Source: Candidatus Eiseniibacteriota bacterium (GTDB lineage: Bacteria > Eisenbacteria > RBG-16-71-46 > CAIMUX01 > VGJL01). Taken from it: a stretch of 64,000 bases of DNA. The stretch covers positions 704,001 through 768,000 of the forward strand of contig CAWBWI010000001.1 in NCBI GenBank assembly GCA_963792585.1. Direction: 5' to 3'. The position numbers were made by a program, and so were the translations under genes. Within the stretch, counting starts at the first letter, position 1, and every line of letters starts with the position of its first letter. The notes beneath the pieces were generated by a model. The model did not search any database, was not told where the DNA came from, and worked only from the letters and a program-made list of their open reading frames with translations. Shown here piece after piece: positions 1 through 64,000 of this stretch.

Positions 1-732
1 GACGAAGAGGAAGTAGAAGGAACGCAGCCCCAGAATGGCGCAGATGTTGGAGCTGAAGACGATGAACGGCTTCTGTGTGATCGCGAGCACTGCCGGGATC
101 GAGTCGAGGGCGAAGACGATGTCGGTCGTCTCGACGGCGATCAGGACCGCCATCATCGGCGTGGCCAGCAGGCGGCCTTCGCGACGGCTGAAGAACCGGG
201 CGCCGTCATAGCTCTTGAGCATCGGCACGGCCCGCCGGAAGAGTCGAAGCATGCGATTCTGCTCGGGATCGACGGCCACCTCGTCGCTGCGCAAGATCTG
301 GATCCCGCCCCAGATCAAGACTGCGCCCAGGACATACACCAGCCAGTGGAACATCTGCAGGAGAACGATACCGCCGAAGATGAAAGCGGCGCGTAGGACG
401 ACGGCTCCGACGATGCCCCAGAAGAGGACGCGGTGTTGATAGGCGGCGGGCACCTTGAAATAGGTGAAGATCAACAGGAATACGAAGATATTGTCGACGC
501 TCAAGGAGAGCTCGATGATGTAGCCCGTCGCGAACTCGAGCGCGGCCTGGCGGCCGTGAACCTCGAGCACCATGACGGCGATGACGACGGCGATGCCGAC
601 CCACACGGCGGACCAGAGTGCCGCCTCGCGCGGGGCGATCGCCCGAGCCTTGCGCTGGATGATCCCGAGATCGATGACGAGTGCGCAGAGGGAGATTGCC
701 GAGAATGCCACCCAAAGGAATGTTTCCGACAC
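1..732 (-). CDS. terC: TerC/Alx family membrane protein (runs off the left edge)
   Basis: Not in the ORF track; manual translation from GTG at 732 (RBS GGAAGGAG): MSETFLWVAF...EFATGYIIELSLSVDNIFVF...QHRVLFWGIVGAVVLR...VETTDIVFALDSIPAVLAIT, the TerC signature motifs. Confidence 0.93.
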   Translation of the reverse strand, partial: MSETFLWVAFSAISLCALVIDLGIIQRKARAIAPREAALWSAVWVGIAVVIAVMVLEVHGRQAALEFATGYIIELSLSVDNIFVFLLIFTYFKVPAAYQHRVLFWGIVGAVVLRAAFIFGGIVLLQMFHWLVYVLGAVLIWGGIQILRSDEVAVDPEQNRMLRLFRRAVPMLKSYDGARFFSRREGRLLATPMMAVLIAVETTDIVFALDSIPAVLAITQKPFIVFSSNICAILGLRSFYFLFV

Positions 733-810
733 GCCGACTCCTTCCGAAACCTGTCAATTCCGTGGGAGGTTATCATGCGCATGGCCGCGCCGAAACCGGG
801 GGGATGGGTG

Positions 811-894
811 TGCCGGAGGTGGGACTTGAACCCACACGAGGTTTCCCTCACGGGATTTTGAGTCCCGCGCGTCTGCCAATTTCACCACTCCGGC
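811..894 (-). tRNA. tRNA-Leu(CAA)
   Basis: Reverse complement GCCGGAGTGGTGAAATTGGCAGACGCGCGGGACTCAAAATCCCGTGAGGGAAACCTCGTGTGGGTTCAAGTCCCACCTCCGGCA; anticodon loop CT-CAA-AA, long variable arm, GTTCAAG T-loop; CCA not encoded. Confidence 0.96.
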
Positions 895-961
895 ACCGTC
901 GGCGGACTGCAGCGTTCAGGATACACACGAAGGCGGGGGGACGGGCAAGAGGCTTTTGACG

Positions 962-991
962 TTGACACCTTCGAGCCGCCGCCGATACGAT
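962..991 (+). promoter_or_regulatory. sigma-70-like promoter for tRNA-Ala
   Basis: TTGACA-N18-TACGAT, 40 nt upstream of the tRNA. Confidence 0.65.
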
Positions 992-1030
992 CGCGAACGG
1001 ATTGATGACCCACGGGTCATGGGTTCCAGC

Positions 1031-1103
1031 GGGGCTGTAGCTCAGTTGGGAGAGCGCTTGACTGGCAGTCAAGAGGTCGACGGTTCGATCCCGTTCAGCT
1101 CCA
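1031..1103 (+). tRNA. tRNA-Ala(GGC)
   Basis: GGGGCTGTAGCTCAGTTGGGAGAGCGCTTGACTGGCAGTCAAGAGGTCGACGGTTCGATCCCGTTCAGCTCCA; anticodon GGC, G3:U70 pair; CCA not encoded. Confidence 0.97.
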
Positions 1104-1109
1104 AGACAT

Positions 1110-1147
1110 GAAGAAGCCGGGGATGTCCGAACGTCCCCGGCTTCTTC
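1110..1147. terminator. Probable bidirectional terminator between tRNA-Ala and clpP
   Basis: GAAGAAGCCGGGGA...TCCCCGGCTTCTTC inverted repeat between convergent genes. Confidence 0.7.
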
Positions 1148-1162
1148 GTGCGCTTCCCGCGC

Positions 1163-1793
1163 CTAGATCTCGTCCCGCCGCGTGATGACCCGATCCACCA
1201 GCCCGTACGCAACCGCCTGAGGAGCCGCCATCCAGAAGTCCCGGTCCGCGTCCTGGGCGACGGTGTCGGCCGGCTTGCCGGTCGCCTCGCTCACGATCCC
1301 GTTGTAGCGATCCCGGAGCCGGATGATCTCGTTCGCCGCGATCTCCAGGTCCGACGCCTGGCCGAAACTGGCCGACGAGGGCTGGTGGAGGAGGTACCGC
1401 GAGTGGGGAAGGCTCAGCCGTTGCCTCCTTCTTCGCCGCAAGGAAGATCAAGATCGCCGCGCTCGCGCATAGCCCCGCGACGATGGTCCGGACGGGGGGG
1501 CGAACGAAGCGCATCATGTCATAGATCCCGAAGCCGGAATCGGCCTCGCCTCCGGGGGAGTTGATCACAACGGTGATCGGCTTCTCGGCGTCGTCCGCCT
1601 CGAGCAACAGCAGGTTCTGGTAGACCCGCTTCGCGAGCTCGGAGGTGATCTCCTCCGAGATCAGGATCGTGCGGGTCTTGAGGAACTTCTCGAGCAGCTT
1701 CGGCTCCTCGTCCTTCTCGGGCGCGGGCTTCTCCTCCTCGGGCTCCTCTTCCTCACCGTCTTCCAGCTGCCAGCGGCGCGTCAATTCCTCCAC
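1163..1793 (-). CDS. clpP: ATP-dependent Clp protease proteolytic subunit (frameshift near 1425)
   Basis: INSPGGE and GLCASAA (catalytic Ser) in ORF 1095..1793; RYLLHQP (His) and DRDFWM (Asp) in ORF 1163..1441. Confidence 0.9.
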
Positions 1794-1863
1794 GTATTCC
1801 TCCCTTTTGGGTGCTGGCCCCTTCGCGGGGCTCCCTATCCATTCGGCGTTTCGCGGAACGGAC

Positions 1864-2323
1864 TCAAGCCGGATTTGGCGCTCCGCCCGGGGTCGAAGCG
1901 GAGCTCAGATCGACCAACCGGATACCGGCAAGCTCTGCGTACCGGAAGATCCGATCATCGGAATAGAACTCTCCATAGTAGATCGTGCGAATGCCCGAGT
2001 TGGCGATCATCTTGAAGCAGTTCCAGCAGGGACTCGCGGTCGTGTAGATCTCTGCCTCGTCGATTCGAACGCCATTCTTGGCTGCCTGCAGGATCGACGT
2101 TGGTCTCCGCGTGGATCGTCGCCACGCAGTGACCGTTCTCCATCATGTGCCCCGCCTCGTCGCAGTGGGGCATCCCCCGGATCGACCCGTTGTACCCGGT
2201 CGACAAGATCGTCCGGTCCCGGACAATGACGGCTCCCACGTTCTTCCGATCGCAGGTCGATCGCGTGGCGACGACGCGCGCGATCCCCATGAAGTACTCG
2301 TGCCAACTGACGCGGTGATCCAT
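1864..2323 (-). CDS. dCMP deaminase / ComEB family (frameshift near 2098)
   Basis: SWHEYFM..RSTC.R..VGAVIV..TGYNG..HAE in the first frame; removing one base gives [22 protein letters not shown] (PCxxC zinc motif) ending TGA at 1864. Confidence 0.9.
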
Positions 2324-2407
2324 GAATCCTCCTGAAGGCGAAGTCTAACACGGCCTACGCGGCCCGGGGGGCGGGGGCTTGGGGCGTTGGCCGTGCCCAG
2401 AAACAGC

Positions 2408-2460
2408 TTGACAACATATCATAACATACTACAAAGTACTGATACGTACACAAAGGAGGT
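2408..2460 (+). promoter_or_regulatory. AT-rich promoter region and RBS of the HTH-DUF2087 gene
   Basis: TTGACA at 2408, AT-rich tract with ACATA repeats, AAAGGAGGT at 2452-2460; -10 box ambiguous. Confidence 0.5.
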
Positions 2461-2467
2461 GAATCCT

Positions 2468-3019
2468 ATGGACGCGTCCCTTCGGGAGACCAACTTCCTG
2501 ACGGCCGCCGAAGTCGCAGCGATCCTGAAGCTGAATCACCAGGTTCTGCTTCGCAAGCTCCAGTCGGGAGAGATCCCCGCCTACAAGATCGGCAAGGACT
2601 GGCGGATCGATGAAACGGAGCTCAAAAGCTGGCTCGACTCGGTCTCGAATCGCCATGCGCCGGTCAAGGGCACCGAGGCCGAGGAAGCCACGATCCGCCG
2701 CAATTTCTTCGACGGCAACCGGCTCAAGACGATCCCCGCCCGTCGGTCGAAGCGGGAAGTGATCCTCAAGATCCTCGCGCTCCGGTTCGAACCGGGACGC
2801 ACCTATCGCGAGACCGAGGTGAACGAGATCCTCAAATCCGCGCACCCCGACTTCTGCACCCTGCGGCGGGAGCTGGTCATGGCCCGTCTCCTGACTCGGG
2901 AGCGGGGGATCTATCGACGAGGAACCGCAGCCGAAGTGGATTCGGCGCGGGAGGCGCTGGAGCCTCGTTCCGCCGATAGCGCGCCAGGTGCACGGAGCGC
3001 CCCTCGCGCGCGTACTTGA
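2468..3019 (+). CDS. Excisionase-like HTH (HTH_17) plus DUF2087 domain protein
   Basis: FLTAAEVAAILKL..GEIPAYKIGKDWRI (HTH_17); FFDGNRLKTIPARRSKR..Y.E.EVN..L..HPDFCTLRRELV..LL.R (DUF2087); strong RBS. Confidence 0.8.
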   Translation: MDASLRETNFLTAAEVAAILKLNHQVLLRKLQSGEIPAYKIGKDWRIDETELKSWLDSVSNRHAPVKGTEAEEATIRRNFFDGNRLKTIPARRSKREVILKILALRFEPGRTYRETEVNEILKSAHPDFCTLRRELVMARLLTRERGIYRRGTAAEVDSAREALEPRSADSAPGARSAPRART

Positions 3020-3572
3020 GCGCGTAGTTCGTGGCGATCGACTCGAGCGCCCCCGCAGGGAGCTCCATGCGCTCGAAGCAAGAGTGCGCATCGAGGCTCT
3101 CCGTCGCGGACAGAAAGTACGGGGTCACGTCGGTGGCGATCGAGAGCAAACCGTTCGTGGCGATCACGCGCGCGCCGAGGTCGAAGAGGGGAGGGGAGAG
3201 CATCCGCCGCTTCGCGTGCCGCTTCTTCGGCCACGGATCCGGAAAGTAGACGTGCAGGACACCGAGGCTGCCCACCGGTATCCAGCGGGACAGGAGATCG
3301 AACGCATCGGCCCGCGTGAGCAACACGTTCGGCCGGCCGTCTCTCTGGACCCTCGCGACGGCCATCTCGAAGAACTTCCCGGCGCGCTCGACCCCCAGGA
3401 ACCCGACCCCGGGTCGGGCGGCCGCCTCCCGGCGCAGGAACATCCCCTTGCCGGATCCCAGCTCCACCTCGACGGAGTCGACCGGCACCGGGAAGACGTC
3501 GCTCCAGATGAGCGGCGGTACGCGGTCCCGAAGATCGAGCACCCATCGATTGGAGACCTGATTCTCCACCAT
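2877..3572 (-). CDS. trmB: tRNA (guanine-N7)-methyltransferase
   Basis: VELGSGKG SAM motif, FLGVE, YFPDPWPKKRHAKRR, IATD, TNY motifs. Confidence 0.92.
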   Translation of the reverse strand: MVENQVSNRWVLDLRDRVPPLIWSDVFPVPVDSVEVELGSGKGMFLRREAAARPGVGFLGVERAGKFFEMAVARVQRDGRPNVLLTRADAFDLLSRWIPVGSLGVLHVYFPDPWPKKRHAKRRMLSPPLFDLGARVIATNGLLSIATDVTPYFLSATESLDAHSCFERMELPAGALESIATNYALKYAREGRSVHLARYRRNEAPAPPAPNPLRLRFLVDRSPAPESGDGP

Positions 3573-3586
3573 CCGGTGTGATCCGC

Positions 3587-4630
3587 CTAGACGGCGACGC
3601 CGAGCTGGGCGAGAAGCGCCTGGGCCGCGGCCATGAAGGCGCGGCCGGGCACGGAATCGGGGGACTGCGCCACGATCGGGTTCCCCAGGTCGCCTCCGAT
3701 CGGAATCCGCGGATCGATGGGGATCTCTCCGAGCAGCGGCACACCCAGGCGATCCGCTTCCCGGCGGCCGCCCCCCGCGCGGAAGATCTCGGTGGTTTCT
3801 CCGCAGTGAGGACAGAGGAACGCGCTCATGTTCTCGATGATCCCGAGGATCGGCACTTTCACCTTCTCGAACATCGCAACGCCCTTCGCCGCGTCGATCA
3901 ACGCCACATCCTGCGGAGTGGTCACGATCACCGCGCCCGACAGGGCCACCCGCTGCGCGATCGAGATCTGGATGTCGCCCGTGCCCGGCGGCAGATCCAT
4001 CACCATGATCTGCGTGGCCTCCCACTCGACGTCGGTCATCATCTGATCGAGCGCTTTCCCGACCATCGGTCCCCGCCAGATCACCGGCGTGTTCCGGTCG
4101 ATCAGGTATCCGATCGACATCGATCGAACGTCGTACCGGGAAAGGGGGACGAGCTTCTCGTTGCGGACGAGCGGCTGCTCGTTCTCCATCCCGAGCATCA
4201 GCGGAACGCTGGGACCGTAGATGTCGCAGTCGAGCAGTCCGACCTTCCCGCCCAGACGGGCGAGCGCGAGCGCCAGATTGACGGCGACGGTCGATTTGCC
4301 GACCCCTCCCTTGCCGCTCGCGATGGCGATCTTGTATGGGATGTCGGCGAGGAGGGTCACGGGGGCCGGCGGGGTCTCGGGCCGGGCCTGGGGGGCGCGC
4401 ACCCGCATCTCGATCTCGACCGGGAAATCGAGCGTTCCCAGGGCCGCGCGGGCGTCCCGTTCGATGGCCGCGCCCGCCTCGGGCTGGTTCGTCGACATCT
4501 CGATGCGAACGACGGCCCCGCCATCCGCCTCGCGGACGTCCTTCACGTAGCCCAGCGCGACGATGTCCCGATCGATCCCGGGGAATCGAACTCCACGCAG
4601 CGCCTCCAGGATCCTCTCGGCCTGACTCAT
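3587..4630 (-). CDS. mrp: Mrp/ApbC/NBP35 family Fe-S cluster carrier ATPase
   Basis: [44 protein letters not shown] at 4630 after GGAGGA. Confidence 0.93.
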
Positions 4631-5009
4631 TCGTCCTCCTTCAACGCACAAACAGAAACGGTGCGACCGATCTCGGCCGCGAACCCCGCAGTATAGCCGC
4701 CCTGATCGCATGCCGAAAAGCAGAGTGATGCCGTCGGACGCGCGCCCTTCTTGCCAGGAAACTGCTGCGGTGCTATACCATCGGTCGGAGAGGACGGGGC
4801 CTCGGGAGGCCCCTGTGGAAGGGAGTGTGGAGAGTGGTCGGGCCTCTGGCCGCCCCTGATGTCCGCCCGGACGCGGCGTCCTCCGCCGCGTCGGTGATCT
4901 CGTACCCGCAACCCTCCCCCCGTCCGGCACCGATTCGGCCGCGCCTCCTGCTAGCCATGCCGCGGCCCGCGCGCAGCCCATCCACCCGCCCCGAAGGAGG
5001 ATTCGCTCG

Positions 5010-7277
5010 ATGAGTCTCAAAGAAGATTCCCTGCTCTACCACTCCGGAAGCCGGCCGGGAAAGATCGAGGTCGTCTCGACGAAACCGTGCGTTACGCAGC
5101 GCGACCTATCGCTGGCCTATACGCCCGGAGTCGCCGACCCGTGCCTCGAGATCGCGAAGAACCCCGAGGACGCCTACAAGTACACGACCCGCGGCAATCT
5201 CGTCGCCGTCGTCAGCAATGGAACGGCGGTCCTGGGCCTCGGCAATATCGGCGCCCTCGCCGGCAAGCCCGTGATGGAGGGCAAGGGGGTCCTCTTCAAG
5301 AGATTCGCGGATATCGATGTCTTCGACATCGAGGTGGCTACCGAGAATCCGGAGGAGGTCATCAAGGTCTGTCAACTTCTCGAACCGACGTTCGGCGGGA
5401 TCAACCTGGAGGACATCAAGGCGCCTGAGTGCTTCTACATCGAGGAGACCCTGAAGAAGACGATGGGTATCCCGGTCTTCCACGACGACCAGCACGGAAC
5501 GGCGATCATCTCCGGCGCGGCATTGCTGAACTCCCTCGAGGTGACGGGCAAGAAGATCGAGGAGCTCCGCGTGGTGGTGAGCGGGGCCGGCGCCTCGGGA
5601 ATCGCCTGCTCCAAGTTCTACGTTTCGCTCGGGGTGAAGCGTGAGAACCTGATCATGCTCGACACCAAGGGGGTGATCTACAAGGGGCGGACCGAGGGGA
5701 TGAACCCTTACAAGGAGCAGTTCGCCCGGGACACGAAGTGTCGCACGCTCGCCGACGCGCTCAAGGACGCCGACCTCTTCCTCGGTCTTTCCGGCCCCAA
5801 TCTACTGAAGCCCGAGTGGCTCAAGACTATGGCGAAGGATCCGGTGGTCTTCGCGATGGCGAATCCCAACCCCGAGATCACCTATCCGGAGGCGGTCGCC
5901 GCGCGAAAAGACGTGATCATGGCCACGGGACGCAGCGACTATCCGAACCAGGTGAACAACGTCCTCGGCTTCCCCTTCATCTTCCGGGGCGCGCTCGACT
6001 GCCGCGCCACGACCATCAACGAAGAGATGAAGCGGGCCGCGGCCCACGCCCTTGCGTCTCTGGCGAAAGAAGATGTGCCCGACAAGGTGTCGCGCGCCTA
6101 TGAAGATCAACACTTCACGTTCGGCCGCGAGTACTTGATCCCAAAGCCCTTCGACCACCGTGTTCTCCTCTGGGAGGCGGCGGCAGTGGCGCGGGCCGCG
6201 ATGGAAACCGGCGTCGCGCAGCACCCGCTCGATCTCGAGGAGTACAAGTACAGGCTCGAGCGCCTGCTCGGTCGCAGCCGGGGTCTCATGCGCAGCATCA
6301 TCAACAGAGCGCGCCGGACTCCGAAGCGGATCGTCTATGCCGAGGGGGAGAACGAGCGGATCATCCGCGCCACGGTCATGGTGCGGGAAGAGCGCCTCGC
6401 AAAGCCCATCCTCCTGGGCCGCACCTCGCAGATCAAGGCGATATGCCAGAAACTCTCCCTCGACCTCGGCCAGACCGAGATCGTCGATATCGAGCACGAC
6501 TCGCGCCTCGATTCCTATGTGGACGAGTACTACAAGCTCCGACACCGGAAGGGGATCACGATCGAAGGGGCCAGAAACGCGATGACGAACCCCAACGTCT
6601 TCGCCTCGATGATGGTTCACATGGGGGACGCCGACGGTCTCGTTTCCGGGATTGCCCATCGGTATCCCGACACGATTCGCCCCGCGCTCCAGATCATCAA
6701 GATGCGGGATGGGGTCCACAAGGTTGCGGGCATGGAAGTGATCGTGGTGAGGAATCGGGTCTTCTTCTTCGCGGACCCAGTGGTGAACATCAATCCAACC
6801 GCCGTCGAGCTTGCGGAGATCGCCCTCATGGCCGCAGAAGTGGCGCGCGAGTTCGGTTTCGAACCGCGGGTCGCGCTGCTCTCCTATTCGAACTTCGGGA
6901 CGAGCAATGACGCGAACACGGCGAAACTGCAGGAGGCGCTGCGCATCCTGCGTGAGAAGGCTCCGGACCTCATCGCCGACGGCGAGATGCAGGCCGACAC
7001 GGCGGTCACGCCCGGAATCATCGACCGGCTCTTCCCGTTCAGCCCGTTGAAGGGGGAGGAGGCGAACGTCCTGATCTTCCCGGATCTCGACGCTGCGAAC
7101 ATCTCCTACAAGCTCCTACAGCGTATCGGCGGGGCGGAGGTCATCGGACCGATCCTGATGGGGATGTCGAAACCGGTGCAGCTCCTTCAGCCGCAATCGG
7201 AAGACAACGACATCGTCAACGCGACGGCGATCGCCGTCGCGGAGAGCGCCCTCGGCGACCGGGGATCTCTCATGTAG
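5010..7277 (+). CDS. maeB: NADP-dependent malic enzyme with phosphotransacetylase-like C-terminal domain
   Basis: [51 protein letters not shown]-terminal [16 protein letters not shown]; 755 aa. Confidence 0.96.
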
Positions 7278-7345
7278 GAGAGCGGACGTTGCACTGTGTG
7301 TGAGCGGGCGGTCCTGCACGACAACGTGGGGGACCGCTCGCCGTA

Positions 7346-8326
7346 TCAGGCCCGCGGGAACTCGGGCGAGCCGCCGGGCCGCCGAGCGATGGCGAGCTTC
7401 GCGTCCTCGGCGTATTCGGGGGGCACGCAGACGCGAACCTCGCCGAGCCCGTCCATCGTGAGGCCCATGACGGGGCCCGCGCTCTCGTAATCGAGATCGA
7501 CCGGGAAACCTTCTGCCTCGAGGTATCCCTTGACGATCTCCGCCTCCGCCATGCCCGATGCCCTGTAGACGACTTCCATGCCTTCCATCGCCGTTCCTTC
7601 CACCTCGAGGAGTGCCTCGAGGAAACGCCGCCGCGCCGCTGCGGCGTGCGGGTTGCGTCTCTCGATGTCGATGAACAGCTGGAGCGAATCCCCCGTGACA
7701 TATCGGAGGATCTCGAGGAGTCGCGTGTACCCGGTCGTTGCGAGGGGACGGGGGGATGCCCCGAGCCGCTCGAGCGCACGCCCGATCCACATCACGAGCG
7801 CCTGCGTCTCCGCGATCTCCCGGTCGTGCGCATCCGGCGTCATCACGATCGTTTCGAGCCCCAGACGCTCGAGGAATCGACGGGTGAGGCGGGGCCTCCC
7901 CCCGCGCAGCGGGCAGATGACGATCGTGTGGCCCACGAGCCCGCCTGACGCGCTGTCGGGGCCGAATAGGGGATGCGTGGCCATGCAGTCGATTTCCGCG
8001 GGAACCTCCTCGAGGAGGATGGCCGCCGGCTCCACCTTCACGCTGCAGGTGTCGATCACGACGGTCGGGGGACGAAGGTGGGGCGCGAGATCACGCACGC
8101 ACTCTCGCAGCCGACCGATGGGGGGCGAGAGAACCACGTGGCGCGCACGGGCAGCTTGGCGGTGCGAGACCAACTCCACGTCAAGCTCCGTGGCATCCGC
8201 GCGCACGTCGCGGGCATCGCAGACGACTGTTTTCCCGTGATTGCGCAGGGTGGCGGCCGCGAGACGTCCGAAGCGTCCCAGGCCGACCACGGCGAACTCG
8301 GGTCGACTCAGCTCTGCCGTACCCAC
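7346..8326 (-). CDS. Prephenate/arogenate dehydrogenase (TyrA family) in frame with a C-terminal DUF2007-like domain
   Basis: VVGLGRFG Rossmann motif, DTCSVK, THPLFGP, HDREIA; tail VVYRASGMAEAEIVKGYLEAEG..GEVRVCVP; start inferred at GTG 8326. Confidence 0.75.
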   Translation of the reverse strand: MGTAELSRPEFAVVGLGRFGRLAAATLRNHGKTVVCDARDVRADATELDVELVSHRQAARARHVVLSPPIGRLRECVRDLAPHLRPPTVVIDTCSVKVEPAAILLEEVPAEIDCMATHPLFGPDSASGGLVGHTIVICPLRGGRPRLTRRFLERLGLETIVMTPDAHDREIAETQALVMWIGRALERLGASPRPLATTGYTRLLEILRYVTGDSLQLFIDIERRNPHAAAARRRFLEALLEVEGTAMEGMEVVYRASGMAEAEIVKGYLEAEGFPVDLDYESAGPVMGLTMDGLGEVRVCVPPEYAEDAKLAIARRPGGSPEFPRA

Positions 8327-9570
8327 CGCAGGATCTCCGGCAGGGTCGCCCGCTTGCCGTACATCAGGATCCCCACCCGGAAGATGCGGGCCGCCACGGC
8401 CGCGAACCCGATGATCGACAGCACCAGAATTCCCAGCGAGGTGGCGATTTGCCAGACAGGGGGCGTGTGGAGGTTGATGCGGACCAGCATGATGATCGGG
8501 GAGAAGAAGGGGATCATCGAGTAGACGACGCTCATCGTGCCATCCGGATCGCGCAGGACCTGCATCATCAGGATGATCGGTATGACGATCAACATCGTGA
8601 CCGGCCACTGCATCTGCTGAGCCTCCTGGTCCGTGGTGACCATCGCTCCGACGGCCGCATAGATTGCCGCGTAGAGCAGGAAGCCGAGCACGAAGTAGAT
8701 CACGAAGAAGCCGATGGTCAGGGGCGCCAGGGCGGCTACGTCGGCGAGGGCGGGAGTGGTGGCCTTGAGGTACGCGGCCCCGCCGATGGCGACCACCGCC
8801 CAGACCGCGTACTGGGTCAGGCCGACGCCGCCGACGCCGAGAATCTTGCCGAGCATCAGCTGGAAGGGCTTCGTAGTGGACAGAAGGATCTCCACGATGC
8901 GGGAGGTCTTGTCCTCGAGGACGCTCCGCTGCACCGCCATGCCGTAGAGCAGGACGGTCATGTAGATGATCATCGCGAAGACATAGGAGGTGATGAAGTC
9001 AGACTCGATCCCTCCCTCGCGCGCCCCCTCCTCGGTCAGCTTGAAGAGCTTGAAGGAGACCGCCTTGGAAATCGCCTTGGTCTCGTCGACCGAGATCCCG
9101 CGCACTTCGAGACGGCTCATCATGGCGGCACGCGACAGAGCGTCCCGAAAGCGACCCAGCATCTCCATGTCGCTCGCCCCCCGCGCGAAGACCTCCGCCG
9201 TACCGCCCTCGAGCGCGTCGGCCGGAATCCACAGAAGTCCCGTGTAGCTTCCCGCCAGCACTTGTTTCTGGAGCTCCTCGCGCGACCGGGCCACGCCTGC
9301 GTCCATCGGTTGCTGCCACTCGAACGTGAACCTGCGACTGCCGTCGGGCATCGTGTCGGGGAGGACACTCTCGAGCTTTCCCCCGAGGACTCCGGTCCCG
9401 TCGACCGCCAGCATGTGCATCGGCCGGCCGGTCGAGCGGGACGCCAGCCAGATCGGGACGAACGTCACCCCGAGCATGAAGACCGGAACCAGGATCGTGC
9501 TGATGAGGAAGGAGCGTTGCCGGACGCGCTCGAAGTACTCGCGCTTGAGAATGGTTCCCGTGCTGTTCAT
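8308..9570 (-). CDS. ABC-2 type exporter permease (NatB-like)
   Basis: KREYFERVR N-terminus, EDKTSRIVEILLS, GKILG, multiple TM helices. Confidence 0.9.
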   Translation of the reverse strand: MNSTGTILKREYFERVRQRSFLISTILVPVFMLGVTFVPIWLASRSTGRPMHMLAVDGTGVLGGKLESVLPDTMPDGSRRFTFEWQQPMDAGVARSREELQKQVLAGSYTGLLWIPADALEGGTAEVFARGASDMEMLGRFRDALSRAAMMSRLEVRGISVDETKAISKAVSFKLFKLTEEGAREGGIESDFITSYVFAMIIYMTVLLYGMAVQRSVLEDKTSRIVEILLSTTKPFQLMLGKILGVGGVGLTQYAVWAVVAIGGAAYLKATTPALADVAALAPLTIGFFVIYFVLGFLLYAAIYAAVGAMVTTDQEAQQMQWPVTMLIVIPIILMMQVLRDPDGTMSVVYSMIPFFSPIIMLVRINLHTPPVWQIATSLGILVLSIIGFAAVAARIFRVGILMYGKRATLPEILRWVRQS

Positions 9571-10466
9571 CGCGTTCCCTCCACCAGGCGGATGAATATC
9601 TCCTCGAGCGACGCCTCGCTCGTGTCGAAGCGACGGACTTCCACGGCATCGACGAGCCGGCGCAGGAGCACGCCGGCATCCTCGGGTCGACGCAAACGCA
9701 TCTCGGCGTAACGACCGTGGTCATCGAGCTTCTCCAGGAGGTCGAGGATCCCCTCGCGGGGAAGCTGCCCCGCGTATTCCACTTTCACCGTGCCCGTGCC
9801 GTGCTCCTGGCGGATCTTGTCCAGCGGACCCTGGATCACCACGCGTCCCTGGTGGATCAGGCAGATCCGATCGCAGCTCTTCTCCACCTGATCCATCTGG
9901 TGTGTGGAGAAGATCACGGTGGCCCCCCGGTCGCGCATCTCGAGCATCACGTCCTTCATCAGACGGGAATTGACGGGATCGAGCCCGGAGAAGGGTTCGT
10001 CGAGAATGATGAGGGCGGGGTCGTGCAAGATCGTTCCGATGAACTGAACCTTCTGCTGCATTCCCTTCGACAGCTCCTGAACCTTGCGTTTCGACCACTC
10101 GGGAACCTCGAACCTCTCGAGCCATGCGCGCGCGCGCCGGCGCGCTTCCGTCGCGGCGAGCCCGTGCAGTTCTCCGAAGAACACGAGGTGATCCTCGACC
10201 CGCATGCCTCTGTAGAGTCCTCGCTCCTCGGGCAGGAAGCCGATACGCATCATGCCCGCCTCGTCCAGTTCTCGGCCGAGGACGGTGATCGTTCCTTCGT
10301 CCGGGAGCAGGATCTTGAGGATCATGCGGATCGTCGTGGTCTTGCCGGACCCGTTGGGCCCCAGAAGCCCGAATATGGAACCCTCGGGCACATCGAAGCT
10401 CAGCCGATCGACCGCCCGTTGGGAAGCGAAGGTCTTCGAGACCTCCCGGATCGATATTGCATTCAT
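9567..10466 (-). CDS. ABC exporter ATP-binding subunit (NatA-like)
   Basis: GPNGSGKTT, LSKGMQQKV, ILDEPFSGLDP, SLEEIF tail. Confidence 0.93.
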   Translation of the reverse strand: MNAISIREVSKTFASQRAVDRLSFDVPEGSIFGLLGPNGSGKTTTIRMILKILLPDEGTITVLGRELDEAGMMRIGFLPEERGLYRGMRVEDHLVFFGELHGLAATEARRRARAWLERFEVPEWSKRKVQELSKGMQQKVQFIGTILHDPALIILDEPFSGLDPVNSRLMKDVMLEMRDRGATVIFSTHQMDQVEKSCDRICLIHQGRVVIQGPLDKIRQEHGTGTVKVEYAGQLPREGILDLLEKLDDHGRYAEMRLRRPEDAGVLLRRLVDAVEVRRFDTSEASLEEIFIRLVEGTR

Positions 10467-10566
10467 GCGCGCCCCTCCGTTTCCGCGGGATGATACGCAG
10501 TCGCCCAGCGCGACGCCACGCCGGATCCGCCGATGCTATACTGCGGCTCGAGCGAGAGGAGCGGAA

Positions 10567-11448
10567 TTGGACCTCGACGAGACCGGCGCTGCAGGATCAC
10601 CTCCCCGGGGATCGGCAGGCGGAGGATCGGTTCCTTCGCCGGTCCCTGCGGGGCGTAGGATGCGCCCCTTCCTGGTTCCAGGCGCCCTCTTCCTGCTGAC
10701 CGTCATCACGACCACGCTCGCGAATGGTCCTTTCTACGCCGCCTGTCTGCTCGGGATCCTCGTCGTGCACGAGGGAGGTCACTACCTCATGTGCCGGCGG
10801 TATCACGTGCCGTCGACGCTTCCCTACTTCATTCCCCTCCCGCCGATGATCTCGTTTCTCGGGACTCTCGGCGCCGTGATTCGCATGCGTCTGATGACGG
10901 GGGATCGGAAGATCCTCTACGACATCGGCATCGCCGGCCCCCTGGCGGGCCTCTGCGTCGCGGTTCCGGTGAGTTGCTGGGGGCTCGCGCACTCCAGGCT
11001 CGTGACGAAGCCCCCCCCGGGAACTTCGATCGAGCTGGGCGACTCGTTGCTCTTCCATTTCCTTCAACGCGTCTTCTTCGGCCCTGTGGGGCCTGGACAG
11101 GATCTGCTGCTCCATCCGGTCGCTCTGGCGGGATGGGCGGGCCTGTTCGTCACTGGGCTCAACCTGATCCCCGTCGGGATGCTCGACGGCGGACACGTCG
11201 TCTACGGTCTGCTGGGGCGCAAGGCTCTCTGGGTGAACATCGCCGCGATGGCGGGAATCGCGGTGCTCGGCGTGACCTTCTTCCCATTCTGGCTAGGATG
11301 GTTCGTGCTGCTCCTGATCATCGGCATCCGTCATCCGGCCTCCGCGCTCCCCAGCGGGACCATCGACCGTCGAAGGCTGCTGCTGGGGGTGGCCACGCTC
11401 GTTCTCTTCGCCCTCTGCTTCGTGCCTCGTCCCGTCCGCATTCCATGA
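10567..11448 (+). CDS. Site-2 protease (peptidase M50)
   Basis: HEGGH, GIAGPLAG, NLIPVGMLDGGH; start TTG 10567 (or ATG 10660). Confidence 0.9.
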   Translation: MDLDETGAAGSPPRGSAGGGSVPSPVPAGRRMRPFLVPGALFLLTVITTTLANGPFYAACLLGILVVHEGGHYLMCRRYHVPSTLPYFIPLPPMISFLGTLGAVIRMRLMTGDRKILYDIGIAGPLAGLCVAVPVSCWGLAHSRLVTKPPPGTSIELGDSLLFHFLQRVFFGPVGPGQDLLLHPVALAGWAGLFVTGLNLIPVGMLDGGHVVYGLLGRKALWVNIAAMAGIAVLGVTFFPFWLGWFVLLLIIGIRHPASALPSGTIDRRRLLLGVATLVLFALCFVPRPVRIP

Positions 11449-12527
11449 GCGCTCCCGAGACGGCTCTGCTGGTCCTGCATCGAGGCGCCCGCGCCGGCAC
11501 GGAGTTCCATGCGCTCTGGCTGGCCCAGGGACTCCGGAAGCGCGGATGGGATGTGGCCCTCGCCGTGTCGGAGGATGGTCCGATCCTCGACCTCTTTCGG
11601 GATGCGAGTGTGAGCGTCCACAGGATCCCGCGCCGACGCGGGATGGACTTCGTCTACATCGCATCCCTGGCGAGGCTCGCCGCGCGGCTTGGGGCCGAGG
11701 TCATGCACGCGCACAGCGGGCGACTGCCGATGCTCGCCGCGAGACTGGCGGGCGTTCCCGCGCGGATCGAAACGCGTCACGGCCTCGGAGCGCCCGAGGA
11801 TTCTGTTTCGCCCGGGCGTGCCCGTGCCGAGGCGCGACGCTGCCGAATGGCACAGATGACGATCACGGTGAGCCGGGTCGATCGAGAACGTCTCATTGCG
11901 GGCGGTCTCGAACCGGAGCGGATCCGATGCATCCCGAACGGGATCCCCTCCGCCAGCGTCGGCCGCGGCGTTGCGATCCCAGGGATGGTGCGGCTCGGAT
12001 TTCTCGGGCGATTGACCGAACAGAAGGATCCGTTGTTCCTGATCCCGCTGGCCGGCGAGTTGGACCGCCGTCTTCCCGGACGCTGGAGCCTTGCGATCGC
12101 AGGCGACGGTCCGCTGCGTGCCCGGTTGGAGGCGGGGTTCCGGTCTCCAAACGTGCAGTTTCTGGGGGAGATCCCCGGGCCCGCGTCGCTGTTCGCACAG
12201 ATCGACATCCTCTGTGTCCCTTCGGCATGGGAGGGTCAACCGCTCGGGGTCCTCGAAGCGATGGCTGCGGGGGTTCTAGTCGTCGCCCGGGACATCCCAA
12301 CGCTCAAGGAACTGCTCGGCGGCCCGCCCGGGGCGGGCGTGGTCCTGCCAGGAGACCCCAAGGCATGGGCCGATGAGATCATCTCACTCTCCACGGACCT
12401 CGCCCGACAGGAGATGCTTCAGGGCAATGCGCGCGCGCGGATCCTCGACGAGCATGGACTCGATCGGATGATCGAGCGGATCGAGTCCGCCTATCGGGAT
12501 GCCCTGGCCGCGGCGGGTCGCGGCTGA
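11445..12527 (+). CDS. Glycosyltransferase family 4
   Basis: MHAHS, IPNGI, GRLTEQK, PSAWEGQPLGVLEAMAAG; ATGA overlap with upstream stop. Confidence 0.9.
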   Translation: MSAPETALLVLHRGARAGTEFHALWLAQGLRKRGWDVALAVSEDGPILDLFRDASVSVHRIPRRRGMDFVYIASLARLAARLGAEVMHAHSGRLPMLAARLAGVPARIETRHGLGAPEDSVSPGRARAEARRCRMAQMTITVSRVDRERLIAGGLEPERIRCIPNGIPSASVGRGVAIPGMVRLGFLGRLTEQKDPLFLIPLAGELDRRLPGRWSLAIAGDGPLRARLEAGFRSPNVQFLGEIPGPASLFAQIDILCVPSAWEGQPLGVLEAMAAGVLVVARDIPTLKELLGGPPGAGVVLPGDPKAWADEIISLSTDLARQEMLQGNARARILDEHGLDRMIERIESAYRDALAAAGRG

Positions 12528-12542
12528 TACGATCGCGCGGGT

Positions 12543-13244
12543 GTGGATCGTCTGGAGGAGCGGATGAAGGTCAGTGTCATCATGCCCGTTTACAACGAGC
12601 TCAAGACGATCGATGAGATCGTTCAGCGGGTTCTTGCCGTTCCCGTCGATCTCGAGCTCCTGATCGTCAATGACGCCTCGACCGATGGGACGGGGGAGGC
12701 GCTGGCGGCGATGCGCGACCCGCGGATCCGGCTCCTAACGCACGAGCGGAATCGCGGGAAGGGCGCGGCGATCCGCACCGCCATTCCCGAGGCGACGGGG
12801 GATGTGATCGTCATCCAGGATGGTGACCTCGAGTACGACCCCGCGCAGATCCCCACACTGCTCGGTCCGATCGAGCGGGGCCTTGCGGACGTCGTCTACG
12901 GCTCCCGCTTTCTTGGGGGACCTCATCGGGCGCACCTCTTCTGGCACCATGTCGCCAATCAGTTCCTGACGGGATTCTCCAACTTCCTCAACAACCTGAA
13001 CCTCACCGACATGGAGACCTGCTACAAGTGCTTCCGGCGCGAGATGCTGCAATCGCTTCGGCTCCGCTCGGATCGCTTCGGATTCGAGCCCGAGGTGACC
13101 GCGAAACTCGCCCGCCGCCGCGCGCGCTTCTACGAGGTTCCGATCAGCTACTTCGGGCGCGACTATTCCGAGGGAAAAAAGATCCGCTGGACCGATGGTG
13201 TCGCCGCCATCGCCGCCGTTGTTCGTTTCCGGTTTTTCGACTAG
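12543..13244 (+). CDS. Glycosyltransferase family 2 (DPM1-like)
   Basis: SVIMPVYNE, VNDASTDG, NRGKGAA, QDGDLEY, YGSRF, DMETCYK. Confidence 0.92.
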   Translation: MDRLEERMKVSVIMPVYNELKTIDEIVQRVLAVPVDLELLIVNDASTDGTGEALAAMRDPRIRLLTHERNRGKGAAIRTAIPEATGDVIVIQDGDLEYDPAQIPTLLGPIERGLADVVYGSRFLGGPHRAHLFWHHVANQFLTGFSNFLNNLNLTDMETCYKCFRREMLQSLRLRSDRFGFEPEVTAKLARRRARFYEVPISYFGRDYSEGKKIRWTDGVAAIAAVVRFRFFD

Positions 13245-13290
13245 TGTCCCGCTACCGACCGGTTCCTGCGACATAGCGTGTAACCAAGAC

Positions 13291-13319
13291 TTGACACATT
13301 CTAGACATCCGTCTATTCT
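13291..13319 (+). promoter_or_regulatory. sigma-70-like promoter of the FG-GAP/kinase/EBP operon
   Basis: TTGACA-N17-TATTCT. Confidence 0.65.
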
Positions 13320-13372
13320 GTTCTCGCAACAGCTTTCGGGGCAAAGGATCCGCGCCCCCGGGAATTTCGTGT

Positions 13373-15088
13373 TTGACCAGGAGGTCTCGCGTGTCTCGAC
13401 TTGCGCCGTTTGGCTTGCTCTGCACCCTGCTCGCCCTCGCTTCCTCCTCCATCGCCGTGATTCCGCTACCGACCACTCCCGACTGGGAGTCGACGCCGAA
13501 CGGCCAGTATGGGACCGGTCTCGGCGTCGGCGACCTGAACGGGGACGGGTGGGTCGACCTGGTCGTCGCCAACGGAAACGACATGGCCCGGCAGCGCGTC
13601 ACCGTCTATCTGAATAGCGGGGCCGGGAGCTATCCGGTCGCCCCGAACTGGTCGTCCGCGGATATCGACTATCACGGGCACCTGGACCTCGCCGATGTCG
13701 ACGGGGACGGATTCCTCGACTGCGCCGTCGCCGTCTATCTCGGTGCGGGAGGGTTCGGCACGAAGGGAAGAGTCAAACTCTACCGAGGAGCGGGAGACGG
13801 CACCTTCAGCGCCAATCCCGTCTGGCAGTCAGCGGACACATTCTATTGTTTCTCCCTGGCGTTCGGGGACATCAACATGGACGGTCGTCCGGACCTCGCC
13901 TGCGCAACCGGCGACGACTACAACAACAACGCGGAGAGGCGACGCGTCTACAGGAACCTTGGCGCGACGTTGGAAACCAGTCCTTCCTGGATGTCGACCG
14001 AGAACGAATACTCGCTCGACGCCACCTGGGCCGACTTCAACAATGACGGCTACCTCGATCTCGCATTCGCCGGGACCTCGTGTCCGAACAGAATCTACTT
14101 CTCCCAGGGGGGGATCCTCCAAACGACGGCGGGCTGGAGTTCCTCGGACGCCTCGATCTACGCCAATACGGCTGCCACAGGAGACGTAGACGGCGACGGT
14201 TGGACCGACCTTGCGATCGCCGACAACAACCAGCTCGGCGGATCCGGTCGTTTCAAGTTGTACCGAAACCAAGGCAACGGAACGCTTGCCACCCAGCCGA
14301 CATGGCAATCGGTCCAGGCGGGCTACGGATCTCAGGTCTCTCTGATCGATGTCGACGAGGATGGTGATCTCGACCTGTCCACGGGGATGTGGTGGGGCCC
14401 GGTCCGGATCTACGAGAACCAGGGTGGGACCCTCACCGTGAACCCCACCTACAGCTCGGCGACGAGTTCCGTGATCGAAAACGAGGTGTGGGAGGATGTC
14501 GACAACGACGGTCTGCAGCGCGGCCTCGGCGCCAGCTGGACGGGGGACGGGACCCGCAAGCTCTTCTACTTCCCGACTCGACCGGTCCGACAAGTCCTGT
14601 CGATGACCGTCGGGGATCTCAGCGTGCCGGTATCGAGCCTTCTACTCGACGCGGACGACGCCTGGGTTGTGCTGCCATCCGCCCCGTCGACAGGCGCCGT
14701 CGTTCGCGCATCCTATGTCAGCTCCGCGGATGTGGATCTCGCCCTCTCGAACTGGGACACCAGTGAGGGAGAGTATCTCTTCCGCAATCTCCGCAATCCC
14801 TCGGCCACCCCCGAGCCGCTCGCGGGCGCGATCCGTCTGATCCTCTCGCCGAACCCCTCGCGGGGCACACTCCGTCTCCGTCTCGAAGACCAGAACTCCG
14901 CCGCGCCGGGAGAGATTGAGATCTTCGATCCGGCCGGCCGCCGGGTCCGTGTCCTGGCGGGGATGTCGACGGAAGGCGTGTGGGATGGGCGGGACGCATC
15001 CGGTAGATCCGTTCCAAGCGGCGTCTACTTCATCCGCTGGACGCGGGGTTCCGGTGCCTCGGTTACCGGACAAGTGATCCGCGAATGA
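13373..15088 (+). CDS. Secreted FG-GAP (VCBS-like) repeat protein with C-terminal FlgD-Ig/T9SS-like domain
   Basis: Signal peptide; repeated DLNGDGWVDL, DVDGDGFLDC, DINMDGRPDL, DFNNDGYLDL, DVDGDGWTDL; tail PNPS..IFDPAGRRV..WDGRDASG..VPSGVYF. Confidence 0.88.
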   Translation: MTRRSRVSRLAPFGLLCTLLALASSSIAVIPLPTTPDWESTPNGQYGTGLGVGDLNGDGWVDLVVANGNDMARQRVTVYLNSGAGSYPVAPNWSSADIDYHGHLDLADVDGDGFLDCAVAVYLGAGGFGTKGRVKLYRGAGDGTFSANPVWQSADTFYCFSLAFGDINMDGRPDLACATGDDYNNNAERRRVYRNLGATLETSPSWMSTENEYSLDATWADFNNDGYLDLAFAGTSCPNRIYFSQGGILQTTAGWSSSDASIYANTAATGDVDGDGWTDLAIADNNQLGGSGRFKLYRNQGNGTLATQPTWQSVQAGYGSQVSLIDVDEDGDLDLSTGMWWGPVRIYENQGGTLTVNPTYSSATSSVIENEVWEDVDNDGLQRGLGASWTGDGTRKLFYFPTRPVRQVLSMTVGDLSVPVSSLLLDADDAWVVLPSAPSTGAVVRASYVSSADVDLALSNWDTSEGEYLFRNLRNPSATPEPLAGAIRLILSPNPSRGTLRLRLEDQNSAAPGEIEIFDPAGRRVRVLAGMSTEGVWDGRDASGRSVPSGVYFIRWTRGSGASVTGQVIRE

Positions 15089-18000
15089 GCACGCGCACGC
15101 CAGGGCGGACCGAGAAGCGTTGGGGTCCGTTCGATTGCATCGCCCTGGTCCACCAGGCTCTGGATCGCGGTCTGTGGCAGGTCCGGAATGCTCGCAATGG
15201 TCACACGGAGATCCTGAAGCTTGCCCCGCCCGAGGCATCGGAGGAGGCTCGGCGCGCCCTCGCGGAGGAATTCCTACTCCTGGACCGGATCCATCACCCA
15301 CACTGGGTGCGACCCATCGGCTTTATTCACCTCGACGACGGCTCGAGCGGATATCGGATGGAGGACGCGGGGACACCCGTGTCCGAAGGCGCCGGCGATG
15401 GTTGGCTTCCTCGAGATCTCGGCGCCGTGCGTGAGTTGCTGGGTGCTCTGGCCTGTCTGCATGCGCTCGGTTACGTCCACCTCGACATCAAGCCGTCCCA
15501 ACTCCTGCAAAGCCCCGGCGGAGTGAAGCTGATCGATCCGGGTCTAGCCGCGGTGGAAGGATCCGCACTGGCGGCGAGGGGAACGTGGGGCTTCATCGCA
15601 CCCGAGGTTCTGCGCGACGCTCCTTGGGATCGACGCGCCGATTTCTACGCGCTCGGCTGCGTTCTCGTGGAGATCTGGACAGGAGAGAATCCACTCGGTG
15701 AGGGGGAGATCGCCGAGCAACTTCGCAGACAGCGAAGCCGACCCCGTCTGCGCCTGCGTGAGAGAGTGTCCGACGTTCCCGAGGGGCTCGATCGAGTCGT
15801 CGAGGCGCTGCTCGATCCAGACCCGGAGCGACGACCTCGAACGGCGCGCGAGGTCTGGACCTCATTGCACACCATGGCGGCCTACCGAGAGGGATACGCC
15901 GAGCGCAGGCGACTGCCCCAGCCACTCGACCTGCCGTTCCTGGGGGTGGAGGCGGTCGAGGCGGCCTGGGATCGCGCCCTGGAGGGCGGCGGGCCGGAGC
16001 GCTGGGTCATCACCGGACCCATCGGAAGCGGCAGGCGCCGATTGCTCGAGCGCCTGAGTGCGCGGTCCGAAGTGGCCGGGTTCTCTTGCGAGTCGCGGCC
16101 CGATGCGTTCATGGCCGTGCGCAAGGACCCATCGAGCGGCGCCTTGAGGGAGGTGCAGTGCCGCGTCGGGAAGCCCTCGCGGGGCGAGGAACGAATCGAG
16201 TTGGGCGCAGTCGGGGACCGCGCGGCCGCCGCCGCCCTCGAGGCGTACGGCCTCGAGGCCGAGGGGGACGAGGCGACTTGGACGCGCGTCCTGCTTCGAC
16301 TCCGTCTCCTGGAGCGCCTGGGAGCGGAGGCGGAGCGACGCAGGAGTGGCCGCGAGCGACGCGCCGTCGCGACTGCGGTTGGGGGCGCGATCGAGGACGC
16401 GGACCGCCTGCGACTGGGGAGATTGCTCGCCCGCGATGTCTCGGATCCACCTCTTCACGGCGCCTCGGGAGAGGCTCTCGTCAAGTGCGGCCTGGCCCGT
16501 GTGGATTCCGCGGGGAATCTCCAGGCAGCCTGCCCTCCTTGGGAGGAGATGTCGCTCGCCGTCGTGGTTGGCGAGGAGGCGCTGGCCGAGGCCCACCGCG
16601 CCTTCTTGGAGGAGGCCGGAGGCCGCCTCATCGCAGGGGCAGTTCATGCGCTCGGCTGCGGGGATACGGCGACGACACTCACCCAAGTGCTTCCCGCAGT
16701 GGCGCAGCTTCGGGAAGAAGGCGACCTCGGTCGCGCATTCGAACTCCTCGCCCGTTCGCGCGACCTGCTCGCGGCGGACTGGCCCGCCTCGTGGGCGATC
16801 GAGCATGCGTCCATTGCGCTGGAGGACGGGACGCCCGCTCGTGTGATGTCCCTCCTGGGACCGACGGGTCCCGCGCTTCCCGACGCGTGGCGGATGCTTC
16901 TCGAAGCCCATCTGCAGTACCGCTCCGGGCGACGGAGGGAAGCAATCGCCGCCGCGCGGGCGGCGCAGGAACGAACCGGCGATACCCGGATCGCGCGCGC
17001 AGCGGAGATGATCGTAATCCGCTCCCAGAACGCGCTCGGTGAGACGGAGGATGCGGAGGCGGGCGCGAGGAAGCTCCTCGAGCAAACGGCTCCTGATGCG
17101 CCGTTGATCGAACGTCTCCGTCCTGCTGCGCTGTTGTTGAGCATCCTCTCCTCCCATGGAGCATCCGAGGAGGCATGTGCCCCGCTGCGAGACCTGTGCG
17201 CAAGAAACCTGACCAGAGTAGGCGCGCGGGAACGGCACGAAGTCGCGGCCTCGCTCGGAACAGAGGCGTTCCAGCGGGGCGATTTCGCTGCGGCCGGGAC
17301 ATTCATGGAGATCGCCGTAGAGGCGGCTGCAAGCTGCCACGATCCAGCGAACCTGGCCATCGGCCAGATGAACCTGGCCGGAGTCTATTTCGAAGAAGGG
17401 CGCACGGCGGAATGCGAGGACCTGAATGGTCAGGCCTTGCGGGCCTGCGTGGCGGTTGGGATGGAAGTCCAGGCGGCTTACGCTCAGCGCAATCTCGGGA
17501 CAGTGATGCTCGCAACCGGACGGTTGGGGGAGGCACTGAATCTCTGCAGGAAGGCGCGGGAAGTACTCGGGGCAAATCCGGCGTCTCCGAATGCCCTCGC
17601 TGCTCTCGCCGTAGAGAGCGAGACCCTATTGGAAGCAGGGCTGTATGAATCTTCTCGAAGATCCCTTGGCGAGGCCATTGACCTCCTGGCAGCAAACCCG
17701 ATCCCGATGATCGCCACGGTCATCTGGCGCGACATGGCGCGCCTCGAGCGATGGACGGGTCAACTCGATAGGTCCGCAGACCTGCTGGATGAAGCAAGGC
17801 GCCAAGCGCGCGAATGCGGCGCCTCGGACGACGAAGCCAGGGCGCTCATCGAGATGGCAGCATTGCGCATCGCAGGTGGAGACTTGTGCGGGGGCGCGAG
17901 GTTTCTCGATGAAGCCGCCCCGATCGTCCGGGCTTCGACGAGCCTCGAGTTGGCCCTCCGTTTCGATTTCGCGCGTGCGATGCACTGCCGGGATGAGAAC

Positions 18001-18318
18001 GCCCAGGCCGCCGAATTGCTCGCCGCAGCGACCGCGCGGGCGGCGCGGGCCCATCTCGCCGGATGGCTCTGGCGCTGTTACGCGGCCGATGCGGGGATCG
18101 CGCGGTCCGCTGGGGACGGTGACCGTGTGCTTCGCTCCATCTATGCGGCCCGCCGAACGCTCCTCGACCTGCTGGACGGCATCGGGCCGGAGGCGATGCG
18201 GGAATCATACGTAATGCTTTGCGACAGCCGCCTGTTCCTCGCTTGGTGCGATGGGGATACGGGCACACGTGAGGAGCTCCCCCGCGGGGGCTCCGATTTG
18301 GAGGTATTTCTGCAATGA
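15085..18318 (+). CDS. Ser/Thr kinase-like domain, degenerate NTPase and TPR-like helical repeats
   Basis: VHLDIKPSQ, KLIDPGLA, GTWGFIAPE, ADFYALG; GPIGSGRR P-loop remnant; C-terminal A/L-rich repeats (NLAGVYF, NLGTVML). Confidence 0.8.
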   Translation: MSTRTPGRTEKRWGPFDCIALVHQALDRGLWQVRNARNGHTEILKLAPPEASEEARRALAEEFLLLDRIHHPHWVRPIGFIHLDDGSSGYRMEDAGTPVSEGAGDGWLPRDLGAVRELLGALACLHALGYVHLDIKPSQLLQSPGGVKLIDPGLAAVEGSALAARGTWGFIAPEVLRDAPWDRRADFYALGCVLVEIWTGENPLGEGEIAEQLRRQRSRPRLRLRERVSDVPEGLDRVVEALLDPDPERRPRTAREVWTSLHTMAAYREGYAERRRLPQPLDLPFLGVEAVEAAWDRALEGGGPERWVITGPIGSGRRRLLERLSARSEVAGFSCESRPDAFMAVRKDPSSGALREVQCRVGKPSRGEERIELGAVGDRAAAAALEAYGLEAEGDEATWTRVLLRLRLLERLGAEAERRRSGRERRAVATAVGGAIEDADRLRLGRLLARDVSDPPLHGASGEALVKCGLARVDSAGNLQAACPPWEEMSLAVVVGEEALAEAHRAFLEEAGGRLIAGAVHALGCGDTATTLTQVLPAVAQLREEGDLGRAFELLARSRDLLAADWPASWAIEHASIALEDGTPARVMSLLGPTGPALPDAWRMLLEAHLQYRSGRRREAIAAARAAQERTGDTRIARAAEMIVIRSQNALGETEDAEAGARKLLEQTAPDAPLIERLRPAALLLSILSSHGASEEACAPLRDLCARNLTRVGARERHEVAASLGTEAFQRGDFAAAGTFMEIAVEAAASCHDPANLAIGQMNLAGVYFEEGRTAECEDLNGQALRACVAVGMEVQAAYAQRNLGTVMLATGRLGEALNLCRKAREVLGANPASPNALAALAVESETLLEAGLYESSRRSLGEAIDLLAANPIPMIATVIWRDMARLERWTGQLDRSADLLDEARRQARECGASDDEARALIEMAALRIAGGDLCGGARFLDEAAPIVRASTSLELALRFDFARAMHCRDENAQAAELLAAATARAARAHLAGWLWRCYAADAGIARSAGDGDRVLRSIYAARRTLLDLLDGIGPEAMRESYVMLCDSRLFLAWCDGDTGTREELPRGGSDLEVFLQ

Positions 18319-20042
18319 ACATTGAACCCGAGCCGGCGAGAGGATTACCGGATATCGATGGGGCCGATGAGCGCGGAGAGCAGAGGACGACGGCCCGACG
18401 GCAGCTGGACGGCCTCAACCGCGGCATGACCCTGGAGGAGAGGATTACTCTCCTCGCCCAGCAAGAGGAGTCGCGCAAGGAGTTGGAGCGGCTTGACCGT
18501 CTTGTCCAGGCGTACCACCGACTGGCGGCCGGTTCCCGAGCGCTCACCTCGATCCTGGACCTCGATGCCCTCTTGGCAGCGATCCTCAAGGAGGTCGTCA
18601 ACCTCACGAAAGTCGATCGCAGCTTCCTCCTGCTCGCCGATGCATCGGGCACGCTTCGGATCGAGAAAGGGTACGACAGGCAGTTGGGCGCCCTCGAGGC
18701 AGATGCCGTCAATTTGGTGAGCATGTCCACGGCAAGACGCTGCCTCACGGAATCGAAGCAGCTTTGGATCCACCACCCGCTGCAGCTGCCCGAGTTCCGC
18801 ATGCAGGGGAGCATCGCCGAACTCAAGCTGTCCGAGATCCTGTGCGCCCCGCTGGAGACTGCCGGCGGTCCGATCGGCGTTCTCTACCTTGACAGCCGGC
18901 GCGCCGACAGCCTCGTGCCGCCCGAGGAACGTGAAGTCCTGGGGGCGTTCGCGGCGCAGGCGGCCATCGCACTCGAGAATGCGAGACTTCACCGGGAGCT
19001 CATGGAGGCGCGAGCGGGCCTTGAACGCGAGAACCGAGACCTTCGGAGGACGGTTCCCGGCGCGACAGGAGTCGGGGCCATCCTGGGTCACAGCCGTGCA
19101 ATCGAAGAACTCCGCGACCGGATCGGCCTGGTGCAGGAGTCTCACTTCCCGGTCATGATCTTGGGTGAAACCGGAACGGGAAAGGACCTTGTTGCAAGGG
19201 CGATTCACAGCGGCGGCCTTCGGGCGGCGGCGCCGTTCTTGGCGGTTCATTGCGGGGCCCTCCCCGGAGAGCTGCTGGAGAGCGAGATGTTCGGCCACAA
19301 GAAAGGGTCCTTCACCGGGGCGCTCCAGGACAAGCAAGGCGTATTCGAGGCCGCGGACGGCGGCAGCCTCTTCCTCGACGAGATCGGGGAAATGCCGATG
19401 CAACTCCAGGTCAAGCTCCTGCGCGCCCTCGAGGACGGAGAGATCCGCAGAGTCGGAGAGAACCTTCCTCGGAAAGTCGACGTGCGGATCATCTCCGCGA
19501 CGAACCGCGATGTCGATGCGATGATCGCCGACAGCACTTTTCGCGACGACCTCTACTACAGGCTCAGGGTCGTCACCCTGCTGACTCCGCCCCTGCGGGA
19601 GCAGAAGGAGGACATCCTGTCTCTCGCCGAGCATTTCCTGCGCAGTTTGCTCGACGCCATCAACCGCCCCTACGCCGGGTTCACTCCGGCTGCCGCTCGG
19701 TTCCTCTTGGAACATCCGTGGCCCGGCAATGTCCGGGAGCTGCGAAACATGATCGAGGGCGCCTCCGTGTTCCTGAAGCCGGGTTCCCCGATGGACGCGG
19801 CGGACCTACAGCTCGCGGCCGGTGGCAGGCGGAATCCTACTCGGGCATCCGCGGTCCCTGCCGCAGGGGAGTCGAGCCTCCGCGACTTCCGCCAGGAAGC
19901 CGAAAGGCAGCTCGTGGTGGAGTCCTTGGAACGATCGAATTGGAACGTGAGTCGTGCCGCGAAGGACCTGGGGATCTCGCGCCAGCACCTTCACAACCGG
20001 ATCCGCTATTACGAGCTGGAGCGGCCGGAACGCCACGAGTAA
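18315..20042 (+). CDS. GAF-domain sigma-54 enhancer-binding protein (NifA/FhlA-like) with Fis HTH
   Basis: GAF (IGVLYLDS..AAIALENA), GETGTGK, ESEMFGHKKGSFTGA, FLDEIGE, FRDDLYYRL, WPGNVREL, NVSRAAKDLGISR. Confidence 0.95.
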   Translation: MNIEPEPARGLPDIDGADERGEQRTTARRQLDGLNRGMTLEERITLLAQQEESRKELERLDRLVQAYHRLAAGSRALTSILDLDALLAAILKEVVNLTKVDRSFLLLADASGTLRIEKGYDRQLGALEADAVNLVSMSTARRCLTESKQLWIHHPLQLPEFRMQGSIAELKLSEILCAPLETAGGPIGVLYLDSRRADSLVPPEEREVLGAFAAQAAIALENARLHRELMEARAGLERENRDLRRTVPGATGVGAILGHSRAIEELRDRIGLVQESHFPVMILGETGTGKDLVARAIHSGGLRAAAPFLAVHCGALPGELLESEMFGHKKGSFTGALQDKQGVFEAADGGSLFLDEIGEMPMQLQVKLLRALEDGEIRRVGENLPRKVDVRIISATNRDVDAMIADSTFRDDLYYRLRVVTLLTPPLREQKEDILSLAEHFLRSLLDAINRPYAGFTPAAARFLLEHPWPGNVRELRNMIEGASVFLKPGSPMDAADLQLAAGGRRNPTRASAVPAAGESSLRDFRQEAERQLVVESLERSNWNVSRAAKDLGISRQHLHNRIRYYELERPERHE

Positions 20043-20075
20043 GTGTCACTGTAATACGACAGTGACACTTGACAC
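20041..20075. promoter_or_regulatory. Palindrome, candidate enhancer (UAS) for the adjacent EBP
   Basis: Perfect 12-bp arms AAGTGTCACTGT-AATACG-ACAGTGACACTT plus an extra TGACAC; no U-tract; about 200 bp upstream of a -24/-12 promoter. Confidence 0.55.
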
Positions 20076-20267
20076 TGTCGCGGGATGCCAACTCCTTATC
20101 ATATAAACGGTTGCCAGCAACAGCCACCGCGGAGTGTAAACAGCCGACTTCTCGCTGCGCAAACTGCCGCCACGGCGCTTCCGCTGCATCCCGCCGAGGA
20201 GCTTCGTAACAATAAACATTGTAGCTAGTTACGGGTTCGCATATTTCCTAACAGCCTTAGGGGAATT

Positions 20268-20283
20268 TGGCACGCCCCCTGCT
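20268..20283 (+). promoter_or_regulatory. sigma-54 (-24/-12) promoter 1
   Basis: TGGCACGCCCCCTGCT versus consensus TGGCACG-N4-TTGCW; GG-N10-GC spacing exact. Confidence 0.75.
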
Positions 20284-20359
20284 CTACAGGAGGTCGGATG
20301 CGCGGAATGCGCATCTGAAGTGAGGCAAAGGCCTCGTGTCCAGGAAGGGGGTGAGTAGG

Positions 20360-20431
20360 ATGTTCGTAGGTGGTCTCGTGATCAGCTTCTTCTGGTTCCT
20401 TGCTCTGGCCATGGGCCGGGCTGGCTGGTAG
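20360..20431 (+). CDS. Putative 23-aa hydrophobic peptide MFVGGLVISFFWFLALAMGRAGW
   Basis: ATG preceded by purine-rich AGGAAGGGGGTGAGTAGG, about 75 nt after sigma-54 promoter 1; below the ORF-track cutoff. Confidence 0.55.
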   Translation: MFVGGLVISFFWFLALAMGRAGW

Positions 20432-20506
20432 GCGGATGTAGCTCAACTCTCCCGTCCGGGCGTCGCGGCAGTGGCGGTCGGTCAGTGCGGGAGAAGAGAG
20501 CGCGGA

Positions 20507-20567
20507 GCGGCCTCAAACCTCGTCTGGGACAGCCCCAACCGGACGAGGGGGGAGGCCGCACCTTTGT
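20507..20567 (+). terminator. Long hairpin downstream of the small peptide
   Basis: GCGGCCTC/GAGGCCGC enclosing CCTCGTCTGG/CCGGACGAGG, followed by ACCTTTGT. Confidence 0.45.
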
Positions 20568-20793
20568 ACCCGCCTGCTGACCCAATTTGGCGGAAATCGG
20601 CCCATGATGTTTAACCCACGGGTTGGCAATGGTTTGCGTCGCCCGATTCCCCTGGTACGCCGCGATTGGGGCGCTTCGACGCACCAAGTGGTTTCCCCGC
20701 GCGAATCCACTTGGTTCACGGATGCCCCGTAGTCATATGGCATGCAATGGGATAGAGAATGGTCAGCCAGGCTCTGCTCCGGGCAGATCAACC

Positions 20794-20809
20794 TGGCACC
20801 GAACCTGCC
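20794..20809 (+). promoter_or_regulatory. sigma-54 (-24/-12) promoter 2
   Basis: TGGCACCGAACCTGCC, GG-N10-GC, 40 nt upstream of ATG 20849. Confidence 0.65.
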
Positions 20810-20848
20810 GTCACCTCCCGCAGGCATTCGCCTGGGGAGGAACCAGAC

Positions 20849-21308
20849 ATGAAGAACCATCGGTACCTGCTGATGCTCGTAGCGCTCCTGATGCTGGGGG
20901 CGGGATGTTCGAGCGACTCTGAATCGCCCCTCGCACCCGCGGTAGCTGTTCCGATGGGGGGCCCCGGGCTAGAATTTTCAGACCCGAGTCATCGGCCCCG
21001 ATGGAGGGTGCGTCGTCAACGGCGGAGTCCGCCTCGATATCCCGGCCGGGGCTCTCAGCGCCCCGACGATGATCGGGATCGAGTTGCTAGCGGACGGCTC
21101 CGTCGATCTCACGCCGAATGGCCAGCAGTTCGAGGTTCCGGTTTCTCTCACGTTCAACTTGGCCCCGGGTCAAGACCCACTTCACCGCGTGGTCGAGTGG
21201 TTCGATCCGGCCGGCGGATGGGTCGTGATTCCGAGCCTCGCGTCCGCGGGTCGCCGGGTTGCGCCTCTGATGCACTTCTCGATTTACCACATCGTCGCTT
21301 ACGAATAG
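20849..21308 (+). CDS. Lipoprotein with ZU5-like domain and C-terminal HFS motif (frameshift near 20976)
   Basis: RBS GGGGAGG, MKNHRYLLMLVALLMLGAG-C lipobox; after removing one T: VIGPDGG..LDIPAGAL..VDLTPNGQQFEVPVSLTF..WFDPAGGW..LMHFSIY. Confidence 0.7.
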
Positions 21309-21436
21309 CCTGCTAGTCCTCCCTGCCCAAACACCGCGAGGCGGGCCGGGGTCATCCCCCGACCCGCTTCGGCCTTTTGGCCGCTTGTGGGGGCGGCGCT
21401 CTCATCCGTACGATCCGGCCCGGGAGTGGAGGTGCG

Positions 21437-22881
21437 ATGGACGCGTTGGGTGACATCCGACGGAGGGAGTGGAACGGGCTCGAGTCGGCTGCCGCGATTC
21501 CGCTCAAGAACCGCATCTATGTGAATCGCAACCTCCGGATGGCCCGCCTCGGTGCGATCGGGTTCGACATGGACCACACCCTCGCTATCTACGATCCCAT
21601 CCCCTTCGAGAGCCTCGCCTTCGAAGAGGCCAAGCGAAAGCTGCTCGCCGGGGGCTATCCGAGGACGATTGCGGATCTCCACTACCGTCCCGATTCGATG
21701 ATCCGCGGACCTGGTCGTTGACAAGCGGCGCGGCAACATCCTGAAGATGGATCAGCACCGCTACGTCGCGATGGCGTGCCACGGCTCCCGTCCTCTAGCC
21801 GACGAGGAGCGCAAGGGGATGTACCAAACCCGGTCCGTGAGCCTGTCGACGAAGCGATTCGTCGCCATAGACACGCCCTTCTCGCTGCCGGAGATCGACC
21901 TCTTCGCTCAGATGGTCGATCTGGTCGAGCGAGAGCGCTGGCGCCCGCGGGATTTCGCCAGGATGTATGTCGACGTCCGCGGCGCCATGGACCTTTCCCA
22001 TGCCGACGGCAGCATCAAGGAGAAGATCGCCGAGGACCCGGACCGCTACCTTCTCTTCGATCCTGAGTTGCCGGAAACCCTTCGCCGCTTTCGCGCCCAT
22101 GGCTATCGGCTCTTCGTCGACCAACTCGGGACCGGGCTACACGGCGCTCATCATGGAACGCCTGCTGCGCCGCGGTTCGACGTCGAATAGCCGTTGGACG
22201 GAGGCTTTCGATTGGATCGTTGTTCGCGCGGGCAAGCCCACCTTCTTCCGAAGGCGGGGAGAGTCGATCGCGACCCCGATGCCCCGTGTCACGCGCACTC
22301 GTGAGCGGGCGAAGGCGATTACCGGCGGGGGGGTCGCCGATCTGGAACACCGCTTGGGCTGCGGGGGAGACAGGATCCTCTACTTCGGCGACCACACATA
22401 CGGAGACATCATGAGATCCAAGCGCATACGGCTTTGGCGGACGGCGATGGTCCTCAAGGAGCTGGAGCGAGAGATCGAGGTCGGCGCAGCGCAGGTCGGA
22501 ATTCGAATGGAGGTGGCGTCCCTCAGTGCCCATCGGGAGAATCTGGAGTTCGTTCGAGACTATCTGGAGCGGATGGCACGTGGTGAAGTCGCTCCACGGA
22601 TGCCCGACATCCGCCGCCCCGAAGCGGCCCGTCTCCGCGGCCAACTGGATGCCGAGGTCGCCGAACTTGGCGCTAGGCTGGATGAACTCGAGACGGCCGA
22701 CCGCCGAGGCTACAACGAGACTTGGGGGCCGCTCTTTCGCACCGGGGCCGAGCTGAGTCACTTCGCCGGGCAGGTCCGTGACTTTGCATGCATCTATACC
22801 AGCCAGGTATCGAACTTGCTCCACTACCCCGTGGACAAGTACTTGCAGGCCCATCCCGAGCGAATGCCACACGAGATCTAG
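21437..22881 (+). CDS. HAD-IG family 5'-nucleotidase (cN-II-like; frameshifts near 21710 and 22118)
   Basis: IYVNRNL..GFDMDHTLAIY (motif I), LVVDKRRGNILKMD, TNS, GKPTFF, YFGDHTYGDI, WRTAMV across three frames. Confidence 0.88.
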
Positions 22882-22922
22882 GGCCGCCGAACTCGGAATC
22901 CCGATAGGGCAACGAGGGCGCG

Positions 22923-22951
22923 TTGACACCCGTTTGGGGCTTTGGTACGTT
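22923..22951 (+). promoter_or_regulatory. sigma-70-like promoter
   Basis: TTGACA-N17-TACGTT with TG extension. Confidence 0.55.
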
Positions 22952-23034
22952 CCCGGGGGCAAATGCCGGGGTCCCCAGGGGTTGGACCTCGCGTCCGCGC
23001 CGGGGTTGGGGATCAATCCTCCGGGGAGGGAGAG

Positions 23035-23891
23035 ATGGTGAAGATGGTGGGGAGGTTGGGGGAGCGGTTCTTCTGCTCGCGGTCGTATGTCTCCCTCGTC
23101 CTACGCTTGCGGTCGATCCGGTCGGCAAGTTCAGCATCTCAGGGCGCGTCGGGATTGCCGGCATTCGCATGGGCGCCATCAATGACGGCATCAGCCGCAG
23201 CAACCGACTCCTCGCGTCCCTCCCGGAATCTCAGGAGTGGGAGGTTCCGAGCCGAATCCACTCCGCCTTCGAGTTCAGCGGGGATGCTTCCTACGATTTG
23301 ACGCCGTGGATACGTCTCGGCCTCGTCTATGGCTCGATTTCCGGCAAGTCCAGCGTCGACTATGTCCAACGGATCGAAGTTCGCCCGTCGACTACGATGC
23401 TCGTGCCCCGCGCCTTCTATCGACTCCCGATTCGATTGCTCGACAACCTGGCCCTCCGCGCGTTCGGTGGCGTGGTTCTGCTGTCGGGTTCCAAGGTCGC
23501 GATCGAGCACGAGAACACGAGCCCCAATGCCCCCAGGCTGGAAACGGTCTCCATCAAAGGCTCCGGCGCAGGAGCGACGGGTGGAGTCGCAGGGGAACTC
23601 ACACTCTCGGAGCGGTTCACCCTGACCTTCGAAGGGGGATACCGGCAGGCGAAGGCTTCCTTCGACTCCGGCAGCTACGCGATCAGCAAGCTTCGCGACC
23701 CGGGCAACAACGAGGATGACGACGTGCTTCTCAACGACCGCGATCCGAGCCAGACGTCATACGTCTGGGGATTCATGGACGGATGGAGAAGCGACAGCCA
23801 GCAGGATGAGGAACCGAAGGTCTACGGGACCAACGATATCGACTTCAGCGGCGGCTACCTGCAGTTGGGGCTCCGCGTCTACATCTTCTAA
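23035..23891 (+). CDS. Outer-membrane beta-barrel protein (probable frameshift in the G-run near 23060)
   Basis: Signal-like AVLLLAVVCLPRPTLA, amphipathic beta strands, C-terminal GYLQLGLRVYIF beta-signal; best RBS+ATG (23035) is out of frame at a G homopolymer. Confidence 0.72.
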
Positions 23892-23916
23892 GGGCGGGTG
23901 ACGTGCCTCGATTGGC

Positions 23917-24810
23917 TCAGGCGGGCCCGATCAGTCTGTAGTTCCGGTAGACCCCGACCTGACGCCCGAAGATCCGATCCTGAGCATTGGTGATCATCCG
24001 CGTGACCAGACGGTTGTGTTCGTGCTGGACGGTTCGATCGTCATCCGCCCCCACACGGGGGGCCGTCGCCGCGATCCAATCGCGCATGACTGCCGGGTGC
24101 GTGCCGTCGAACTTGCGTAGATGCCGACTCGGCCCGTACCGAAACGCTGTCGCGTTCGCGTCCGGGTGGCGCCTTCGCACCCACTCCTCGGGATGGTGAA
24201 GTCGATCGAGGGCGATCTGCTTTCGCTTCATGAGGTCGGGCGGTCGCACCCATCCATAATGGAAGACATGGGCTCCTGTGGATCGCACCCGAAGTTTGTC
24301 GCCGTTCCGGCGGAACCCCTGCGCGCTCTTCCAGGAGCGGATTCCCCGACCCATCCGAACGATCCGCACTTCGTGCCGGTACCAGTTCCGCGTCCACTGG
24401 ACGTGGTCGAAGTCGCCCCAGAAGTGGAGCCAATCGAAGAGAAAGGCGTCGACCTCAGGGTCATCCTTCCATCTCGACATGGCCGCCCTGAGCCTTGGGA
24501 GATCGTCTTCGTGAAGCACCTCATCGGCCTGAAGGTACAACCCCCAGTCTCCGCTGCATGCGTCCATGGCGAGGTCGGTCTGGACGGCGTTGATGCGGCC
24601 GTGGACGAAGTGGGATGGGTCCCAGGATGTCTCCAGGATGCGGACGCGGGGGTCATCGATGGCACGAATCGCCTCGATGGTTCCGTCCTCGGACGGACCC
24701 ACGGCGACCACGAATTCATCCACCAGGGGCAGGGCGGACCGGATCGCCTCGGCAATCGGGTAGTGAAGCCGGACCGCGTCGCGAACGAAGGAGAACCCAC
24801 TGACTCGCAT
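23917..24810 (-). CDS. Glycosyltransferase family 2-like
   Basis: MRVSGFSFVRDA..YP..AIRS.LPLVDEFVV, YLQADEVLHE, FHYGWVRPP. Confidence 0.85.
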   Translation of the reverse strand: MRVSGFSFVRDAVRLHYPIAEAIRSALPLVDEFVVAVGPSEDGTIEAIRAIDDPRVRILETSWDPSHFVHGRINAVQTDLAMDACSGDWGLYLQADEVLHEDDLPRLRAAMSRWKDDPEVDAFLFDWLHFWGDFDHVQWTRNWYRHEVRIVRMGRGIRSWKSAQGFRRNGDKLRVRSTGAHVFHYGWVRPPDLMKRKQIALDRLHHPEEWVRRRHPDANATAFRYGPSRHLRKFDGTHPAVMRDWIAATAPRVGADDDRTVQHEHNRLVTRMITNAQDRIFGRQVGVYRNYRLIGPA

Positions 24811-24930
24811 CACGTTCGGCATTCTGCCGAGGGCGTGAGGGGGGTGCAAGTCAAAACCGGGGATGCCTTCGGCTCCTGCCGATCATAGAATGGATCGTCC
24901 GCCCGGATTGGGCAGGCAAAAGGGGGCGAA

Positions 24931-26733
24931 TTGAGACAGTGCCATTGCCTGAGGGCCCTAGTGCTCGCGCTGTGGGTGGCCTTCATGGCCGGCGCGCGCG
25001 CGCGCGCCGAAAACGTGACGGGACCCATACTCCCGATCGAAGATGTCCGCCCGGGTATGCGCGGTGTTGCCTGGACCGTGTTCGAGGGCGATCGGGCCCG
25101 CAGCTTCGATGTGGAGTTGGTGGGCGTCGCCGAGGCGAGCCGACCGAAGGGGCGCCTGATCCTGTTCCGAGCGCTCGGGGACTCGCTTGCCCATATCGGG
25201 ATCGTCGCGGGCATGAGCGGCAGTCCGGTCTACGTCGATGGGAAGCTCGTCGGCGCGATTTCGATCGGCTTCGCATTCGCAAAGGACGCGATCGGGATGA
25301 TCACCCCGATCGGCGAAATGCTCGATGTCATGAATCGAGTCGAGCAGCCCTCCGGTCCGTGGATGGGGTCCTCGACGGAGACGTTCCAACCGATCCTGCG
25401 GAGTTTCCTGACCCGAACCCCCACTCCGAATGCGTGGGCGAGTCCCTTCCTTGCGGGCGCCGCGTCGTCGGAAGGATTGAAGCTGACGACCCTCTGCGGA
25501 AGTGGGTGGGCGCCCGGAATGGAATCAACCCTCGCTGCGTTCGCCGACCAATGCGGGATGGCTTCGCCGCTGGGCGCCTGGGCGGGCGGCAGCGAGGAGC
25601 ACGAGCCGAAGGAACTGACCGCCGGCTCTGCGATGGGAGTCCTCCTCATCAGCGGGGATGCGTCCTTGGGAGCGATCGGAACCGTGACGTGCCGCGAGGG
25701 AAACCGGATCGTCGCCTTCGGACACCCGCTCTTCCAGGCCGGTCCCGTGGAGTTGCCGCTCACAGCATCCTGGATCCACACGATCGTGGCGTCGGTGAAC
25801 TCATCTTTCAAACTTGGGAGTCCGGGACCGATCGTAGGCACGATCCGCCAAGATCTGAGGGCGGGCGTCAGCGGCGTGCTGGGCGAAGCACCCTCGATGC
25901 TCCCGATCACGGTCACGTTGAAGGGGGCCGGGGACCCGGATGTCTACCACTACCGCGTCGCGCGGGGCGTGCTGCTCGAACCGAGTCTGGCCACCTGGGC
26001 CGCGACGAACTCATTCCTCGAACATGGCTGGAAGGTCGGAGAAGCGTGGATGGAGGCGACGGCGACCGTGGTCTACGACGGGGGCCGCACCCTGTCCCGC
26101 CACGAGCGCTTCGCCGCGCGCTCACCGTCGACCGACATTGCGACCCAGCTCCTGGCGCCGCTGCCGCTTCTGCTCTCGAACCCATTCGAGAAGGTCGCGA
26201 TCGACTCGATCCGCCTCGACGTTGCGTACTCCCCGATCCTGCGGGAATCGGTTCTGGTCGATCTCTGGGCCGAGCAGGGGTCGATCCGGCCGGGGGAGAA
26301 ACTCACCGTCACCGCCCGACTGCAGGACCGGCAGGGAGCCAGGCGCGAGGTCCCCATTGAGATCTCGATTCCGGAGCGGTGGCGCGGGGAAACTTTGCTG
26401 ATACTCGCCGGTGGCGTCAATGACCTGACGGATTGGGATCGGGACCGCTCGCCGACCCTCTACGAGCCGAAGAGTCTCGAAGGGCTCGAGCGACTGATCC
26501 GCGATTTCCCGGACGACGGCACGCTGCTGGTTCGGATCTACGGAGAAGAGGACGGAATCGTCCTCGGAGATCGGGAAGTCGGCTCCCTCCCGGATACATA
26601 TGCCCGGGTCCTGGGCGCGGGACACAAGCGAGGTCCGGCCCGATCGGCACCCAACTTTCGCCTCGAGGAACGACGGATCGATGCGGGCGGCGCAATCACC
26701 GGCGGACTCGCGGTGCGCGTGCGCGTTGAATAG
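24931..26733 (+). CDS. SpoIVB peptidase S55 domain protein
   Basis: Signal peptide, VRPGMRG..TVFEG, GIVAGMSGSPVYVDGKLVGAI, GTVT..AFGHP. Confidence 0.88.
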   Translation: MRQCHCLRALVLALWVAFMAGARARAENVTGPILPIEDVRPGMRGVAWTVFEGDRARSFDVELVGVAEASRPKGRLILFRALGDSLAHIGIVAGMSGSPVYVDGKLVGAISIGFAFAKDAIGMITPIGEMLDVMNRVEQPSGPWMGSSTETFQPILRSFLTRTPTPNAWASPFLAGAASSEGLKLTTLCGSGWAPGMESTLAAFADQCGMASPLGAWAGGSEEHEPKELTAGSAMGVLLISGDASLGAIGTVTCREGNRIVAFGHPLFQAGPVELPLTASWIHTIVASVNSSFKLGSPGPIVGTIRQDLRAGVSGVLGEAPSMLPITVTLKGAGDPDVYHYRVARGVLLEPSLATWAATNSFLEHGWKVGEAWMEATATVVYDGGRTLSRHERFAARSPSTDIATQLLAPLPLLLSNPFEKVAIDSIRLDVAYSPILRESVLVDLWAEQGSIRPGEKLTVTARLQDRQGARREVPIEISIPERWRGETLLILAGGVNDLTDWDRDRSPTLYEPKSLEGLERLIRDFPDDGTLLVRIYGEEDGIVLGDREVGSLPDTYARVLGAGHKRGPARSAPNFRLEERRIDAGGAITGGLAVRVRVE

Positions 26734-26745
26734 CAAGGAGGATGG

Positions 26746-28872
26746 ATGAATCCCACCCGTGCGACTGCGGTCTGCCTCGGACTGCTCGTGATCGGTTCCA
26801 CCGTTGCCGAAGCAGGGCGGACCCGATCGTTCCGGCTCGAGGGCGCGACGGCCTTCCGCAAGGGCGAGATGAACGGCGCGACAATCGACGATGAGGGACG
26901 GGTCGGGCCTGGACCGGCGGCACGTCTCCTGGAGTCGGCCGCAGGCGCGCAGGCCTGGTCCATGATTCGGGACCGCCGGGGCGCCCTCATCGTGGCGACG
27001 GGATCCGACGGCGCGCTCTATCGCATCGTCGGGAAGGAGTCGAAGCGCATCGATGGCAGTTTCGAATACGAGCTCTTCGCCGTCGTCGAAGGCAGGGACG
27101 GCAGAGTTTTCGCCGCCGGCGCGCCCAACGCGACGATCTCCGAACTCCAGCCGGATGGCACCATCAAAACCTTCTTCGATACTCCTGAAAAAGTGATCTG
27201 GGCGCTGGCGGCCGATCCCGGCGGAAATCTCTACGCCGGCACGGGCGAGCGCGGAGCGCTGTATCGCATCGATCCGGACGGCAAGGCGAAGGTCCTCTAC
27301 TCCGTGGAGGACACACATGTAACCGCACTTGCGTGGTCGAGCGATGGGAAGTTGATCGCTGGAACTTCGGGAAGGGGACTCCTGCTCGAGATCGACCCGG
27401 TCGGCGGCGCGGCTCGCGTGCTCTTCGAGGCGCCGGTTCCGGAGATTCCGCGCCTGGTCGTAGCGCCTTCAGGGGAGATCTACTTCGCCGCTGCGGGCGT
27501 TCCCGATGCGCCCATGGCCAAGAAGGAACCCCCGGCGGGCGATGCGGAAACAGAAGAGCCCCCCGCGGAAGGCTCGCGCATCTTCGTACGAAGCACGGAT
27601 GGCACGGTTCGAGAGGTCTGGCAGTCTCCGGAGGAAACGGTTCACGCGCTCGCGCTCGATCGAGATGGCAATCTCCTGGTCGGCACGGGGAGCGAGGCGG
27701 CCCTCTATCGGATCACCCCCACGGGGAAGGAAACACTGATCTGGAGGCCGGAGGAGGGGCAAATCCTCTCGCTTCTGGTCGAGGAGTCGACCATCTTCGT
27801 CGGCACGGGAAATCCGGGGCGCGTCTATGCCCTGGGGCCGGAGCGCGCAGGAGATGCGTGGTTGCGGTCCGAGCCGCTCGATGCCGGCGCAGCGGCATCC
27901 TGGGGGCACGCCATTTGGGAGACCCTGCCCGGAACCGGGCGCTGGCAACTCGTCACGCGAAGCGGCCACACCGAAGAACCCGACTCGTCCTGGAGCCCAT
28001 GGAGTGCTCCGCTCGCCGATCCGGAAGGCTCGGCGATCCCGAGTCCGCCGGCTCGTTTCCTCCAGTGCGAGGCTCGATTCGCCTCTTCCGGGGACGGGCC
28101 GCCCTCGACCCTCAGGAGGATCTGGCTTCCGTACAGCACGCCGAATCGACCGCCCCGCATCGGTGAGATCCGCTTCTCACCGATCACACCAGGGGGAAGC
28201 CGGGACGCCAGAGATCCGGGAACCTACTCGCAAGATCTCGGCGGCGGCCTGCGGGTGCAGTTCCTGCGCGCGCAGGATGCGGGCGCTCCGGCGGAAGATG
28301 CCGACGGCCCGCCCGCGTGGGTTCGCGACGTCAAGTCCATCACCTGGGACGCGACCGATCCGGACGGGGACAACCTCCGCGCCAAGCTCGGGATCCGCCA
28401 GGTCGGCGAGGAGGGCTTCCGTATCCTGACGCGCAACCACGCCACCAACGGCTACGCGATGGACACCTCGACCCTTCCCGACGGCCGTTACGAGGTTCAT
28501 CTGCTCGTGAGCGACGCCTCCGCGAATCCGCCGGGAGAGGCGCTGACCGACGAGAGAATCGGTGGGCCGTTCCGCGTCGATCATCGGGCGCCGGTCTTCA
28601 ACGGCCTGACCGCGCGCAAGAGCGATGGACGCACCCTGCTCGCCGAGGGGACGGTCGTGGACGAAGGGTCGCCCATCGTGCGCCTCGATGTCTCGTGGGA
28701 CGGGAAACCATGGCGCCCCGCGGGATCGGTAGACGGATTCCTCGATGCGCGCACCGAGTCGTTCCGCATCGAGATCCCGCTCGATCTGGATGATGAAGGG
28801 CAATGGCTCGCGGTCCGCGCCACGGATGCCGGTGGGAACGAGGCGGTCGGTCGGGTCTGGCTCGCTCCGTAG
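26746..28872 (+). CDS. Secreted beta-propeller repeat protein with C-terminal beta-sandwich domains
   Basis: Signal peptide; repeated ALA.D..GNL..GTG..G.LYRI.P.G blades; TRSG.T..PD.SWSPWS; PDGRYEV. Confidence 0.75.
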   Translation: MNPTRATAVCLGLLVIGSTVAEAGRTRSFRLEGATAFRKGEMNGATIDDEGRVGPGPAARLLESAAGAQAWSMIRDRRGALIVATGSDGALYRIVGKESKRIDGSFEYELFAVVEGRDGRVFAAGAPNATISELQPDGTIKTFFDTPEKVIWALAADPGGNLYAGTGERGALYRIDPDGKAKVLYSVEDTHVTALAWSSDGKLIAGTSGRGLLLEIDPVGGAARVLFEAPVPEIPRLVVAPSGEIYFAAAGVPDAPMAKKEPPAGDAETEEPPAEGSRIFVRSTDGTVREVWQSPEETVHALALDRDGNLLVGTGSEAALYRITPTGKETLIWRPEEGQILSLLVEESTIFVGTGNPGRVYALGPERAGDAWLRSEPLDAGAAASWGHAIWETLPGTGRWQLVTRSGHTEEPDSSWSPWSAPLADPEGSAIPSPPARFLQCEARFASSGDGPPSTLRRIWLPYSTPNRPPRIGEIRFSPITPGGSRDARDPGTYSQDLGGGLRVQFLRAQDAGAPAEDADGPPAWVRDVKSITWDATDPDGDNLRAKLGIRQVGEEGFRILTRNHATNGYAMDTSTLPDGRYEVHLLVSDASANPPGEALTDERIGGPFRVDHRAPVFNGLTARKSDGRTLLAEGTVVDEGSPIVRLDVSWDGKPWRPAGSVDGFLDARTESFRIEIPLDLDDEGQWLAVRATDAGGNEAVGRVWLAP

Positions 28873-28885
28873 GAGGACGACCCTC

Positions 28886-31743
<2,858 letters not shown>

Positions 31744-31882
31744 TGATCCCCTTCGGTTGCTCTCGTAGACTCCGAGCGTCCACCACCGGTTCCATCGGCC
31801 CACGGGCCGGATATCTGGAGCGGGACATCATCGAGAGTCTAGAAGGAGGCCCGAGTCCCCTGCAACCTCAGGCGGCAAAATC

Positions 31883-32818
31883 GTGACCGTGCCCGGAACG
31901 CCGCTCGAGGCGGAGCGGGTGAGCCGCAGTTTTGGGGCGATCCGGGCCGTGGAAGACCTCTCCTTCAAGGTGGAACGCGGGGAGATCGTCGGACTTCTGG
32001 GTCCCAACGGGGCGGGGAAGACGACCACCCTGCGGATGCTGACCGGCACTCTGGTACCGACGAGCGGTCGGGTCCGATTGTCGGGCAGGGATGTCTTCGG
32101 TGAAGGCGCCGCCGCGCGCGCACGGCTCGGCTCGATGCCCGAGCAACTCGCGCTATACGGTGAGATGTCGGTCGATGCATACCTGCGCTTCATCGGCGCC
32201 ATGAAGGGGATCGAGAGGGAACGGCTGCAGCGGGCCTTGGCAGATGTGCGCGCACGCCTCTCGCTCGATGATGTGTGGCGACGCCCCACGCGGGCGATTT
32301 CCCGGGGATACCGTCAGAGGGTCGGCTTGGCCCAGGCGTTGCTGGGCGATCCGGAGGTTCTGATCCTCGATGAGCCGACTACCGGCCTCGATCCGAATCA
32401 GATCCGTGAGTTTCGCTCCCTGCTGCGCGCTCTGGGCAAGGAGCATGCAGTCCTGCTGTCGACGCATATCTTGACCGAGGCGATCGAGGTCTGCGATCGC
32501 GTGCTCATCCTGAACCGGGGCCGGCTCGTCGCCAGCGACCGCCCCGATCGACTTGTAGCGGCGGCCGCCGGCGGGCATGCCGTCGTCGCGCGGGTTCGCA
32601 TGGCCGGACTGCCGGATCTGGGCCGTCACGGCGGCCACATCGAGGCGGAGGAGCCTCCGGGGACCTGGAGGATCGAGGGTGCCTGGACGGAGGAGCAGGG
32701 AAGGACCGTCATGACCCGGCTGGTCGAGCAAGGTGGGACGGTCCTGGAGTGGCGCACGGCCGGCATGGGGCTCGAGGAGGTCTTCCGATCCCTCACCATC
32801 GGAGAGGAAGATCGATGA
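31883..32818 (+). CDS. ABC transporter ATP-binding protein (GldA-like)
   Basis: GPNGAGKTT, ISRGYRQRVGLAQAL, LDEPTTGLDPNQ, STHIL. Confidence 0.92.
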   Translation: MTVPGTPLEAERVSRSFGAIRAVEDLSFKVERGEIVGLLGPNGAGKTTTLRMLTGTLVPTSGRVRLSGRDVFGEGAAARARLGSMPEQLALYGEMSVDAYLRFIGAMKGIERERLQRALADVRARLSLDDVWRRPTRAISRGYRQRVGLAQALLGDPEVLILDEPTTGLDPNQIREFRSLLRALGKEHAVLLSTHILTEAIEVCDRVLILNRGRLVASDRPDRLVAAAAGGHAVVARVRMAGLPDLGRHGGHIEAEEPPGTWRIEGAWTEEQGRTVMTRLVEQGGTVLEWRTAGMGLEEVFRSLTIGEEDR

Positions 32819-33607
32819 GGGGTCTCGCCCGCGCCCGCGCGATCGCCGCGCGCGAATACCGGAGCTTCTTCGGCTCTCCCGTGGGCTGGACCGTTTCTGC
32901 AGTTTTCTCCCTGATTGCCGGGCTGGTCTTCGTGGGCCTCCTGATCCGTTTTCGGGAGAGCGCCATCAGCCTTAGCCGTGCGGGGCAACTGAGGCCCGGC
33001 GAGGTCGGTCTGCACGTGAACGACTGGATCGTTCGTCCCTACCTCTACAACCTTGGTTCCGTGCTCCTGTTCTTCATCCCCCTGCTGACCATGCGGAGCA
33101 TGGCTGAGGAGCGGCGGTCGGGGAGTCTCGACTTGCTCTTGTCCCTTCCCGTGCGCGCTCAGGACCTCGTCCTCGGAAAGTTCTTCGGGGCGAGCCTGAC
33201 CTTGCTCTCCCTGCTGGTGATCGTGCCGGTTCACGGCACGATCCTGAGCCTCGCCGAGCACCCCGGATTGGGGCGCGGCCGCGGCCGGACTTCTCGGGAT
33301 GATCCTGATCGGGCTCTTCATGATCGCGCTCGGCGTCCTGATCTCCAGCCTCTCGCAGAGTCAGATCGAGGCGGGGGTCCTGACGTTGGGCGTGCTGCTC
33401 CTCCTCGGTCTGGGTCCGAGTGTGGCCGAATCGGTCAGCCCGGGTCTGGCCCACGTTCTCGGTTTCGTCGCCGTGCTCGGGCGCTTCGAGGACTTCACCC
33501 GCGGGATCATCGACTTCCGGCACGTCTGTTTCTTCCTCGGCTCGACGCTCCTGATGCTCGCGCTTGCGCTCCGATCCGTGGACCTGCTCCGCTGGAGGGG
33601 GGTGTGA
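32815..33607 (+). CDS. ABC-2 permease (GldF-like; frameshift near 33262)
   Basis: REYRSFFGSPVGW, PLLTMRSMAEERRSGSLDLLLS.P, GKF; C-terminus ISSLSQSQI..FEDFTRGIID in ORF 33299..33607. Confidence 0.85.
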
Positions 33608-35145
33608 ACGGCGCATCCCGACTGCTGCCGTTGCTTCTGGTGGCCATCTTCCTCGCAGCCCTTGCGGGAGGTCTCGCGGGGGTGAGCGGGCCTCGGGCCT
33701 ATCTTCCCCGGCTGCTCCTGCTGATCTCCGCGGTCGCCTTTCTCGCCTTCCTCTACCGCGGTCGTGGGGACATCGCGTTCCTCTTCCTCCGCGCCCGCCG
33801 CGCTTCGGAGCCCGGACCCGCCACCACCTGGCTCCTCGCCGCCGCCATCCTGCTGCTGGGTTCCGCTCTGCTTTCCCGCATTCCGAACCGGGTCGACGTG
33901 ACGGCGCGCCGTATGAACCGGCTGAGCGAGGCGAGCCAGGCCGTTCTCGCATCGGGGAAAGAACCCCTCGAGATGATCGGCGTCTACCGGGAGACCAGCG
34001 CGCTGCGCGATCGCGCCGTCGACTTGCTCGAGAACTACCGAAACGCCTCTCGGCGGATCCAGGTGCGCATGCTCGATCCGGACCGCCAGCCGGAGGAGGC
34101 GCGTGCGCTCGGCTTGACGCGCGTAGGGATCGTCGTCGTACGTTCCGGCGCGGTGAAGGAGGAAGTAGACGACCTGACCGAGGATGGGATGACGCAGGCG
34201 ATCCTGCGGGTGGAACACCCAGCGCGGACTCGGATCCTTTTCGTCAGCGGTCACGGAGAAGCTCCGATCGACGACGCAGGCCCATCCGGTCTCGGGCGAT
34301 TCACGGCCGCCCTGCGGCAGTCGGGGTACGACGCGGGCGAGATTCGGCTCTTCGAGCAGGCAATTGGGCCCGACGTCGCCGCGCTCGCCGTCATCGGCCC
34401 GCAACGGGACTTCCTGCCGGGTGAGATCGACAAGCTGGGTCGGTACATGGATGGAGGCGGCCGGCTTCTCCTCTGTCTGGAGCCGGGCGCCGACGGCGGA
34501 CTCGCGTCCCTCCTGAGAATGCGGGGTATCAGTCTCGACAGCCTGGAGGTGTACGACGAGAGCCCGGCCACACGAGGGCTGGCAATGGGGCCGCGGACCT
34601 TGCTCGTGACCGAATATGCGTCGCACCCGATCCTAGGTTCCGGGGCCGGCTACACGGTGTTTTCCGGCGCACGGACAATCAGCCTCTCGAAGGATGCCGT
34701 TTGGGGCGTCGATGCGAAGACCCTCTTCCGAACCGGGCCCCAGGCGCGGAAGGCGTCGATCGGCTCCGAAACGGTCGGCCCGTCCGGGCCCGCCGTGTCG
34801 CAGCCCATCGCGGTAGTGGAGGAATGGGAAGTCACCGCAAGTGGAAACGCCGCGCCCGGTGAGTCGGCCCCTGAGAAATCGTACGCGCGCATGATTGTCG
34901 TGGGGGACAGCGATTGGCTCGAAGGGCAGTTCATCGACCTCTACGCGAATCGCGACCTTGGCCTTCGCAGCATGCACTGGCTCGCCCGGCGTGAATTCTT
35001 GCTTCGGATCCCGCCGATGGATTTGCGCGGAACACCGCTGCGTATCGGGCTCTCCGGAATGCGGGCGCTGTTCTACCTTCTTCAAGTCGGATTGCCGCTC
35101 AGCCTGCTCGGAATCGGCCTCTGGGTCTGGACCCGGAGGCGTTAG
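33604..35145 (+). CDS. GldG-like ABC transporter auxiliary protein
   Basis: GTGA overlap; N-terminal TMs, DVT....LSEAS, LDPDRQP, F.SGHGE, GP..DF, VVGDSD, N.DL....WL, C-terminal TM. Confidence 0.85.
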   Translation: MNGASRLLPLLLVAIFLAALAGGLAGVSGPRAYLPRLLLLISAVAFLAFLYRGRGDIAFLFLRARRASEPGPATTWLLAAAILLLGSALLSRIPNRVDVTARRMNRLSEASQAVLASGKEPLEMIGVYRETSALRDRAVDLLENYRNASRRIQVRMLDPDRQPEEARALGLTRVGIVVVRSGAVKEEVDDLTEDGMTQAILRVEHPARTRILFVSGHGEAPIDDAGPSGLGRFTAALRQSGYDAGEIRLFEQAIGPDVAALAVIGPQRDFLPGEIDKLGRYMDGGGRLLLCLEPGADGGLASLLRMRGISLDSLEVYDESPATRGLAMGPRTLLVTEYASHPILGSGAGYTVFSGARTISLSKDAVWGVDAKTLFRTGPQARKASIGSETVGPSGPAVSQPIAVVEEWEVTASGNAAPGESAPEKSYARMIVVGDSDWLEGQFIDLYANRDLGLRSMHWLARREFLLRIPPMDLRGTPLRIGLSGMRALFYLLQVGLPLSLLGIGLWVWTRRR

Positions 35146-35147
35146 CC

Positions 35148-36476
35148 GTGGGCCGCAGGATCGTTTCACCCCTGCAGGGGGGACTTCTCCTCCTCCTCGT
35201 CGGGATGGGGGTGCTCCTCCTCCGAACGCGGGGGGCGCAGGACGGGGCGGGGACGGGGAACCCACCGGCCCCTCCGCCCTTCTCCGCGGCGAACGTGGAG
35301 GAGATTTCGTTCCGTCGGGGAGCCAGCTTCGTTCGCGTCGTGCGCGAAAGCAACGGCTTCTGGATCGTCGAGCCGTACCGGGATCGCGCGGCGGAGGAGT
35401 TGATCGCCCAGTCCCTCAGGGTCGCTTCGACTCTGGAGCCTCTTCGCGTCCTACCCGATACCATGGGCGCCCCCTTCGGTCTGGCGCCTCCTTTCGCCGT
35501 TTGGCGATGCGTCTGGTCCGGCGGTGAGTACGTCATCGCCCTGGGAGATTCGATTCCGGCGGGAGGAGGACGCTATGCGCGGCGGACAGGGTCTCGCGAG
35601 GTCATGGTCGTCGACCCCTTCCTCGCTCGCCGATTTCTGGCGCCCCCAATCCAGGACCTTCACAGCATGGCGGCCTGTCCGCTGGGGGTGGGTCCGATCG
35701 ACTCCGTCCGTATCGTGACGCGTGATGAGAGGATCGTGGTGGTCCGTCGTAGGGCGGACTTCTGGGAAATCGTCGCCCCGATCCATGCCGAAGCCTCTGC
35801 GGCGGAAGTCGCCCGGGCCGTCCAGAACCTGCGGACGACAACGATGACCCAGGTTCTCGGGCCGACGGAACGGTTCGACCTGGCGGCATTGGGACTCGAC
35901 CCACCCCGGGCAACCTGGACCCTGGTGCAGGGCGCCAACCGCATGACCGCCCGCATCGGTCATCCCACCCCCGACGAGCGCAGCGCCCATCTGATCCCGG
36001 CCGGCAGAGAGGTCGTGGGCTGGATCGGGACCGAGAGCTTCCGAACCTGGGTGGATGGAGTTGCCGGCCTCAGGGAGTCACGAATGCTCTGGGCTTCGGC
36101 CGACTCCGTCCAGGAAGTCGTGGTCCGGAAGGGTTCCGAGCGCAGGGATTTCGTGAAGAGTCCGGACCGCGGTTGGCGCGAGCTGGCCGCCGCGGAAACC
36201 CTTGAAATCCGGCAGGATGCATTCACCCAGGCCTTGCAGAACCTCTGCGCCGTCAGGGCGATCGCCTACTCGGCCCCGGCGGAGGGCTCCGCCTCCGGTC
36301 CGACCATTCGGATCCGTCTTGGCGGTCCGGGAGGACGCCCGGATAGCGTGGCGCTGAGCCCCCCCGGCGGTGCCTCGGGGGCGGCGCGGGGGACCCGCCA
36401 GCCCACGACATGCATGGTTTCCTCGACCGCCTATCGGACCTGGAGCCTCTGGCTGGGCCGCCCTCTCCGTCCCTGA
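35148..36476 (+). CDS. DUF4340-like membrane-anchored protein
   Basis: N-terminal TM and tandem W.IV.P...A...GL.PP repeats; usual position after gldG-like genes. Confidence 0.7.
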   Translation: MGRRIVSPLQGGLLLLLVGMGVLLLRTRGAQDGAGTGNPPAPPPFSAANVEEISFRRGASFVRVVRESNGFWIVEPYRDRAAEELIAQSLRVASTLEPLRVLPDTMGAPFGLAPPFAVWRCVWSGGEYVIALGDSIPAGGGRYARRTGSREVMVVDPFLARRFLAPPIQDLHSMAACPLGVGPIDSVRIVTRDERIVVVRRRADFWEIVAPIHAEASAAEVARAVQNLRTTTMTQVLGPTERFDLAALGLDPPRATWTLVQGANRMTARIGHPTPDERSAHLIPAGREVVGWIGTESFRTWVDGVAGLRESRMLWASADSVQEVVVRKGSERRDFVKSPDRGWRELAAAETLEIRQDAFTQALQNLCAVRAIAYSAPAEGSASGPTIRIRLGGPGGRPDSVALSPPGGASGAARGTRQPTTCMVSSTAYRTWSLWLGRPLRP

Positions 36477-36574
36477 ACTGATCTTTTCTATTTCAGGATC
36501 ACTTTTTCGTAAACGCGGACCGCAGATCCTCCGACGCATTTGTATGGACGATCGTCCAAAGGAGGTATCTGAAG

Positions 36575-36961
36575 ATGCTGAAGACGAATCAGTGGAAGGT
36601 CACGATGGTCAGCCCGAACCAGATCGCGTCGAAGCACTATCGTTGCTGCACGACGACGAAGGCGGTCCAGAACTTCTGCACGCGGTACGGCGTGAACCAT
36701 TTCTGGTGGACCCCGCCGCAGGGCTCTCACAAGGTCTTCATGATCGATGCCAAGAGCTTCCGGTCGTACTGGAGCCAGGTCTATGGAAAGACCCAGATCC
36801 CGAGCTCGCGCAAGATCACCACGAAGACCACCGCCTTCTCGCGGACGACCTCATCGAACAGGACGAACACCCCGAAGAGGTCGAAGAATACGACCACGAA
36901 CAAGACGTACTCTTTCCACCGCAATAAGGGGACGAAGACCACGTTCCGGCGCGCAGCCTAA
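36575..36961 (+). CDS. Hypothetical highly basic Thr/Lys-rich protein
   Basis: AAAGGAGGT RBS, GC-rich third codon positions, downstream terminator; no recognisable domain. Confidence 0.75.
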   Translation: MLKTNQWKVTMVSPNQIASKHYRCCTTTKAVQNFCTRYGVNHFWWTPPQGSHKVFMIDAKSFRSYWSQVYGKTQIPSSRKITTKTTAFSRTTSSNRTNTPKRSKNTTTNKTYSFHRNKGTKTTFRRAA

Positions 36962-36981
36962 CGCCGCCCCCCGTGACAACG

Positions 36982-37017
36982 GCGACCCCGGGCGCGCGGC
37001 CCGGGGCCGCTTTGCTT
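36982..37017 (+). terminator. Intrinsic terminator
   Basis: GCGACCCCGGGC..GCCCGGGGCCGC hairpin followed by TTTGCTT. Confidence 0.6.
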
Positions 37018-37053
37018 GACCCCGCACCATTCCCGCACTACTCTGCCGAGACG

Positions 37054-37410
37054 ATGCACGGATCCGTGCCGCACCCCGATGGAGCCGTTGTCGTCCTGAC
37101 AACGGTGGAGAACACGGACCAGGCGAGGTCGCTTGCTCGAGACCTCGTCTCCAGGCGGCTCGCTGCTTGTGTGACCGCTCTCCCCGCACGTTCGGTCTAC
37201 TCATGGGAAGGTGGCGTCCACGAGGATGCGGAGGTGCTCCTGCTCATCAAGACTTCTCCGCAAAACGTGGATTACCTCGAGCACTTCCTGCAGGAATCGC
37301 ATCCGTTCGAGTTGCCGGAATTCCTCGTCCTCCCGGTAGGGCGGGGATCGCAGCGGTATCTCGACTGGCTCCACGACGCGACCCAACCGATCGACACGGA
37401 GGAAGGATGA
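37054..37410 (+). CDS. cutA: Divalent-cation tolerance protein CutA
   Basis: VVLTT..A..LA..LV..RLAACV..SVYSWEG..E.LLLIKT..HPFELPE. Confidence 0.92.
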   Translation: MHGSVPHPDGAVVVLTTVENTDQARSLARDLVSRRLAACVTALPARSVYSWEGGVHEDAEVLLLIKTSPQNVDYLEHFLQESHPFELPEFLVLPVGRGSQRYLDWLHDATQPIDTEEG

Positions 37411-38213
37411 ACCACCCCCTCAGCGGCATCATCACGCTCGTGACCGATTTCGGGGTCCGGGACAGCTATGTGGGGACCATGAAGGGGGTCATCCACCGCA
37501 TCCACCGCGATGCCGTGATCGTCGACCTCACCCACGAAATCCATCCTCAAGACCTCATGGAAGCGGCGCTGGTTCTGGAGAATTGCCGCCGTTTCTTCCC
37601 CGAGGGAACGGTTCATGTCGCGGTGGTCGACCCGGGGGTCGGAACCCGCCGCCGACCGATCATCGTCGATGCGGCGGACCATCTCTTCGTCGGGCCCGAC
37701 AATGGAGTCTTCTCGCGGATCCTCGCGTCGCAGGGGCCTGTCGAGGTACGGGAGATCCGCAACGAGAGGTACATCCTCCCCCACATCAGCGACACGTTTC
37801 ACGGTCGGGACATCTTCGCTCCGATTGCGGCCCACCTTGCGAGCGGGACCTCGCCCGGAGACATCGGACCGATCGTGACCGATCCGGCACGACGCGACCC
37901 GCCGCAACCGATCGTCTGGCAGGACCAAATCACGGGCGAGGTGATCCACATCGACAGCTTCGGGAACATCCTGACCAACGTGTCCAGAGAGATCTTCGAG
38001 ATGTGCGTCCGCGGGAAGCGGTTCAAGATCGTCGTCAACGGCAAGGAGATCAGCAGCATTTCACGCAGCTACGAGGACGTGGAACGGGGGAAAGCCCTCG
38101 CCCTGTTCGGCAGCATGGACATGCTCGAGGTCGCAATCCACAGCGGACGCGCCGATCGCCGCATCGGGGCCGGGAAGGGCGACCCCGTCCAGATCATCAC
38201 TGAATCTATCTGA
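37407..38213 (+). CDS. SAM hydrolase / chlorinase-fluorinase family (DUF62)
   Basis: ITLVTDFG..D.YVG.MKG, DLTH, VVDPGVGT.R, GPDNG, TFHGRDIFAP, IDSFGN. Confidence 0.92.
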   Translation: MNHPLSGIITLVTDFGVRDSYVGTMKGVIHRIHRDAVIVDLTHEIHPQDLMEAALVLENCRRFFPEGTVHVAVVDPGVGTRRRPIIVDAADHLFVGPDNGVFSRILASQGPVEVREIRNERYILPHISDTFHGRDIFAPIAAHLASGTSPGDIGPIVTDPARRDPPQPIVWQDQITGEVIHIDSFGNILTNVSREIFEMCVRGKRFKIVVNGKEISSISRSYEDVERGKALALFGSMDMLEVAIHSGRADRRIGAGKGDPVQIITESI

Positions 38214-38303
38214 TGGCTGGAGCGCTTGTTCCGGTCGCCCTCGACTGGTAGAATTGCGCCGGATCGGAAGCCCCCGGTCCGACTACCTTGGAGAAGACAA
38301 TCC

Positions 38304-39662
38304 ATGAAACTCCGCGCTGCCCTAGCGCTTGTCGCGATCCTCGCCGCGCGCCCGAGTCTTGGCGTGAACTGCTACTATGCCGTCCTGCACTCCCACACCT
38401 CCTACTCGGATGGGATCGGAACTCCGGAGGACGCGTTCACCTATGCGCGTGATGTGGCGAATATCGATGTCCTGGGACTCACAGAGCACACGCACCTGCT
38501 CACCGCGACCGAGTGGTCCCAGCTTCTCGCGACCGCCGACAGTTTCTGCCAGGACGGTGTCTTTGTCGCGCTCGGTGCGCAGGAGTTCGGGAATCTGAAC
38601 GACTTCGGTCATCTGGGGATCTACGACTCGCCGTTCAAGAACCCAAATGAGACCGAGAACCTACTCGGCAGCTACCAGTTCATGAGGAGCTACGGGGCGA
38701 TCGGGGGGTTCAATCATCCGAACCCCGAGTACGGGACGAATTTCAACGACCTGGCATTCTACCCAGATTACGTCAACGAGCTGATCTCCATCGAAATCCG
38801 AAACGGAGTCCGGGCCGACGACTACGAGCCTCAGTACATTCAGGCGCTCCGCAACGGCTGGCACATCGGGCCGTTCGCCAACCAGGACAATCACGAAGGA
38901 CACTGGGGAGACCAGGGGAATCCGAATAGCGGGGGACAGATCTACCTTACCGGGATCCTCGCGAACAGCCTGACGAAGGCGGACATCCTGGATGCCCTGC
39001 GTGCCCGGCGTTTCTTCGCCTGCGAGGTGGACCCTCCGTCGGACAGGATGGAGCTGGAGTTTTATGCCAACGGGCAGATCATGGGCTCATCGATCGTATC
39101 TTCGGCTCACCTTGCTTTGACGGGAACGGCCCGCGCGGTCAACGGTGTGAGCCTGTTTAACAGAGTCGACCTCTTTGAAGACGGAGTGATCGTCCGCACC
39201 TCGCAGCAAATCGGCACGAGCATCTCATGGACGTTCGATGAGGGCTTGGTGGACGGTGAGAGCCATTTCTACTTCGTGCGGGTCACGCAGGTCGACGGCG
39301 ACCACTCCTGGTCCGCACCCATCTGGGTGACCGCGGATGTCGATCCGGCCGGCGCGGGGGAGGCGCCCTCAACGGACGGCTTCGCCGTCGGCATCCTGGG
39401 CCCAAATCCTTCCGGGGAGACGACCCGATTCTCGATTCACATTCCCAAGCGGGAGACTGCTGCGGAGGTGTCGATCGACATCTTCGACATCCGGGGAAGG
39501 GTCGTCGGACGGATGGAGCCTCAGCGGTTCGGCCCGGGGTTCCACACCTGGAGCTGGGTGGGTTCGGAGGGTGGCGGAGCGCTTCCCGCCGGCGTCTATT
39601 TCGCCCGCTTGGCGGCCGACGGGAAGCCGGTGGCCTGTCGTCGGTTGGTTCGCATGCCGTAG
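38304..39662 (+). CDS. Secreted PHP-domain metallohydrolase (CehA/McbA-like) with FlgD-Ig/T9SS-like C-terminal domain
   Basis: Signal peptide, LHSHTSYSDG, TEH, FNHP, NQDNH, WSAPIWV; tail PNPS..IFDIRGRVV..W.G..LPAGVYF. Confidence 0.82.
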   Translation: MKLRAALALVAILAARPSLGVNCYYAVLHSHTSYSDGIGTPEDAFTYARDVANIDVLGLTEHTHLLTATEWSQLLATADSFCQDGVFVALGAQEFGNLNDFGHLGIYDSPFKNPNETENLLGSYQFMRSYGAIGGFNHPNPEYGTNFNDLAFYPDYVNELISIEIRNGVRADDYEPQYIQALRNGWHIGPFANQDNHEGHWGDQGNPNSGGQIYLTGILANSLTKADILDALRARRFFACEVDPPSDRMELEFYANGQIMGSSIVSSAHLALTGTARAVNGVSLFNRVDLFEDGVIVRTSQQIGTSISWTFDEGLVDGESHFYFVRVTQVDGDHSWSAPIWVTADVDPAGAGEAPSTDGFAVGILGPNPSGETTRFSIHIPKRETAAEVSIDIFDIRGRVVGRMEPQRFGPGFHTWSWVGSEGGGALPAGVYFARLAADGKPVACRRLVRMP

Positions 39663-40049
39663 AAGCACGCACAATCTAGCCTGAATCTCGCCGGCAACAA
39701 TTTTTCTTCTTGTCTCTACCGCCCGACGCCTAGAAACTCTGGGTAGCCGGGAGGGGAGGAGTCATGGGTGCGCGATGGGTGTCCTGGGCGATTCCGATCG
39801 CTCCGCGTTTCGCGGCGATCGCTGCGAGATCTACCCTCCGTCGGCCGCAACTCCTTGTGCCTTCCGCGATTAGGAGCGATTTCCCCGGGGTTTGGACTCG
39901 TCGAGCCAAGCGCAGTTCGGGCTTCCTCCGGTATCCTCGACGGCGATGGAAATGCCCCGCCCTCTGCGGGGTAGTACCTAGTGTGTCTTGGTCGGTGTTC
40001 ATTTGGGAGGGGCCGGCCGCCGGAGGCGGCCTTCTGGAGGTTGGCAGCG

Positions 40050-40682
40050 ATGCCTCGCTACTTTGAAGATCCGAACCAGTGGGAGAAGCCCGAAAAGAAC
40101 AAGTTTCTCCCCGCCCTTGCGGCAAGAAGTTGGTATCTGGTCGTTCCGCTGATCGCAGTCTGGTGGTTCCACACGAAGGCGGTCGTCCCCCAGATCGCGG
40201 CGATCGATCAGAAAATCGTGGAGGACCGGAAGGAAACCGAGTTGATACGCAGCAAGACGCTGGCCGAGGCGCGCGGGCTCGGGGTAGAGATATCCAAGCT
40301 CCGGGCCGAGGCGGACACCTTCTCCGTGCGCAGCGGTCAATATGCCGCGGTGCTCGACAGCGTACTCGCCATTCAGCGGAAGCACGTCAGCGAGACGCAT
40401 CGGCTCGAGATTCAGTCCGACTCGCTCCGAGCGATCCTCTCCGAAACGGACGGGAAGTCGCTTGTGTATTCGGACTCCTTGACGCGAATGCAAGCGCAAG
40501 TCGATTCGCTCCGCACGCTGATCGATAGCCGCCTGGCCGAGGCAAAGCGCCTGGAAGAGGAGATCGCGGTGAATCGCGACCTCGCCGATCGGCTGAATCG
40601 TCCCGAGATCTATCGAAAGAACACGGCGCTCGTCACCGGATCGGGAAACTACCCGAACCGGGACGCCTTGCCGAAGCGCTAG
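40050..40682 (+). CDS. Single-pass membrane coiled-coil protein
   Basis: GGAGG RBS; WYLVVPLIAVWWF TM followed by heptad-like helix with repeated DSL. Confidence 0.7.
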   Translation: MPRYFEDPNQWEKPEKNKFLPALAARSWYLVVPLIAVWWFHTKAVVPQIAAIDQKIVEDRKETELIRSKTLAEARGLGVEISKLRAEADTFSVRSGQYAAVLDSVLAIQRKHVSETHRLEIQSDSLRAILSETDGKSLVYSDSLTRMQAQVDSLRTLIDSRLAEAKRLEEEIAVNRDLADRLNRPEIYRKNTALVTGSGNYPNRDALPKR

Positions 40683-40697
40683 GGGAGGGATCGAACT

Positions 40698-41678
40698 GTG
40701 GTTCGGCATTGGACGGACGACGATACCCCGAGGGAGAAGTTCAAGCTTCGTCCGAAGCACGCCTTTCTCCTCGTCGACCTGGCGGTCCTGGCGGTCATCT
40801 TCACGGTCGCGGGTCGGATGTATGTGAACTCCCACGGCGCCAAGCTGATCGCCGCCAAGGAACAGCAGCGCGTCGCCGCCCAGGCGGAGAACGCCGCGCT
40901 CTTGATGCAGGCGGACTCCGTTGCGGCCGCCGCGAATTCATCACTCACGGAGATGAAGTCGGAGCATTCCCAGACGATCGACGAGCTTCAGCGTCTCAAG
41001 ACGCAACTCGAGAATGACGTCCCCAGAACGCGGCAACTCGAGCAGGGTCTCTTCCGCCTCTCCGACATGGTCCTCGACCTGCGCGAGCGGAGCGTGGTCG
41101 CGAACAAGGAGTTGAAATCCCGCGAGCGCAACGCGCACGAGAGAAGCGCGGAGGTCGACTCGCTCCGCAACAAGTCGGATCGCACGACGCAGGCGCTCAC
41201 TCAGACCCAAGCCGAGTATGCGAGCGCGACCACGGATCTTGGACAGGCCAAGCAGAGTGAGGCCCATGACCCGAAGGGGCTCTTTCCGGCCTCCACGGGG
41301 GTGGCGCTCCGGCGCGACATGAGCGCCAACCAGGACCTCACCAACCTCGAGTTGCAGCATCTCTTCTATAATTCGGGGATGAACGATCTGGGTGTTTCGA
41401 TGGCCTTTGGACTCGGATCGAACGATGAGGTCGCATCGAACAAGGAGGTGGGGCTCCTTCTGACGCGACCCTTAATTCACCGCAGGCTGGGGCTGGACCT
41501 TGGGGCGGGATTCTCCCAGCTCTCGAATACGGGCGGCACTGATGACAACGGGGCGTACGCGTCGGCGGCCCTGCGACTCTCGCCGTTCTACAAGGAGCGA
41601 TTCCACGTCGGCCTTGGGGCGCGGGCGAGCCACGGGGACTTCGTGCCGTTCCTCGGCTTCTCCATCGGCCGGCGATAG
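40698..41678 (+). CDS. Membrane-anchored coiled-coil protein with C-terminal beta-strand-rich (barrel-like) domain
   Basis: TM AFLLVDLAVLAVIFTVAG, long coiled coil, then amphipathic strands ending VPFLGFSIGRR. Confidence 0.65.
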   Translation: MVRHWTDDDTPREKFKLRPKHAFLLVDLAVLAVIFTVAGRMYVNSHGAKLIAAKEQQRVAAQAENAALLMQADSVAAAANSSLTEMKSEHSQTIDELQRLKTQLENDVPRTRQLEQGLFRLSDMVLDLRERSVVANKELKSRERNAHERSAEVDSLRNKSDRTTQALTQTQAEYASATTDLGQAKQSEAHDPKGLFPASTGVALRRDMSANQDLTNLELQHLFYNSGMNDLGVSMAFGLGSNDEVASNKEVGLLLTRPLIHRRLGLDLGAGFSQLSNTGGTDDNGAYASAALRLSPFYKERFHVGLGARASHGDFVPFLGFSIGRR

Positions 41679-41695
41679 GCGGAGGGACCACGGAG

Positions 41696-42685
41696 ATGGG
41701 TGCGCCGGATTCGATGCAGACCCAGCCGCCGGGACGGCCGCACGCACCGCGTCTCCGCGCGCGTATCTGGGTCTACCTGTCGATCGTGGTTGCACTGCTG
41801 GCATTCCGGGTTGTCCCGGGGTTGGTCAGTCGCTGGAGAACCTCCGAGGAGCTTCGCAATGCTCCCAAGACGCTCACGCTCGCGGGACTGGACCTCGCCC
41901 CCACGCTCATCCCGCGGATCGTCGACTCCTACCGCGTTCTCTACCCGCACATTGAATTCCAGATTCTGCCGGGAGGCACCCGGCAAGCGCTCGAGGACCT
42001 CTTCAATCTGCGGGCCGACGTGGCATTCACGAGCAGGCCGATGACAATCGATGAGCAAAGAATCGTGCGCGCCATCGGAGACACCGCGTTGTCTTTCCCG
42101 ATCGCCCTGGGTGGTATCGCCGTTCTCGGCGCGACTGGAATGCCCCCGGACTCGCTCCCGATCGAGCAGCTCCGACGAATCCTCCGTGGAGATCGCCCGA
42201 GCGATCTGCAGGTTCCGGAGCCGGATCACCTCTACGCGGCGGATCCGAATCTGGGACTCTGGACGGCACTTACGACCCAACTGGGTCTCCCGGACTCCAC
42301 CGGCGCGGCAATCTCCTGGCTCGCGAGCGATTTCGACGTCATCCAGGCCGTGGGAAACGATCGGGGCTCGCTCGGCTTCGTGAGCACGCTCGCGCTGCCC
42401 GCGGACCTCGATCGGCGCGGCGTGCGTCCGATCGGCCTCCGGGGCGAGCAAACCTGGGAGGCCGCGACCCTGACCGAGGGTAACGTCGCCGGCGGGGCCT
42501 ATCCTCTCTTTCACTATCTGTACGTCTCCTGCCGGCCCGAGGGTGGACCGTTGGCCTCCGGGTTCGTCTCGTTTCTGAACAGCGGCAAGGGCCAACGTCT
42601 CGTCGAGCGGGAAGGATTCCTGCCGGCCAGGGCGATGCCTCGCGAGATCGAACTGGTGCAGAGACCGATCAGCGCGACCGGTTGA
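41696..42685 (+). CDS. PstS-like periplasmic binding protein, membrane-anchored
   Basis: GGT..AL.DL....DVAF.SR, IALGGIAV, GSLGFV, G.YPL...LY, FVSFLNS.KGQRLV...GF.P. Confidence 0.78.
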   Translation: MGAPDSMQTQPPGRPHAPRLRARIWVYLSIVVALLAFRVVPGLVSRWRTSEELRNAPKTLTLAGLDLAPTLIPRIVDSYRVLYPHIEFQILPGGTRQALEDLFNLRADVAFTSRPMTIDEQRIVRAIGDTALSFPIALGGIAVLGATGMPPDSLPIEQLRRILRGDRPSDLQVPEPDHLYAADPNLGLWTALTTQLGLPDSTGAAISWLASDFDVIQAVGNDRGSLGFVSTLALPADLDRRGVRPIGLRGEQTWEAATLTEGNVAGGAYPLFHYLYVSCRPEGGPLASGFVSFLNSGKGQRLVEREGFLPARAMPREIELVQRPISATG

Positions 42686-42711
42686 CATCCACGAGGAAGG
42701 GAGAGATCTAG

Positions 42712-44582
42712 ATGCTCAGACGTTCGGAACCCAGAAGGATCGGCCACCCCCGTGCCCGCGGTCTGGTGGTGTGGTTGGTCCTGATGTCGATTCCGCTCAT
42801 GGCATTCGCCGCGAAGAAGAGCTACCGGTATGAAGACGATCCCAATCGGCTCGGCATGAAGGCCGTCGATGAAAGTCGCTTCGATGATGCTCAGAAGTAC
42901 TTCGACGAGGCGATCGCAAATGAGTACCAGGTCTACAAGGCTCACTACGGTCTTGCCCAGATCAAGGCGATTCAGGGCGGCTATGGCGATGCGGAACCGC
43001 TCTACCGCCTGGCCCTGATGGAGAAGAACCAGGAGACGGGCTCCCCTGACTATCCGGAATGCCATGCGAGCCTCGGGCTCGTGCTATTGCGGCTGGGACG
43101 GGACGCCGAAGCGAAGCAGGAATTCGACCTGGCCCTGCGCGAGAAGGGGAACGTCTGGGAGGCCCAATACGGGATGGCCCGGGTGCTCATCCTCGAGCAG
43201 AAGTACGACGATGCGGCCAAGCTGCTGGAGAAGGGGTCGAAGAAGAAGGGGAAGCTCGACGGCGAGGACTACTACCGGTACGGAATGGCGCTGGTGCAGA
43301 TGGCCCAAGGAGACCTTCCGGCGGCGGAGAAGAACGCCCTGGCCGCGCTCAACCTGAATCCGAGCGACCCGGACTATGGGACGCTCGTGGCGGAGATCTA
43401 CACCCAGCGGGGCGTTCCGACCCTTGCGATCGAGGCCTACGAGAAGGCTCTCGCAACACCCGGAGTGCGGATCACGGCGCCAATTCGCCACAGCCTCGGT
43501 CTCCTCTATCAGAAGGAAGCGATCACCAATCGCGATCAGGCCATGTTCGGAAAGGCGCGCGATCAATATCAGGAAGCGGCAAAGATCGACTCCACCTTTG
43601 CGCCCGCCTGGAAGGACCTTGCCGACCTCATGCTGCTGGCCAAGCGCTACGAGGATGCGGCGGGCGGCTACCTCCGATACAGCAACTTGCGGAGGGATGA
43701 CCCCGCGGGATTCCTCGGTTTCGCCGAGGCGGCGCTCAAGCTTCGTGGCTACTCCAAGCCGGCGTACGAGGCGGCGCAGCAGGCCTTCCGGCTCGACAGC
43801 ACAACGGTCCGCAGCAGGCTGATCCTGGCCCGTTCCGCTTTCCAGGCGAAGGACCGGGGGGCCGCGGCGCGGGTCTACGGAACGGTCACGGACTCCACGC
43901 AGTTCGAAGCAAACGACTACCTGGCCATCGGCCAGATGAAACTCGAACAGAAGGACTTCGCGGCGGCCGACCGCGCGCTCATGAAGTCGGTGGCGATGGA
44001 CTCGACTCTTGCCGACGCGTACTTCTCGCTTGGCTTGCTGGATCTCAATCAGCAGAAGCCGGATTCCGCGTTGGTGCACTTCCAGAAGTCCGTGGAGCTC
44101 GCGCCCAACAACATGGGCGGCTGGCTCAACAAGGGGATCGCCAGCTTGCAGCTGAAGCAGAACAAGGATGCCGTAGCTTCGCTTCGCAGGGCCACGCAAC
44201 TCGCTCCGGACTTTGCGCAAGCGCGCGTCTACTTGGGCAACGCCCTTCTACAGGTCGATTCCCTCACGGCGGCCAGCGTCGAATTCAAGGTCGCTAGAGA
44301 GAAGGACCCCAAAACCAGGGGGCTTTGCGGGGACTCGCTTTCTGCTACCTTAAGCGAGGCGACTACGGACAGGCTGTTTCCGTGATGAAGGATGCTACGA
44401 CCGCCGACCCCAGCAACGCTGACAATTGGATGATGTTGGGTCGGGCTCTCGTGGGGAACGGGAACAACGCCGGAGCGATCGATGCCTTCAAGAAAGTGCT
44501 GGAGTTGAAGCCGGACAACAAGGATGCGAAGGATGCGATTGCCATCCTGACCGGGGCCAACAAGAGCGCGGGCGGCAAGTAG
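42712..44582 (+). CDS. Secreted tetratricopeptide-repeat protein (frameshift near 44320)
   Basis: Signal peptide, many TPRs; continues in ORF 44325..44582 (RGLAFCYL..AIDAFKKVLELKPDNKDA). Confidence 0.88.
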
Positions 44583-44615
44583 GAAGCGTCGGACCAAGAG
44601 GAGAGGGTTGAAAGC

Positions 44616-44966
44616 ATGACCTTGGACGTGGAGAAGCGCGGCGATGTTCATATCCTCAAACCTCGAAAGGACCTGAGCGGCGGAGAGGAGACGAGGGAGA
44701 TCGAGAAGGCGATTCAAGACATCATCGCTCAAGGGCCGCCGCATGTCGTCATCGACCTAGGGAAGGTCTCCTATGTGAACAGCACCGGCCTGGGGTCTCT
44801 CGTAGCGGCACACACGAGTTGTCGAAACCGTGAGGGCTGGCTTCGGCTGGCACAGATCGGCAAGAGAATCAAGAACCTGTTCCTGATCACGAAGTTGGCG
44901 TTTGTTTTCGAGACTTTCGATAGCGTCGATGAGGCCATCGAAGGCAAGGACCGCGGAGAAAAGTGA
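44616..44966 (+). CDS. STAS-domain anti-sigma factor antagonist
   Basis: VVIDLGKVSYVNSTGLGSLV (phosphoacceptor Ser), IKNLFLITKL..VFE.FDSVDEA. Confidence 0.92.
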   Translation: MTLDVEKRGDVHILKPRKDLSGGEETREIEKAIQDIIAQGPPHVVIDLGKVSYVNSTGLGSLVAAHTSCRNREGWLRLAQIGKRIKNLFLITKLAFVFETFDSVDEAIEGKDRGEK

Positions 44967-44992
44967 GCTAAGAGCTTAGCCGGAGGATTCAA

Positions 44993-45721
44993 ATGAAGGG
45001 TTACGTGTTCATCCCCATCCTGATCGTCTCGTTGCTGATCTCCCTGGCGATCTACCAGTACCTTTTGCCGGAGTTCATCAAGCTCGGCGGCTACCTTGTC
45101 CCGTTCCTCTTGATGCTCTCGATGCTCCTGCTCACGTTCATCGTCGAGAGGTTGATCACCTTGAAGAAGGCACAGGGACGCGGCGATTTCAGCGGGTTCT
45201 CCCGGGCCCTCAAGAAGTCGATCGACAGTGGGAAGATGGATGACGCCATCAATGTCTGTCGCAAGCAGGGCGGCTGCTTGGCCAATGTCGTGGGCGCCGG
45301 CCTCGAGCGCTTCAGCCAGTTGAGCAAGGCCAATCTCGAGAAGGACGAGGTCGTCGATGAGACGCGTCGCGCGATCGAAGAGGCCAACGCCCTCGAAACC
45401 CCCTTGCTCGAGCGAAATCTGATCGCCCTCTCGACGATCGCCTCGATCGCGACGATGGTCGGTCTGCTCGGCACCACGATCGGCATGATCCGCTCGTTCA
45501 AGGCGATGGGGCACGCGGGCGCCCCGGACGCGATCCAGCTGGCGGTCGGGATCTCCGAGGCGCTCATCAACACGGCCGGCGGCCTCATCATCGCTATCCT
45601 CGGAATCATCATGTACAACTTCTTCACCAACAAGGTGGACAGCTTCAACTACCAGATGGATGAGACTTCCTACGAGGTGATGGAGCTCCTGCGGCACCAG
45701 AAGGAAAGGGGCAATGTCTAA
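44993..45721 (+). CDS. exbB: MotA/TolQ/ExbB proton channel
   Basis: LSTIASIATMVGLLGTTIGMI.SF, GISEALINTAGG. Confidence 0.93.
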   Translation: MKGYVFIPILIVSLLISLAIYQYLLPEFIKLGGYLVPFLLMLSMLLLTFIVERLITLKKAQGRGDFSGFSRALKKSIDSGKMDDAINVCRKQGGCLANVVGAGLERFSQLSKANLEKDEVVDETRRAIEEANALETPLLERNLIALSTIASIATMVGLLGTTIGMIRSFKAMGHAGAPDAIQLAVGISEALINTAGGLIIAILGIIMYNFFTNKVDSFNYQMDETSYEVMELLRHQKERGNV

Positions 45722-46160
45722 GCGGCACGCCAAGCGGATCGCGGTCCGCATCGACATGACCCCAATGGTCGACGTGGCGTTCCTGCTGCTGATCTTCTTC
45801 ATGTCGACGACCCAGTTCAAGCCGCCGGAGGAGGTCGCCGTCGTCCTGCCGGCGTCGAGTTCGGAGATCAAGGTCCCGGAGACGGGAATCATCGTGATCA
45901 CGGTCAACAAGAGCGGCAAGATCTTCATCGGGGACGAGTCCGGACAGGCGGGAGAAGTGCCGAAGGACGACATCATGAACGCCATCGTCACGGCCCGCAG
46001 CCGCCGACCCACTGCGCGTGTGATCGTCAAGGGCGACAAGGATGCCCAATACGGCTTGATCGCCGACGTGATGGATGCTCTTCAGAATACGCAGACCAAC
46101 CGGTTCAACTTGATGACCGAGTTGAAGACCACGTCGGGTCCGAAGCAGAAGGAGAACTGA
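45714..46160 (+). CDS. exbD: Biopolymer transporter ExbD/TolR
   Basis: IDMTPMVDVAFLLLIFFM, IVKGDKDAQYG. Confidence 0.93.
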   Translation: MSKRHAKRIAVRIDMTPMVDVAFLLLIFFMSTTQFKPPEEVAVVLPASSSEIKVPETGIIVITVNKSGKIFIGDESGQAGEVPKDDIMNAIVTARSRRPTARVIVKGDKDAQYGLIADVMDALQNTQTNRFNLMTELKTTSGPKQKEN

Positions 46161-46164
46161 GCCC

Positions 46165-46659
46165 ATGGCGGGCATGGACGCAGCAGAACCTAAAGAACGG
46201 AAGAAGGGTTCGGGCTTACGGCGGCAGAAGCGGCGCGTCAGCATCCGAATTGACATGACGCCGATGGTCGACATCGCCTTCCTTCTGCTCATCTTCTTCA
46301 TGGTGACGACGGTCTTTCGCAAGCCCCAGGCGATGGAGGTCAACCTCCCGCCGGCCGGCGTGACGGTTCAGGTCCCTGAGTCGAACGTCATCACACTCTT
46401 CGTTCGGGCTGATGAGCGGATCTATTTCCGGAAGGCGACGGGGCCCCTGGAGTCGACGGCGATGAAGGATCTCGTGCAGTTCTTCACGGATGAGCACCGG
46501 CTCAACCCCGAGCTGATCGTCCTCGTCAAGGTTCATCGGGAAGCGCGCTATGAGACGATGGTCGACGTGATGGACGAACTCGAGCTTGCCGATATGAGCC
46601 GATTCAGCCTCGTGCCGATGCAGCCCGAGGATGTGAAGGAAGTGGAGGCTCTTCCATGA
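46165..46659 (+). CDS. exbD: Biopolymer transporter ExbD/TolR (second copy)
   Basis: IDMTPMVDIAFLLLIFFM, ARYETMVDVMDEL. Confidence 0.93.
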   Translation: MAGMDAAEPKERKKGSGLRRQKRRVSIRIDMTPMVDIAFLLLIFFMVTTVFRKPQAMEVNLPPAGVTVQVPESNVITLFVRADERIYFRKATGPLESTAMKDLVQFFTDEHRLNPELIVLVKVHREARYETMVDVMDELELADMSRFSLVPMQPEDVKEVEALP

Positions 46660-47417
46660 CGAAGGCTCCGAAGACCTACGTCACCGGGTTCGAGCACGCG
46701 GAGCACCTACCGGTCACGGGAGAATTGCATCCACTTCGGATCAGGTCGCGGCGCTTCACATTCTGGGCGACCGGCGTTGCCACGGCGTTTCACCTCGTTG
46801 CCTTCGGCGGCTGGTTCATCGCCCGCAACATGCAGAAGGAACCGGAGCGCCCTCGTGAGGTCAGAATCGTGAAGTACACCGAACTCGGAGTGCCGCCCTC
46901 GATCGCTGCGGATGCACCCCAAGCTGTGCAGGTCGCCGCGGCGGTGGCGCCTCCTTCACTCGGTGTTCCGGAACCGGTGCCGGATTTCCAGGCAACGACC
47001 AGCACGATCGCGACCCAGGACCAGCTCGCCCAGATGTTGACCCCGACGAGTCTGTCCAACCTCGACGGCGGGGGAGGAGACTCCCTCGTGGTCGATATCC
47101 CCACGGGAGACGCCGGCGGAGACAACCCGTCTCCGGACGACTTCGTGGCCGTGGAGGAGATGCCCGTTCTGATCTCCATGCCGCCGCCTGTCTACCCTGA
47201 CATGGCGCGGCAAGCGGAGGTTGAGGGAACCGTCATGGTCCGCGCGTTGGTGGGTAAGGACGGGAAGGTCCAGGACGCCTTCGTGACCGAAGGCATCCCG
47301 ATGCTCAACGATGCTGCCGTCGCGGCGTCGAAGAAGGCGGTGTTCAAACCCGCCCTCCAGCAACACAAACCCGTCGCGGTTTGGGTCCAGATCCCGATGC
47401 GCTTCACTCTCAACTGA
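46656..47417 (+). CDS. tonB: Energy transducer TonB
   Basis: TM with His, Pro-rich linker, VEEMP..YPDMARQAEVEGTV..VGKDGKV..FKPA..PV. Confidence 0.92.
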   Translation: MTKAPKTYVTGFEHAEHLPVTGELHPLRIRSRRFTFWATGVATAFHLVAFGGWFIARNMQKEPERPREVRIVKYTELGVPPSIAADAPQAVQVAAAVAPPSLGVPEPVPDFQATTSTIATQDQLAQMLTPTSLSNLDGGGGDSLVVDIPTGDAGGDNPSPDDFVAVEEMPVLISMPPPVYPDMARQAEVEGTVMVRALVGKDGKVQDAFVTEGIPMLNDAAVAASKKAVFKPALQQHKPVAVWVQIPMRFTLN

Positions 47418-47444
47418 CCCTACGAATCCTCGTCAAGCTCTACG

Positions 47445-47477
47445 GGCCCCGAATCCAGACAGGATTCGGGGCCTTCT
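47445..47477 (+). terminator. Hairpin after tonB
   Basis: GGCCCCGAATCC..GGATTCGGGGCC followed by TTCT. Confidence 0.6.
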
Positions 47478-47565
47478 CCGTCGGTTGGATGGCTCGAAGC
47501 TCCATCGAGGCGTTGCGTCCGGCGCCGCAGCCGCATATGCTGTCGGCCCGAGAAGGGGGAGCCAT

Positions 47566-48111
47566 ATGTCCATCCTGATCGATGTCGGACTGGCCGCCGT
47601 GGTCGTCCTCAGCCTCCTGGCCGGGATCAAGACCGGTCTGGTGGACTCCGTGTTCTCTCTGGCCTCATGGGTCGTGGGGGGACTGGTCGCATTCCGAGCA
47701 TCGGCGCCCATTCTCTCGCACCTCCCGGACCGGTTTCAGGCGATCCCCGGGGCTGTCGTACTGACCGGCGTTCTCCTATTCCTGGCGACCTACTTCGTCA
47801 TCCGGAGCATCGGGACCCTCGCAAGCGGAAGTTCGAAGGGGGGTTCGAGTGGATTGGATCGATTCTCCGGAACCATCTTCGGCGTGGTGCGGGGGGTCTT
47901 CCTCGCTGCTGCGGTGGCCTGTTTCCTCGTCGGCTATCTTCCCCACGATTCCCGGATGATCCGTGGAAGCCGGGCCCTTCCGATCCTGGCGCCGGCGGGG
48001 CGCATCGTTGCCGGGCTCGCGCCCGGAGCGATCCGCACGCGCATGGATCGCGGCTGGGCCCGCCTCCAGGCCGAGCCCCGACCTCCGGCAGGTGGGGCGG
48101 TCGAAGCCTAG
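47566..48111 (+). CDS. cvpA: CvpA (colicin V production) family protein
   Basis: LID......SLL.G.K.GL....SL, LDRFSG.IFG..RG, S...P motifs. Confidence 0.82.
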   Translation: MSILIDVGLAAVVVLSLLAGIKTGLVDSVFSLASWVVGGLVAFRASAPILSHLPDRFQAIPGAVVLTGVLLFLATYFVIRSIGTLASGSSKGGSSGLDRFSGTIFGVVRGVFLAAAVACFLVGYLPHDSRMIRGSRALPILAPAGRIVAGLAPGAIRTRMDRGWARLQAEPRPPAGGAVEA

Positions 48112-49337
48112 GTTCGGTTCCCTGCTCCGGTCGGCGGAGTCGTTCGCGCCCGGAGATCCACGAAGCTGCGGATCATCGCGGCGGCCGGCACCGCGATGAC
48201 GACCCCGATCGGTCCAAGAACCGCGCCGAAGACGAGCACCGATATCAGCGTCAACGCCGGGTTCAATCCGACCGCGTGACCGACGATGCGTGGAGAGAGC
48301 ACCTGCCCTTCGATCACCTGTTCGACGGCGAAGACAATCGCCAAGCGCAGCAGGAGTGTCCCCGGCTCGGCGGAGAGGATGGCCGAGGCCACACAGAGTA
48401 CGACAACTGTCCAGAAGCCGAGCACAGGAATCAAGTTGAGCAATCCCGCCAGGAATCCCAGTGGAATCGCATACGGCAGGCCGATGATGAGGAACCCGAC
48501 CGTCAAGAGCACACCAACCGCGAGGGCCACGAGCACCTGCCCGCGATAATAGGCGCTGATCGTCCCCTCGATGATGCCGAACCATTCGGCCGCTTGCGCG
48601 CGCCGGTCGGTTGGAATCCGGTCCCGGATCCAGAGCGTCAGCTTGTCGAAGTCCGCAAGCATGTAGTAGGTGAGGATCGGGGCCAGGACCGCCATCGCGA
48701 GGACGCTCAGCACCGCGCCGATTCCCTTGGTAACTCCGGCAGCGCCCCCCCAAACCCCTTTCAAGATCGTCTCGAGGTGCCCCGAGACGGGCCTGAGCCA
48801 TGTCGTCAGGTCGGGTGCCTGCGAGTCCGGGATGAAACGGGAAATGAGGGGAAGCAAGCGCTCGTAGGCCGTGTTGAGAGCGCCGGGAAGCGCCCGGAAG
48901 AGGGTCCCCAGCTGCTCGATCATCGGGGGAAGCATGAAGAGCACGAAGACCGCGCCGATCACGAGGACCGGGAGAATGGCGATGAGGGAGCCGACGCTCC
49001 GAGGGACCCGCCGCCTCTCCAGACGGTCAACGATCGGGTCCAGCCAGTACGCCACGAGCAAACCTACCAGGAGGGGATAGACAACCATCCGCGACTTGTG
49101 GAGAATCCAGAGCGATCCAAGCAACCCCAGCAAGGCGAGGATCTGCCGGGCCCACGGCTGCCTGCGGGCAGGCCATGTGAGGGTCGCTGCCGCCGCGATC
49201 AGGGCGATCAGCCCCAGTTCGCGGAAGAGGGTCCAGAGCAGCAACAGCAGAACGCCGCCGATGAGCAAACCCGGGATGCTCAGGATCGTGGGCGGTCCCG
49301 ATGGGGACGAGTCAGGGGAGGGATGGTCCTGTGTCAT
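48108..49337 (-). CDS. AI-2E family transporter
   Basis: AYWLDPIVDRLE, YYRGQ, NLIPVLG, EGQVLSPRIVG..VGLNP, G..G...AVP. Confidence 0.9.
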   Translation of the reverse strand: MTQDHPSPDSSPSGPPTILSIPGLLIGGVLLLLLWTLFRELGLIALIAAAATLTWPARRQPWARQILALLGLLGSLWILHKSRMVVYPLLVGLLVAYWLDPIVDRLERRRVPRSVGSLIAILPVLVIGAVFVLFMLPPMIEQLGTLFRALPGALNTAYERLLPLISRFIPDSQAPDLTTWLRPVSGHLETILKGVWGGAAGVTKGIGAVLSVLAMAVLAPILTYYMLADFDKLTLWIRDRIPTDRRAQAAEWFGIIEGTISAYYRGQVLVALAVGVLLTVGFLIIGLPYAIPLGFLAGLLNLIPVLGFWTVVVLCVASAILSAEPGTLLLRLAIVFAVEQVIEGQVLSPRIVGHAVGLNPALTLISVLVFGAVLGPIGVVIAVPAAAMIRSFVDLRARTTPPTGAGNRT

Positions 49338-49864
49338 TTCACTTCGTTCGAACCCGCGTCGACATAGCCCTGGCGAGCGCGCCGTGGCCGGAGGCGGATG
49401 CCCTCATCCTGCCGACGAACGATTATCTCTGGATGGCGACCGGTCCCGCGCTCGAAACCAAGAAGCTCGCCGGTGAGGAGGCCGAACTTGCCGCAGTTCG
49501 TCTGGGACCGATTCCGCCGGGCCAGGTGGTCATTGCCCCCGCGGGCTCTCTCCCGCTGGCCGGGATCATCCATACGGCCGTCATGGGTCAGGATCTGCAC
49601 GTCGACGGCCCGCTGGCCGCTCAGGCCCTGGCCCAAGCCGTGAAGCTTGCGGCTGACCGCAAGTGGAGCCGGCTTCTCATCCACTCGATTCAGGCGACCG
49701 GGCGCGGGACCCGTCCCGAAGTTCTTCGCGGGGCGCTCTCGGCCATCGTCGACATCTTCCTCGACGAGACCCCCGTGCGCAGCGTGACCCTCCTGGTTGA
49801 GAACGAGGCCGAGCGGTCCGTTCTCCACGAGGCGATGATGCGGCTCGTTCAGGGGCATCCTTAG
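49331..49864 (+). CDS. Macro-domain-like protein (degenerate)
   Basis: DALILPTNDYLWMATG, GPIPPGQVVI.PAG.L...IIHTAVMGQD; start uncertain. Confidence 0.7.
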   Translation: MSFHFVRTRVDIALASAPWPEADALILPTNDYLWMATGPALETKKLAGEEAELAAVRLGPIPPGQVVIAPAGSLPLAGIIHTAVMGQDLHVDGPLAAQALAQAVKLAADRKWSRLLIHSIQATGRGTRPEVLRGALSAIVDIFLDETPVRSVTLLVENEAERSVLHEAMMRLVQGHP

Positions 49865-50619
49865 GTCCGCACGGTCATCGAATTCCCGAGCGCCGCCAGT
49901 CCCAATCGTACAAGCCACCAGACCACCCATATTCCGACGACCGCGGTTGTCGCCTTGCTCTTGGACGTACCGGTGACCACCTGCACACCCACGATGAGAA
50001 CCGCGATGGTCCAGATGTCGAAGACGCTCAGTACGCCCGCGAACTTGCGTCCGGCCGAATCCGCGGGGAAGAACGCTCCGGGGCCGAAGGTGATGTCCAG
50101 CTTCGCGGAGACGCGCGCGATGATGGTGAAGAGAACGCTCTCCACGGCGCGTGGCGCCCACCCAAGGCACCCGACGAACCAGAGCAGGGCGAACTTGGCG
50201 GTGCCTCCCATCATGAAATTGAGAACGAGGAGTAGGGCGGCGGCGAGAATAAGGTTCAACACCAGGACGCTCAGGACCGATCCGAGAAGCATCCAAATCC
50301 GTAGGGCGCCCGCGCCGCTGAACTTGTCCATGCGCTCGAGCGCCTGTTCCTTCTGCTCCGCGGACATCTGGGGATCGTCCTGGATCTTCGCCCGAACGCT
50401 GGACTGCTGTTCCTGGGTCTGCTTGACCACGAGGTCGTGGAGGAGCAGGCCGCTCGTGATCTGGACGAGGATCACGATGAGAAGGGGGACGAGCCAGGCG
50501 TTTCGGTTGGCCGGGAGCGCAAAGGCTCGCGGCGAGACGGCCAAGGCGCTGGTGAAGCGGGAGATCGGTGACGGTGGGGTTCCGCCCGCCCCCACGTCCG
50601 AAGGGTAACTGGATGCCAT
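49861..50619 (-). CDS. Yip1 family membrane protein
   Basis: SPRAF..W..PL N-terminus, helical loop MSAEQ.EQA, five TMs; RBS GGAGGG. Confidence 0.8.
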   Translation of the reverse strand: MASSYPSDVGAGGTPPSPISRFTSALAVSPRAFALPANRNAWLVPLLIVILVQITSGLLLHDLVVKQTQEQQSSVRAKIQDDPQMSAEQKEQALERMDKFSGAGALRIWMLLGSVLSVLVLNLILAAALLLVLNFMMGGTAKFALLWFVGCLGWAPRAVESVLFTIIARVSAKLDITFGPGAFFPADSAGRKFAGVLSVFDIWTIAVLIVGVQVVTGTSKSKATTAVVGIWVVWWLVRLGLAALGNSMTVRT

Positions 50620-50840
50620 GATGGGCCCTCCTGAGGCGCCGGCCCAGCCCGGCGCGCGGCCCGAGAATCCCGTTGAATTGCGAGCCTGTCAATCGCTACT
50701 TGGGATTGGAGTTGGATGGACTAGAGAAGGTGACGTAATCGTTTGTTGACAAGTCGCCAGAAGGTGCGAGAATTAGGAACAAGCCGCTCGAGCCCATATG
50801 CGGGGCATCTCCGACGGGGATGCGGCGAGGAGGCATCGTC

Positions 50841-51503
50841 GTGGCAATCACCTGGAGCAGGCGTTTCGCTCTATGCGTTGTAATATTAATGACCTCAACC
50901 AGCTGGGCGGGGGCTGCTTCGTTCTTCGACTTCTATGGTTTCGACTACTTGGATGGTCCGCCCCTCTCCGTCGGCACCGTGCTCTCCATCCCAATGTTGT
51001 TCGATCCTGTTCAACCGGATCCGGCCTTACCCCTGGATCTGGAAGGGAATGAATACACTGTGTTTGTCGGAGACCTCCAGATCAACGATGTCCAGTCCTC
51101 CGGAGGGGTCGTGATCGTGACTTTCTCGGGAGGCTTCATCCAGATCTTCGAGGACCCGGCGAAGAACTCACAGTGGACCATCGATCCGCCCAATCCGCAG
51201 GTCCCGACCACGTTCACAGACGGGACCCTGATCCTGGGAGGCGGCTTCACGGACTGCGTGATGATCTTCGACGTCGTATTCGAAACGGGGACTGTCCAGG
51301 GTCATGTCGACTTCACGACCGGGACACGTCTCGACGAACTCGATGCTCCGACCGGCTGGCTCTTCTACGGCGGGGTGACCACGAACCCCCTCGCAGGCAT
51401 CCCGTCCGGCTACGAGATGGCATGGGATCCGCAACTGATGGGTCCCGAGACTGTCCCGACGCACGCCACCACATGGGGCAAGGTTCGGGGGCTGTTCCGA
51501 TAG
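50841..51503 (+). CDS. Secreted protein with C-terminal VPTHATTWGKVRGLFR tail
   Basis: AGGAGG RBS, GTG start, signal peptide; core homologous to the downstream PEP-CTERM protein. Confidence 0.8.
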   Translation: MAITWSRRFALCVVILMTSTSWAGAASFFDFYGFDYLDGPPLSVGTVLSIPMLFDPVQPDPALPLDLEGNEYTVFVGDLQINDVQSSGGVVIVTFSGGFIQIFEDPAKNSQWTIDPPNPQVPTTFTDGTLILGGGFTDCVMIFDVVFETGTVQGHVDFTTGTRLDELDAPTGWLFYGGVTTNPLAGIPSGYEMAWDPQLMGPETVPTHATTWGKVRGLFR

Positions 51504-51564
51504 GGGCCGCTCCCGGGCGGACCTCCGACCGGAAGCGACTCGGCCAGAAGCCAAGGAGTATTCC

Positions 51565-52260
51565 ATGAAGAAATCGAACCGGAGCTGGATCCTGGTGTGT
51601 GCGGCACTCATCGCTTTCGCCGGAACCGCCGGTCCCGCGATAGCGTTTCCTCTGGTGATGGACTATACGGGATTCACGTGGAGCACCTACACCGGGGGCC
51701 AGTGGCATTTCGACGCCGTCGGGGTGTTGGACAACTTCTCCCCGGCCGTCGGAATTCCCGGGGAGACGTATACCTACTACCTCTCCAACCTGGCGCTCAA
51801 CTCGGACCAGGACTTGGGCTCCGGACTTCACCGTCGCATGTACGGGGGAGGCGAGTTCAGGATCTACGAATCGACGTCACCGGCGGACCGGCCCTACAAC
51901 TACGGCATCAATCCGCCCAACCCGACCGCTCCCGCGACCTTCACCGACGGAAACTACTGGCTTGGCGGAGAATTCTCGAGCTTCTCGCTGCTCATCGACA
52001 CGACGCGCGGCCTCGCCACCGCGACGGGACAGGGAAGCTACGTCGGGGGCAGCTACTATCAGAATCTCTCCGACACCGACCTGTTCACGTTTGCGGGGCT
52101 AACCAGGAACGATCAGGCCGGCATCCCGGTCGGCTACGAGTACGCCATCGACGGCCAGGTCAGCGCCGCTGTAACCCCCGTGCCCGAACCGTCCACGCTG
52201 GTCCTGCTCGGCACGGGTTTGCTCGGACTTTGCGCTCGCTTGCGTCCGTCCAAGAAATAG
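51565..52260 (+). CDS. PEP-CTERM sorting-domain protein
   Basis: Signal peptide; C-terminal VPEPSTLVLLGTGLLGLCARLRPSKK. Confidence 0.93.
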   Translation: MKKSNRSWILVCAALIAFAGTAGPAIAFPLVMDYTGFTWSTYTGGQWHFDAVGVLDNFSPAVGIPGETYTYYLSNLALNSDQDLGSGLHRRMYGGGEFRIYESTSPADRPYNYGINPPNPTAPATFTDGNYWLGGEFSSFSLLIDTTRGLATATGQGSYVGGSYYQNLSDTDLFTFAGLTRNDQAGIPVGYEYAIDGQVSAAVTPVPEPSTLVLLGTGLLGLCARLRPSKK

Positions 52261-52280
52261 CCTAAGAAGCAGATATCCAG

Positions 52281-52320
52281 GCGGGGAGACCTCCGAAGGG
52301 GCCTCCCCGCATTTCTTTGT
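52281..52320 (+). terminator. Intrinsic terminator after the PEP-CTERM gene
   Basis: GCGGGGAG..CTCCCCGC followed by ATTTCTTTGT. Confidence 0.75.
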
Positions 52321-52452
52321 TCCGGAAGAGCGCCTAATAGCTCGACCGGGCCCGCTCCAATGCCGATACTATCGAGGCTCCCGGTACGACCCGGGACGGA
52401 GATCCTCGGAGAGGGCTCCCGGGCGGTCACGGTCGGTCAGGGAGGATCTTGC

Positions 52453-55029
52453 GTGGGACCGCGTTTGAGACGGATTGCGTTGAATGCACTGGACGCGCTG
52501 CTCGTCAACGCCGCGATCCTGCTCGCCCTTCTGTTGCGTTTCGACGGCCATGTCCCCTCCGACTATCTGAGGGGCTATCTCGAGGTTTCCTACTTCGCAA
52601 CCATCGCGGCCCTGGTATTCCTGAACCTCTTCAAGGTTCACCGGACCCTCTGGAGATACGCCGGCGTGCCGACGGCGCTCGCCACGATCAACGCCCTCAC
52701 ACTCGCCTTCGCCGCGTTCTACGGCCTCAACCTCGCAATTCGCCCGCAGCCGCTGCCGCGCAGCGTGGTGATTCTCTCCTGGATCCTCTCGATCGGAGCC
52801 GTCCTTGGGATTCGCCTGTTGTGGAAGTCCCTGCGCCGCCCCGCGCGCCGGAACTCCCAAAGTGGACGGAGAATCCTCATCATCGGCGCGGGGGATGCCG
52901 GGGCGATGGTGGCGCGCGAGCTGGCGCGATCCCCGACCTACCCGGGACATCCCGTGGGCTTCGTCGACGACGATCCGAGGAAGCAGCGCTCCCGCATCGA
53001 GAGCCTGGAAGTCCTGGGCACGACATTCGATCTCCCCCGGTTGTTGTCGGAGAAGCAGATTGGAGAGGTGATCCTTTCGGCCCCGTCCGCGCCGACCCGC
53101 TTGATCCGCCAGGTCGTACGCGTGTGCCTCGATATGGGGGTGACCTGTCGAACCGTTCCTGCCCTCGCGGACTACATCGAGGGCAAGGGCGCCCTCGACC
53201 AGGTCCGCGAGGTGCAGATCGAGGACCTGCTCGGACGGGATCCGATCCAGCTCGACCTCCCGGGAATCCGGACCCGGGTGGCCGGCAAAACGGTGCTGGT
53301 CACCGGAGCGGGCGGCTCGATCGGTTCCGAGCTCTGCCGGCAACTCGCGCGCTTCTCCCCGGGCCGTCTGGTGTTGCTCGATCACAACGAGAACGGCTTG
53401 ACCTATCTGGGTCTCGAACTTCACGAGGCCTACCCGCGGCTCGACGTGCTGCTCGTGGTGGGGGACATCAAGGACGAGATCGGAATCCACGAGCTCTTCG
53501 CAGCGCAAAAGCCGCACCTCGTCTTTCATGCAGCGGCGCACAAGCATGTCAATCTGCTGGAGCGACGTCCCCGCGAGGCGATCCTCAACAACATCATGGG
53601 CACGCGCAACGTCGCGCGGGCCTGCGAGGCCGTCGAGGTCGAGACCCTGACGCTGATCTCGACCGACAAGGCAGTCAATCCTTCGAGCGTCATGGGCGCT
53701 TCAAAGCGCGTCTGCGAGATGATCGTCCAGGGAATGGCGGGGCGCGCGCACTCGACCATGGTGGCGGTCCGCTTCGGAAACGTGATCGGCTCGGAGGGCA
53801 GTGTCCTGCCAATCTTCCGACGCCAACTCGCGCGGGGCGGGCCTCTGACGGTCACCCATCCCGAGGCGAGAAGGTTCTTCATGACGATTCCCGAGGCGAG
53901 CCAGCTCGTCATTCAGGCGGCGTTGCTCGGGCAGTCGGGGGATGTCTTCCTGCTCGACATGGGAGAGCCCGTCCGGATCCTCGAGGTCGCCCGGCAACTG
54001 ATCCGCCTGAGCGGTCTCGAGCCCGATCGCGACGTGAGAATCGAGTTCATCGGGCTGCGACCGGGGGAGAAACTCGAGGAAGAGTTGCTCACGCAGATCG
54101 AGAGGACGCGGACGACCCGTCACTCGAAGATCTACAAGTGCGAGCTGGACGAGCTCGATCCGGTCTCCACCGAGCGTTCGATCGATGGATTGATCCATCT
54201 GGCCGCCCACGGCACGGCGGAAGAGATTCGCGCGGCCTTGCGCGGACTCGTGCGCGAATACAAGGAGGTAACGCCCGCTCCGCTTCCTGCAGGAAGCGCC
54301 ACGAGCGAGGAGAGCTTGCGTCCGACCGGACTCGCGCCCAGCATTCCCGAGCCGACGGGCAAACGGACGTTGGATGTCGTCGCGGCATCCGTGAGCCTTC
54401 TGCTCCTGGCGATTCCCGCCGGCCTTGCCTGGCTCCTGGTCCACGCCTCCGGTCCGGCCCAGGTCGTCTTCCAACCCGAGGAACGGATCGGGGCGAACCG
54501 CCGGCATGCGGATCGACGGAATCTCGGGGGCCGGGTCGGAATCGACCGACGGTACACGGAGCGGAGGAAACGCGGACTTCCGGGCAGGCCTTTCCTGACC
54601 TACCGGATCCGGCTCCAGGCCTCCGAACACGCCAGCCCGTTCCAGATTCGGCTCGCACGGTGGGTCGATGCTCTTCATCTCGATCGACTTCTCTACCTCT
54701 GGAGTGTCTTGCGCGGGGACATGAGCCTCGTCGGACCCTCGGCGCACCTCATCGACGGCGTGGCCTGGAAGCAGGATGCCATCAGCGCCTGGACGTTCGC
54801 GCGCCGGCCCGGCCTTACCGGCCCGTCCCAGATCCTGGGGGGCCAGGGAGAGGAAGTCATCCAGTATGATCGCTACTATGGTCGCCATGCGAATTGGCGG
54901 CTCGACATGGACGCGCTGCGCCAGGCCCTGCCTCGTCTCGTGCGCCGCCGTCCGAATGGTCCGGAACTGCACGAGCCTCCACTGGAGACTCGGACGGCAC
55001 AGGCCACGGGGGAAGGGGAGATCGGCTGA
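52453..55029 (+). CDS. CapD/PglF-like UDP-sugar 4,6-dehydratase fused to a degenerate sugar (phosphoglycosyl) transferase domain
   Basis: Four N-terminal TMs, IIGAGDAG, EDLLGR, VTGAGGSIGSEL, FHAAAHKHV, ISTDKAV, MGASKR, RFGNV.GS.GSV; C-terminal KRTLDV..LRGDMSLVGP..RPGLTG..Q..YDRYY. Confidence 0.9.
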   Translation: MGPRLRRIALNALDALLVNAAILLALLLRFDGHVPSDYLRGYLEVSYFATIAALVFLNLFKVHRTLWRYAGVPTALATINALTLAFAAFYGLNLAIRPQPLPRSVVILSWILSIGAVLGIRLLWKSLRRPARRNSQSGRRILIIGAGDAGAMVARELARSPTYPGHPVGFVDDDPRKQRSRIESLEVLGTTFDLPRLLSEKQIGEVILSAPSAPTRLIRQVVRVCLDMGVTCRTVPALADYIEGKGALDQVREVQIEDLLGRDPIQLDLPGIRTRVAGKTVLVTGAGGSIGSELCRQLARFSPGRLVLLDHNENGLTYLGLELHEAYPRLDVLLVVGDIKDEIGIHELFAAQKPHLVFHAAAHKHVNLLERRPREAILNNIMGTRNVARACEAVEVETLTLISTDKAVNPSSVMGASKRVCEMIVQGMAGRAHSTMVAVRFGNVIGSEGSVLPIFRRQLARGGPLTVTHPEARRFFMTIPEASQLVIQAALLGQSGDVFLLDMGEPVRILEVARQLIRLSGLEPDRDVRIEFIGLRPGEKLEEELLTQIERTRTTRHSKIYKCELDELDPVSTERSIDGLIHLAAHGTAEEIRAALRGLVREYKEVTPAPLPAGSATSEESLRPTGLAPSIPEPTGKRTLDVVAASVSLLLLAIPAGLAWLLVHASGPAQVVFQPEERIGANRRHADRRNLGGRVGIDRRYTERRKRGLPGRPFLTYRIRLQASEHASPFQIRLARWVDALHLDRLLYLWSVLRGDMSLVGPSAHLIDGVAWKQDAISAWTFARRPGLTGPSQILGGQGEEVIQYDRYYGRHANWRLDMDALRQALPRLVRRRPNGPELHEPPLETRTAQATGEGEIG

Positions 55030-55982
55030 TGTCTCTGAGAATCATCATGGCCTTCGTTTGTCTCGCCGCCTTGGCGGCGCCCGGCGCCGTTCACGCGGAT
55101 GGGGAATACCTGATCGGCGCCGGTGACGGGCTGAGCATCTCGGTCTGGGAACGGCCGGAATTGACGCGGAACGTGATCGTGCGGCAAAGCGGCGTGATCA
55201 CATACCCGCCGCTTGGCGACGTCACGGCATCCGGGATCACGAGCGCGGATTTGGCGAGAGACCTCGAGCGCAGGCTGAACGATTTCCTCAGACGTCCGAC
55301 GCAGGTGACAGTCGAGGTGGTCGCATTCAATAGCCAGTACGTGACCGTCGTCGGCGCCGTTGGGGCGCCGGGCCGATACAGCTTCGAGCGCCTTCCTGGT
55401 GTGCTCGAGGTCCTTGGCAGTGCGGGGGGCGGGGCTTTGGGCGCGGACATCAGCGGAGTTCAGATCTACAGGACCGAGGGCGGACGGCAGGTTGCGGTCC
55501 CGGTCGACCTCGCGGCGGCCATGCGCGACGGCAATCTGGCCGCGGTGCCGGCCCTGAAAGCAGGCGACGTCGTCTACGTGCCCGGGAGTGCGGCCGAGAT
55601 GGCCGGCGGGGCGAATGTTGCCTATGTGGTAGGAGACGTCGCCCGGCCGGGGGCTTACTCTGTCGGGAACGGCATGGACCTGATGAAGCTCGTCAGCCTC
55701 GCCGGCGGGACATTGCCGAACGCAGATCTGGCCGCGGTCGAGGTCGTCGCGCGTTCCGGTGAGGGAACGGGAGCCTTCATCGCGACCGTTGACCTGAAGC
55801 ACTACTTCGACGGTGGGCAGGCCGAGTTCTTGGTCCGCCCTGGAGACCTGGTCCGGGTGCCGGCTCGCGGACGAAGCATCGCCGGGGAGATCTTCTCGAC
55901 CACCAGCGGGTTGGCGGCGCTCTCGCAGTCGCTCCTGAACAGCCTGCTGATCACCGGCGCCATCCGGATCAACAACAGGTAG
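55029..55982 (+). CDS. Polysaccharide export protein (Wza/OPX-like, SLBB domains)
   Basis: YLIGAGD.L.I.VW..PEL...V...G.I..P.LG.V.A.G, V.G.V..PG.Y repeats. Confidence 0.88.
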   Translation: MSLRIIMAFVCLAALAAPGAVHADGEYLIGAGDGLSISVWERPELTRNVIVRQSGVITYPPLGDVTASGITSADLARDLERRLNDFLRRPTQVTVEVVAFNSQYVTVVGAVGAPGRYSFERLPGVLEVLGSAGGGALGADISGVQIYRTEGGRQVAVPVDLAAAMRDGNLAAVPALKAGDVVYVPGSAAEMAGGANVAYVVGDVARPGAYSVGNGMDLMKLVSLAGGTLPNADLAAVEVVARSGEGTGAFIATVDLKHYFDGGQAEFLVRPGDLVRVPARGRSIAGEIFSTTSGLAALSQSLLNSLLITGAIRINNR

Positions 55983-55999
55983 GAAGATAGGAAAATCCG

Positions 56000-58222
56000 A
56001 TGCCGATGCAGACTCCGACTTCATTCACGGAGGGACGGGACCTTCGAAGCGTGGCCGCGATGGTGTGGCGCCGAAAGTGGATCGTGGCGATCCCGACCAT
56101 CGCCGGACTTCTTACGGGTGTCGTTGTAGGGCTGCCCAAGATCCTGAAGCCGGTCTATCGCGCCCAGGCAGCCCTCCTGGTGGAATACCCGCAGCCGGTC
56201 AGCAGGAACCTCCAAGAAGTGATTCCCACTGCGGGTCTAACCGATCAGAAGGCGCGCCTCCAGTCGTTGATGCAGAGCAACGAGTTCCTCTTGAAGGTCG
56301 CTGAAGCCAGCGGCCTGCGCGGCGATCCCGGACTCCACAAGTGGGTCGCGAAGAGTCGCCGCCAGTATCGCGACATGTCCGACCAGGAACTCGAGGACCT
56401 GCAACTCACGAAGTGGCTTCGGACGCGCATGCTCGTGATGCCGGGTCGATCGGACAACACGATTCTGGTGAGGTACGACGACTACTACCCCGCGCAAGCG
56501 CAATTGGTCGTCCAGAACCTGACGAATGCGATCATCAAGGCGAACACCAGCGCCCAGCTCGACCGCGTTCGGGCCCTCTACGATTTCAGCGTGGATCAGC
56601 TCGCCGTCTATAAGCAGCGCCTGTCCGATGCGGAGAAGAAGCTCGAGGACTTTCAGCGGGGTGTAAGCGTCGACCGTAGTCGCACGAGCCTGATCGGACC
56701 GGCAAACGAGGCGGAGGCCCGTCGCCAGCGGGCTCAAGCGAACGACGAGCTGGCCCGCACGAGATCCCAACGCGACGCCCTGCGGTCGGCCGTGCAGACC
56801 CGCTCGCCGGAGGCGGCTGCGGAGCTTCGCGCCGGGGCGGGCGCCGGCTGGGCCGCGGCGACGCAGGAGATCCGCGACCTGGAGAGGCAGTACGCCGACG
56901 AGACGGTCGCACCGACCCCCGGACAGGGGAGCGAGTCCATCGCTCTTCAGATCGCGCGCAAGTTCCAGGAGATGGAAGGGATTGCCCGGCAGGTTGTCGC
57001 CCAACCCGGCCGCAACATTCCGGAAGCTCTGCGCGGCCAGGCCGTCGACCTCCTGCTCGCGGAGGCGAGAACGACGGGCATCGAATCGCGCATCGACGGC
57101 TATGACCGGCAGCTGGGCGACTACCAATCCCAGATCGCGGGGACGCCCCGCGAGGAGACGACCCTGAAGCGACTGGCGCAGGACGTGGAGACGAATCGAA
57201 CCCTCTACAACGCGTTCGTGCAACAGATCGCCGCAACACAGATCAGCCAGGCGTTCGAGGCGAACCAAGCGGGGATCCGGCTCACGATCCTGGAGCCGGC
57301 GTCGCGCCCGCTGGCCCCGATCAAGCCCAACCGTGTCGCGGTCGCCGTCCTGGGACTCGTCGTCGGCATGCTGCTCGGCATCGGCGGGTTGGTTCTGATC
57401 GAGCGCCACGACCAGACGTACCGGGATGCGCGCGAAGCGGAGCGATCTCTGGGGTTGCGCGTGTTGGGAACACTGCCGCAGCTCGAGACCGGACGGCGGC
57501 ACAAAGGAGACCGGCTCATCTGGACTCCGAAGCGGCTCGAGGCGTTCCTTCAGGATTCCCCCGCCTTCCAGGAGATGCGCCGGGTGGCGCTCCAGTTGCG
57601 CAACGACGAGGAGTCGCCCGTGCGGAGCCTGCTCGTGACGAGCGCCCGCGGCGGGGAGGGAAAGACGACGGCGTGCATCATGCTGGGCGCGGCCGTTGCC
57701 GCCGAGGAAGCGAAGGTACCGGTGTTGCTTGTCGACCTCGACTTCCGTCGGGCTTCGCTCGGGCGCTCGTTCGGCGTCGACAAGGAAGAGGGAGGACTCG
57801 TCAAGATTCTCGAGTCCCGCCGGTTCGACGAAGGGTGGCCGCAGAAGACGGGCGTCCCAAACCTCCACGTCCTGCCGCTCGGATGCCCTCCGATGCCTCG
57901 CAACGACCTGCTGACATTCGAGAACCTGTCGTGGCTCCTGCCGGAACTCACGCGGCGGTATGGGTTCGTCATCATCGATTCTCCACCGAACCTGCCGGTG
58001 CCCGATCCGCTCATCATCGGCCAGCTGGTCGACGCCGTGATTCTCGTGCTCAAGGCGGGAGGGACCCCCAGGCACATGGTCGAACGCGGGGTGGAGTTGC
58101 AGAAGCAGTTCACCGGAAACCTTCGTGGCCTCTTGATGAACAACGTCGATGAGACCATGCCGTACTACTACGACTACCGGCATTACGGGTACGCGAAGCA
58201 ACCCCGGTCGGAACAGGGCTAA
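56000..58222 (+). CDS. Polysaccharide co-polymerase / tyrosine autokinase (Wzc-like)
   Basis: WRRKW, coiled coils, P..P.KP, TSARGGEGKTT, VDLDFRR, IIDSPP, Tyr-rich tail PYYYDYRHYGY. Confidence 0.92.
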   Translation: MPMQTPTSFTEGRDLRSVAAMVWRRKWIVAIPTIAGLLTGVVVGLPKILKPVYRAQAALLVEYPQPVSRNLQEVIPTAGLTDQKARLQSLMQSNEFLLKVAEASGLRGDPGLHKWVAKSRRQYRDMSDQELEDLQLTKWLRTRMLVMPGRSDNTILVRYDDYYPAQAQLVVQNLTNAIIKANTSAQLDRVRALYDFSVDQLAVYKQRLSDAEKKLEDFQRGVSVDRSRTSLIGPANEAEARRQRAQANDELARTRSQRDALRSAVQTRSPEAAAELRAGAGAGWAAATQEIRDLERQYADETVAPTPGQGSESIALQIARKFQEMEGIARQVVAQPGRNIPEALRGQAVDLLLAEARTTGIESRIDGYDRQLGDYQSQIAGTPREETTLKRLAQDVETNRTLYNAFVQQIAATQISQAFEANQAGIRLTILEPASRPLAPIKPNRVAVAVLGLVVGMLLGIGGLVLIERHDQTYRDAREAERSLGLRVLGTLPQLETGRRHKGDRLIWTPKRLEAFLQDSPAFQEMRRVALQLRNDEESPVRSLLVTSARGGEGKTTACIMLGAAVAAEEAKVPVLLVDLDFRRASLGRSFGVDKEEGGLVKILESRRFDEGWPQKTGVPNLHVLPLGCPPMPRNDLLTFENLSWLLPELTRRYGFVIIDSPPNLPVPDPLIIGQLVDAVILVLKAGGTPRHMVERGVELQKQFTGNLRGLLMNNVDETMPYYYDYRHYGYAKQPRSEQG

Positions 58223-58242
58223 CGGATGAAACGGCGGATCCG

Positions 58243-59094
58243 ATGAGCGTCGCGGGGGTGCGCGGCGCGAATGACGTCGGAGGGCGGAATCTCCGCCTGG
58301 TGGGCTGGGCCATAGCCATTCTGGGACTCGCCCTGGCCTACAGCGGTACTGCCAAGATCCTGTTCCAGGTCTGGCGCCAAAATCAGAACTACTCGCACGG
58401 ATTCCTCATTCCTCCCGTGGCAGCTTGGTTGATTTGGAGGGAGCGGGCATATCTGCGCACCGCTGAGGGAGGCGGCTCGTGGCTGGGCATCCTCCTGCTG
58501 TTCCCCGCCCTGCTCCTGCAACTCGCCGGTTTGCGGGGCGACGTCGCGACCCTTCAGGGGATGTCGCTCATCCTGGCCGTCGCGGGTATCGTCCTGCAGT
58601 TGCGCGGACCGCGCGTCATGGCTCGAATCGCTTTTCCGATCGCCTTTCTCGTATTCATGATCCCAACCCTCCCGCTCTTCATGAACACGCTGAGCTTCAA
58701 GCTCAAGCTCCTCGCGGCTCGAGGAGCGATTTCGATCAGCCACGCGCTGGGGATCATGGTCCAGCGGGACGGGGTCAACCTGGTCTTCCCGGGCGGCGTG
58801 CTGAGCGTGGAGAACGCCTGCTCCGGCCTCCGATCGCTCGTCGCCTTGATGGCGCTCGGCGCGCTCTTTGCGTACTTGGCGCAGGGGCCGCTCTGGAAGC
58901 GGATTCTCCTCTTCGCGCTGGCCCTTCCGATCGCCGTGCTGGCGAATGTCATCCGCATCTCTGCGCTTTGCGTCTACGCGGGCATGGGAGACGTTCATGG
59001 GGCAGCGGGGCTGTTCCACGAGGTCGGGGGCTTCGCCCTCTTCGGAATCGCCTTCCTGTTGCTGCTCCTCTGCCGAAGGGTGCTCCGGTGCTAG
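58243..59094 (+). CDS. Exosortase (EpsH family)
   Basis: W....YSHGFLIP, VENACSGLRS (Cys), ANVIRI (Arg), FHE (His). Confidence 0.94.
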   Translation: MSVAGVRGANDVGGRNLRLVGWAIAILGLALAYSGTAKILFQVWRQNQNYSHGFLIPPVAAWLIWRERAYLRTAEGGGSWLGILLLFPALLLQLAGLRGDVATLQGMSLILAVAGIVLQLRGPRVMARIAFPIAFLVFMIPTLPLFMNTLSFKLKLLAARGAISISHALGIMVQRDGVNLVFPGGVLSVENACSGLRSLVALMALGALFAYLAQGPLWKRILLFALALPIAVLANVIRISALCVYAGMGDVHGAAGLFHEVGGFALFGIAFLLLLLCRRVLRC

Positions 59095-59714
59095 CCCGCG
59101 CGGCCCGCATTCTCGCCCCCGGTCTCCTGCTCTGCCTCCTCGGGGCCTATCGCGTGGCGTTTCCTCCCACACCAGGCGCGGAGAGCCACCTGAGAGAGTT
59201 GCCGATGGTCCTGCTCGGCCTTCCCGGAACCGACGTACCCGCAGACCGGGCGATTCTGGACGACCTCGAGTCGAGCGACATGTTGATTCGGGATTACCGA
59301 CGGCCGGACGGCAATCCCGTCTGGGTCGTCCTGATCTACTTCGTGAATACACGCCTCGGGGGTCACGACCCGCAGCTCTGCTACCGGAGTCAGGGATTTC
59401 ACACGTCGGACTTGCCCGACCTGCGAGTCCCGGGTGGAATGTCGGGTCTGGTGGCGGAGAGCTTCCTGGCGAGTAAGGCCGGGCGTGCAGAGCGTGTGGC
59501 AACCTTCTGGTATGCCCCCGGCGGTAGGATCCTGCCGGACGTCGAGCAGTATCGTGGGCGGCTCTTTCTGCAGGGCCTTCGAGAGAATCGTACCTACGGC
59601 GTCTTCGTCCGGATCTCGACGATTGAGACTCCGCGGGCGGGTGAGGCCGAAGAGTGGAACGCCCGGTTCGCCGCGGAGCTTGCGCGGCGGCTCCCGGGCT
59701 TGATCCGGGAATAG
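59088..59714 (+). CDS. EpsI family exosortase-associated protein
   Basis: L.ELP..L...G.D, R.Y..P, HDPQLCY.SQG, FWY, FVRIS; follows the exosortase. Confidence 0.85.
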   Translation: MLARAARILAPGLLLCLLGAYRVAFPPTPGAESHLRELPMVLLGLPGTDVPADRAILDDLESSDMLIRDYRRPDGNPVWVVLIYFVNTRLGGHDPQLCYRSQGFHTSDLPDLRVPGGMSGLVAESFLASKAGRAERVATFWYAPGGRILPDVEQYRGRLFLQGLRENRTYGVFVRISTIETPRAGEAEEWNARFAAELARRLPGLIRE

Positions 59715-59726
59715 GGAGGTCCATGG

Positions 59727-60563
59727 ATGGGCCAGATCAGTCTTCTTCTCTGGTCGTGGATCGAGACGACACGCAGCTTCACGCGAGGACGCTTGTGGAT
59801 GCCGATACTCGCGTTCAGCATCGCGCAGTGGATCGGTCTGCTTGCCATCACGCAGTTCCACCGGCCCCTGCTCGCGCCGGTGCTCGTACCGCTCTTCCGG
59901 ATGATCTTCGGGGACGCGATCCTGCACTACCCGAACTTCTATCTAGGTCTGTATGACATCTACGGCACCGTAAGCATCGTTCTCGACCTCCTGCTCTGGT
60001 CCTGGCTGCAGGGCGCCGCGTTTCTCGCCGTATGGCAGGCCGACCGACCCGCAGAGCCCGGCCGCGGGGCATTCGGTCGGTCCAAGGCCGCCTACGGGAA
60101 GCTATTCCTGGTGCGCCTCTGTCTGGACGGCCTCCTGATCATCCTGCTCGTCTTTGGAAGGCGTCTCATCGTGGGTGCGGGACCTGAAGTATCGGGCGGT
60201 AGCTTGCGGATGTTCCGCTACGGCTCGATCTTGATCGGCTCGCTCCTCGAATCGCTACTGGTCTACGCGCCCCTGGCGATTCTGATCGAGAACCGCGGGG
60301 TGTTCTCCGGAATCCGTCGCAGCCTCCGTCTTGGATGGAAGGCGCCGATCGCGACGTTCATGGTCGTCCTTGCCCCGAACCTTCTGCAGGTCCCCGCGGG
60401 AGCCGTCTTTCGCAGGAGCGATTCGATCATCGTGAACATGGCTCCCGAGGTCGTCGGCTGGCTGATGGCCCTCTGGATCGCTGTTTACGGCGTCTCGCTC
60501 TTCTATCTGGTGGGCGCGGCCACCCGACTCTTCCGGGTGCGAACGGAGGCCGCCGATGTCTAG
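59727..60563 (+). CDS. Hypothetical polytopic membrane protein
   Basis: Several hydrophobic helices; RBS GGGAGG; coupled to neighbours. Confidence 0.7.
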   Translation: MGQISLLLWSWIETTRSFTRGRLWMPILAFSIAQWIGLLAITQFHRPLLAPVLVPLFRMIFGDAILHYPNFYLGLYDIYGTVSIVLDLLLWSWLQGAAFLAVWQADRPAEPGRGAFGRSKAAYGKLFLVRLCLDGLLIILLVFGRRLIVGAGPEVSGGSLRMFRYGSILIGSLLESLLVYAPLAILIENRGVFSGIRRSLRLGWKAPIATFMVVLAPNLLQVPAGAVFRRSDSIIVNMAPEVVGWLMALWIAVYGVSLFYLVGAATRLFRVRTEAADV

Positions 60564-62094
60564 GAGATTCCGCATGCGAAGGGTCTACCGCACGTTTTGC
60601 CCGGGGTTGCTGCTCATCTCGCTGACGCTCGTCTCTTGCGGAGAGAGCCCGGTGACGCGCCGTTATCGAATCGAACGCGACATGCTTCGCGCCAGCCGGA
60701 TGGATCGCCAGCTGCAGATCAGGTCGGATGCGCCGCCCACCCCCGAGCGCGCGCGCGAAATCCTCAAAACGTACGAGCGTGTCCTGTCGCGAAACCCCCT
60801 CCCGACCGGGACGGCTCCGGCCGACACGGTCATCATCCACGAGATCGGGCGGATCCGAGCCGGAGCGGAACTGCGGGTTGTCGACCTGCAACGCTTCCTC
60901 GGAGATACGACGGCAGTGCGCCAGCGCCTGGAGGAGGGAGCAAGGGCCTACTCCTGGGACAATGCTCTCTCGCTCACATACCGCCGTGCGCTCATCGAGG
61001 AGTCGCTCGCCCGCGGCGACGGCGGGAAGGCCGTCCGTCTCTACCAGGCCATGGCCGCCGATCTTCCCGCAAGGGGTCCCGCGGGCCGACCGGTCATCGA
61101 GGTCTTGCAGGCGCCCATTCGCGCTGCGGATCTTCTGAACCAGATGGGATTCCAAGACGAGGCGTTCGCGGAGTTGGACCGCGCGGAGGTCTATTACCGG
61201 GATCTCATCGGCGACTCGCCGCGTGACGTGACCGCCGCCTGGTCGTGGCTCCAGATCGCGGAGGCGTCGCGCCGGCGGAGCAATCTGAGCAAGGCGGCGG
61301 ATGCCCTCGTCCAGGCGAGAAGGGCCGCCGCGGGTGATTCGCTCCTCGAGCCCAGCATCTTGCTCAGCCTTGGCGTCCTGTTGCAGGAGGGCAAGAGAGA
61401 CATGCCGGCCGCCATCGCGAGCTATGCCGAACTGAGGCGTTCGTTCCCCGCGCGCCGGGAACTCGCTGCGGAGGCGATGTGGCGCGAAGCGGCCTGTCAG
61501 GGAGAACTGAAGCGTTACGACCAAGCCCTGGCGATGATCGACACCCTCGAGTCGCGCTTCCCACGCGATCGGGTGAATATCGCCCGGGGACGGCTGATCG
61601 GCGCCCGGGTCCTGAGCCAGGAAGGGAGATGGCAGGAAGCCCAGTCGCGGTACCGATCCCTTCAAGCGGATTACCCGGAAAGCCCGGAAGCCCTCAGCGC
61701 TCCGTTCGAGGTCGCGGCGCACTACGCCGAGCAGGGGGAGATGGAAGCGGTCCGCACGACCCTGCAGCGCGCGATCGACGACTATCGGAGACTCGTGGAG
61801 GATCCGACGACCTCCGATCAGACGCGCCGTCGTGCGGCCGAGATCGCCGTCAGCGCCCTCGTCAGGCTGGAGCGCTGGGCGGACGCCGCCGCGCAGATCG
61901 TCTCGAACGTCAAACGCTTCCCGCGCGACCCGCGCAATCCTCAAGCACTCATCCAGGCTGCGGCAATCTACAAGGAGCGCCTGAGCGATCCGGCGCGCGC
62001 CGCGGACCTGCTCGAGCAGATGGCGACGGATTACCCCGGGTCCCCCCTCGCCGGCAAGGCACGCGAGGAAGCCGGGCGGCTTCGGGGACAATGA
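60556..62094 (+). CDS. TPR-repeat lipoprotein
   Basis: Lipobox LVS-C; repeated Y..L...YP.S and YPGSPLA..A TPR turns. Confidence 0.8.
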   Translation: MSRRFRMRRVYRTFCPGLLLISLTLVSCGESPVTRRYRIERDMLRASRMDRQLQIRSDAPPTPERAREILKTYERVLSRNPLPTGTAPADTVIIHEIGRIRAGAELRVVDLQRFLGDTTAVRQRLEEGARAYSWDNALSLTYRRALIEESLARGDGGKAVRLYQAMAADLPARGPAGRPVIEVLQAPIRAADLLNQMGFQDEAFAELDRAEVYYRDLIGDSPRDVTAAWSWLQIAEASRRRSNLSKAADALVQARRAAAGDSLLEPSILLSLGVLLQEGKRDMPAAIASYAELRRSFPARRELAAEAMWREAACQGELKRYDQALAMIDTLESRFPRDRVNIARGRLIGARVLSQEGRWQEAQSRYRSLQADYPESPEALSAPFEVAAHYAEQGEMEAVRTTLQRAIDDYRRLVEDPTTSDQTRRRAAEIAVSALVRLERWADAAAQIVSNVKRFPRDPRNPQALIQAAAIYKERLSDPARAADLLEQMATDYPGSPLAGKAREEAGRLRGQ

Positions 62095-62114
62095 CCCCGG
62101 ACGCTCGCTAGGAC

Positions 62115-63575
62115 ATGATGAGTCTGCTGATCTGGATCGGAGCCGGACTGCTCCTCTGCCTCGTCGGCGGGTTCGCGGCGGCCGTTCGCCCGAGCCGGTC
62201 CAGCCTTTGGTTTCTGATCGCCACCCTGGGATTCGGTCTTTGTTGTTGGTTCCTCGGGATCCTAGGTCTCGACGCGCCGCCCCTCGGCCGGGCGATCTGG
62301 ACGAGGCTACTCTGGAGCACGCTCGTGCTGACCGTGCCCTCCTGGATCGCGTTTTCCAATGCCTTTGGACGGGGCGAGAACGTGGGCCGAAGCCGGGGGC
62401 AGCGGCCCCTGCTCGTCTTCTTCTGGCTCGGCGCCCTCATTGTCCTTGCGCTCGGGTTGGCGCGCCCGCCGATCGAGTACGAAGCCGCGAGCAAGCTCAT
62501 CGAACTCCGCCATCCGATGGGGCGTTGGGTGGTCATCTATGCGTTGGTGGGGCTCATCCTCGCTCTCTGGAATCTCCATGCGACGCTCGAGACGGCCCGC
62601 CGTGCGGGCAAGCGCCGCACAGCTTCTGCAATCTACGCGCTCGTTCCCCTGGTCGTGACCGGCATCTACCTGCTCGCCGACGTGCTCCTCTATGGGCAGC
62701 AGTGGAGGGCCAAGACGATCCTTCTCGTCCCCGCGGTCGTGGTCTCGATGGTCACCTTCGTGCTCGTCATGGGGCGCCGGCGTATTGCCGACCTCGGGGG
62801 AGCCTCTGGCCGACCGGTCGTGTACTCATCGCTGGTTCTGACCTCGCTGGGGTTTCTTTTCGTGACCATGGCGTTCGTGGCGCAGGTGCTCCGGATGACG
62901 GGCGTGGTCGCCGGACGATGGTACGAGCCGGCCATCGCGGCCGGTCTGATCCTCATCTTTGCGTTGACGATCTTTCCGGGCATCCGGGAGGAACTGCGCA
63001 GCTTCGCAGACCGTAACCTCAGCGTCTCCCGGTTCGAATACCGAACCCTCTGGCAACGCTTGAACATCGCCCTCTCCGCCGCCGGTGACATCGAGGATCT
63101 GGCCATCTCGCTCCACGACTTCCTCCGATCGATCTTCGGGCCCATCCGGATGCAACTCTGGGTGATCGCCCCGGACCACGCTTCCCTGGTCCCGATCGCC
63201 GGGGAACATGCGCAAGAGCTCCGCGATGAGAACCCCCTCGTGCGGGCCGTCCGCGACCGGCCCGACCCGGTCCTGATCACCGGGGAGGCGTCGCGGGTCG
63301 ACGAGATCCCTCTCCACGTCGCCTGCGAGGAAATGAGCCAACGCTATGGGCTGCGGGTCTTCTTCCCGATCCACGCCGGCGGAGACCTGGTCGGAATCTT
63401 GGCGTGCGGTTCGGGCGGCAGCCGGGTGCTCCATCCGGAGGACATCGAGCTTCTCCGCACGGTCACCGAGCACCTCGGCGGTGTCCTTGGAGTTCGGGGA
63501 TGGAACGCTCCGCTACGCGATCCCGCGGCAACGCCGCCGGCTATCGGGCGGAGTCACGGCGGGGTCGAAGCATGA
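62115..63575 (+). CDS. PrsK-like multi-TM sensor plus GAF domain, without a histidine kinase domain
   Basis: Many TMs, NLHATL, VVYSSL, RFEYR..W motifs resembling the PrsK N-terminus; GAF (FPI..GGDLVG..EDIELL); stop before any H-box. Confidence 0.68.
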   Translation: MMSLLIWIGAGLLLCLVGGFAAAVRPSRSSLWFLIATLGFGLCCWFLGILGLDAPPLGRAIWTRLLWSTLVLTVPSWIAFSNAFGRGENVGRSRGQRPLLVFFWLGALIVLALGLARPPIEYEAASKLIELRHPMGRWVVIYALVGLILALWNLHATLETARRAGKRRTASAIYALVPLVVTGIYLLADVLLYGQQWRAKTILLVPAVVVSMVTFVLVMGRRRIADLGGASGRPVVYSSLVLTSLGFLFVTMAFVAQVLRMTGVVAGRWYEPAIAAGLILIFALTIFPGIREELRSFADRNLSVSRFEYRTLWQRLNIALSAAGDIEDLAISLHDFLRSIFGPIRMQLWVIAPDHASLVPIAGEHAQELRDENPLVRAVRDRPDPVLITGEASRVDEIPLHVACEEMSQRYGLRVFFPIHAGGDLVGILACGSGGSRVLHPEDIELLRTVTEHLGGVLGVRGWNAPLRDPAATPPAIGRSHGGVEA

Positions 63576-64000
63576 CCGGACCGGGGACAATCGGGCGCCC
63601 GGAGGACCGCGCGTTCCATTCTACGGGCGAGCCGCTGCGCTCACCCATGGAGCTGATCGAACGCGACCGGGCCATGATGATCATCTTCGGCACGGCGGTC
63701 GTCGCCGTCATCCTCGTGGCCCTCTTGGCGATCCTCGGTTACGAGTTCAACCAGGCCCCGCACCGCATCTTCAAGGTCGTCGGGGGGGCGACCTTCGTTG
63801 TCGTCGTCTTGTCTCGCCCCACGTGGATTCCCTACTTCCTGTGCCTCGCATTCCCATATGCAACGTGGCTTCCCAAATCGCCGATCCCTCTGCTCAACGC
63901 GACAACGATCCTGACCCTCGGAGCCTGCGTGGGGATCACGATCCTGTCGCTGCAGCGCAGAACACACCCGATCGTGCCGACCCGACTGAATGCGCCGATC
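63572..64000 (+). CDS. Membrane protein, possibly O-antigen ligase/Wzy-like polymerase (runs off the right edge)
   Basis: Open from ATG 63572 (ATGA overlap): ..MIIFGTAVVAVILVALLAILGY..WIPYFLCLAFPYATWLP..; function inferred from EPS context only. Confidence 0.55.
   Translation, partial: MTGPGTIGRPEDRAFHSTGEPLRSPMELIERDRAMMIIFGTAVVAVILVALLAILGYEFNQAPHRIFKVVGGATFVVVVLSRPTWIPYFLCLAFPYATWLPKSPIPLLNATTILTLGACVGITILSLQRRTHPIVPTRLNAPI

Follow-up and report, generated by a model that had tools for sequence, protein, structure and literature searches.

A probable peptide-signalling loop of uncultured Eisenbacteria, encoded beside a kinase-TPR protein and a sigma-54 activator

In an uncultured member of the Eisenbacteria, a three-gene operon is followed by two sigma-54-type promoters, a very short reading frame and a lipoprotein gene. 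This arrangement raises the question of whether a peptide could signal through a TPR protein to a sigma-54 activator in a bacterium with two membranes. The window analyzed here is a 64-kb stretch (64,000 nucleotides) of one contig. The initial annotation had read the locus as a self-contained sigma-54 signalling system and had recognized no described system of such layout; a literature search likewise gave no description of the cassette or of the peptide system. The analysis described below suggests that the cassette is likely to be an undescribed peptide-signalling loop of double-membraned bacteria. Its features, in window coordinates, are as follows.

10660..11448, + strand: M50 intramembrane peptidase, three genes upstream of the cassette; possible processing enzyme, a lead only
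13291..13319, + strand: sigma-70-type promoter of the three-gene operon, TTGACA-N17-TATTCT
13391..15088, + strand: secreted FG-GAP repeat protein with FlgD-type Ig C-terminal domain, 565 aa (Pfam)
15085..18318, + strand: atypical Ser/Thr kinase, degenerate STAND-like NTPase and TPR superhelix (Pfam, structure model, fold match)
18315..20042, + strand: GAF-AAA+-Fis HTH sigma-54 activator, 575 aa (Pfam)
20041..20070, no strand: inverted repeat with core TGTC-N10-GACA at 20044-20061, predicted activator binding site
20205..20260, no strand: AT-richer tract with a weak IHF-like site at 20211-20223 (two mismatches)
20268..20282, + strand: sigma-54 promoter P1 (-24/-12), predicted start near 20294, kept in 4/4 family relatives
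20360..20431, + strand: 23-aa hydrophobic peptide MFVGGLVISFFWFLALAMGRAGW, candidate signal precursor
20432..20570, + strand: strong hairpins 3' of the peptide gene, about -40 kcal/mol (computed without a shuffle control); possible terminator or stabilizer
20794..20808, + strand: sigma-54 promoter P2, expected start near 20820, TGGCA.CGAA..TGCCG invariant in 5/5
20849..21308, + strand: ZU5-fold lipoprotein with HF-S motif and a variable 9-residue tail (not GRAGW)
21337..21370, + strand: terminator-like hairpin and T run 3' of the lipoprotein gene

Much of this architecture had been annotated correctly. The sigma-70 promoter is present as described, and a TTGACA-N16/18-TAnnnT element lies 5' of the FG-GAP gene in 6/6 family genomes; the three genes are coupled by ATGA overlaps at 15085-88 and 18315-18. 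The start of the FG-GAP gene was corrected to the GTG at 13391, which follows GGAGG; close strains do not retain the TTG at 13373. The conserved neighborhood that had been claimed is borne out by synteny, the whole layout being found again in 4/4 family relatives with sequence. Among 20 loci fetched by kinase match, the kinase-TPR and activator genes adjoin in 13, with varying gene order, and the peptide gene is present in 10 of these 13 cassettes; the other three genomes encode the peptide elsewhere. The FG-GAP gene, adjacent in 5/5 family relatives and four more loci, is missing beside six other cassettes and is ruled out as an obligatory part. The M50 and ABC genes nearby are syntenic, but no more so than two intervening glycosyltransferases, and were rejected as dedicated processing genes; no importer gene lies within the cassette. 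Contigs from two RNA sequencing runs extend over promoter, peptide and lipoprotein, yet they span the remainder of the region as well, and for this reason neither transcription starts nor expression can be read from them.

The first link of a loop would run from the activator to the peptide gene. The activator scored under every NCBIfam cut-off (best 25 of 28 families); its Walker A, GSFTGA loop (a GAFTGA-type variant), Walker B and arginine-finger motif are all intact, and the HTH is C-terminal. The palindrome annotated behind it as perfect consists of two perfectly matching inverted arms of 12 bp, separated by a 6-bp spacer. As a terminator it was rejected, since it is not followed by a T run and what is conserved is the spaced dyad. 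The upstream site occurs in 8/12 promoters, compared with 0.19 in shuffles. Its core, TGTC-N10-GACA, precedes 10/10 held-out peptide genes, five of which have moved away from the activator, and 0/14 MASE9-type or f8 peptide genes, with a background of 0.09 per stretch; one slice (L091) that ran past its sequence end and round to the start was left out. A tie between the activator and the peptide promoter through this conserved site is well supported by these comparisons. The expected enhancer about 100-200 bp upstream is matched in that the core is conserved, although it lies about 240 bp from the predicted start, slightly beyond that range. Similarly, the AT-rich tracts reported between site and promoter are represented by one tract that is modest (55% AT over 60 bp) and whose IHF-like site is imperfect; two HU/IHF genes are present in the genome.

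Both annotated -24/-12 elements are present, at 20268 and 20794, and are the only TGGCAC-N5-YTGC sites in the window. This pattern has 43 sites in 5.4 Mb, or about 0.01 expected per 1.3 kb, and an rpoN motif is present in the genome. The proposal that the activator drives both peptide and lipoprotein output appears to fit the peptide promoter, where the upstream site is conserved, but not P2, which has no such site of its own within the window. The -12 element is frequently degenerate at displaced peptide genes, and the upstream site is absent from most promoters of ZU5 genes encoding a GRAGW end.

The 23-aa reading frame annotated after P1 was confirmed, and its product belongs to a phylum-wide family of 16-26-aa hydrophobic peptides with the C-terminal end G[R/K]AGW. 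Neither the peptides nor intact lipoproteins are named by the family libraries, and the peptide had no NCBIfam match. It might be argued that the locus is a chance grouping, in which unremarkable regulators share a conserved stretch of chromosome with a short frame that is spurious: the flanking housekeeping genes are also syntenic, and the bare GRAGW-stop DNA pattern gave 83 matches versus 79 in the reversed control (hand count). That count was dropped as evidence because the pattern is no commoner than in the control; chance matches, recognized on reading, include L049, L056, L059, L063, L066, L068, L079, L082 and L342-L344. The full pattern, in its K variant, was instead found in 64/206 genomes versus 0/206 for the reversed control, and all 30 of the matches fetched were short hydrophobic frames. 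The tail is kept through exclusively synonymous codon changes in 11 synteny-defined loci, and ribosome-binding sites, promoter and upstream site travel with the frame. In a GTDB-wide scan yielding at least 120 matches (80 with titles), hydrophobic peptides made up 14/14 Eisenbacteria-titled matches versus 2/59 from other named taxa, among the matches listed; the titled records that share both peptide and cassette, again among those listed, are Candidatus Eisenbacteria. A chance grouping is therefore highly improbable.

The candidate cytoplasmic receptor is the kinase-TPR protein, in which the kinase spans about residues 10-265, the NTPase about 300-480 and the TPR superhelix about 495-1060. 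Its annotation as a pseudokinase is not established: Lys45, Glu62, Asp134, Asp151 (DxG) and the APE motif are kept, whereas the glycine loop is lost and Gln stands in place of the catalytic-loop Asn, changes that each occur in 8/10 aligned sequences. The Walker A of the NTPase is not intact, reading GPIGSGRR in place of GxxGxGKS/T, and is intact in one of ten aligned orthologs (L109, with an AAA_16 match). Fused kinase-STAND-TPR-GAF-activator homologs make up 13 of the 120 matches listed (Acidobacteriota and other Eisenbacteria). These have 1600-1830 residues compared with 1077 + 575 for the two genes here, and their domain order is identical; by this comparison, the kinase-TPR protein and activator are the split form of the fused proteins. 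Around the one acidobacterial-type fused homolog read in context, neither a peptide gene nor a ZU5 gene nor a sigma-54 site lies close by.

Whole-protein fold searches returned largely kinases, the TPR matches listed being APPBP2, APC and MalT, and a sequence search of solved structures returned OGT and other TPRs. No RRNPP receptor was among the matches listed in either search, where kinases and generic TPRs dominate. The TPR region can be superposed on domain III of MalT (Z 26.8, rmsd 4.1, 353 residues), a high Z among helical repeats being no indication of function. APPBP2 bound to an RxxGP degron, the top TPR match listed (Z 31.7), was set aside as evidence because of its different spacing and the high scores usual among helical repeats. 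When the peptide frame was modeled in complex with the TPR region (aa 500-1077), the prediction, made without folded controls, had a score of 0.02 and a mark of 0.32 and speaks neither for nor against binding.

The link from activator to peptide is thus better supported than the return link, and the peptide could be output only. The activator would then answer another cue, such as a GAF ligand, phosphorylation or envelope stress sensed via the kinase-TPR protein, and the peptide would target different receptors, or other cells, with no feedback on this activator. GAF domains bind small molecules, and the same genome encodes more than 15 other kinase-TPR proteins and three TPR-activator fusions as possible receptors. 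Against such a one-way arrangement, rearrangements have left the peptide gene next to the activator and kinase-TPR genes or between them, and it also adjoins TPR-activator fusions (L039, L092). We consider it distinctly unlikely that the peptide is output only.

The lipoprotein adds a second possible source of the same tail. The annotated ZU5-like HFS lipoprotein is present, but a single additional base near 20968-78 breaks its reading frame. That base is absent from the contigs of a related strain in 3/4 sequencing runs, the fourth having no cover there, and the frameshift is probably an assembly error. Pfam ZU5 matches the piece in the window just under the cut-off (E 7e-4). The model of the G003 ortholog resembles ankyrin-B (TM 0.61, Z 13.3) and the CD97 GAIN domain (Z 9.9); the best matches, to ankyrin ZU5, speak for fold only. 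In this model HFS (148-150) sits in the turn between strands 141-148 and 151-156, before the last strand. The motif is invariant in 11/11 aligned proteins and is lost in five cassette copies of family f2. Stand-alone ZU5 lipoproteins, encoded away from the cassette, carry the peptide's C-terminal tail a few residues past the motif, and nearly all of those read keep HFS. One is a same-genome paralog (C1:1636027-1636575 region) that ends in GRSGW behind a sigma-54 promoter. The cassette's own ZU5 protein has a different tail and was ruled out as a GRAGW precursor. With its lipoprotein lacking the tail and the FG-GAP gene inconstant, the cassette is not the self-contained system that had been claimed, and P2 without its own site points the same way. 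The R/K variant agrees between peptide and ZU5 precursors in 43/47 genomes (hand tally), mostly by lineage; within f17 alone the concordance has P = 0.053, with three discordant genomes and one mixed. Five ZU5 proteins run on past KAGW, so a free end is not universal.

Neither this shared tail nor a second, membrane-sensor context of the peptide was part of the initial annotation. Families f9, f11 and f17 encode this tail immediately 5' of a gene for a membrane MASE9-HD-GYP protein (Pfam MASE9 matches below cut-off), without the upstream site, so the TPR protein need not be the reader. The tail might be a membrane-tethered recognition tag on peptides and ZU5 lipoproteins, read in place rather than diffusing; the reader would be MASE9 or another membrane sensor, or else an envelope enzyme of sorting, modification or proteolysis. 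The peptides are single hydrophobic helices without a basic N-region, often with a bulky residue at position -3 of the signal-peptidase site, and they directly adjoin the sensor gene in those three families. MASE9 has been proposed to bind ligands within the membrane, and the part of that report available to us names no ligand (10.1101/2021.11.05.467447). The ortholog model also places only the first residues after HFS in the last strand, with the tail predicted to be exposed without cleavage. Yet the window's cassette has no MASE9 gene, the near-universal HFS of tail-bearing ZU5 proteins would be superfluous for a mere tag, and tandem copies of the peptide gene in five genomes suggest that dose matters. 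A tethered tag is, in our judgment, unlikely.

The reading that we judge best, with slightly better than even confidence, is autoinduction resembling that of RRNPP systems, in which the TPR protein senses the peptide and sigma-54 provides the read-out. The layout, upstream site, peptide family, shared ZU5 tail, ZU5 fold with its HFS turn and fused homologs emerge from sequence comparison; the steps joining them are proposed. The activator would bind TGTC-N10-GACA and drive the peptide gene, and the product would be exported and trimmed by signal peptidase or an M50 protease. ZU5 lipoproteins may self-cleave at HF-S, freeing a 7-15-residue peptide with the same end as a second, envelope-derived input. 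The exported G[R/K]AGW tail would be re-imported and bound by the TPR of the kinase-TPR protein, which would control the activator via its GAF region, by contact rather than NTP cycling, given the degenerate NTPase. The ZU5 protein of the cassette itself may serve as output or damper. More tentatively, G[R/K]AGW might form a phylum-wide language, made from a very small precursor amplified by transcription and by ZU5 self-cleavage, and read by cytoplasmic kinase-STAND-TPR receptors coupled to sigma-54 activators and by membrane MASE9 sensors with c-di-GMP breakdown. In this two-source, two-reader reading, the ZU5-cleavage tail would be a bacterial, untethered counterpart of the Stachel peptide of adhesion GPCRs.

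The RRNPP systems of Bacillota include Rap-Phr, PlcR-PapR, NprR-NprX, Rgg-SHP, ComR-ComS and AimR-AimP. As in these, a small hydrophobic precursor with a conserved C-terminal end is encoded beside a cytoplasmic TPR protein (in the 10 of 13 cassettes noted above) and appears from sequence to be controlled by its cognate regulator; an M50 protease and ABC exporter lie nearby, as in SHP systems. Here, however, the host is a diderm rather than a monoderm member of the Bacillota or one of its phages, the TPR is joined to an atypical kinase and a dead NTPase instead of an HTH, phosphatase module or Rap helical bundle, and output runs via a separate sigma-54 activator. Moreover, the tail is nearly invariant across the phylum, and ZU5 lipoproteins form a second precursor class.

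Other relatives share single parts. ZU5-superfamily autopeptidases (PMC3482391) and the microbial GAIN-like MAIN domains of Brogan and Rudner, which cut HFS between Phe and Ser (10.64898/2026.05.12.724683), have in common with the lipoproteins a ZU5/GAIN-related fold, a cell-envelope location and an HX(S/T) motif (HFS in this case) placed in a turn that leads into the final beta-strand. In MAIN and toxin ZU5 domains a large ectodomain leaves its C-terminal anchor, whereas here the domain makes up the whole protein, its anchor is N-terminal and the part set free would have 7-15 residues. MAIN cleavage products remain associated (10.64898/2026.05.12.724683), so release of the tail would need a further step. 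Compared with fused activators and MalT-type STAND sensors, whose domain order or TPR region the cassette shares, there are two genes able to swap order, a degenerate NTPase and a dedicated peptide promoter. NifA/NorR/FhlA-type activators have the same GAF-AAA+-HTH order, -24/-12 promoters, dyad upstream site and possible IHF bend; the site TGTC-N10-GACA and a peptide gene as target are particular to this system. MASE9-HD-GYP sensors are linked to the tail by gene position in other Eisenbacteria families and are absent from the window's cassette.

The sensing of peptides inside the cell by TPR proteins is a trait characteristic of Gram-positive bacteria. If the preferred reading is true, diderm bacteria would possess a counterpart that runs through sigma-54. 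No sequence argument that we found speaks more strongly than the shared tail for a short C-terminal product of bacterial ZU5/GAIN-type cleavage being itself a signal. A signalling role for such a product is a question left open by the MAIN preprint, whose main text contains none of the terms 'ZU5', 'lipoprotein' and 'TPR' and reports no signalling known for the C-terminal fragment (10.64898/2026.05.12.724683). Since promoter, binding site, activator, receptor and five-residue ligand are defined, the idea is testable in E. coli despite the uncultured host. If true, three groups of orphan proteins would also gain candidate ligands: kinase-STAND-TPR(-GAF-activator) proteins, MASE9 sensors and small bacterial ZU5 lipoproteins.

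The initial annotation had proposed a sigma-54 signalling circuit at 13291..21308, and the layout that it described is both present in the window and conserved in relatives. The window spans G000:C1:704001-768000, with the following features.

13291: sigma-70-type promoter TTGACA-N17-TATTCT, preceding three overlapping genes
15085 and 18315: ATGA overlaps of these three genes
20041-20070: inverted repeat, two 12-bp arms around a 6-bp spacer
20268 and 20794: TGGCAC-N5-YTGC sites, the only two in the window (P1 and P2)
20360-20431: 23-aa open reading frame (peptide gene), preceded by P1
20849-21308: ZU5-like lipoprotein gene, preceded by P2

Of the overlapping genes, the first encodes an FG-GAP protein with a FlgD-type tail, the second a kinase-TPR protein and the third a GAF-AAA-HTH activator whose motifs are intact; the source genome (G000) also has two HU/IHF genes and an rpoN motif. 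The presumed palindrome is indeed an inverted repeat, but its arms are separated by 6 bp. Between the window and a related strain, 7 of 315 bases differ in the promoter-peptide stretch (20267-20581), versus 201 of ~2120 in the activator region.

One extra base interrupts the lipoprotein gene near 20968-78. It is missing from related-strain contigs in three of the four runs compared; the fourth, nearly identical, has no cover there, but a comparable extra base, at 21710 in the following gene, is absent from it. That gene, a 5'-nucleotidase (PF05761; 21437-22881), is broken across three frames, and since the 21710 break is missing from two runs, single-base errors exist in the G000 assembly. The extra base in the lipoprotein gene is likely an assembly error.

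The synteny search suggested by the initial annotation returned a conserved neighbourhood. A kinase-TPR ortholog was found in all five family relatives; four have contigs that extend downstream, and there the genes keep their order and the peptide, the lipoprotein and both promoters are present, while the spacers diverge. Among 20 loci fetched by kinase match, the activator adjoins the kinase in 13 (order swapped in six), and the peptide is present in 10 of these 13, the remaining three genomes encoding it elsewhere. The FG-GAP gene is adjacent in 5/5 family relatives and four more loci, and missing beside six other cassettes. Because these counts include kin, they are not independent observations, and synteny extends to the flanking housekeeping genes. 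We consider grouping by chance highly improbable.

Upstream of P1 we identified a predicted enhancer. In 8 of 12 promoters the pattern YGTC-N10-GACR, chosen post hoc from family sequences, precedes the TGGCA of P1 by 205-230 bp; shuffles predict 0.19, and other spacings score 0-4 of 12. Because this pattern was picked after looking, 24 further peptide genes were tested with TGTC-N10-GACA, allowing at most one mismatch (background 0.09 per stretch). The site was present in all ten peptide genes of activator/kinase lineages, including 5/5 located away from the activator, and in none of the 14 from MASE9-type or f8 loci. Family f18 encodes the peptide away from the activator, and 7 of 11 peptide genes there carry a site of this type. 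Displaced peptide genes keep TGGCAC, often with a degenerate -12 element. The inverted repeat has the window's own site (20044-20061) as its core; P2 of the window lacks an upstream site, and one of four relatives has a weak one. This comparison of sequences shows the activator, upstream site, promoter and peptide to be one putative regulatory unit. Such a unit would also suit a peptide that is purely an output, with no feedback, a reading we regard as rather improbable.

The peptide itself is nearly invariant at its C-terminus. In 11 synteny-defined loci the tail reads GRAGW (TRAGW once), with only synonymous codon changes. The bare DNA pattern is not enriched (83 versus 79 for the control, counted by hand), and on reading its matches fell into three kinds: hydrophobic short ORFs that have ribosome-binding sites, tails of ZU5 proteins, and chance hits. 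When a ribosome-binding site and a start codon were required together with the Lys variant, 64 of the 206 phylum genomes searched matched, against none for the control; all 30 fetched matches are hydrophobic ORFs of 16-23 aa. Among the 120 matches listed in a GTDB scan (80 titled), such peptides made up 14/14 of those titled Eisenbacteria, 2/59 of those from other named taxa and 3/7 of the unclassified ones. A basic N-region is absent from the peptides. Five genomes carry tandem copies; in loci L089, L099 and L100 the array comprises two or three peptide genes, the upstream sites are paired, and downstream come a gene for an ECF sigma factor and a long one (969 aa in L099).

Tail peptides occur beside kinase-TPR and GAF activator genes, beside TPR-activator fusions, and upstream of ECF sigma genes. 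A Lys-type peptide immediately precedes the GAF activator in family f13. In families f9, f11 and f17 the peptide directly precedes a membrane HD-GYP gene, whose MASE9 match is below cut-off, and then a sensorless activator. The order G[R/K]AGW peptide, MASE9-like HD-GYP, sensorless sigma-54 activator was seen in L071-L074, L076-L088, L090 and L282-L310; a conserved 240-250-aa gene upstream of this set (L078:5704-6462) matches nothing in Pfam or NCBIfam above cut-off. The f18 loci L351-L359 carry a membrane sensor-like gene, the peptide gene and a Lon-like protease gene, in that arrangement (named by eye).

The same tail was found on stand-alone ZU5 lipoproteins, whose C-terminus reads HF|S-x-Y-x(n)-G[R/K][A/S]GW. 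A ZU5 profile matched in 119 of 206 genomes. The predicted structure of the G003 ortholog (pLDDT 84) resembles ankyrin ZU5 (TM 0.61; Z 13.3, rmsd 2.5, 113 residues) and the CD97 GAIN domain (Z 9.9), and the model places HFS in the turn preceding the last strand. G000 has four ZU5-like lipoproteins. A paralog near C1:1636500 ends in GRSGW and follows a near-consensus sigma-54 promoter; another (C6:256002-256565), also with a sigma-54 promoter, lacks HFS and ends YTAGWAGR; a third (C1:357493-358932) has HLS and then a long C-terminal part. The cassette's own ZU5 protein was rejected as precursor of the 23-aa peptide because its tail is variable and HFS is lost in five f2 loci. By hand tally of genomes in which both types of precursor were read, omitting G004, G097 and G155 (no such tail) and G001 (no peptide region), the two precursors agree as Arg/Arg in 17 and Lys/Lys in 26, with three discordant and one mixed, an agreement that follows lineage (f17 alone, P = 0.053). 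Five Lys-type ZU5 proteins extend beyond the tail. By comparison, two unrelated putative precursors have one tail in common. This tail could serve as a membrane-tethered tag that is read in place, which we consider possible though unlikely.

The candidate receptor, at 1077 aa, is modelled (pLDDT 88) as a kinase, a small alpha/beta NTPase remnant and a long TPR superhelix. Its kinase retains Lys, Glu, Asp, DxG and APE but not the glycine loop; in 8 of 10 aligned sequences Gln replaces the catalytic-loop Asn, and one of 10 has an intact Walker A. The TPR part aligns with MalT domain III and other TPR superhelices, a likeness of fold only. When the activator's GAF region served as query, 13 of the 120 matches listed were fused proteins of 1600-1830 aa (kinase, AAA_16, TPR, GAF, sigma-54 activator), so the separate kinase-TPR and activator genes amount to a split form. 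G000 also encodes three TPR-activator fusions (C3:845432, C1:1415781, C3:790015) and more than 15 kinase-TPR paralogs. C3:790015 is followed by a sigma-54 promoter and a 77-aa Cys-containing exported ORF; in L363 and L364, fused 1690-aa kinase-type activators precede a 92-aa exported ORF.

We somewhat favour an autoinduction loop, in which the peptide would be exported and trimmed, ZU5 lipoproteins would cleave themselves, and the released peptide would be taken up and bind the TPR protein, whose control of the activator would close the loop. An M50 peptidase three genes upstream of the cassette, G000's only match in the search for such peptidases, and an ABC exporter further out are no more than leads as processing and export genes. 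Upstream of the cassette, at 8308-12527, the window encodes this M50 peptidase along with a glycosyltransferase and a pair of ABC-2 exporter genes (M50-GT4-GT2 order kept in 11 related loci). It also holds, by eye from translations, a TPR, STAS and ExbB/ExbD/TonB-like cluster (40050-47414) and a polysaccharide export and exosortase-like cluster (52453-59711).

RRNPP features are general knowledge, as are the promoter consensus, the signal-peptidase rule and the names of kinase motifs. The proposed loop would act like RRNPP signalling, although the receptor's build and the host set it outside that family.

No description of this system was found in the literature searched, a coverage that leaves out most subscription papers; such lipoproteins could be among the domain architectures in the supplements of a paper on microbial GAIN-like domains (10.64898/2026.05.12.724683). 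For comparison we used work on ZU5-superfamily autopeptidases (PMC3482391) and on MASE9 (10.1101/2021.11.05.467447). The cassette is real and conserved, is apparently undescribed, and may be a variant of peptide signalling through TPR proteins. ZU5 self-cleavage as a source of signal, if true, would be a categorically new element.

What the first reader, a model, noticed from the sequence alone, without database searches (positions are those of the whole stretch)
50841..52260. Tandem paralogues with swapped C-terminal tails: PEP-CTERM versus a 'TWGKVRGLFR' candidate sorting signal
Seen: the two secreted proteins share a core (GGFIQIFE/GGEFRIYE, DPPNPQVPTTFTDG/NPPNPTAPATFTDG, LGGGF/LGGEF, AGIPSGYEMAWDPQ/AGIPVGYEYAIDGQ). 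At the same position one ends VPEP-TM-basic and the other VPTHATTWGKVRGLFR, a short amphipathic basic tail with no TM. Known: PEP-CTERM is processed by exosortase, encoded about 6 kb downstream. Inference: the TWG tail is a modular, interchangeable sorting or anchoring signal with its own unknown machinery, and both proteins may associate with the EPS made by this locus.
Basis: partly seen in the sequence, partly recalled or inferred. Interest (0 to 1): 0.8.

Follow-up and report, generated by a model that had tools for sequence, protein, structure and literature searches.

The report
Tiny helical tag replacing T9SS domain
Over a hundred small, unrelated proteins of this uncultured bacterium, most with a predicted export signal, end in the same 17-residue tail, which repeatedly trades places with the type IX secretion targeting domain and is likely an undescribed miniature label for delivering proteins to the cell surface.

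Summary
Confirmed. The two genes share a predicted beta-barrel core (35% identity). One ends in PEP-CTERM, the other in x-[P/A/G/S]-[V/T]-xx-[T/S]-[T/S]-W-G-x-[I/V/L]-[K/R]-xx-[Y/F]-R.

The tail is a genome-wide module: 113 ORFs end in it (0.66 expected), on 42 core clusters, never with a transmembrane segment. It is found in 162/172 Eisenbacteria, 101/101 Krumholzibacteriota-phylum genomes, 9/9 of a small phylum and 30/81 Zixibacteria (single copy). Poribacteria carry a dialect.

The PEP-CTERM swap happened once in this core family. The usual exchange partner is the T9SS C-terminal domain (at least 5 switches on the tree; 18 junction swaps in this genome). Nine tail-rich genomes lack exosortase, so an exosortase/EPS link is not general.

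Best reading (0.5): a minimal helical signal for small cargo, read by the SprA/PorV/PorU machinery these phyla carry. Surface docking and a plain membrane anchor remain open. No Pfam/NCBIfam model or paper was found. The scan saw this motif before in another genome (e1-4999335).

The parts
50746..50773 (+). sigma-70-like promoter (TTGACA-16-GAGAAT, extended -10 TG) upstream of the pair
   Evidence: 10 of 12 matches; 1 found, 0.3 expected in shuffles; consensus match only
50841..51503 (+). TWG-tailed protein, 220 aa: signal peptide (about 1-25), predicted 8-stranded beta-barrel core (28-200), linker, tail
   Evidence: AlphaFold mean pLDDT 93; nearest folds DUF3224/AOC/dirigent-like barrels, Z 9.7, rmsd 3.2, 119 aligned
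51453..51500 (+). TWG tail, residues 205-220: fixed-register V-P-T segment, then T-T-W-G-K-V-R-G-L-F-R; predicted helix 212-218
51565..52260 (+). paralogue with the same barrel core and a PEP-CTERM tail, 231 aa
52180..52257 (+). PEP-CTERM sorting signal (VPEP, hydrophobic segment, basic end)
   Evidence: TIGR02595 and PF07589 over cut-off
52281..52310 (+). G+C-rich hairpin followed by a T-rich run; likely terminator separating the pair from the EPS genes
   Evidence: -26.3 kcal/mol, z -2.65, 4 of 200 shuffles as good; not called by the strict scan
58243..59094 (+). exosortase; the likely processor of the PEP-CTERM paralogue, not of the TWG tail
   Evidence: TIGR02602 183.5 vs 105.55; PF09721 219
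59091..59714 (+). EpsI-family exosortase-associated protein
   Evidence: TIGR02914 55.1 vs 42.8

Best explanation
The TWG tail is a strictly C-terminal module on over a hundred unrelated proteins, and it likely works as a minimal, predicted-helical export signal that sends small Sec-exported proteins to the cell surface through the T9SS-like machinery, in place of the 70-100-residue CTD. Shown: modularity, fixed position, no TM segment, repeated exchange with the CTD on the same cores, restriction to small cargo, and presence of SprA, PorV and PorU genes. Predicted: a helix of about 8-10 residues with W, I/V, L and Y/F on one face and a near-invariant Lys. Inferred: after Sec export the helix is bound in the periplasm by a PorV-family carrier or the translocon, and the cargo crosses the outer membrane. 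The upstream x-[G/A/S/P]-V-[E/D] segment would be a vestigial or working PorU site: cleavable where a small residue is kept, probably uncleaved where Pro replaces it, as in this genome. The PEP-CTERM paralogue is a single derived re-addressing of one barrel gene to the exosortase route.
For: (1) Exchange with the CTD. Among the 150 best hits of a core-only profile: 109 canonical plus 10 variant TWG tails, 14 terminal CTDs, 2 PEP-CTERM, 11 truncated, 4 unclear. On a tree of 126 cores the CTD label needs 7 changes, at least 5 forced by well-supported branches. In this genome 61 of 112 TWG cores match a CTD-protein core, and 18 align up to the junction with 13 CTD proteins in 3 families. None of the 113 has a CTD hit. 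One further ORF has a CTD-like domain lacking its terminal Lys strand, followed by TWG. (2) Cargo resembles T9SS cargo: signal-peptide-like starts in 80 of 105 (CTD 168 of 265; control genes 453 of 2162; crude detector). Net acidity is +9.3 per 100 aa, against +6.0 for CTD cargo and +1.3 for other signal-bearing genes. Domains include beta-helix, LamG, LTD, CBM, NHL, CHRD and PPC. (3) Machinery: PorU over cut-off (570.9 vs 420), SprA-like, 8 PorV-family genes over cut-off, 285 terminal CTDs. SprA_N in 53 of 55 and PorU in 54 of 55 genomes. (4) Precedent: the last 22 CTD residues sufficed to export GFP (PMC4804311, passages). A near-invariant Lys near the CTD end contacts PorV (PMC10994853, passages). 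CTD cleavage prefers G/A/S after the cut (PMC11969387, passages). (5) The segment before the helix has a fixed register that no search pattern selected: [GAS][VIT][ED] at -5 in 26 of 112 barrel-family tails (0.4 expected) and 19 of 133 loci (0.7), and at -10 in 33 of 123 Poribacteria-type tails (0.6). (6) Three lipoproteins, already lipid-anchored (lipoboxes read by eye), carry the tail, which fits export better than anchoring.
Against: The tail is not a CTD: 17 residues and predicted helix, whereas even the shortest known CTDs are 40-55-residue beta-sheets. Co-occurrence does not discriminate: a secretin is in 55 of 55 genomes too, and 10 of 10 Zixibacteria without the strict motif still have SprA and PorU. 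No genome was found that has the tail without T9SS, or that lost both, so the profile is untested. In this genome the small-residue cleavage form occurs in only 1 of 111 tails (Pro form 31). The strong size bias (cargo median 198 aa, 4 of 80 over 500, against 566 aa, 96 of 170) is unexpected for a wide translocon and could point to another route. 25 of 170 CTD cargo are also under 300 aa. Exchange on shared cores shows a shared destination at most, not a shared machine. The in-genome swaps fall in only 3 families, one chained by a shared Cys-rich repeat.
Confidence: 0.5

Rival explanations
1. The tail is a non-covalent docking peptide, dockerin-like in role. It would bind a conserved surface or periplasmic protein (a lattice, scaffold or CTD-bearing carrier), so the cargo is tethered or piggy-backed rather than recognised by the translocon.
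For: Sequence-specific conservation: W in 114 of 118 tails of a family chosen by its core only, G 108, K 117 (the anchoring rule imposed K/R, not W). In the Zixibacteria single-copy protein the last 10 residues are 98% conserved against 62% for the core. The free C-terminus is not fixed, since up to about 8 extra residues follow in some members. The Pro form would resist cleavage. Small cargo fits passengers.
Against: No conserved neighbouring scaffold was found in 110 loci. Exchange with two covalent sorting signals at the same junction suggests an address rather than an add-on binding module. No internal or repeated copies were found in this genome.
Confidence: 0.2
2. The tail is a short amphipathic in-plane membrane anchor, like the C-terminal helices of MinD, FtsA or PBP5 (recalled, not tested). 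It would hold cargo on a periplasmic membrane face with no protein reader.
For: Predicted helix in two unrelated proteins. Net charge +2.3, and helical moment 0.447 against a shuffled maximum of 0.423. Anchoring would parallel PEP-CTERM.
Against: Near-invariant W and K across several phyla is more than amphipathy needs. The upstream segment has a fixed register. The tail occurs on lipoproteins. The Poribacteria dialect often ends within 0-3 residues of the Lys (108 of 128). The moment is larger at 170-180 degrees (0.62-0.65), so it does not single out a helix.
Confidence: 0.15
3. The tail is read by a dedicated machine unrelated to T9SS: an unknown peptidase or translocon, or the type IV pilus/type II secretin.
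For: Size limit on cargo. A secretin is in 55 of 55 genomes. An earlier, unchecked scan note ties another short tail (DxIFxDGFE) to a type II machine.
Against: This genome, the richest in tails of those searched (101 strict matches), has one secretin. It lies in an operon that looks like pilMNOPQ (recognised by eye, not scanned; genome 84% complete). No candidate gene neighbours the tail genes.
Confidence: 0.12
4. The tail is an exosortase-linked variant serving the EPS locus in this window.
For: Adjacency to an EPS/exosortase cluster. A weak match of the core to the flocculation protein PepA model (E 0.016 for the core alone; E 8e-6 over 34-230 with the tail included).
Against: No TM segment (maximum 19-residue hydropathy 1.49). 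Nine tail-rich genomes, four of them 97-100% complete, lack exosortase. Relatives carry the same tandem pair with TWG on both genes.
Confidence: 0.03

Closest known systems
T9SS C-terminal domain, type A (TIGR04183/PF18962; FlgD_ig-like form PF13860), including the short CTDs of Prevotella intermedia (PMC11969387)
   Same: C-terminal, follows a Sec signal peptide and a linker, no TM segment, conserved basic residue 5-6 from the end (K/R at -6 in 133 of the 137 CTD ends here that fit the pattern, of 285), same cores and junctions, same genomes, and a cleavage-motif-like segment upstream.
   Different: 17 residues and predicted alpha-helix, against 40-100 residues of beta-sheet; no sequence similarity in the signature; used almost only on small cargo; Pro often replaces the small residue at the would-be cut.
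PEP-CTERM/exosortase and the related tripartite signals (LPXTG, PGF-CTERM, GlyGly-CTERM, MYXO-CTERM; Haft bioRxiv 10.1101/2023.06.07.544157, passages and abstract start)
   Same: Short, many-to-one C-terminal module on unrelated secreted proteins, basic end; exchanged once on the barrel core.
   Different: No transmembrane helix; independent of exosortase; not among the signals in that paper (0 hits for TWG, Eisenbacteria, Poribacteria).
C-terminal amphipathic membrane-targeting helices (MinD, FtsA, E. coli PBP5; recalled, not tested)
   Same: Terminal basic helix of about 10 residues with an aromatic-aliphatic face.
   Different: Those stay within one protein family; this one is shared by dozens of families, with near-invariant W and K and a fixed upstream segment.
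AOC/dirigent/DUF3224/AbyU-like 8-stranded beta-barrels (for the core of the two window proteins)
   Same: Predicted fold, best Z 9.7, rmsd 3.2 over 119 residues.
   Different: 5-10% identity, no Foldseek hit at E<=0.001; outer-membrane barrels score within about 1 Z; no function can be transferred.

Membership tests
PEP-CTERM (window 51565-52260) | PEP motif, TM segment, basic end; HMM over cut-off | tested here: met
   TIGR02595 21.9 vs 16; PF07589 29.6 vs 20.7
PEP-CTERM (window 51565-52260) | cognate exosortase in the genome | tested here: met
   58243-59094, and a second copy on C6
PEP-CTERM-like tripartite signals (TWG tail) | transmembrane helix after the signature | tested here: not met
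   maximum 19-residue hydropathy 1.49 in the last 35 aa of the TWG proteins; no family match
PEP-CTERM-like tripartite signals (TWG tail) | co-occurrence with exosortase | tested here: not met
   13 of 55 genomes lack it, nine with 20-60 tails
T9SS type A CTD (TWG tail) | beta-sandwich of 70-100 aa, or 3-strand sheet of 40-55 aa | tested here: not met
   17 aa; helix in both models; no CTD profile hit in the 113
T9SS cargo (TWG proteins) | N-terminal signal peptide | tested here: met
   80 of 105 vs 453 of 2162 control genes, crude detector; several misses look frameshifted or have late starts
T9SS cargo (TWG proteins) | conserved Lys near the C-terminus | tested here: met
   K 117 of 118 in the core-selected family (K/R imposed by the anchoring rule); K 71, R 35 of 106 in this genome; position only, function untested
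T9SS cargo (TWG proteins) | PorU cleavage motif in the linker | tested here: inconclusive
   26 of 112, 19 of 133 and 33 of 123 at a fixed offset, but 1 of 111 in this genome
T9SS cargo (TWG proteins) | SprA, PorV and PorU encoded | tested here: met
   SprA_N 53 of 55, PorU 54 of 55, PorV orthologue 30 of 31; not discriminating
T9SS (canonical Bacteroidota system) | GldL/GldM motor | tested here: inconclusive
   GldM 0 of 20, but the control set did not ring either
T9SS cargo (TWG proteins) | export, cleavage and surface attachment depend on the T9SS | not testable with these tools
   needs mutants, reporters or C-terminal proteomics
Amphipathic membrane-targeting helix | amphipathic helix that binds lipid without a protein partner | tested here: inconclusive
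   helix predicted; moment above shuffles at 100 degrees but higher at 170-180; binding not testable

The most novel reading that the evidence does not exclude
TWG is a third class of type IX secretion signal: a fold-free 17-residue peptide (PorU-type site plus a short helix) that by itself drives outer-membrane export through SprA and a PorV-family carrier in a T9SS with no recognisable GldM motor. It is shared by Eisenbacteria, Krumholzibacteriota, Zixibacteria and Poribacteria and re-routes cargo between TWG, CTD and PEP-CTERM by tail swapping. It would overturn the view that T9SS targeting needs a beta-sheet domain, and give a minimal surface-display tag.
Probability: 0.4. Interest if true: 0.88.

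Novelty: new variant of a known kind. Interest (0 to 1): 0.72.

Why it matters
It labels tens to over a hundred 'hypothetical' proteins per genome in several uncultured phyla as likely envelope or surface cargo, and it has no Pfam or NCBIfam model. It suggests that these bacteria use three interchangeable addresses for the same protein domains. If the T9SS reads it, a short helix can replace the folded CTD, which bears directly on how SprA and PorV recognise cargo. The single-copy, 135-residue Zixibacteria carrier and simple tail-swap reporters make the question testable.

Tried and rejected
Co-folding of the PorV orthologue (alignment A3) with tail residues 191-220 (A2) gave 'no answer' (score 0.00, mark 0.32; partner fold uncertain). 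This is neither support nor evidence against, and only 1 of 8 PorV-family candidates was tried.

Neighbour clustering over 110 loci found only local synteny (ABC permease and histidine kinase in family f18; rex in Zixibacteria), no sorting machine.

True negatives for profiling were sought. Of the 10 strict-negative Eisenbacteria I examined 7: four have dialect or extended tails (G016, G049, G143, G146) and three show nothing convincing (G141, G144, G157). G139, G140 and G142 were not examined (the listing was cut). The 51 strict-negative Zixibacteria were not searched for variant tails.

The GldM search was uninformative. ESM Atlas gave no usable hit for the tail alone and only hypothetical clusters for the whole protein. 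Foldseek gave no E<=0.001 match for either model (the Zixibacteria domain weakly resembles prealbumin-like sandwiches). Hydrophobic moment could not separate helix from strand. Relaxing the motif to WG alone gave 105 mostly spurious hits.

RNA runs held only small shares. Contigs from 4 of 7 runs, about 93-94% identical, cover both genes in the same order, but DNA in the libraries is not excluded, so transcription is not shown. The Sulfurimonas-titled hit L034 is a chance match.

Literature: searches returned 0 papers. Searches returned listings with no description of this motif. PMC12704123 (passages) was irrelevant. No supplements were read, and subscription journals are not covered.

Full report
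Observation. The two ORFs (50841-51503, 220 aa; 51565-52260, 231 aa) are paralogues: 35% identity over 137 aa, E 2e-20. The second has a PEP-CTERM signal over the curated cut-offs; the first has no Pfam or NCBIfam match. Exosortase, EpsI and EPS genes follow. A promoter-like site precedes the pair and a hairpin follows it. The genome belongs to Eisenbacteria. This is an inference: loci titled Eisenbacteria share conserved gene blocks with genomes of its phylum, and the nearest Atlas clusters agree.

The tail is a genome-wide module. [ST]WGx[IVLM][KR] occurs 4-5 residues before a stop in 113 reading frames, against 0.66 expected. The consensus of the 106 canonical-length copies is [TV]-P-[TVI]-x-x-[TS]-[TS]-W-G-x-[IVL]-[KR]-x-L-[YF]-R. 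After dropping one frame without the aromatic residue, the 112 cores fall into 42 single-linkage clusters; the largest, 60, is partly chained by a Cys-rich repeat. Signal-peptide-like starts occur in 80 of 105 frames of at least 120 aa (control 453 of 2162), and no tail has a TM segment. A tail profile found no internal or repeated copies in real genes, only four with slightly longer ends. Of 65 tailed proteins from other genomes (65 of the 116 I had), the Pfam hits were beta-helix, LTD, CBM20, CBM96, NHL, CHRD, PPC, LamG and DUF7450; most had none.

Structure. The AlphaFold model from a 111-row alignment (mean pLDDT 93) shows an all-beta core (28-200), a looser linker (pLDDT about 73) and a helix at 212-218 (about 83). 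The core resembles AOC/dirigent/DUF3224 barrels (Z 9.7, rmsd 3.2, 119 aligned), without a functional clue. An unrelated Zixibacteria carrier also ends in a helix after its beta-domain, at lower confidence (pLDDT 59-73). The tail is therefore predicted to be outside the folded core.

Range. A stop-anchored pattern is found in 162 of 172 genomes of the own phylum (reversed-pattern control 0-2 per genome). A slightly wider pattern is found in 101 of 101 genomes of the phylum holding a Krumholzibacteriota-titled record, in 9 of 9 of a small phylum and in 30 of 81 Zixibacteria. A strict scan of all species stopped at 125 loci. Of the 80 titled rows, 27 say Eisenbacteria, 4 Krumholzibacteria, 5 Latescibacteria, 3 Gemmatimonadota, 1 each Zixibacteria, Acidobacteriota and Sulfurimonas (the last a chance match), and 38 are unnamed. 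In Zixibacteria the tail is on one protein of about 135 aa, directly after rex in 9 of 10 loci. All 120 listed homologues end in TWG[KR]IK[AG]LF[KRQ], with 98% conservation against 62% in the core (the search included the tail). A dialect that I recalled and then tested, AV[E/S/D]PxGKLATTW[A/G]x[L/I/V]K, lies within 10 residues of the stop in 123 of 128 metagenome frames. Five of nine clusters looked up are named Poribacteria.

What it swaps with. A profile of the barrel core alone, tails cut off, gave 413 hits. The best 150 end in 109 canonical and 10 variant TWG tails, 14 T9SS CTDs (one directly after the core, 13 after extra domains), 2 PEP-CTERM, 11 truncated and 4 unclear. All CTD forms exceed 300 aa and no TWG form does. 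On a quick IQ-TREE tree of 126 cores, the three PEP forms, including the window's, are one clade (SH-aLRT 99). The CTD label needs 7 changes, at least 5 forced (truncated and unclear rows left out; no bootstrap). Relatives carry the same tandem pair with TWG on both genes. In this genome 61 of 112 TWG cores match CTD-protein cores, and 18 do so up to the junction, in 3 families. Only 1 of the 10 PEP-CTERM proteins shares a core with a TWG protein. One ORF (C3:1272738-1273193) has a CTD-like domain without its terminal Lys strand and ends in TWG. TWG cargo is small (median 198 aa, 4 of 80 over 500) against CTD cargo (566 aa, 96 of 170), and both are acidic.

Machinery. This genome has 285 terminal CTDs, PorU over cut-off, a frameshifted SprA-like gene and 8 PorV-family genes over cut-off. 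One PorV-family gene is a single-copy orthologue in 30 of 31 genomes and follows porU in several relatives. Across 55 chosen genomes (21 own phylum, 9, 5 and 20 from the other three), SprA_N is in 53, PorU in 54, a secretin in 55 and exosortase in 42. Nine genomes with 20-60 tails lack exosortase, which rejects exosortase dependence. The rest does not discriminate, because the T9SS is also in the 10 Zixibacteria without the strict motif, and secretins are everywhere. This genome's single secretin sits in a pilMNOPQ-like operon (by eye). GldM was not found in 20 genomes, with a silent control.

How it most likely works. From papers (passages read): the last 22 residues of a CTD sufficed to export GFP (PMC4804311); a near-invariant Lys near the CTD end contacts PorV (PMC10994853); short CTDs of 40-55 residues exist but are beta-sheets, and cleavage prefers G/A/S after the cut (PMC11969387); the CTD is described as required, in contrast to short signals (PMC11285876). 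The tail has two parts. The first is a fixed-register segment, [GASP][VITA] at -5 in 94 of 111, 96 of 112 and 103 of 133 tails (10-14 expected). Its small-residue form matches the CTD cleavage motif in 26 of 112, 19 of 133 and, at -10, 33 of 123 tails, but in only 1 of 111 here. The second is a short helix with near-invariant W and K. I infer a minimal T9SS-linked signal for small cargo (0.5). Rivals are a docking peptide for a surface or carrier protein (0.2), a plain amphipathic anchor (0.15), a separate machine (0.12) and an exosortase variant (0.03). That the tail is a modular targeting signal of some kind I put at about 0.85. Which protein reads it is open.

Known or new. It is not a member of PEP-CTERM-type signals (no TM) nor of CTDs (no beta-sheet). 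NCBIfam 20.0 and Pfam have no model for the dialects tested. Ten paper searches and Haft's preprint show no description; subscription journals and supplements were not covered. The scan itself noted the motif in another genome (e1-4999335, possibly e1-7543475), after I had reached the reading. New here are the three-way swap with its tree, exosortase independence, the size bias, the Zixibacteria single-copy carrier and the Poribacteria dialect. Verdict: real, a new variant of the C-terminal sorting-signal kind; interest 0.72.

Noticed in passing
L189-L198 (Zixibacteria, e.g. L194:10074-10478): Single-copy secreted protein of about 135 aa (one beta-domain plus TWGKIKALFK) directly after rex in 9 of 10 loci, often followed by anti-sigma-factor-antagonist-like genes; the cleanest test substrate.
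   Followed up: partly
G000 C2:291757-293914: Three tandem lipoproteins (lipoboxes by eye) end in TWG tails; C2:319467-320726 looks like a thioredoxin-fold protein with the tail.
   Followed up: no
G000 C3:1272738-1273193 (-): Signal peptide, a stand-alone CTD-like domain lacking its last Lys strand, then a TWG tail.
   Followed up: partly
G000 C4:17198-21309 (L168): The SprA-like gene is in several frames, while relatives have open frames of about 2000 aa; probably assembly errors. Several TWG and PorV-family genes also look frameshifted.
   Followed up: partly
L170, L173, L174: PorV-family paralogues sit in blocks with a TonB-dependent-receptor-like gene (scanned for L173) and a CTD protein, suggesting cargo-specific carriers.
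   Followed up: no
20 genomes: No GldM match in four phyla that have SprA, PorV and PorU: possibly a T9SS with a different energiser (control silent).
   Followed up: partly
window 42712-47417: TPR protein followed by ExbB/ExbD/ExbD/TonB-like genes (by eye); a possible energising module, link to secretion untested.
   Followed up: no
L134-L137: Four viral contigs carry ORFs with TWG tails, most with signal-peptide-like starts and one with a LamG domain; may be phage cargo or host flanks.
   Followed up: partly
G000 C3:409163-416179, C6:620983-667166, C6:728885-733554: Tandem arrays of TWG-tailed genes, both paralogues and unrelated cores side by side.
   Followed up: no
window 52360-55029 and 62115-63575: A nucleotide-sugar dehydratase fused to a bacterial sugar transferase domain (889 aa), and a PrsK-like sensor that matches only the N-terminal part of the model (possibly split).
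   Followed up: no
L021, L141-L165 (family f18): In genomes with only 1-5 tails, a lamin-tail-domain protein keeps the tail in conserved synteny.
   Followed up: partly
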